Assembly (NCBI GenBank): GCA_036785375.1
Contig: JAWMAR010000882.1
Span: forward strand, 1 to 64,000
Direction: 5' to 3'
Source of the DNA: Leucoraja ocellata
Lineage: Eukaryota
DNA length: 64,000 nucleotides
Part shown: piece after piece, positions 1 through 64,000 of the stretch
How the letters are laid out: the number at the start of each line of letters is the position of its first letter
Numbering within the stretch: the first letter of the stretch is position 1
The notes under the pieces: generated by a model
The model's input: the letters and a program-made list of their open reading frames with translations, nothing else
The model's database searches: none
Told to the model about the DNA's origin: nothing
Program-made: the position numbers and the translations under genes

Positions 1-3000
1 TTTTGAATACTGCTGAAGAACATATTCAAAGACCAGCAGCAATCGAGCAAGTGTTAGTGGCACACATCGAACTTGATTCTCTGCCTTTGATGCCACCTCA
101 ACAATCACTTGTACGCACATGGTGACCACCATACGCCGGCCACTCTCCGAGAAGTTATGGAAAATTAGCAACAGAAGTTGAAGATGCTCAACATTTAGAT
201 CTTCTGAGTCAGTTGGCACCACACCCTGGAATATGTTCTGCTTAAGTGTCGCAATAAACCTGTCGTGGGAAAGAGATAATTATCCACATAAGAGAATGCA
301 GGAAATATTGCGCAGAAATTAATGATCGTGGGAAAGTTAAACATTCCAAACTACACAGTTAAAAACATTGAGGCCTTTAATCTACTCTGTTTGTGATTCT
401 ATATGTCTATGGTTAATCACAATTAAAATCTAGGTTCAATTATAATATCCAATTGTCACTAAATCAGCAATACTAACAATAAGAGATGCTTCAGTTCAGC
501 ATTGCATACAGATCAAAGGACGAAACTGGGCAACTTCTTTTCATTTACTTTTGGTGAAGAATTTTGAATTTGATTCCTTTATTGTCATTCAGACCTTTCG
601 GTCTGAACGAAATTACGTTGCCTGCAGTCATACACAGTAACAATAAATAACAAGATATACAATAAACACAAATTAACATCCACCACAGTGAGTTCACCAA
701 GCACCTCCTCACTGTGATGGAGGCAAAAGTCTTAGTCTCTGTCTCTTCCCTCCTTGTTCTCCCTCTGCGCTGAGACGACCCAGGCCGAAGATGCCGCCCT
801 CCAGTCCAATGGACCTCCGCGGTGATGTCGCCGCTGCCAAAAGCCGGAACGCCATCTCCGCTCCGAATCGGCCCGCCACAGCCTCAGCTCCGAGTCCCGC
901 TGCATCAGCTCCGAGTCCCGCAGCCACAGCTCCGAGTCCCGCAGCCACAGCCCCGGGCCACTGCATCAGCTCCGAGTCCCGCAGCCACAGCCACAGCTCC
1001 AGGCCGCTGCCGAAAGCTGGAACGCCACATCAGCGAGTCGGGCCACCGCTGCCTCGGCCCCGAAGACGGCCAGCCTCGCGTTAGTGAGTCCTGGCTGGCT
1101 CTGCCTCCGGAGCCTCGAGGTCAGTCGCAGGTTGGAGACCGCCAGCTCCGCCATTAAGCCTCAGTGCAGACAGAGGCAGAGAAGGGGGATACGACAAGAA
1201 AAGTCGCATTCCCCCGAAGGGAGAGACAAAAAAACACGTTTCACCCCCCCCCCCCCCCATAACACAATCTAATAAACTAAAACTTAGCCAAATAAAGACA
1301 AAAAAAACCAACAACAAAAAGTAAAGACTGACGGACTGCAGGCAGGCCGCAGATGTTAACAGCGCCGCCACTTCCGGATTTCTTACCTTTCCCAGATTTT
1401 CATGCACTCTGGTACATCTGGATCACCCTGTGCCTTGGCTTTGTGCTGCCAGATTAATAGCAAGCGTGACAGCACAGAGAGGCTCTGTGAGTGAACATAC
1501 AATGGCCACGGACCCTCTGAAAAAGGCGCGACCCCCAGTTGCTGCAGCAGTATGTTCTGGATAAAAATTAATATTGCGGTTAATATTGTGATCTTCAATG
1601 CAATTGGCGCAACAAAAGACTCGTACACAATACCAGATTCTTGATCTGCAAGATACTACATCCAAAATGTATCCATTAAAAAAAAAAAAACCTACAGAAA
1701 CAGTACAATCAGATCTCAGTTTGAATTTTCTGCAATGCTACCAGTCAGGTGTAGGAATTTAAATTGGCCTGCTCTTGCAATAACATGAAACATCCATGTT
1801 ATACATATTCATATGTGTTCATGGTCACTGGAGGACATGGGCTGTTCCTCTGCTGACGCCCTTCTCCCCGGGGTCACTCCTTTGGCAGAGAACAAAATGG
1901 GGGAAAAAACTTCTCAGAAAGACGGATATGTAAACGTGGTCTTTATATCAAATTATTAAGTTTGAATTATTTAAGTGATGGTTACTAAAAGCACCAAAAC
2001 TGTGATCAAAAGCCCCAAATTTTATTTCTAACATATGTTATTCACAAAAGACTATTTCACAGATATTAAGAAATGAATCCAAATATCATGCATTTTCATT
2101 TAACTTGTTTCATTGCATTTTGTGGCAACATTAACAAGCAACAAAAAGCACACACACAAAATGATATTATCATTGCTAACTGAAATCGAAGGACAGTCAG
2201 TGAACCACAGTGGACTGACTCACCTGCAGGATTGGTGATGGGAGGTCAGAGGTAACCATGGAATGGTTAAAGTGATACAATGCAATGGCAAATTCCTCAT
2301 CTGATGACCCTGTGCATAAAATAAAAAATGAGCACAAAGAGAGAAGGGAAAGGGTACCACAACACAAGCAGAATTTGTTTGAACAAGGGTCTCGACATGA
2401 AACGTCACCTATTCCTTTTCTCCAGAGATGCAACTATCTCCATCTTTTTGTGTCTATCTTAGAATTAATCCAGTCTACAGAAGTCATTATTCCAGGAAAC
2501 ACAACATTTTAGTAGTCACTTTCATATCAAATTGGAACCCATAATTGTCAAGATTTTAAAAGACCAAGTTAACCCTTTTCGATACATGCAAATCCTCCCT
2601 CCGAGTTTGGCACATCATTGGATGCCCACAAATCTTTTGTTTTTCAACCCCATATACTCACGGTGCCCCATCTCTCCAACTATCGCCCCTTTTCCATATC
2701 CACTTCCTCCTCTGGGATCACATTTAACGTCTCCTCTCTCCTTACCTGATAAATATTTATCTCTTTTTCATCTCTAAACTTTGTCCATTCGTCCGCCCAC
2801 CAACACCCCCCACCCCCCTGTAAATTGCAGAGGCTTTGTCGCACTCCCACCTCTTTTCCAGCTTTACCCCTCCTACTACAATCAGTCTGAACAAGGGTCC
2901 CAATCTGAAAAGTCACTTATCTATGTAGTCTAAACCTGCTGGCTGACCAGCTGAGTTCTTCCAGCACCAGCATCTGGGGTTCCTTGTTTCTCAATGCTCT

Positions 3001-6000
3001 GTTTATGGTGGTGAGGGGTACCCACAGCAGTGTCCTGGCAAATCATCGTTACCCAATGAATAACGATTGAACCAGTTCAAGCTTTCATTAGCTATCTCAC
3101 TACTTCCGTAGTAAATAGGCTGAAAGATGTGCCTTAGACATAAGCAAACATTGCACTCCAAAGCCAAGCCCGCTTATTATTCACTAACACTGAAGTAGCA
3201 TCCTAACCTTTGGTTCCATCTTTGTCCACATCTTTGATGATGCTTGCTAGTGTCATCATATGTTGTTCAGTCAAAGAAACACTCAGGTAATTCCGGATGA
3301 AGTTGTTCCTCGAGTTCAGCATTGAAGATGTAATGAAGTTGAGGATGCCTGAAGCCAGGCTGAGAAACTGGAAGGCAATTTATTAAAATAATTTAAACAT
3401 GGAGATTTTACTAGAACTGAGGTAATCTCTTTCGCAAGTACGATCCTCAATTCCACTTCCAATGTAATTTGAGCCCAAGGTGTGTCTTAATCTAATATTT
3501 AGTGCTATATGTAAGGAACAAATCTGAAAAACCACACAGCAATTTGATGTACCAAATGATTTAAGAGTTAACTTTCAATAATAAAGACAATATGTAGCTT
3601 AGTTTCACAGATTAGTTTAAAAAGCCAGCCCCACAAATTATTTAAATATGAGAGATCCAGAACTAAAAAATATTTTGACCTGATTTATTAAAAACAGCTT
3701 GCCATGATATTCGACATTTGTTGCTGGAATTCACTCACCAGCTCGGGGTCTCTGCGACTCGCTAGTATGTTGCCATTCTCCACAGTACTTTGCTTATTTG
3801 GGCTCTTCAGCCGTGGGGAGCTCTCCAGGGGAGGGGGTGGTGGAGGAGGGGGTGGTGCTGATTTTTCCTTACTGGGTGAGATAGTCTCTTCAAACCATTG
3901 GCCAAGAATTGGCTCACTGTCGTCATCTATAAAGTACAACACAGATGCCCCCACTGTTCAAAGCAAGAGTAATTCAAGTAACAGTAGCACAACTTGCATC
4001 GCAATCAGGAATGAATTACAAATGTAACGTGCAGTTGCAGAATTATAAAGGACAAAAGGATCCAATCTACCCAGCCCCATCCAAGATGACCAAAAGTGTC
4101 CCATATTCCTGCCCTTACTCCAATGTAAGGAATATGCTTGTTTGTTCTAGTCTCCAAATATCCACGTTCAAAACTTTGTTAATGATTTCAGGATCCACCA
4201 GCGTAACTGTGGGGAACTACACATTGCAATAATGTGCTAAAATACTCTCAACCTTGAAATTTGATTTGGCGAATATCATCCGATTATCAATCCAAGAGTC
4301 AAGTGTGTTTAATTGTCATTTGTACCCAACACAGAACAATGAAGTTCTTCCTTGCAGCAGAGGAGGTCTGCAAACCCAATAATAGGTATGTAACCACTGA
4401 TAAATAGAAATACTACTGATAAATAGAAATCACCAGCAGATATACTAAATGGAAGTAATTCAGAATTTTGAATGCATCTAGATCTTTTTTATAGCTGTTC
4501 TAATTCTAATGCCATTGGAATGTGTTGAAAACTAAATGGCACTAAAGCCGTACCCAGACATAATTGATATTTTAGAATTTTATTGCAGTTTGTGTTCTGT
4601 AAATCTGGAAAACGCCTGGGCCACGCATCATAAATTGACCATTTCAACCCACATTAAGTCTCAGAACACAACATAAATCCTGAGATTACCTTGACTACTG
4701 TCCTCTTCAGTGCTACTGAAATCATCTTCATAATAAGTGTTTGAATCAGTGGACGCACTGACATCACTACTCACAGAACCTTTGCGCTGCCGTTGAAGGA
4801 CACAAGCCTAGAGGTGTAAAATGATAACAATTTTAATCACCACATCTACAACCAGGTAAATATAATAACACTATGCACAGGCCAAGACAGGAAATTCCTA
4901 TAGGATGAGCATGAGCATTAGGTGTAGGGGAGCATTGTTCCCAAAGGGTAACATGACCTTACATTTGTACAGCATGAACAGTGACTCTCTATAGGAAACT
5001 GAACACTGCGGAAAACATTTGAATGTCTTTACCAAACAGCTTTCTCAAAATGATGCTGGTACAAAGGTACAATTGCAATGAACCCCGATCCAACCAATCT
5101 GCATTCTGTTGAGTAGGGCAACAAATAGTCACCAAGCAAGAGATACAGCACAGATTCATCAGAATTACATTGAGATGATGATAACGAATGATGATACAAT
5201 CAGTTCTATTCTTTAGTTTAGGTGGTTAATGGATAAGATAAGGTGTTTGGAATCATAAAGAGGAAACAATCTCCTCCACCGAGCAATTTAAAACAAGACT
5301 ATACAACAAAATTGGAGATGAACCATTGAAGGGTGAAACCATGAAGGTCACGTGCCCCCACACAAAGGCCAATGAAAGGTGTGTTTTTCTCCCCCAAATA
5401 AATGTGGAAATAAAAACAACCTTCATTTTTAAGTCTTTTAGGTGTAGGGCAGCGTTGTTCCCAAAGGGTAACATGATCTTACATTTGTTGGCAACCATTA
5501 TTTTAATACCAGTGCATTAATTTTGTGTTGACAAATATAAATGAGCTACACATAATCATACTGTTACACTATGATTGAATCACTAACCTCACAAAAGATA
5601 AAATCTTCAAGAGAGTCATTGAGACCATTTAATCTTGTTACAAGGACACTGGACAAATGTTGGAAACCAAGAAAGAATGCATAAACGGGAGGGTGGGGGG
5701 GAGGATCTGGTTAGTCAGATTGAGGACAATCGTGAGATATGGGGAAGAAGTAAATCCGCAAGTTATTTGCAAACTGTTCAACAAAGAGTCAGCACAAACA
5801 TGGCGACCAATTTGGCATCATTGTGGCACTCTATTGCAGAAGCGGTTACCTTTCTATAAGATGTTGACAAAAGTGTGAAAAGCAAGTTGGTGAGGGGAAC
5901 AGATTCAATCAGTCTCTGGACACGCTGAATGGACGAGCTCTGTGCCCTTATATTTAGTTCTGCAGGTGGACCGTCGCCTCTCCAACCCTGTTGAAATCAA

Positions 6001-9000
6001 AATGATCCATTGTTACACCGTGTCCAAATAACCAGGTAAATTTACATATGAAAAAAAGATACGCTTTATAGTATGCACGTGCACAATTTGTACTCAAAAG
6101 GTAAACATACAATTTAGCTTTGTATTACCGTCTGTTCAACATACGGCCTGCCATCTTTGGGTGGGACTAAGTTATGATCCTGATTGCCCACTAAGGTAAA
6201 TATCAATGATATTTTGGGATATTTCAAATGACAGCAGGTAAGATCAATCCAATATCTTGAAACAATATTTATTCCTTAAGCAAACTCACTGAAATTTTAC
6301 CAGGATGTTATATTGTTTTGAATAAACTTGCATACACATACACTGTAGGTATTCTGAGCATAGCAGGGTGCACAAACAAATGAGGGGTTGGCAAGTTTGT
6401 CTTTTATTGTCATAAACAGCGTAGCTTCTTGCTACTTTTCATGAACTGTTTCCATCATGCTTCAAAAGAACAATGTGCTGGGATAACCAAGGTCCCAAGG
6501 AAAGAGTTATAAACTTAAATCGTTATTTTACACTTCCATCTAGCTGTTTTTTGTTTGAAGAGAGACACAAAATGCTGGAGTAACTCAGTGGGTCAGGCAT
6601 CATTTCTGGTTGTTTTTTCATTTATACACACAGATCTCTGACGCATTTAACCTCTGCTTCACTTTTTATCCTGAAAAATCCCAATTCTAGGCTTATGTCA
6701 AAAAGCTAAACAGGTTTCTCATGTGTACCTCTGTGTACTAAACTCAAGAGCTGCCACTTACCCTGTAGAGAGCCTCCACTTGTAGATCTTGAAAGAGTGA
6801 CGTCAACAGTTTGATAGCATGATTTGCCAGAACCACAGACAAAATGCCAAATCCTTGATGTCTGCAGGAAAGGAAGTCAGACCAATGTCAACCTTTTTAT
6901 TGAACTACACGAGGCCAACGGTTTGAAACATTTTGGACTATCCAGGCACTAGACAATGCAGACAGAATTTTAACAAGATGGGTAAGCTAGGACTATATTC
7001 CCTGGAGTGTTGGAGGCTGAGGGGTGATCTTATAGAGATGTATAAAATCATAAGGGGAAAAGATAGGGTAAATGCACAGACACTTTGACCCAGAGTAGGA
7101 GAATCAAAAACCAGAGGACATAGGTTTACAGTGAGAGGAGAAATATTTAACAGGAAACTGAGCAGTAACATTTTCACACAGATGGCAGTGGGTATATGGC
7201 CAAGCTGCCAGAGGAGGTAGTTCAGGCAGATGTACTACTGCATCATTTAAAAATACATTTGAACAGGTAAATGGATAGGAACGGTTGAGAGGGATGTGAG
7301 CCAAACGTGGGACGCTGGGTCTAGCATACATGGGGCATCTTGGTCGGCATGGCAAGTTGAGTTGAAGGGCCTGTTTCCGTGTCCTGCTGTCCTGTTCCAG
7401 ATACAAATATGAACTTGCCTGGACCATTAGTATTAAAAAGCAAAGATAACATTGAATTTTTTTATAAAACCTAACACTGAGAACCCAAGATTAAAAAAAA
7501 CCTCATCATGCCAGAGAGGAAATTTGGATGCCTGGAAAAGCACTGCCAGTGCTGGCCCACGGTTTAGGCAGATACAATAGTGGCATTTGAGGTAGGCACA
7601 TGAATATATGCAGGGAATGGAGGGATATAGATCATGTGCAGACAAATGAGGTTAGTTTATCTTGGCATTAGGTTCGGCACAAGCATTGTACATCAAAGGA
7701 TCTGTTCCACTGCTCTACTCTTCTATGTTCTATTGAGCAATAGAAAAATAAATTGGTTTATGTGAATTTTGCCAATGTTTTGATTTTTCAAAATTTACTG
7801 ATTTTATTTGGAACTGAGAGAAGGAAAAAAAAAGCAAAATGAGTGTCAAATCATTGTTACTGACTGGAAGTAGAACCCAAGGAGTTTATTGCACAATCAA
7901 CCTCTTTCGAGAAACTCTAGTACATTATCCATCGATTATTCCCTCACCCTTTAACAGGCGCTAATTTGGGCGACCCAGCTCCTTCTTTCGCACGAGCAGC
8001 AATGTCACGGACTCGAAGTGCAGCCAGTGGGTCTTTCTCTTTCCCCTTGTCAGCCAGCGCTGCAGGACTAAGGTTCAGGATCAAGTAGAGGCTGTTTAGA
8101 AGGCACCAGGCACCCAATAATTGGAAGTTTTGATAATGCTGGGGAGAAAGTACAAAAAAAAAATGTTTTATAACTGGCAACAGATAAAATATTTTCAACA
8201 TTTTGCTTTCAAAACATATAAATACTTTACATATTTCAGTCAGGACAGCATCCCATTTGTTTCATTCAAATCTTTCAGCTGTTCCATAGCAAAGAATATC
8301 TTTAGATAAATTGCAAATAATGCCGCAAGGCATTTCCTTCTATACATTTACAGTTGCTACGTGTAATATTAATTTCCATCCTCAATGCTCTCTCAGCAAA
8401 ATACTCTGAACCTGTGATACATAATGCATTGTTCAGTTTAACGAGCAACTAGTAAATGAAACCACAAGTATAAAGCCGTGTTTGCTCCATTATTGTCATA
8501 CACTCAGAGGACAAAATTACTGGCTTGATAACCTATACATATCGAACTGAGACAATCGGTTGACAGGTCGACATAAGTGCTGGAGAAACTCGGCGGGTGC
8601 AGCAGCATCTATGGAGCGAAGGAAATAGGCAATGTTTCGGGCCGAAACCAAAGGTTTCGGCCCGAAACGTTGCCTATTTCCTTCGCTCCATAGATGCTGC
8701 TGCACCCGCCGAGTTTCTCCAGCACTTTTGTCTACCTTCGATTTTCCAGCATCTGCAGTTCCTTCTTAAACAATCGGTTGACAGACTGGGAACATACAAG
8801 AGGATTGCAGAACATTTCCATCAGTACACTGCAATAGAGCAGAATCTATGGGATTATTATGAATCTATTTCAATAATATCTCCTTCCTCTGACTTCCACG
8901 TTAATTAAAGTAAGAACTCCAAGGGCCAGAGCATCAATCTGCCAACGCACACCATCTGGTCTCGGACACAATGCTCTCATGTCTGAGTCCAGTTTGTTAT

Positions 9001-12000
9001 TAGGCAAGTCTTCTGGAGTTTCCAATCTCGCACTGTCATTGAACCTGCATCATCCAGATTGTGCATGGAATTCAATTGAACTTGTGACACAGGGTTTGAT
9101 ATCCGGGGACTAACATTAGCAATTAGTACAGGACAGCTGTACAGCACAGGAACAGGCCCTTTGGCCCGTGAGATCTGTGATGAACGAGATTAATTCAACC
9201 AAATTAAACTACAATTCTGACCTATCCAACCGACTAATGCCTTTCATAATTTTGTCTCCCCTCAACCACAAATATTCCAGAGGGAAATAATCTAAGTCTG
9301 TCCATTCTCTCCTCATAACCATTGCACTCCAATCCAGGCCGCATCTTGATGGACTTCTTTATACCCTCATTATTCTTGTAATTGGATGCTAAGAGCCAGA
9401 CAATACTCCAAATACAGCTAAACCAAAGTTTTAGGGCTGCAACATGACTTCCTGATTCTTGTGCTGAAATGCCCCAACCAATGAAGCATACCAAACGTAC
9501 TACAGAGACATCTTACCTCCCCACCTGCGCGTCGTGAGCTGTTAATTGCTTGACCGATCATGTCATAAATTTCCAACTGCAATAGTAAATGAAATATTAA
9601 TTTAGTGCTGCATTCAAGCAATCAGGAAATGCCTTATATACATCCATATCACACCCGCAGAGCCAGAACGTGGAGAAGGAGGAGGACAATGGCAAGATGA
9701 TTCATACCTTGAGTTCTACGGCTTACAGCAAAACATGTTATATAGCTGAATGACAACCCCGTTGTTGATGCTTTAAATTATTAACAAATAGCATGGTTCC
9801 TAACTAAACCAAGTTGAACAAAAACTGAAAATTGTCAGAATTAGAATATATCCTGCAGAAAGGTTCAAGACGTGCTTTTAGCATAGTCCTTTAATCTCTT
9901 AACCTGCTCAGATCCAGTTAGCCATAATAACTACGTGAATTTATCTTGTAGCAGTTCCAATGCAGCAGATTTGAAACATACAAAAGGACTGCCCTCATCC
10001 AACTTGACAGGACAAGCATGTGAAAAAAAACTTCATAAAGAAACAAAACTCCTGAAGAAGAAGGCACTGGAGATCCAAGGATGATCTTGCAACTACTTGA
10101 GAAAGTACATTCTGGGAATCAGGACTGTGACATAGCAGCACACAGGATGGCACTAGGAATCGCAACAGCCATCCTAGTAAGTGCCTCACAAACCACCCAC
10201 CTGCCCGTACCATGAGGCACTTAGACTAGCCCAAAATGTCTGTGGTTCCCACAATGGCCTCGTCAGTCACCTCAGAACCGAAGGAGGAAAAGTCCTCCTT
10301 GATGCCAAGGGACTGCTTAAGACAATGACAACTCAAATGCCTGCATGAAATTGGGATTCTCCTCAACATATTCCCTGATTGATCACTATCTTATTCTAAC
10401 CAGCATCTGGCTTGGCAGAGTAACACACTCGCTTTTATCTGAACAACATTAACACCACGAAAACAAAAACAAATCGAATTTATCCCCGAGTGCTTGCATT
10501 ATTCCAAAGATTAATTGCAATACTTTAAAATACATCTCGTCATACAGCACTTACACATTTCTGTACAATTGTAGCTGCATCATTTTCATAGTCTTCATCT
10601 TTACTGGTAGATCCAGATCGAACTTGCAAGCTACTGCCCACGTGTAGAATAGCCATGCATGTCGCAACACTCACTCCTAGTGAAAGAATACTAGAAATTA
10701 ACCATTTTAAAACATTAAAATCTGATTTAGATTGTATGATTAGAAACCAACTTTATGGCCTTCAAAAGGAAAGCTTAAATAAGAAATCATTTTTATTTAC
10801 TAGGAAAACAAAGGGGGAGCTTTGGGTTATTAACATATAAAAAAAAATCTGCATCAATGGCGGCTAGGATTTTCACGCAAGTATGGGAAGAAATTATGAG
10901 GCCACTGACCATCATTTTTCATCATTCTTTGGATACAGGGGCTGGGCCTGAGAACTGTAGAGTGACAAATATTACATGTCTAACAGTTTAATCTCAAACT
11001 TCTCAGAATCTTTGATTGGGAATTTTATTAAGATTCAACTGGAGGAAATGAATTAATTAATGTAGGAAATACAAGTACAAATCACATTAGATTTGGTTTT
11101 AATGACATGACGAATAAGGTTGATGAGGGTAATGCAGTTGCGTGTGAGCTTACAAAAGGCATTTTGATAAGGTGCTCATTAGTAAAGATGAGGCTCCTGG
11201 CATAAAAATGAAATTGAGAGCATGAACACTAAGTTGTCGTAGTAACAGATAACAGATTGTTGTCAATGCTTGTTCAATAATGCACCAGGGAAGATGAATA
11301 ATGATACTCCACAGGAAGCTGTGCTCGAACCATCGCCTTTTCTGATCCAAGACATAAGTATGCAAAGCACAATTTCTAAATTTGCAGATGACACAAATAT
11401 TGGCAGTATTGCAAAAAGGCAATTGATAAAATTGCAGCATTTTCTAGCTAGGCTGGAAAAATGGCTTATGAAAGATGATGTTTTAATGAAAATAAATGTT
11501 AGTTGATTCATTTTTACTGAGGAAACTGAGCAACAATATAAAGGATATTGTACTAAAAGGCATGCAGGAACTGCTGGACCAGTGGACAGGGTTGACATCA
11601 TTAAACTTGGCAAAGCAGATGAAGAAATAAGGCACATGTACTTCTAGGCATCATGAACTGAGACAAAGTATAAAGGAAGGGATGTTATGCATTAAGAAAG
11701 AAAGATCTTTATCACTGGTCCACACTCAACTGTGCTCCTGATCACTGCATCTGGAAGGATGTGATGGCATTAGATAAGGTTCAGGAGAGATTTATGAAAA
11801 TTGTTCCAGGAATAAGAAACTAAAGTATAAAGGATAGATTGGAGGCTCTGAATATGTTCTGTAGGGAAGAGGCTGAGGAAGACCTGACAGAAATGATGAG
11901 ATCCGGATAGGGTTGATAATGTTCCTGTGGTTGAAGGGTCAAAGATTAGATACAGGTATGAAATATTGACATGGGGTGCTTTTTTGCACAGTACATAGTT

Positions 12001-15000
12001 GAAATCTGTAGGTTCGGAATTGGCAGATTCCACCAAGGCCCTCAAGAGGCAGCTGGATAAATTTTATGGGGAGGGAAAATTGTCAAAGCTGTAGAGAAAA
12101 GGCAGGGTGGGGTAGAATTTGTGAGCTGCCTGGTAGAGAGCGGGCAGGGGAATAATGGACCAAATTGCTCCATCTGTGCTATAACCATTCTATGATTATA
12201 ACATGCATGACAACTGAAAGAAAATTAACATGAAATGTTAACAAAATAACCACATTGCTCAATATATAATCCTATTGACAAAGAACATTGGGTATGGTTT
12301 CTACCAGACCTACTTTCACAATTCCTCTCATGAAAATGACATTTAAAAGGACACATTCACTTTAATCTGCTGTTTCCCAGCCTTGGAAAGACATTTTATT
12401 TGTTCGTATACAGACCTGCATATAAACAACTCAGTGCTAATACAGTCACATCCTGTAATCTTTCAGGGGTCAGGGGCTCAAGAACAGGCAACGAGAGCGT
12501 GTCCAGTGCCATGGTAACGTCAATAACCAAGGAGTGGAATCTGAAGATATAGCGTTAAAAGAGAATATTTAGAAAACAATGTATGGGAGAAATCAAACAT
12601 CACACCCCGCTAGTGTTTAAAAAGACATGTGGATCAGTCAAATTTCTACCCAGAGCAAATTAACCATTCAAAATGTATTACCCGAGACACAAACGTGATA
12701 ATTTGCCTCACATCAATCAATACGTTTTAACCAATGACATGAAAATTGAAAGTCTCTCATCAGTCCCCACTGAATGTTTACAACTCACCCATTCCGTACT
12801 GCAGTTGCGTCTGCAACTGTAGCAGGCATAATGAAAAAGGAGTTGGCAGAGACAGCATCTTGGAAACGGTTAATATATCGCAGGAAGTAGGGAAGGTTTA
12901 AGCAGACCCGCAACAGCTTCTCAGAGCCTCCTGCAAAATGTCAAGTAAATATTCTTCCTTTAACATCAAGTTAAATGCAAACAAGATCGAGCACAGGCAA
13001 ATGAACCAACCGCAATGATGCAAGAGCATATTCTAAGTATGTTTGGCTTTAACATAAAGTAAAACGAACATGTTAATTATCATGAACTGGAGATATTAAT
13101 TATCATATACGCAGTGAGAGCAGAGCCACTAAGGAAGATACTTTGAAAACAGAAACTGCAGCATAAAGACTGAAAACAGCAAATACTACATATTTATTTG
13201 AAGGGAAAAGATAAGCATGACTATAAATCTGTTAGCCTCATATTTATAGCAGAAAATAATGGTTCAGATCAGGCAAAATAGACTAACATAAGGGCCACAA
13301 ATATGGCTTTGTAGAGCACAAATTCAGTCCTATTTCTTAATTGCACTGAACAAGGTGAAAATTGTGCATATGTTCACGTAGGGTTTCGGCCCGAAACGTT
13401 GCTTATTTCCTTCGCTCCATAGATGCTGCTGCACCCGCTGAGTTTCTCCAGCTTTTTTGTGTAACCTACATATATAAAACAACATTGGCCCCAGCACAGG
13501 TCATTCCAATATATACTTCCCAACTCCAAGCCAACATTCAATTCATTCAGTTACTTGGACCTCGACTCTTATATGCAATGCCTCTCTTCTTGGTAATGTC
13601 TTTACAAACCACCTCCGACTTTCTTTTAAATGCAGCTCCGCTAGGTCCCCCATACCATATTGTCCACCAGTCACTCTCTACTCTTCTCATATCAGTCTCA
13701 CCCGACAGTTGTGTTCTTCACTAAATTACCCAAATGTTTCTCAGCCCATGTGTAAAAATATATCGATTCTACAGTCTGATTCTGGGTTAGTGACATGCAT
13801 GCTTCAAGTGTGGCAACAAGTTCACCAAAATACACATGCAGTCCCAAAACTCAAATAGACAACAACAGTATTTAGTTTGTTCGATAATCATTTTAAATTT
13901 ATGGAATCATTATTTACCCAACAGCTTTTTGGATGTGGAGTAAGTAACACATGATTAAGGGTCAAAAACGACTATCATTCCTGACTGAAAACAGCATTTA
14001 GTTAACCAACAAGCCCAATTGGTCTGAAGAAGGGTCTCGGCCCAAAGCGTTGTCTATTTACTTCGCTCCATAGATGCTGCCTCACCCGCTGAGTTTCTCC
14101 AGCATTTTTGTCTACCTTCGATTTTCCAGCATCTGCAGTTCCTTCTCAAACAGCCCAATTAATTTGCTATTTTTAACGTCTGTAAGCAAGTTTAACGTCT
14201 ATAAGTTTATGTAACATTTGTCATCACATTTGTTATAGGAACGACTCAAATTGCTTTAAAATAATAACATTCCACTGCAGCTCTCTTTAGGGTGAAGTTT
14301 TCACATTTAAACTCACCCAATGCTTGTAAACTGGACACATTCTGTGCAATGAATGCGTTTTTCATCTTGGTAACTGTTGCTTGATCTGTTACAGTCTGGT
14401 CATCACTTTCTCCATCCACCTGACAAATTAAAAAAGATACTCAAAATTCACATGAAGAAGATAAGCTGTGCAGCTGCACCAGTCTGTGTTGGAGTTTAAT
14501 TCCCCACTAATGCCAACCACTCTCTCTCTCGTATGTCATGTTTTCAACTACTTGTTCTAACTATTTGCAGAACTAGTAAAGGACAGATTAAAATAGATGA
14601 AATCAACAGATTAAAAATAATATCTTTGGGTAAAAATCCTTATATTTTCACCTTGAACCTAGATTCCCATCTAGGCTTAACTGACACTTAATAGCCACTT
14701 AGAAAATAAAATGGAGATTATGATTGCAATCAACAGCTTCTTGCAGATACACAGCTACATCATGATACAGGTAATAATTCAGTCATAACTCACAATAAAT
14801 TGGTCAATTGAACTATTCAAAACATTAAGGCGGGTAACTCAAAAAGCAGTGATGTTCTTATTTGAAACAAAAATCCTGGATTTGCTGATACGGGTGAATA
14901 GAATTAAAAAACAAATCAATAAGTGATAGAACGGGTGTAAGGGGCAGAATGGTTTCTTTTTATTCGTATACAAAAGAAAAGGTTTACCAGATTATATTTA

Positions 15001-18000
15001 ATCTGCAAGTAGCTTCATATAATCAAGGAGAGTGAAATAGAGGGAATGTGTTGTTTCACAACGTACGTGTTGTTTCATTTTTTTTTTTAATTTAAAAAAA
15101 AAAAAAAAAAATTGGAGATGGTCATGTGTTCCATCAAATAAAGATCTAACAGAAGTCCCCTACTCTAGTCAGAAACAATTTCCTTAAGTAACTGCATCCT
15201 AAAATAACCCAAATCAAAATCCTATTATTTTACGATTGTTGACATGGGATAAAAAGTGCAGAATTCATTTACCTGAGTCGCAGTAGATGGAGCAGATGAG
15301 TTTGATACATCTGGGTTGAAAACAGAAGTCAGCTGGTTCAAGAAGTTCATTTGCACTTCTTTTTGTCGTAGTTCAGGTGTCAATGGAGAGACGGTGTCTT
15401 TTTGATCTTCCACTGGATAAATAAATTATTTTATTGGAATTAAGCATAACAAAACCATCAATGATTCAGACTGTTACAGCCATACAGCATGGAATCAGGC
15501 CCCTGGACTCAACTTGCTCAAGCTAACCAATATATCCCATCTAAGCTAGTCCCAATAGCATTTGTTTGGCCCATATCCCTAGTCTGAAGAAGGGTCTTGA
15601 CCCGAAACGTCACCCATTTGTTCAATCCAGAGATGCTGCGTTGAGTTACTCCAGCATTTTGTGTCTATCTTTCCTATCCAAGTGTTTATTCAAACCTGCC
15701 TCAACTACCTCCTCTGGCAGCTCGTTCCATATACCCATCACACTCTGAGTGAAAAGGTTATCCTTCAGGTTCTCATTAAATCTTTCTCCTCTCACCGTAA
15801 GCCTCTGCCCGCTAGTTCTCGATTCCCCTACCCTCGGAAATAGGCTCTGCCTATACCCATCATTCATTTATTCTTCTCTATAAGCTTCTTGCGCTCCAAG
15901 GGATAAAGTCCTAGCCTGCCTAACCTCTCAAATCTTGGAAAGATCCTTGTCAAATCTTCTCTGCACTTTTTCCAGCTTAATAACATCCTTCCTATAGCAG
16001 GGTGCTCAAAACTGAACACAGTACTCCAAATGCGACCTCAGCTGAACACCAAGGATTTCGTGGAAATTGGGTAACAGCAACAAGATAAACAGCTGAGATT
16101 AACATTCAAAAGGCTTACCATCTGAGAGAGTCTTTACTGTCATCGGAAGTTTGGCTGACTTCATCATCGCTGTAAATGTAATGATCTCAGTCCTGTCCAG
16201 TCGGCTGCAGCCAGTGCACAAGCCCTTGATCAATAGGATCAAGTGTTTCTGAGGAAGAAGTATGACAATCAAACAATAGTTGAAAAGTAGAAAACATTGT
16301 AAAACGCATCAATTTTAAGGTGGTTTCTGAAAGTAGCAAGAACATCTGCTATAATTTTTAGAGTTACAGTATGACTTTTTATATCCTTGCATTTTTTAAG
16401 TAGCAAGATGAAACAGGAAGCGGGCCAATTTTAAAAAAATCCGTATTTTACAAAGCAAATCCGTACATCCGTATTCTTATCGCATTTCCATACAAAATAC
16501 GGTAAATCCGTACTGCTTGGCAGCTCTGTAAGCACCAAACAATTTTCACACAGCATGGTGTGTATTTCACTGGATGTATCTGTTCTTGTTACAGCTAGTT
16601 AATAGTTGTTTGGAGCATGAGAAGAACTTGTTATGAGAAAATAAAAGATCTTGGACGCTCATCCAGAGAGAGGTAAAGCTTTAATTTAACACCATTTCTA
16701 AAAGAATTTCCCTTCCAACAAATGTTGCTATTGAGTGTTTGCGTGTTACATTATTGAGCCATGGAATGGGATTTGATCCATTGGAGAGGTGAACCCTAGG
16801 AGAGGTGATGAACCCATCATTGACTATCCAGCCCAAACACCAATGAAAAAATTAAAGAAGAATGAGGAGAAAGGGGAGATTGAATCCTACTTTGTTAGAT
16901 AATGAATATTCATCAGAGAAGTCCATACAATTAAACCAGTCCGAAGAGTAAAGTCATTACCTGTGAAACAGCACATGCTTCATCTGGATTCTCGAGACGC
17001 ATTAATGAAAATTCAATCAGGATTTTACATGCGGCAGTAACAGACAGCAATTGGTTCCTAGGAACTAGAAATATTGGAAGAGTTGGCAACAAATACAATA
17101 AATTTCCAAAACATTAACTATTTAAGGTATTAAAAAGCAAATAAATTAAACTAGCATGGAAACCTTCAGAAACTCTTTAAGTAGGACAAACTAGGAAGCT
17201 TTCAAGGCAACGAGAAGGCAAACGACTGCCATCTGTGCTGCATAATTCAATGATTCAGTCATACCACACAAGACATGGTAATATACCCACACGCCCATGG
17301 GTCATTCAAAATCTAATCAGTAACAGTAAAAGGGTGTTGATGTGTTGAAAGTGGCAAACTGAACCTGGTCAAATGCCTTGAATTTTATCAGAACATTTCC
17401 TCACTCACAAGTCAAGGTGCCCCAAAATCTACAACTCCATCTCTGGAGCTTAAATCCAGCCCAGATCAAACTACAAGGAGTCCAATCTCCCCATGCTGAC
17501 AACCATTACAATTCTTTATGAAATGTATTAAAATATTAACCGACAATAGATTTGATCAAAAATACTCACTTTGTGTACAGACTGTTGAGATGTAATGTGC
17601 AGACAACGCCACAAATGAAGAGTAGAACGGTTCATAATGTTTGTCATGATGTAGAATCTCCTTCTCACTGAAAGACAAAACAAATAACTCAGAAACTTTA
17701 AAAGCAAGTACATATTAATCCAGCATAAATGTTACAGCATTTTCATCCATGTTAAAAACAGAAATGCTGCTGATACTCAACAGGACAAGCTTCACCTTTT
17801 GAACAGAAACATTATTAATGTTTCAAATAAAAGGGAATCAGTGAGGGGGGACTCGCATGCAAGTCAGGGGAAGAGGGCACTTACAAATTATCAAATCCTA
17901 AATGGTGCTGGGATTTCCCCAATGGAATCCACCAACAGGCTTTGCTGAACCTCCATAATAAATGGCTACACTGGAGTGAAAAGAACAGCTATTGTCAGTT

Positions 18001-21000
18001 CTCTTGCAGCAACACTTCCGCCCATGTCTGGATCGGGAATTTGATGAAATGTGGAGCTGAGTGAATCACGGAAGAACTCAACTGAGCACGAGTTAGAACG
18101 TCATTGGTGAGTGGCTGCCTTATGACATCACAGTTGGTGGTTTTTCGGTTAATGTTTTGGAGTGGGTACAGAAGGCAGTCATTTCTCCGGCGGCAGAACC
18201 AACAAACCGCAAAACCAAACCTTGTTTGGTGCCAGAATGTACGACTACAGAGTTTTGCTTACTCTCCATGAGATAGATTGAATGTTTTTTCCTTGTTTGT
18301 TCTCACAGTTAAATTGTGTTCAACTCAAACCAATTCAAGTTCAACTGACTCTGCCTGTGATGCATGATATGAAGTGTTAAGATAGTCTGTTTTCTCTATA
18401 ATTTCTCTGCATCCATGAACATGAAGATGTATAGATACCCAGGGATAATATACAAATATGGCCAGTTTGAGTAGCTGACTGCATCCCCCCCTTGATAACC
18501 TATTGTAAATTTTAAAATTTTGAGACTTTGGTACATTGTACATTCCATCTGTGCTTATACGCAATAAAAAAATTCCTTCGTCCTTAACTGGGAAGTTATT
18601 TTCATCTTTGACAACCTGTTATCATGAACTGTGAAGGAAAGCATCTTCAGACAACAGCTGCTAGAGCTGCTACCTCATAGCGCCAGAGGTACAGGTTCGA
18701 ACCTGCCCTCGGGTGCTGTCTTTCAGGAGTTTGCATGTTTTCCGTGTGATCATACAGGTTTCCTCCCACATCCTAAAGATGTGTGGGTTTGTAGGTTAAT
18801 TGGCCTCTGTACATTGTCCCTCGTGTGTCGGGAGTGGATGCAAAAGTGGGTTAATGTTCAACTAGTGTGATCGGATGATTGATGGCGGCGTGAACTCGGT
18901 GGGCCAAAGGGGCTGTTTCCATGCTGTATCTTTCAATCAATTTAATCAAAAAGAGAGACAGAAGAGCAAACATCATTTGGTTTTGCACATCCCCAAATCG
19001 CTGTAGGAATTTCCCAGCGTCCCCTGGATAAAATGGACACTAGAATTAGGCAGACAATGGTGCAGCTCGCAGAGTCACTGTTCAGTTTAGTTTATTCTCA
19101 CGAGTACCGAAATACAGTGAAAAGCTTTCACAGTGCCAGAGATCTGGACTCAATCCTGACGTCTGATCCTGTCTGTGTGATGAATGCACATTCTCCATGA
19201 CCAAATGAGCCTCCACTGATGCTCCGGTTCCCCCCCACCCCCCATCCTATCCCATTCCAATGCCATGCAGGATTAGTAGTATAATAGTAAAATGTCTCCA
19301 TTACCTAAGTTAGTGGAAGAATCTGGACAGAGTTAAAGAGAACTGGAGAGAATAAAAATAGAATTTATGTCATATTAGTGCAAATGGGTGTTTGATGGTC
19401 AGTGCAGACAGTGAACTGATGGCCCCAGATGCATGCTTCTTGTCTCTATGATTCTGCAAGGAGGAAAAGTCAAAGGCCAGTGTCTTGCTGAAAAACAGGC
19501 TACAAATCAGGAATAATATGAATTAACCTGAAGCTAATTAAAATAGGTATGCAAGGTGCAGAAGTCATCTGTAAAATTTGGGAATGTCAATTGGATTTTT
19601 GATGGAAACATTTCCTGAGAGGATTTAGAGTGAAAGGCAGACGAGTTGGAATCAACAAGACAGGTGATAACCTGCCAAAGCATCTGCCCAGTGTGCATGT
19701 GTACATACCTCTGGCGAGTCAGAAGAATCTACGAGGCTACATCCGCTAAGACAACAAGCTAACCCTTCCCCCCCCCCCCCCCCCCCCACCTCAGCATACT
19801 TCTAGCCAACGTTCAATCACTCGAGGACAAACTTGAAGACCTCAGAACAAGACTGCTGTTCCACAGGGATATCAGAGACAGCCATGTTTCACTGAAACAT
19901 GGCTCAGCCTTGATACTCTTGATACACGGTTTTCTCTAATTTTAGTACGAACAGCATGCAATATTCAGACATAATGAAAACGGGGTATCTGCTTTATTGT
20001 CGATGTTTCGTGGTACACTGATGTGACGGCCCTAGGTAATTTCTGCTCCTCTGCTCTGGAACAACTGATTATGAAATGCCATCCCTCTAATCCACCATGG
20101 GAATTCACTTCGACCATCTTGTCAGCAGTCTACACAGCACCCAAATCCAACAGCAAGATGAATTGTACTCGGTCATCAATTATTTTGAGATAGCAAACCC
20201 TCACACCCGATTCATCATCACTCGCAACTTCAATTGGGCACACCTCAGGAATGCAATCCCCAAATACCATCAGCATGTCTACTTCTGAACTTGGGGTGTT
20301 AACACTCTAGACCATTGCAATACCACCATCAAATACGCCTATCGCTCCATCCCCCTTCCTCATTTTGGCCAGTCTGATCATCGGTCAGTACTGCTCTTGC
20401 CGGTTATAGAGGGAGAATGAGGCACGAGGCACCAACGATGAGAGTAATGCAGCAGCGGTCAGAGGGGGAAGATTTAAAGAAAATGCACAGGACATTTTTT
20501 TTTGTTTGTTTTCACAGTGAGTGGTCGGTTCCTTAAATCTGCTGCCTGGGGTGGTGGAAGAAGCTGATATGGTAGTAGGCTTTTGAAAAGGCACATGAAT
20601 ATGCAGGGAATGGAGGGATATGGGTCACATAAGGAATTAGTTTAATCAGGCATTATGTTTGGCATTATAGGTCGAAGTGCCTGTCCCTGCACTACACTGT
20701 TTACCCCATAAATTCATTTGCAGTAATGTTACCATCCTGTATTAACATTAATAATATATCCTTTAAAAAAAAGGTTGTACTGAAAATTAGTGAATAAGAT
20801 CAGACAGCCCAACTTTACTCCTGTTGCCCTGCTAATCAAGTCCTGTGCAGTACGTTGTCTAGCATTGGAATTTAGAAGGATGATGGGGTACATTGAAACT
20901 GAAAGGCCTGGATAATGTGAATGTGGTGAGGATGTTTCCACGAGTGGGAGATCTACGACCAGAGGGCACAGCCTCAGAATAAAACGATGCACGTTTAGAA

Positions 21001-24000
21001 AGGAGATGGGAAGGAATTTCTATAGTCAGAGGGTGGTGAGTCTGAGGAATTTATTGCCACAGACGGCCGTGGCAGCCAAGTCATTGGGTATTTTTAAAGC
21101 GGAGATTAACAGGTTCTTGATTAGTATGGGTGACAAAGGTTATAGGGAGAAGGCATGAAACAGGATTGAGAAGATAGGTCAGCCATGATGCAATGACAGA
21201 GTAGACACGATAGGCCAAATGGCCCAAGTCTGATTCTATGGCTTATGAGCTTAAGAAATACCCAGCAGATTCTGATGAAAGATCGTTAACTGGAAACATC
21301 AACTATTTCTCGTCGCAGATGATGCCTAACTTGCCGAGTGTTAACATCATTTTCTGTTCTTGATGTTACATATTTTTCAGGAAGCGTGAGGTATCATCAA
21401 ATATCAGCAACACATCCTTTGAATGAGTTGCTCCAAATTGCCGAGAGACGGGAATATATAGAGTTATCAGGTGAATGCCAGTAGAAAAATGTTTTAAGTG
21501 GCAGAGCAGCTTAAGATACTACCATTCTTGGGCAAAAGTATTTATTTGTAACAACAAACAGTTCCTCCTCCACAGATCTCGAGTGTGTCTTGGATTGCTA
21601 ATAACTCAAACACATGGGAGATGGCAACCCAAGAGTATACAAAAGGCAAAGAAGTGGCCACAATAGTGCCCAGTATTAATTCAATAAACATCACAACAAT
21701 TTTTGGAATCAAATCAAACACAAGAAAGCACACTGTCCTCCCACAGCTGCCACATCTGTCCTCCTCCATATTGCAAACCATGAAAACTCTCCAATGATTG
21801 GAATTATTCCCAATCTTAACCTAGAATATTGCAACTGCAGGTTCAAAGGATGTCAGAAATAGGATGCTCATTAATCGTCTGTTTTATTCAAAGCTCAACT
21901 AAAAATTTACCAATATCTGCAAACATCAAAGCTTGAACATTGGACTCTCAAGTGGAAACGCGTGTGATCATCACACTTTGATATCCAATAGCATTACCGA
22001 TCCCATATACCCCACATTTCCAGGAGGGTCAACACACGAGACGTCACCTGCCCATTTTCTCCAGGAATGCTGCCTGATCCGCTGAGTTACTCAAGCATTG
22101 TGTATCTATCTTTGGTATAAACAAGCATCTGCTTTCTTTCATCGTATCTGGCATCATGTTAAGCAAAGATATTGTGGGTCCATTCCTGTGCAGTTCTATG
22201 TTCTCCACAAACACTGCCTCACTCACTATGTCCAGCATTTTCTGCTAGAAACTGTACAGAAACACACTCGGTGATACAGACACGGTCAGATTTATCTCCA
22301 TTCATTTATGGACAAACTCTTTTTGTGAGGATGTAACAAGTAGAATGGATAAGGGAGAGCCAGTGGATGTGGTGTATCTGGACTTTCAAAAAGCCGTTGA
22401 CAAGATCCCACACAAGAGATTAGTGTGCACAATTAGAGCACATGGTATTGGGGGTAGGGTGTTGACACGATAGAGAGTTGGTTGGCAGACAGAAAGCAGA
22501 GAGTAGGAATTAACGGGTCCTTTTCAGAACGACAGGCAGTGACTAGTGGGACGCCGCAAGGCTTAGTGCTGGGACCACAGTTATTTACAATATATATTAA
22601 CGATTTAGACAAAGGAATTAAATGTAACATCTACAAGTTTGCGGATGACACAAAGCTAGGCGGCAGTATGAGCTGCGAGGAGGATGCTATGAGGCTGCAA
22701 GGTGAGTTGGATGGGTTGGGTGAGTGGGCAGATGCATGGCAGATGCAGTATAATTTGTATAAATGTGAGGTTATCCACAGTGGTGGCAAGAACAAGAAGG
22801 CAGATTATTATTTGAATTGTGTCAGATTAGGAAAAGGGGAGGTTCAACAAGACTTGTACATCAGTCATTGAAAGTAAGCATGCATGTAAAGCAGCCAGGG
22901 AAGAAAGCAAATGGCATGTTGGCCTTCATAGCAAGAGGATTTGAGTATAGGAGCAAGAAGGTCCTACAGCAGTTGTATAGGGCCCTGGTGGGACCACACC
23001 TGGAGTATTGTGTGCAGTCTTGGTCTCCTAATTTGAGGAAGGACCTTCTTGCTATTGAGGGAGTGCAGTGTAGGTTCACCAGGTTAATTCCTGCGATGGC
23101 AGGACTGACATATGATGACAGAATGGATCGATTGGGCTTATATTCATTGGAATTTAGAAGGATGAGAGGGTATCTTATATAAACATAAAATTCTTAAGGA
23201 ATTGGACAGGCTAGATGCAGGAAAAATGTTCCAGATGTTCGGGGAGTCCAGAACCAGGGTTTCAGTGTAAGAATAAGGGGGAGGTCATTTAGGACTAAGA
23301 CGAGGAAAAAATTTTTCACCCAGCGAATTGTGAATCTGCGGAATTCTATGCCACAGAAGGCAGTGGAGACCAATTCACTGGATGTTTTCAAGAGTTAGAT
23401 ATAGCTTAGCTTGGAGATACAGCGTGGAAACAGGCCCTTTGGCCCACCTAGTCCGCACCAACCAGGATCCCCACGCATTAACACTGTCCTACACCCACTA
23501 GGGACAATATACACATACACCAAGCCAATTAACCCTGTGGGAGGAAACCGGAGATCTCTGAGAAAACCCACGCACGTGACTGAGAGAACGTAAAACCGTA
23601 CAGACAGCACCCGTAGTTGGGATCGAACCCGGGTCTCCGGCTCTGCAAGGCAGCAACTCCACCGCTGCACCACCATGCCGTGACAATAAATTGCATTCTA
23701 TTCTATTCTATGCCGCCCTTATGTCTTAGGGCTAACGGAATCAAGGGATATAGGGAGAAAGCAGGAACGGGGTACTGATTTTGGATGATCAGTTGGCTCG
23801 AAGGGCCGAATGGTATCCTCCTGCACCTATTTTCTATGTTTCTACACCTCGGGTAAGATTGGAGGGGAAATGGCAAAGATTTCGAGAATACCAGGCACTT
23901 AAATGTTTAAATTATGGGGAGAACATGTCATTCAGCTTCTCCTCAGTTTAGACGATCAAAAAGGGAAATCCAATAAAGATGAAGAAATTCATAACGAGGT

Positions 24001-24914
24001 TTGATCGGATGGTTGAGTCTGGCGAACAAGCAACGGGCACAAAATAGCTTCTTCCAGGCGGACGTTATCCATCCCGTGAACTTTTATCCTTCTACTACAA
24101 CTTCCTGAATCTTCCACCTCCCCATGTCCCTATCACAAACTGTCCTTAAACCCTCCCCACTACCTTTCCGCCTCCCTCTCCTCCTCCGATTTCGCCAAAA
24201 CCACATATTTGGTGGAACTTGGACATCCCCATTTTCTGCCACTGATCGGAGACCCGATATAATGAGTCTGAAGAAGGGTCTCGACCCGAAACGTCACCCA
24301 TTCCTTCGCTCCAGAGATGCTGCCTGTCCCGCTGACTCACTCCAGCATTTTGTGTGTACCAGCATTTGCAGTTCTTTGCTACATAATTAGGATCTATATC
24401 TGTATCGACTGCATTTTAGAAATGCAAGTTGTTGCATGATGAAAATAACACAATGGTGCGTTGTATTGGAGAGGCGGAAGGGCATAAAATATAGATATGC
24501 CGGGCGATGAGGGTGCGGTTTAACACCGCTGCGCCTCCCTGGCTTCCAGCACATTCGAGAAAGTTCCCGGCTGTTGGATTAGGCCGAGGGTTCCGCAGCC
24601 GCTTCCTGACATTTGCCTCCAACATCGAGTTGAAAATCCAAGGATTGTCAGTGCAGGCAGCGACCCTAGTTTGGGCCGCGGGGAGGGGGTAAGGCGAAGC
24701 GGCGGGGCCCAGGGCCGCGGCTCAGCCCGTCCTCCTGCTCCCTTCCCTGGGCTACCGCCGAGCGCGGCTTCCCACTTTACCTGTTTATGACCGAGCTGAA
24801 AAGCTGCGCGATGTCCCGCGGCTCGAATGTCGAGTAGGAAGCGGCGAGGAGCGGGCGGACAGCGGCGCTCCAGTCGGGGTCCGGCTCCAGAGCCGGAGCC
24901 GAGTTCAGCGCCAT
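1..24914 (-). CDS. UBR4: E3 ubiquitin ligase UBR4 (p600), coding exons 1-19; gene continues beyond the left edge
   Basis: GT-AG exons with consistent phases: 24781-24914 (MALNSAPALEPDPDWSAAVRPLLAASYSTFE..), 17570-17667 (EKEILHHDKHYEPFYSSFVALS), 16961-17064, 16119-16248 (KHLILLIKGLCTGCSRLDRTE), 15273-15412, 14317-14419, 12789-12930 (GGSEKLLRVCLNLPYFLRY), 12416-12540, 10555-10676, 9517-9576, 7948-8138, 6762-6861, 5850-5987, 4690-4807, 3739-3926 (DDDSEPILGQWFEE..PPPPPPPP), 3208-3367, 2224-2309, 1387-1556, <1-259. Peptides match the vertebrate UBR4 N-terminus as recalled. Confidence 0.97.
562..1377 (-). mobile_element. Young GC-rich non-autonomous retroelement with a Rex1/Babar-type 3' tail
   Basis: Minus strand begins CCGGAAGTGGCGGCG and ends ..AATTTCGTTCAGACCGAAAGGTCTGAATGACAATAAAGG plus short ATTCAA-like repeats; CpG-rich; internal 21-nt tandem repeat at about 885-998. 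Confidence 0.6.
2640..2990 (+). mobile_element. Degenerate Penelope 3' end
   Basis: Pyrimidine-rich tract followed by CAATCAGTCTGAACAAGGGTCC..GAAA and the family tail; a further copy lies at about 2375-2460. Confidence 0.6.
6970..7400 (+). mobile_element. CR1 LINE 3' end
   Basis: GGAGGCTGAGGGGTGATCTTATAGAG..GAAGGGCCTGTTTCC tail. Confidence 0.75.
8567..8769. mobile_element. Penelope-terminus fold-back insertion
   Basis: About 78 bp inverted arms around 8651-8653; direct repeat ACAATCGGTTGACAG at 8552-8566 and 8770-8784. Confidence 0.85.
9140..9500 (-). mobile_element. CR1 LINE 3' fragment
   Basis: Reverse complement of CR1 RT-end and tail sequence. Confidence 0.6.
10900..12200 (+). mobile_element. 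Old CR1 LINE RT fragment
   Basis: Degenerate PQEAVLEP..ISKFADDTNIG and a CR1-type tail. Confidence 0.7.
13381..13468 (+). mobile_element. Short Penelope-terminus element
   Basis: Near-identical to the right arm of the 49 kb palindrome. Confidence 0.75.
14021..14151 (+). mobile_element. Short Penelope-terminus element
   Basis: Family sequence; TSD AGCCCAATT at 14012-14020 and 14152-14160. Confidence 0.8.
15480..16040 (-). mobile_element. CR1 LINE 3' end with a nested Penelope terminus (15581-15670)
   Basis: Reverse complement CR1 (HLEYCVQF..SLFPRVGESRTSG); the nested copy carries a hammerhead-like core. Confidence 0.75.
16430..16528. mobile_element. Solo hAT-like terminus
   Basis: Repeated ATCCGTA motifs ending in TTGGCAGCTCTG. 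Confidence 0.45.
18650..18949 (+). mobile_element. tRNA-derived V-SINE (HE1-like)
   Basis: B-box GGTTCGAACC, core GGAGTTTGCATGTT..GGTTTCCTCCCACATCC..GTAGGTTAATTGGC, CR1-like tail; an older copy lies at about 19050-19450. Confidence 0.75.
19690..20420 (+). mobile_element. Rex1/Babar-like LINE endonuclease fragment
   Basis: SILLANVQSLEDKLEDLRTRL..FTETWL..NFNWAHLRNAIPKYHQHV..NTLDHC..PHFGQSDH, which are APE endonuclease motifs. Confidence 0.75.
20460..21250 (+). mobile_element. Two CR1 LINE 3' ends (about 20460-20700 and 20860-21250)
   Basis: CR1-type 3' sequences similar to 23150-23825. Confidence 0.65.
22320..23825 (+). mobile_element. CR1-clade LINE, 3' half (RT), interrupted by a SINE
   Basis: DVVYLDFQKAVDKIPH..RKQRVGINGSFS..SGTPQGLVLGPQLFTIYINDL..KFADDTKLG..LYRALVGPHLEYCVQSWSP; CR1 3' tail at about 23800. 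Confidence 0.9.
23405..23680 (-). mobile_element. V-SINE (HE1-like) inserted in a CR1
   Basis: Minus strand GGTGGTGCAGCGGTGGAG..GGTTCGATCCC (A and B boxes) plus the V core. Confidence 0.8.
24264..24382 (+). mobile_element. Short Penelope-terminus element with an intact hammerhead-like core
   Basis: GAGT-CTGAAGA-A-GGGTCTCGACCC-GAAAC-GTC-ACCC. Confidence 0.75.
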
Positions 24915-25120
24915 TTTCCCGTGGGCCGACTGGTGCAACGGACTAAACACTCCGGAGAAGAACCGCGCACAAGCGCGTTACACACTAGTCCGCAGCGCAA
25001 TCGGTCCTACCCTTGTGCAAAGATACTAGAGCTCCTCTAGTATCTTGGCCCTTGTGGACCACCCACCAACTGAGCATTCCAGAGGTCCCTCTCGCCCAGG
25101 AAAAGAGGGCGACGCAAGTT
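24500..25120 (-). promoter_or_regulatory. CpG island / promoter of UBR4
   Basis: CpG-rich stretch surrounding the first coding exon (ATG at 24914). Confidence 0.75.
25018..25048. mobile_element. 31-bp TIR-only palindrome with an 8-bp TSD
   Basis: CAAAGATACTAGAG-CTC-CTCTAGTATCTTGG flanked by CCCTTGTG (25010-25017, 25049-25056). Confidence 0.7.
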
Positions 25121-25774
25121 TAAACCATTTCCCCCGCATTTTAAACTTTAATAAAATGCATCTTTCCACTCTGGCACTTTTTAAACTTTAAAAAACCCTG
25201 GCAAAAAAAGTAGCCACATATGGATATTCTCCGCCTGCATAGTATCGACTCTTTAAATCTACATTTTACATCACTTACTAAACCTCCAGATTTGAACTGG
25301 ACTATTTTGATACATGGAAATTATTAAGGTCACAGAGTGAATGGTGCAAATGTAGACTGCAATGTACTGCCAAAATGGTCAAAACTAAGATTTATATCCA
25401 AATATTAAGTAATGGGAACAGGAAAGGAGGCAAACAACTTACAAATACTTTAAAAAAACACAGAAATATTAGGTTGACATGTTAAATATGACACAAATGG
25501 GCCCTTGGTGTATATATCGCACTTTTTGTATCCACACCAAACTACTCTCACTGTTTTCCCCCCCAATCAATTCTACTCTTTCATGCTTGTAGTAGCTATT
25601 CAATACAGTGAAAAATTCTGGTTTGGGTTTAGAAATTAATAGACTGCCATTTCACTGTCATTTTCTATAATATACCTTATGAGGTATATGAGGTATTCAT
25701 TGCAAAATTCCCAAGCAGTAAATTTGACTTTTCATGAATATACTCGCATCTATGGCTGTTTGTCATGAATCATT

Positions 25775-26150
25775 GATAAGACTCAGAGTTCAAAGATTGA
25801 GGATTCAAATCCATATCACAAATTAAGAACATTATCTCATGTGAGAGTTCAGTGCAATTACTGAGAGAGTATTGCATTGTGAGAGGCACCATCTGCTCAT
25901 TCAGGTGGAAACAAATAATCCAGGAGCATTATTCGAAGAGCAGAGACATCCACAAGTATCTGACCTTAACTTTTCTCTCAATTGACATCCCTGTTCACTT
26001 TTTTTCGTAATAAACATCCCTAAAATTGTTATTTATTTCATTATTATTTGTGAGACCTTGTGAGACAGATGTGTTAAACTTATTATTTGGTTTATAAAAT
26101 GCATATTTCATTTAAAATATCAATTAAAAGTGAGAGTTCACTGTAGCATA
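25775..26150 (+). mobile_element. Old Deu-domain (SacSINE1-like) SINE; a second copy lies at about 49806-50200
   Basis: Degenerate CAGTGCAATTACTGAGAGAGTATTGCATTG..TCAGGTGGA..TATTCGAAGAGCAG; recognised from memory only. Confidence 0.4.
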
Positions 26151-26551
26151 ACTGAGCCCTTGTATTAAATGCTAGGATAGCAACATATTATGGGACCTAA
26201 ATTCAGAGTAAAGATCAAAAGCACCTCTATAACCCAGTGATGACTGTACAATACTGAAGAAACTCAGCGGGTGGGGCAGCATCTATGGAGCGAAGGAAAC
26301 AAACTGCACAAATACTGATCATCAGCCAACAATTTGGAAAATAACACTATTGTGAGTTTAACAAAGATCACGCAAAGTACTGAAGTAAATCAGCGGGTCA
26401 GGCAGCATCTCTGCAGAACATGCATAAGCGACATTTTGGGTTGGGACCCATCTGGACGTTTCAGGCCGGAGCCCTAATTAATTCCCAAATCAAATATAAC
26501 ATTATGTATGACTGAAGCTGAAGGAAACAAAGTTTAATGTCACAGTAACAT

Positions 26552-26602
26552 TTTATTAATTGGTTTCAAAAACTATAACTCAAACATAAATAAATTTTTA
26601 TT
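26552..26602 (-). other. Probable EMC1 polyadenylation signals
   Basis: TTTATT on plus (AATAAA on minus) at about 26552 and 26597, about 1.35 kb downstream of the EMC1 stop. Confidence 0.5.
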
Positions 26603-27930
26603 TAACAAAATTTCAATGCATTAATTTTAAGGTGTGTTTAAGTCTCAACATTTTTGATGTGGCTGAACTTGAATTTTAGGCAAGGGAGAGAATAAAACAC
26701 CAAACTAACTAGTAAAAGGTTATAACTATCATTCAAACCATCCCTTTCCTGCAAAACAATGATGAAACATGGGCAAATAGTTAGAATATCAGATATTCAC
26801 ACATTAATTCTGTTCATTCACGCATCCATTGCACACTTTAAGTTGACTCTAAATGCCTGTCACGATCGGATGTTCAGGAGTCAAATATTAAACATCCAAA
26901 ACAGCTAAGGTCTTCAATTCCTTTTGTACACCTTCAAATTTCAAAATGTTCACGATTTTTTTCTGTTCACACATTTGTGGTGTGGGGAGCACTCCCACAA
27001 TTCAAAACTCCCTCACACACCAACTTCACAATACAATTTAAAAAAAAATTAACAGTTATGTTTTCAAATTCTCTCTCAGAAAAAAAAATCAGCAGTCCTG
27101 CATCAGTCACCTCACGAATATTATCAACATGCAATGTTAAAAAGTTTTCTTTTTTTCCCCACTCAGGCAAGAGGTAACATCACTGTGTCACTAAAGGATG
27201 CAAGTCAGTAGTTTATTGTCCAAATTCAGTACATTCGGGCTGCAGATAATAAGGGGAGAGAGGGTGTTGTAAACTTTCCTACCACGATCCAACCTCACAG
27301 TGCAAGGGGACAAAAAGCACCAGCATCACCTAGTGGCAGGGCTTCCACATGGAAAATCCACCTCTCTGAAACAGTCCATGTCCTGCCTCATAGATAGAAA
27401 AATTAGACCAAATGGATATCGTCAGAATGCAAGACAAAAAGACTGACGTTTTCTGTCCAAAGACTAACAAAGATGCGAATATCCAGCATTCATTTTTATA
27501 GGGAACCTGAGCTAGAGGCAACATCCATTTACAAATAAAGTATCAACCAGATCTAAAAATGCAGCATGGGCTAAAGATTTAAAGCAGAGCACCAGGAAAC
27601 ATTCAGATTCACCTGTCATTAATTGTATACATTACTTTCAAAAGTTCCCTTTCTACCTCCGAGCCATTTTGCAGGAACATAAACATCATTTATCCCAAAG
27701 AAAAACTTCTGATCAATAGAAACAAATTAATTTTTACAACGATGAAACCAACTTTTGTTAAAATCTGCTCATGAAAGTGTCCATCAGTCTGATTCTTATT
27801 GAGAACGTGTTACGAAAAATATACATAGTATGTACATGGGTGCAAGAGCGTGGGGGTCCCTGTTAAGGTTGCACCCATCTTCAGCTCCACTCGACGAGGA
27901 GACAACTATTCTCTTCCAAGCTGATGACAT

Positions 27931-54537
<26,607 letters not shown>

Positions 54538-54548
54538 CACTGCTCGGT

Positions 54549-54680
54549 CCTCCAGTATCCCGGCATGCACGGGAGCCCGGGACCTCCAATGTCCCGGCAT
54601 GCACGGGAGCCCGGGTCCTCCAGCACCCGGCATGCACGGGAGCCCGGATCCTCCAGTATCCCGGCATGCACGGGACTCCC
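54549..54680. repeat. About 33-34 bp tandem repeat x4 resembling ZNF143/Staf sites
   Basis: Unit CCTCCAGTATCCCGGCATGCACGGGAGCCCGG with small variants, four copies. Confidence 0.8.
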
Positions 54681-55035
54681 AGAGGCGGACACCGATCGAC
54701 GTTGAAATCAAATCCGTCTAAAACATTTAACACTTTGTTTGTAGATTTTAAATTTAGATGAAATAATAATAAACGACGCGTTGCATCAAAGTCTAATTCA
54801 ACAGTTTCGTCGTAAATGTTGGAGAGGATCTAAGATAGAGGAGCAGGGGCGGTGGTGGCCACACGGGGCGCTGACGGCGGAGTAGGCGGCGGCGGACACA
54901 CGTGAGGCAGCCGACAGACAGACAGACCCAGACCGGGCCGGTCGTGGTCAACACAACACAACACCGCCGGTTACAGCTCCAGCCTCCACAGGCGCATTCC
55001 ACACCTGCAGCAGCAGCGGCGCCTCCGTCATCATC

Positions 55036-58000
55036 ATGCCGCGATCCCGGCGGGACAAGCGGGGTAAGAGCGCGGCCCAGACACCACCGATGCCGGACTC
55101 GTGAGCGGAGTGTTGGGGGAACTGTGAGCACAGATGCAGTGGCGCAGCGGGTAGAGACCAAAGATCCTAGAGTGCTCTAGGATCTTTGCCTGAGACCCCG
55201 CAGGGTTCGATCCCGACCTCGGCTGTTGTCTTGTATGTGTGTGGAGTTAGCACTGGGTTTCCTTCAGGTGTTCCGGTTTCCTCCAACATCCCAAAGTTTC
55301 GGCCCGAAACTTTTTTCTATTTCCTTCGCTCCATAGATGCTGCTGCACCCGCTGAGTTTCTCCAGCTTTTTTGTGTACCTTCCCAAAGATGTACGTGGTT
55401 TGTAGGTTAACTACTAGGCTAATCCATTTCTCGAATGGATGAGAAACTAATGTGCTTAAGAAGGAACTGCAGATGCTGGAGAAACTCAGCGGGTGCAGCA
55501 GCATCTATGGAGCGAAGGAAATAGGCAACATTTCGGGCCGAAACCCTTCTTCAAACTAATGTGAACTGGTTGATCGATGGTCGGCGTGGGCATAAGGTTT
55601 ACATGCCGTATCTCAAACTAAAAGATGTATCAGGACGACCCAACGATCTGAAGAATAATTTTACAAAATAAGAAAGATTCAACCAAAATTAAATCAGATT
55701 TTTATTTGGTCTCTGTTGGTAATCGTCGTTGTTTTTTGAATATCTTTCATGTATTTGTTCTATGTACCTTCAATGTTTCTCTTTCCCATGACTCGCAGTC
55801 TGAAGAAGGGCCTTGACCCAAATGTCACCCTTTTCTCCTAAGATACTGCCCAACCCACCAGCTTTTTGTGTCTCTCTTCTATCTGGTCTCTAAGTCTGTT
55901 GATTAAATCGCTGTATTAACTCAATACTTTTTTTATTTCTCCAGTTTCTTTGACCAAAACAACTAAGAAACGATTACAGGTCAAACAGAACTTAATCGAG
56001 GAGGTGAGTCTACAATCAATAGGCACCAATCAGACCGCTCCTATTAATATTCTCTGTTTTTATCCTCGTGCCACATACTAGGTTCCTGGGCGTCTCTCCT
56101 GTGGAAATGGCTCTCCACCCGCTTCTCATTCTTGCCCTCACTGCTTACAGAAACAAATTCAGCCAGCATATTTTGTCGTTGGTTGAAACTAGTTTAAAAA
56201 TATGTGAATACAATGATGTCGAATAGTTCCCACAACAGTTGATCTTAAAGTAAATTAACAACTATGTACATGATGTATCCTTTTAAAATATACACTAAAG
56301 AAAATATACTAAATGTTTTCCTCTTTCCCCATCCCCAGCTCTGAACCTCCTTGTCATTCTTCATCACCCTGACTCCATCTCCATGTATGTATTGCAGCTC
56401 TAAAAACCTCATAAATCAAGCACCCCCCCCCCCCACCACTCAATTGCATCATAGCAAAAACACGTAAATACAATTTTTGGAATTGTAAGGTGCTGTTGTT
56501 TAAGATTCATTATTATTTCTTCAACATTTCAGATAAAATCTCGAAAATGCTGCCAACATAGTTTGTTTTTCTTGTTACTGACACTTGTTTGCAATTTTTT
56601 TTAAGTTACGAAAATGTGTCGACATGTACACAAACCTCTTTGTCTTTTCTGTTGAGAACATGAGAAATAACAAACTGAAGGATATGCGATGTGCCTGGAA
56701 ACACAGCCGGTGAGATCCTATAGTTTTTTTTTTCCTTAATGATACTGGATGATTAATTAAGTTGCTTAACATGGGAACCATGTGTTGGTTAGCTCATTTG
56801 TCATGTAGAGGATGAATCAAATTAAACTATTCAGTCCCCTTGGGCATATTCTGCCGTTCAGTTCCATCATAGCTGATCTGTGTCGACAACACACCAAATT
56901 TAGGGACTATACTTGCATGTTTGGTTTTTCATCCAATTGTAACCAGAGAATCATCGAAATGTTCCCGTGCATGTACAATTTTCTTTTTGAGCCTTCCTGG
57001 GATTGATGTTTGACTCCCATGCCCATATCTTATCTGCATCCTGTTCCTTAGCAATATCATCAAATGCATGATGATTTTCTACATGTATGCTGGTGACCCT
57101 CAACTCCACACACGCTTGACCCTTTTGTCTAATTTCTTGCATGACATCCAGTAGTTGATGAGAATAAAGGCCATCTTCCATGTTGCATCATTCATGTAAT
57201 TCTGAGCTGTTTCTTCATGCCCATTTTCAACTTTCATTGCTTACCCCGTTTGATACTCTACGAGGCTATATTAAAGCCTGTTTAAATTAGATTAATTCCA
57301 TTTATTTACCTTCTATAACATGTTAGATTATTAAGTTGGTTAATCAATCTGTTTTCTAAATCTCTATGCCCCTTCTTAATTCCTAGATCACTATTAAAAC
57401 TCAAATGTAATTAACTCTTACATCGTATGTCTTCATGTTTCCCCACAATTAATTTTATTTACCGTAACTTTCTCTTTCCATCTATTTTAAGCCACTAAAA
57501 TGATTGTCGACAAACTTGCATGTAGTGGCTTCCTACTTCAATTTTTATGTTGAGAAACCAAGTGCCCAATACAGTCAGTTCCCTGAGGCCTTCCATCTCC
57601 TAGGTTTAGGTTTACTATTATCATGTGTAATGAGGTTCATGAAAAGCTTTGCATTGCATGCTAATCAATTCTCTATAACTATGCTGGAGTTTACCTGTCA
57701 ATTCTGTGATCATACTAATGTGATTTAGTTTAGTTTAAGGATACAGTGCGGAAACCGACCTTTCGTCCCACTGACCAGCGATCCCCCCAACTTTAACCCT
57801 CTCCTACAAACACTGGGGACAATTTACACTTATACCAAGCCAATTAATGTACAAACCTGAGAGATACAAAAAGCTGGAGTAACTCAGCGGGACATTATGT
57901 ATTTGGATTGTGGGAGGAAACCAAAGTTCTCGGAGAAAACCCACGCGGTCACGGGGATAATGTACAAACTCTGTATAGACAGTGCCAGTAGTTGGGATCG

Positions 58001-60224
58001 AACCCGAATCTCTGGCGCTGTAAGGCAGCAAATCTACCTCTGCAGCTCCGTAATCTATGTTTCTATAAGCTCTCTTTTATGCCCCTATGTAAAAGATTTC
58101 AAGATATTTTCTGTTGTACTTGTGCAGGTTCTTCTTGGGTAAAAATAAAGTGATGGTGGTGGCTCTGGGAAAAGGATCAGCAGATGAATATAAGGATGGT
58201 TTACACAAGGTGAGCTCTTGGCAACTGCCCGTGTACTGAATTGTTCAATGTATTTTGGCAGTACAATGGGTAAAGCTTTGAGGTTGATGGGGTTTATTTT
58301 TGTCATTTGTCACCCTAAAACTTCTCTATGACCTGTTGTATGTTTGGAGCAGCGTTTCTCAAACTTTTTACCCTTGCGGAACCCTTGAAATAATTTTGAT
58401 GTCTCGGGGAACCCCAATATAAAAATTATCTATCTTTATTAATCTCTTTCTCTTTCATAGTTCATAAGGCAAACATAATATCTTTTTCTGATAACTGGTT
58501 TAAGTAAAAAATAACTTGCGTTTTTCTCAAGCTTATTGACAATGGGGGGAAAAATAGAATCATACTGCTTGTTCAAAACTGAAGCAAATAAAGGCAAACA
58601 GAAGAACTAACCTTGGACGAGAGAGGGAGAGAAAACAACACACAAACTTTTTATAAACTAACAAAAGCATACATAAATAAACTTGATCAACTAACAAAAA
58701 TAAACAAACATACTTAAATAAATGTTTTAAATTCATATTATGGGTAAAAATTACTAAATAACGTGGGCGAATGAGGGACTGTGCCTGCACGCCACAGCCA
58801 GGGCTGATGGAGACCGTGCTTGCGCCTGTACTTGAGTGAGTCACTTGATAATACACAAATCCGTCACGTACAGCCCCTGACCACTAATGGCCGTTTCACA
58901 TGCAGTCTCACTACCTTACTTATGAAACCGTATAGCCATTGCAAAATATGCCATACGTGTATAATAAAATTACAAATATGAAATTAAACACAAAAATGAC
59001 TCAAAGATGCATTTACATATGATTAAAGGTAGACAAAATGCCGGAGTAACGCAGTGAGTGAGGCAGCATCTATGAGTAGGAATGGGCGACGTTTCGGGTC
59101 GAGACCGTTCTGCAGACTGATGTCGGGAGGGGATGGCAAAAAAATAATATTTCTCTCGGAGCACCTAGCGACCTCTCGCGGAACCCTAACGTTCCGGGGA
59201 ACCCTGGTTGAGAAACGTTGGTTTGGAGCATCAGCAATATTTGACATTGTCTCAAAAATGATCTTCCCTTTGTAGGTCAGTGCACAGCTAGAAGGTGAAG
59301 TTGGTCTCCTGTTCACTGATCGCACAAAGGCAGAGGTGATTGAGTAAGTTTCTTGATTTTCTTACTTTCTTTGACATACAATGTGCTTGTGTTCTTTTAT
59401 CGTGCCTCTGCCAACGCGCTCTCCACATCTTGATCAACAGGTGGTTTGCTCAGTACTCGGAATCTGATTTTGCACGGTCTGGGAACAAAGCTACGATGGC
59501 CATTACACTTGACGCTGGGCCACTACCACAATTCACTCACTCCATGGAGCCACAATTACGGAAACTTGGTTTACCGACCACGCTGAAGAAAGGTGCAGAA
59601 ATGATAACAATTACCCCTTTGCCAAGTATTTGATGAAGTTGATTATTTGATTAAAGATGTCAATTCATGTGATTGTCTTCTAGGTGTCGTGACATTGTTG
59701 AGTGATTATGACGTATGTAAAGAAGGTGCCTCACTGACACCCGAGCAAACACGCCTACTGGTTAGTACTATTATTTCAAATTTTGGCTTTTAATTTGTGG
59801 AATTACCACACCAGAAGGCTGAAAACCATGAATGAGGTGAACCCGAGGGATCTTTAATTTAGTTTTTAGTTTAATTGAGGGTGGGGTCTTTCACAAATCT
59901 GTCTACAATAATCTCATTCGGTTATAGTATTCACCAAAACACCAGCGCTTCTGCACCCACCCATTAAGATAACACACCAATATGTAGAAAAATGTGTCTT
60001 CCAAGTACAGAACATTTCTAAATGTTGAGCAACATTTGAGCAACCAAACACTAAATAATACTGGAATTAGGAAGTTTTCAAGACTTTTGTACTATTTGGT
60101 TGTCTTCTAGAAACTCCTTGGTATTGAGATGGCCACATTCAAAGTGACAATAAACTGCCTGTGGAATTCCAAGACTGGTGAATTTGAACAACTTGCTGTG
60201 AGTGATGATGGAAAAAGCAAATAA
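55036..60224 (+). CDS. MRTO4: mRNA turnover protein 4 homolog (60S ribosome assembly factor), 8 coding exons
   Basis: Exons 55036-55063 (MPRSRRDKR), 55945-56003, 56606-56709 ([15 protein letters not shown]), 58128-58209 (FFLGKNKVM), 59276-59343, 59441-59592 ([16 protein letters not shown]), 59684-59760, 60111-60224 (TAA). AATAAA at 60351-60356. Confidence 0.97.
55135..55620 (+). mobile_element. V-SINE with three nested insertions (30 bp palindrome, two Penelope termini)
   Basis: Penelope pieces at 55297-55380 (TSD TCCCAAAG) and 55455-55552 (TSD AAACTAATGTG). Confidence 0.75.
55159..55188. mobile_element. 30-bp TIR-only palindrome of the same family
   Basis: CAAAGATCCTAGAG-TG-CTCTAGGATCTTTG, perfect 14-bp arms. 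Confidence 0.65.
57725..58050 (-). mobile_element. V-SINE (HE1-like)
   Basis: Reverse complement of head, core and tail. Confidence 0.7.
58350..59220. mobile_element. Non-autonomous hAT (Charlie-like) DNA transposon with a nested Penelope piece at about 59028-59135
   Basis: TIRs CAGCGTTTCTCAA / TTGAGAAACGTTG, subterminal GGAACCC repeats, perfect 8-bp TSD GTTTGGAG (58342-58349, 59221-59228). Confidence 0.9.
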
Positions 60225-60929
60225 GTGGCAGAGATGGATGACTAGCAGGGAATTCAAGGGTTTTGTCCTATGCTTGACCTGTTAAAGTGACTGAACAATA
60301 CTATACACGAGAGAAGAATTTGTGGAAACCAACATCATTGCAACTTTTCTAATAAAAATGTTGAAACATAACAGACTTTTGGTTGAATCTCACCAAGTGA
60401 AGTAATAATGGTGAATTGACTTTTGTACTGGCATCTGGGTAATTTAACAATGAAACATGTCATTGATTATATAAAGATAATCTCTTCAATGCATTTGAGG
60501 ACTTTGCACCCAATGGATGCTTCTGAAATATAGTCAGTTGTAAGAAGCAACTAACGTGGACAACAATATACTATGGTCAGAAAGCAAAATGGGAAGACTT
60601 GTCCTTGAGTGATCTATCAATGTCCTTGTAATAATGAGCCAGATAGGACCTCCAAAGGTACAATGTTCCATCTATAACAATTGAGTTCCACTTTTCAACA
60701 AAATGCCAGTCACATTTGTGCTCCAATCCTGAATGTGTGCTATATATGAATGAGTCATAACAGCCTTAATATCAATTTTCTACTATGTATGTATGACCAA
60801 TCACTATCATTAGAAGTTTTTTAATCCACATGCAATGCCAGGTAGCATTTGTACACTTTACTCCACAACTGAAGGGGTTATAGTGATACTGTACATTCAG
60901 GAAAGCAGGTGCACAGTTGACCTGTGTCA

Positions 60930-61210
60930 GGATTCACAGTGGCAGTGGTAAACGTGCCATCTCACAGTCAGTGTCCAGGGTTCAATCCTGACCTTGTGTT
61001 GTCTCTACAGAATTTGTACCTTCTCCCTTTGACAATGCCCGTTTTCTCCAGGTGCCCCGGTTTACTCCCACACTCCAAAGACATGCAGGTTTGTAGGTTA
61101 ATTGGCTTCTGGAAATTATCTCTAGTGTGTAGGAGTGAAATAGTGTACCAGTGATCGTTGGTTGGCGTGAGCCAAAGGGCCTGTTTCCAAGCTATATCTG
61201 TAAAGTCTAA
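60930..61210 (+). mobile_element. V-SINE (HE1-like)
   Basis: Head GGTTCAATCC, V core, tail GGGCCTGTTTCC. Confidence 0.7.
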
Positions 61211-62190
61211 ATCTCAAAGGGGTGAACTATAGATTTGAACAAACTGCGCAAAATAATATCACTACTTTCTGTGTATTGATCCGGTTTGAGTGAATCATCC
61301 TAGTAGGAATGAGAAAACAACTGATATCAAATGCAAAAAGGAATCAATTGTTTTTATTCAAGCAAACAAAGCAAATATAATGTGTTGCCAACAAGGCTGG
61401 GATGCTACGTGATTTTAGATTACAGATCCCAGCCAGCCAATCCTTATTCTGTCATTTTTCAAAGCAGCTCAGCAACATCCAAGGGTCAAGACACTTGAAC
61501 ATAACCCACTGCTATCAGGCTCCTTAAACTACACTCAGCTCATGGAATGTATTCCCTTTACCAGGTTATACTTGACTTTTTTAATTCCTATTTCAATTCG
61601 TGGTCCATGTTAACTGACATGGCATCCACCTGCCATGTCTCAACATTCGCTCAGTAAACTGAGCCCTTGGCTGGAGGTGGAGCATGTGACCTGACCCACC
61701 TCAGCTTGATTGATGGTGTATTTTCCTTTGGCAATGATTCTCAACTATCCCCATTTTAGGGGCAAGAGTTCAAACCAAGGCAAAAACTATTGGTGAGAAA
61801 ATTACAATTTCCAAGCTGCCAGCTGGGAACTGAAATGTCACAAAAACTATTAAGGTCACTGTCTTAATTTAAATTGCCCCAGAAATCTGGTAAACGAAGA
61901 TATGAGCATATAATGTGCACAACATCTCTTCCCACTCACCACCCCAATCCACGTTGATCTAGATTGAACCAGAGACCCCATTGTTTTCCGGTGTGCAGTG
62001 TGCTGACAAGGCTTGGCTGGGCTGGATTACTGATCAACAGAATCGCCTGGCAATGCAAAGGCTGGGCAGCTCCATCTCCCAGCACTAAGGGGCATCATCA
62101 GTGAGTGGAAGGTGGCTGGCTCAGTAAATGGCAGGCTACTCCACTGATCCAGACACCTTCCAAATTAAAACAATTGTAAGTACTCCTGTA

Positions 62191-62330
62191 GGTAGACACA
62201 AATTGCTGGAGTAACTCAGAGGGTGAGGCAGCATCTATGGAGAGAAGGAATGGGTGACGTTTCGGGTTGAGACGCTTCTTCAGACTGATGTCGGGGGTGG
62301 GGGTGGGGATGGGGAAAGATAGAAAGTAGG
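62191..62330 (-). mobile_element. Penelope terminal repeat
   Basis: Reverse complement of the CTGAAGAAG..CCCGAAACGTCACCCATTCC..GATGCTGCC..CTCCAGC family. Confidence 0.75.
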
Positions 62331-62452
62331 CATAAATATGTAGTGCAGTCTCACTACCTTGCTTATGAAGCAAGAAAACTATAGAGCACAAATCAAAGCC
62401 ACTGTTATATTGCAAAGACAATATAGATCCTACTTCTTGATGAAGAACCAGA

Positions 62453-62985
62453 GATGTGACTTAAGAAGACAAATAGATGAACAACAGAAAAGGCTTAAAC
62501 GATGCAAAGCATGGTTATATAAATGTATGACAATGAGTAAAAAGCTGCTAATAGAAAAGTCTAAACAAGAGCGCTTGTCGGTCGAGACAAAAATATGCAG
62601 GACCAATTGCGACTAGGACACTTCACTACAGTCCAGCATGGAGCCTCCTTCACTGAGCAAAGAACAGATGGTTATGCATTTCAGAATCTTGTTAAACAAC
62701 AAGAGCGGATAAATACGCAGCGCGAGGAAATTGTGCGACAGAGGAAGCTGCTAGCAAAAAAAAAACCTGCAGCCATGTGTCAGATGCCACCTACAAATAA
62801 TGAACAGAAACAGGAAAACAAAGCATATGAAGCAGAAAATGAAATGTGAACTTTAGCAGAATATCAGTAACAGGAAGAAATCTTCAAATTAAGATAAGGA
62901 CATTTAAAAAGGGAAGAGGCAGAGATACGGGCAGAGCTAGAGCGATTAGAGAGTTTGCAATTTACACAGGGAACGGAAAATTATA
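62453..62985 (+). pseudogene. TLK2: Processed tousled-like kinase (TLK2-like) fragment, coiled-coil region
   Basis: [25 protein letters not shown] / [82 protein letters not shown]; no introns, with frameshifts and stops. Confidence 0.9.
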
Positions 62986-63244
62986 ACACAAAGCAAGGGG
63001 TAATGTATTTGGTTTAAGGAAGATGGGTGGAACGAAAAAATTATGTGCTAAGTTTAGATATGATTATTACAGCTATGAGGATGTATTGTAAGATTAGTTC
63101 AATAATACAATTTTGCAACAGTGTATTAATCAATTATATTTCAGGTAAAGAGTATATACCGTGAAGGTGAAATTGAGCTACCTGCCACCAAGTTAAAAGG
63201 GGAGGAGTGCTATGTATGAAATAGAAATTGTGTTACCTGCCTCC

Positions 63245-63420
63245 AAGTTAAAGGGGGAGGAGTGTTATGTGTGAAATATAATTAACATATTTGATGTCTT
63301 GCATAATGATACGCATGCGCAGGAGAGACTCTAGGTGGCGTTCAGAATAAAGAAGCTTGTTAGTTAACTCCCGTGTCCGAGTTTTATTTAAAGTCCGTTA
63401 CCAGCACCAAATACACAACA
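63245..63420 (+). mobile_element. LTR retrotransposon 3' end: polypurine tract plus 158 bp LTR (63263-63420)
   Basis: AAGTTAAAGGGGGAGGAG directly followed by TGTTATGT...ACACAACA (TGTT/AACA termini) with an internal AATAAA; the PPT block is tandemly duplicated at about 63178-63228. Confidence 0.7.
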
Positions 63421-64000
63421 AGGGGATAGAATCTTGACAGGAGGTAGGGTGGGAAGAAGTGTAGTCAAGATACCTATGGGAGTCAATAGGTTTGTAGTTG
63501 ATGTCGGTCAATAGTCTGCTGCCTGCTTAGGAGACGGTGAGATCTAGAAACGGTAGGGAGATGTCGGAAATGGTCCAGGTGAATTTGAGTGCCGGGTGGA
63601 AATTAGTGGCGAAGTGGATGATCAGTCTGATTATGGGTCTCGACCCGAAATGTCACCCATTCCTTCACTCCATAGATGCTGCCTCACCCGCTGAGTTTTC
63701 CAGCTTTTTGTGTACCTTTGATTTTTCCAGCATCTGCAGTTCTTTCGTAAACAAGTGGATGAAGTCAGTGAGTTCTGCATGGGTGCAGAGGTAGCACCAA
63801 TGCAGTCGTCAATGGAGCGGAGGTAGAGTTTGGGGACAGGGCCAGTGTGTGCCTGGAACAAGGATTGTTCGACGTACCCTACAAAGAGGCAGGCGTAGCT
63901 GGGCCCATGCGAGTGCCCATAGCTACGCCTTGGATTTGGAGGAAATGGGAAGAATCAAAGAAGAAGTTGTTATGGGTAAGGAGCTGCTCTGCTAGGTGGA
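63421..64000 (-). mobile_element. Penelope-like element reverse transcriptase fragment (degenerate)
   Basis: Minus translation [78 protein letters not shown] gives PLE RT motifs (YIDD mutated to SIDD); interrupted at 63622-63752. Confidence 0.9.
63622..63752 (+). mobile_element. Short Penelope-terminus element inserted into the Penelope RT
   Basis: Same repeat family as the other copies; TSD AAGTGGATGA at 63612-63621 and 63753-63762. Confidence 0.85.

Follow-up and report, generated by a model that had tools for sequence, protein, structure and literature searches.

The cassette at 62339 to 63420 of the window, the whole 64,000-nt stretch of Leucoraja ocellata DNA analysed here (contig JAWMAR010000882.1, assembly GCA_036785375.1), is probably a 5′-deleted, decayed member of a skate family of non-autonomous LTR retrotransposons, an LTR-mediated chimera of two host transcripts. 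The copy in the window most likely lacks a protein function. The DNA of the window is that of a vertebrate, with a GC content of about 40%. An earlier note on this DNA had proposed an LTR element carrying fragments of two host mRNAs; this reading was supported in its main part, and for the IQ fragment, which is 120 nt long, the mRNA origin is not readable. The cassette and its flanks comprise the following features.

62190 to 62330, minus strand: Penelope-like 3′ terminal repeat, the left flank, joined to the cassette by deletion
62331 to 62338, no strand: 8 nt at the deletion junction matching neither flank, from the X1 contigs
62339 to 62458, plus strand: IQ-repeat gene piece, most likely ASPM, with two IQ motifs at 23-residue spacing and a frameshift near 62382
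62455 to 62458, plus strand: 4-nt overlap (TGTG) common to both parents, the putative template-switch point
62455 to 62990, plus strand: TLK2 coiled-coil piece by its match to PDB 5o0y, intronless and decayed, kinase domain absent, 3′ end approximate
62990 to 63168, plus strand: the element's AT-rich 3′ internal region (30% GC), lacking a poly(A) and common to many contigs
63169 to 63278, plus strand: 55-bp tandem duplication found by TRF, with two polypurine tracts (PPTs; 63195-63207 and 63250-63262) and the start of the LTR
63263 to 63420, plus strand: 3′ LTR of 158 bp, TGTTAT...ACAACA, with AATAAA at 63346
63421 to 64000, minus strand: Penelope-like reverse transcriptase (RT) region by translation, cut exactly by the LTR

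Part of the stretch is contained in 20 run entries from 8 studies, with no recorded RNA entry listed; the 4 entries with a small share were set aside. Four runs were aligned to the stretch with matches taken at a likeness of 80, namely X8 from organism A and X10 from organism B, both of DNA type, X1, which we guess to be RNA, and X23, which consists of oligo-dT reads.

When open reading frames of the cassette were compared with PDB, human TLK2 (5o0y) was the sole significant match of both 62344-62616 (E=5e-12) and 62565-62849 (E=1e-37), and on these E values the resemblance to TLK2 is not due to chance. The piece spans human C243 to about residue 420 and ends ahead of the kinase glycine loop (5o0y chain position 295). 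The splice-site variants c.832-1, c.968+1 and c.1121+1, given in the text of PMC5992133 consulted, place the human boundaries c.831/832, c.968/969 and c.1121/1122 at 62560, 62694-6 and 62844-6 of the window, and no DNA lies between the exons; the ruler for this mapping was a mammal-like TLK2 fragment, which agrees with all 7 of the 7 residues named in the variants of the same text. The 5o0y matches and the three human-mapped junctions, which the earlier note had marked for checking and which are crossed without introns, bear out its intronless TLK2 coiled-coil segment; the piece lies where it had been placed, with its true start at 62455 and not at 62453. On the assumption that skate exon positions equal the human ones, the TLK2 piece would derive from a spliced mRNA. 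In-frame stops occur in it at 62847, 62868 and 62895, and frameshifts near 62571-62574 and near 62952; a true TLK2 paralogue was ruled out by the missing kinase domain, the stops and the lack of introns. TLK2 appears preferable to TLK1 as the parent on the PDB match, on the NCBI name of the Leucoraja erinacea protein XP_055497199.1 and on diagnostic residues, which we take to point to TLK2, not TLK1. Residue changes from the mammal-like TLK2 that are common to the window and XP_055497199.1 were counted at 10 of 86 codons, their polarity needing the skate TLK2; five rows are left out of this count (the P0004 start Met, three P0004-specific residues and one double count).

As had been claimed, IQ-like repeats at about 23-aa spacing precede TLK2, and the two motifs align with each other in a self-alignment. 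Their continuity of frame into TLK2 held for the second motif (62380-62454) and failed for the first (VVQSHY..., from 62340), which is set off by the frameshift near 62382. Pfam IQ gave one weak match to the piece, below cutoff (E=0.044), and the Atlas IQ clusters scored 0.91-0.92. A phmmer search with the 37-residue IQ piece against 1.84 billion representatives returned a single match (P0005, E=4.6e-5, 36% identical), an unnamed protein with an ASH domain and 19 IQ stretches, a set of domains that by its composition is the architecture of ASPM. Two X1 contigs further revealed the parent on either side of the piece. A 584-nt contig (record 2, depth 18) matches 62339-62437 at 93 of 99 positions and reads DFLKLKSAAI upstream of VVQSHY, and a 2,270-nt contig (record 5, depth 17.8) matches 62409-62458 at 49 of 50 positions and leaves the window after 62458 into AYLTFRQTVI, both by hand translation. 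Since these contigs run into IQ-like sequence on both sides, the parent of the IQ piece is a cellular multi-IQ gene, and the earlier reading, which was to fall if the IQ part had no cellular-gene match, survived on this point. That this gene is ASPM is likely, not proven, the only profile match being the unnamed ASH and IQ protein; of the tentative ASPM assignment, the IQ-gene parent was confirmed, while no protein named ASPM was retrieved. Searches for the parent among longer proteins returned only XP_055497199.1 (1 of 36 candidates) or nothing; they covered proteins of up to 2000 residues, and full-length vertebrate ASPM is longer. The IQ repeats of human ASPM lie mostly within one 4.7-kb exon, exon 18, according to the consulted portions of PMC10436222 and PMC374243. 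Because the IQ piece crosses no known junction in its 120 nt, it is uninformative as to a spliced-mRNA origin.

The two parents leave the window on opposite sides of TGTG, the TLK2 reads before 62455 and the IQ contig after 62458. In X23, 20 oligo-dT reads match from 62455 on, and their upstream letters read GRIDDLLRAN, which, to judge from RANCDL in the human 5o0y match, is the TLK2 parent. An overlap of at least 4 nt at the joint has a chance of about 0.026 at this composition (about 1 in 40), and the frame of both genes is preserved across the joint. Microsimilarity was found only here (4 nt), as the TLK2/element and element/ASPM points are not readable. In X8 contigs, some copies have an internal tandem duplication of the joint segment at 62395-62508 (62503 to 62341, 62503 to 62395 and 62508 to 62397).

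On the 3′ side, the AT-rich stretch after TLK2 and the lack of a poly(A) tail were as previously described, and no LINE-type target-site duplication (TSD) was found at the gene pieces of this partial copy. The 3′ internal region is multicopy, 21 and 21 contigs having a different letter at position 63033, and X10 contigs that join 62950 to 63102 (39 letters on the short side) and to 63048 link TLK2 to the 3′ region elsewhere. TRF reported a period of 55, 2.0 copies and an 89% match at 63169-63278; what had been called a duplicated PPT does contain two PPTs, and is in fact a tandem duplication of the PPT together with the first ~16 nt of the LTR. The number of 55-bp units differs among copies, whose joints leave out 76-77 nt or jump back by 51-103 nt. 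The LTR directly adjoins a 13-nt purine run. In X8, records 21-24 stop at 63420-63423, and in X10, record 16 covers 63262-63421 and is preceded by 150 unlike letters (a 5′ or solo LTR), while seven contigs run past the LTR into the PBS-like TGGCGACGAG. This 10-mer we take to be complementary to the 3′ end of tRNA-Ser(GCT), a primer binding site (PBS). Given that other copies end at the same bases with different flanks, the TG..CA unit of 158 bp is a genuine LTR, and the recurrence of its boundaries in independent contigs corroborated the LTR originally proposed. The TG..CA LTR, the adjacent PPT and the putative PBS behind some LTRs together point to the end of an LTR retrotransposon. The window holds no second LTR, so this copy has no 5′ LTR, as the earlier note had also seen. 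No gag/pol coding sequence of the element was found in the window or in the matched contigs, and the label 'Gypsy' accordingly rests on the shape of LTR, PPT and PBS. ARAGORN found 0 tRNAs, and BLAST against plasmids gave no match, which is uninformative.

The sequencing runs disclosed numerous other copies. The contig pieces on the cassette numbered 1493 in X8 and 1451 in X10, totals in which Penelope pieces lying on the final 50 bases are counted, and 1181 and 1150 of them, respectively, were less than 95% alike; the identity classes 99+/95-99/90-95/<90 held 108/204/663/518 pieces in X8 and 80/221/639/511 in X10. Summed depth, which is not a copy number, was 510-19,488 in every bin of 62332-63211 and 22-27 in the unique left-flank bin. 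With single listed contigs at a depth of 16-55, the cassette would have, as a rough estimate, tens to a few hundred copies. Depth in the PPT/LTR bins (up to 43,933) exceeds that in the internal bins, so that the contigs with the LTR and the PBS may come from relatives that lack the chimera. X8 contigs with ASPM-like letters upstream of 62339 imply that the family reaches further 5′ than the window copy.

The ASPM/TLK2 junction itself recurs. X10 record 9 spans it (62408-62571, 13 differences), and at position 62407, 33 and 27 contigs differ from the window. On a 70.8-Mb contig of L. erinacea, XP_055497199.1 (P0001), a 150-residue annotated open frame across the joint, reads through both IQ motifs and on into the TLK2 piece; its identity to the window is 82% and 74%, and it is the closest named relative of the cassette. 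Although named TLK2, it is likely a mis-annotated copy of the chimera. Its first 23 residues look by eye like a translated pyrimidine-rich repeat, and as the gene model is partial, its start may be another exon; a reading of this start as a second Penelope flank was dropped on the same ground. These junctions suggest that several loci carry the same fusion through secondary retroposition. The joint common to XP_055497199.1 and X10 record 9, together with the linkage of TLK2 to the 3′ region elsewhere, vindicated the earlier surmise of a family.

Alternatively, a retrocopy and then an LTR fragment might have inserted independently and later been multiplied as a segmental or satellite duplication. 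Some copies do carry internal tandem duplications and deletions, and no two-LTR copy was seen among the listed records; among the 24 of 2,994 pieces listed, neither a chimera between two LTRs nor a record spanning the whole stretch was found. Against this account, the left flank has single-copy depth and the cassette is at least 19-fold deeper, the contigs diverge exactly at the LTR ends, and the Penelope frame cut by the LTR is intact in 87-88 contigs per run. The TLK2/LTR adjacency, which as a unique arrangement with its own TSD would have favoured separate insertions, recurs in other copies, and no duplication flanks the gene pieces. We therefore regard independent insertions as very improbable.

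The flanks were assigned to Penelope, presumably correctly, by RT and endonuclease-end motifs that we recognised. The left-flank repeat matches more than 20 places in the window, and at 49255-49560 a copy of it runs on into a frame resembling an endonuclease end, the motif of which we take to be Penelope-like. By pattern search, the repeat contains a minimal hammerhead core (62284-62256, CTGAAGA...GAAAC), and such cores occur in Penelope repeats according to the consulted part of PMC4209133; Rfam over 58000-64000 gave 0 matches. For the right flank, Pfam detected no RT family in four pieces, and Atlas gave a weak lead to RVT_1 (13%). The minus-strand frame of this flank ends ...DSIP at about 63421, and uninterrupted copies continue in frame as YSQFLRLRRI. 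Such an uninterrupted RT frame across 63421 was present in 184 reads (X23) and in 87 and 88 contigs, which shows that the LTR cuts the RT exactly.

Whereas the right piece is RT, the left one consists of the 3′ terminal repeat; the thumb/endonuclease region that would separate them is absent, presumably about 1 kb as judged from Penelope element length. A clean insertion in Penelope was ruled out by this missing region, and one deletion explains the loss of both the Penelope endonuclease region and the 5′ LTR. At the deletion junction, the parent-like X1 record 2 stops matching at 62339, and X1 record 1 (62312-62429) runs through it without a single difference. An assembly artefact was ruled out, since X1 records 1 and 6 cover the outer junctions with 0 differences in 118 and with 6 differences and 4 gaps in 1,040, respectively. 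The description 'nested in Penelope' was hence correct at the 3′ end, its 5′ side being a deletion junction; Penelope pieces do lie on both sides, but the insertion did not simply split the element. At the site of insertion, intact Penelope resembles the end of the left flank over 6 nt (AGTAGG), probably by chance.

Another conceivable account is that the Penelope element itself captured the cassette and moves it, as the pieces have the same orientation on both sides and the start of XP_055497199.1 is, by eye, pyrimidine-rich and repeat-like. The junction bins are single-copy, however, at 63421 the cassette is missing from most Penelope reads and contigs by far, and X8 records 21 and 22 and X10 record 13 leave the window at the LTR end, so that capture by Penelope is extremely improbable.

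Further Penelope-derived structures were observed in the window. The RT region is itself interrupted by a short Penelope-end repeat of opposite orientation, flanked by a target duplication of 10 bp, AAGTGGATGA (63612-63621 and 63753-63762). Just left of the Penelope end, 62106-62162 contains a 20-bp inverted repeat with a 17-nt spacer. The segment 49232-49791 is a near-perfect fold-back of a Penelope 3′ end, a long palindrome with endonuclease end, purine-rich tail and hammerhead core, and head-to-head pairs of this kind are also found at 8565-8781 and 39924-40107.

About 2.1 kb upstream of the cassette lie the last exons of MRTO4 (59340-60225, plus strand; human MRTO4 in PDB, E=6e-21), with the last codon near 60225 by eye. 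In X1, which yielded 24 records, the mass of family copies is absent and both outer junctions (records 1 and 6) are present at a depth of about 10, data that fit transcription of the locus, perhaps by read-through from MRTO4. X23, of which 5% was covered, gave 705 reads on the stretch, 34 of them at ≥99%, with equal mate directions; most come from the parents and other copies. An MRTO4 intron harbours a non-autonomous hAT-like DNA element (58342-59228) with 13-nt terminal inverted repeats (58350-58362 and 59208-59220), an 8-bp target duplication, GTTTGGAG, and a nested Penelope-end repeat at about 59027-59136. Inside this element, 58901-58926 is identical at 25 of 26 nt to the IQ piece at 62344-62369 (43.7 bits), a score reached by none of 300 shuffles (best 32.8); templated capture from the nearby cassette and a relic of another copy are candidate explanations.

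Taken as a retrotransposon chimera, the cassette may have arisen as follows. In the virus-like particle of a Gypsy-type element, RT would have jumped from element RNA to spliced TLK2 mRNA and then, at the 4-nt overlap, to an ASPM-like transcript, so that an in-frame IQ/coiled-coil fusion replaced internal element sequence. The chimeric RNA, which kept the PPT, the LTR and probably the PBS, would have been copied many times in trans, as the multiple copies suggest. One copy landed within the RT region of a Penelope-like element, some 2 kb downstream of MRTO4. A later deletion would have taken the 5′ LTR and the 5′ part of the interior along with the endonuclease region of Penelope, and the frameshifts and stops now visible accumulated.

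Template switching also yields chimeric retrocopies in target-primed reverse transcription. The fusion could thus have been made in two steps, a LINE or Penelope RT producing a chimeric retrocopy that inserted into an LTR element already present, by which it was then amplified; this account departs from the favoured one in the capture and agrees with it on the amplification. The window is very rich in Penelope-like ends, and the TLK2/element boundary is not readable. Yet the gene pieces have neither a poly(A) nor a flanking duplication, and TLK2, truncated within the CDS at both ends, stops ahead of the kinase domain, whereas retrocopies made by LINEs begin at the 3′ end, as stated in the part of PMC5131818 consulted. 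We accordingly consider this two-step origin unlikely.

The mechanism favoured here, LTR-mediated formation of the chimera, is already known. Tan et al. (2016; PMC5131818), in the text available, describe LTR-mediated retroposition with partial mRNAs, microsimilarity, multi-gene chimeras and secondary retroposition in fly, mosquito, zebrafish and chicken as well as mouse and human; that text includes no cartilaginous fish, and the word 'shark' is absent from it. Like the skate cassette, retrocopies in it have at least two parent genes (CG4799_CG11924_r and a four-gene case in mouse) and undergo non-autonomous re-retroposition. The cases cited there have few insertion sites, whereas the skate family has apparently tens or more copies in two organisms, and the two pieces of the skate cassette consist of coding sequence joined in frame. 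Maize Bs1, from three genes, and human HERV-K/FAM8A1, as cited in the same text, are likewise LTR elements with spliced host gene pieces inside; the Bs1 chimera is a retrogene there, while the skate copy is a pseudogene, and hosts and element classes differ. Mag-lineage Gypsy elements have LTRs of 119-304 bp and mostly a tRNA-Ser PBS in the consulted part of PMC3286476, to be compared with the 158-bp LTR and TGGCGACGAG of the skate element; as the latter is known from the shape of its LTR and PBS and by no pol sequence, placement in the Mag lineage is only a lead. Literature on skate and other cartilaginous-fish retrocopies, on little-skate Gypsy elements and on elasmobranch gene capture did not describe the family, most subscription papers and the repeat databases lying outside this scope, and a search for the PBS 10-mer gave nothing related among the titles listed. 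The skate family thus appears to be undescribed in the literature covered.

The Pxyfem retrocopies of Plutella, as far as the consulted text of PMC9674220 goes, resemble the skate cassette in being multicopy partial cDNAs in transposon-rich DNA; the Plutella copies make silencing RNAs against the parent gene. It is quite unlikely that the skate family spread or was co-opted by expressing an IQ/TLK2-coiled-coil protein without a kinase, or through small RNAs that tune the cell-cycle genes ASPM and TLK2. In its favour are the oligo-dT reads of X23 that derive from the family, the assembly of this locus in X1, a run with RNA-like behaviour, and the annotated open frame of L. erinacea. If this were so, the protein is predicted to be calmodulin-binding and possibly a dominant-negative partner of TLK.

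In practical terms, the family creates false 'TLK2' gene models such as XP_055497199.1 and can disturb the mapping of reads to TLK2 and ASPM in skate RNA-seq. As the two parents can be read along with the switch point and numerous descendants, it would be possible to trace in which order the templates were switched and what became of a fusion that joins two genes in frame. An LTR-mediated origin of the cassette would extend LTR-mediated exon shuffling to the cartilaginous fishes.
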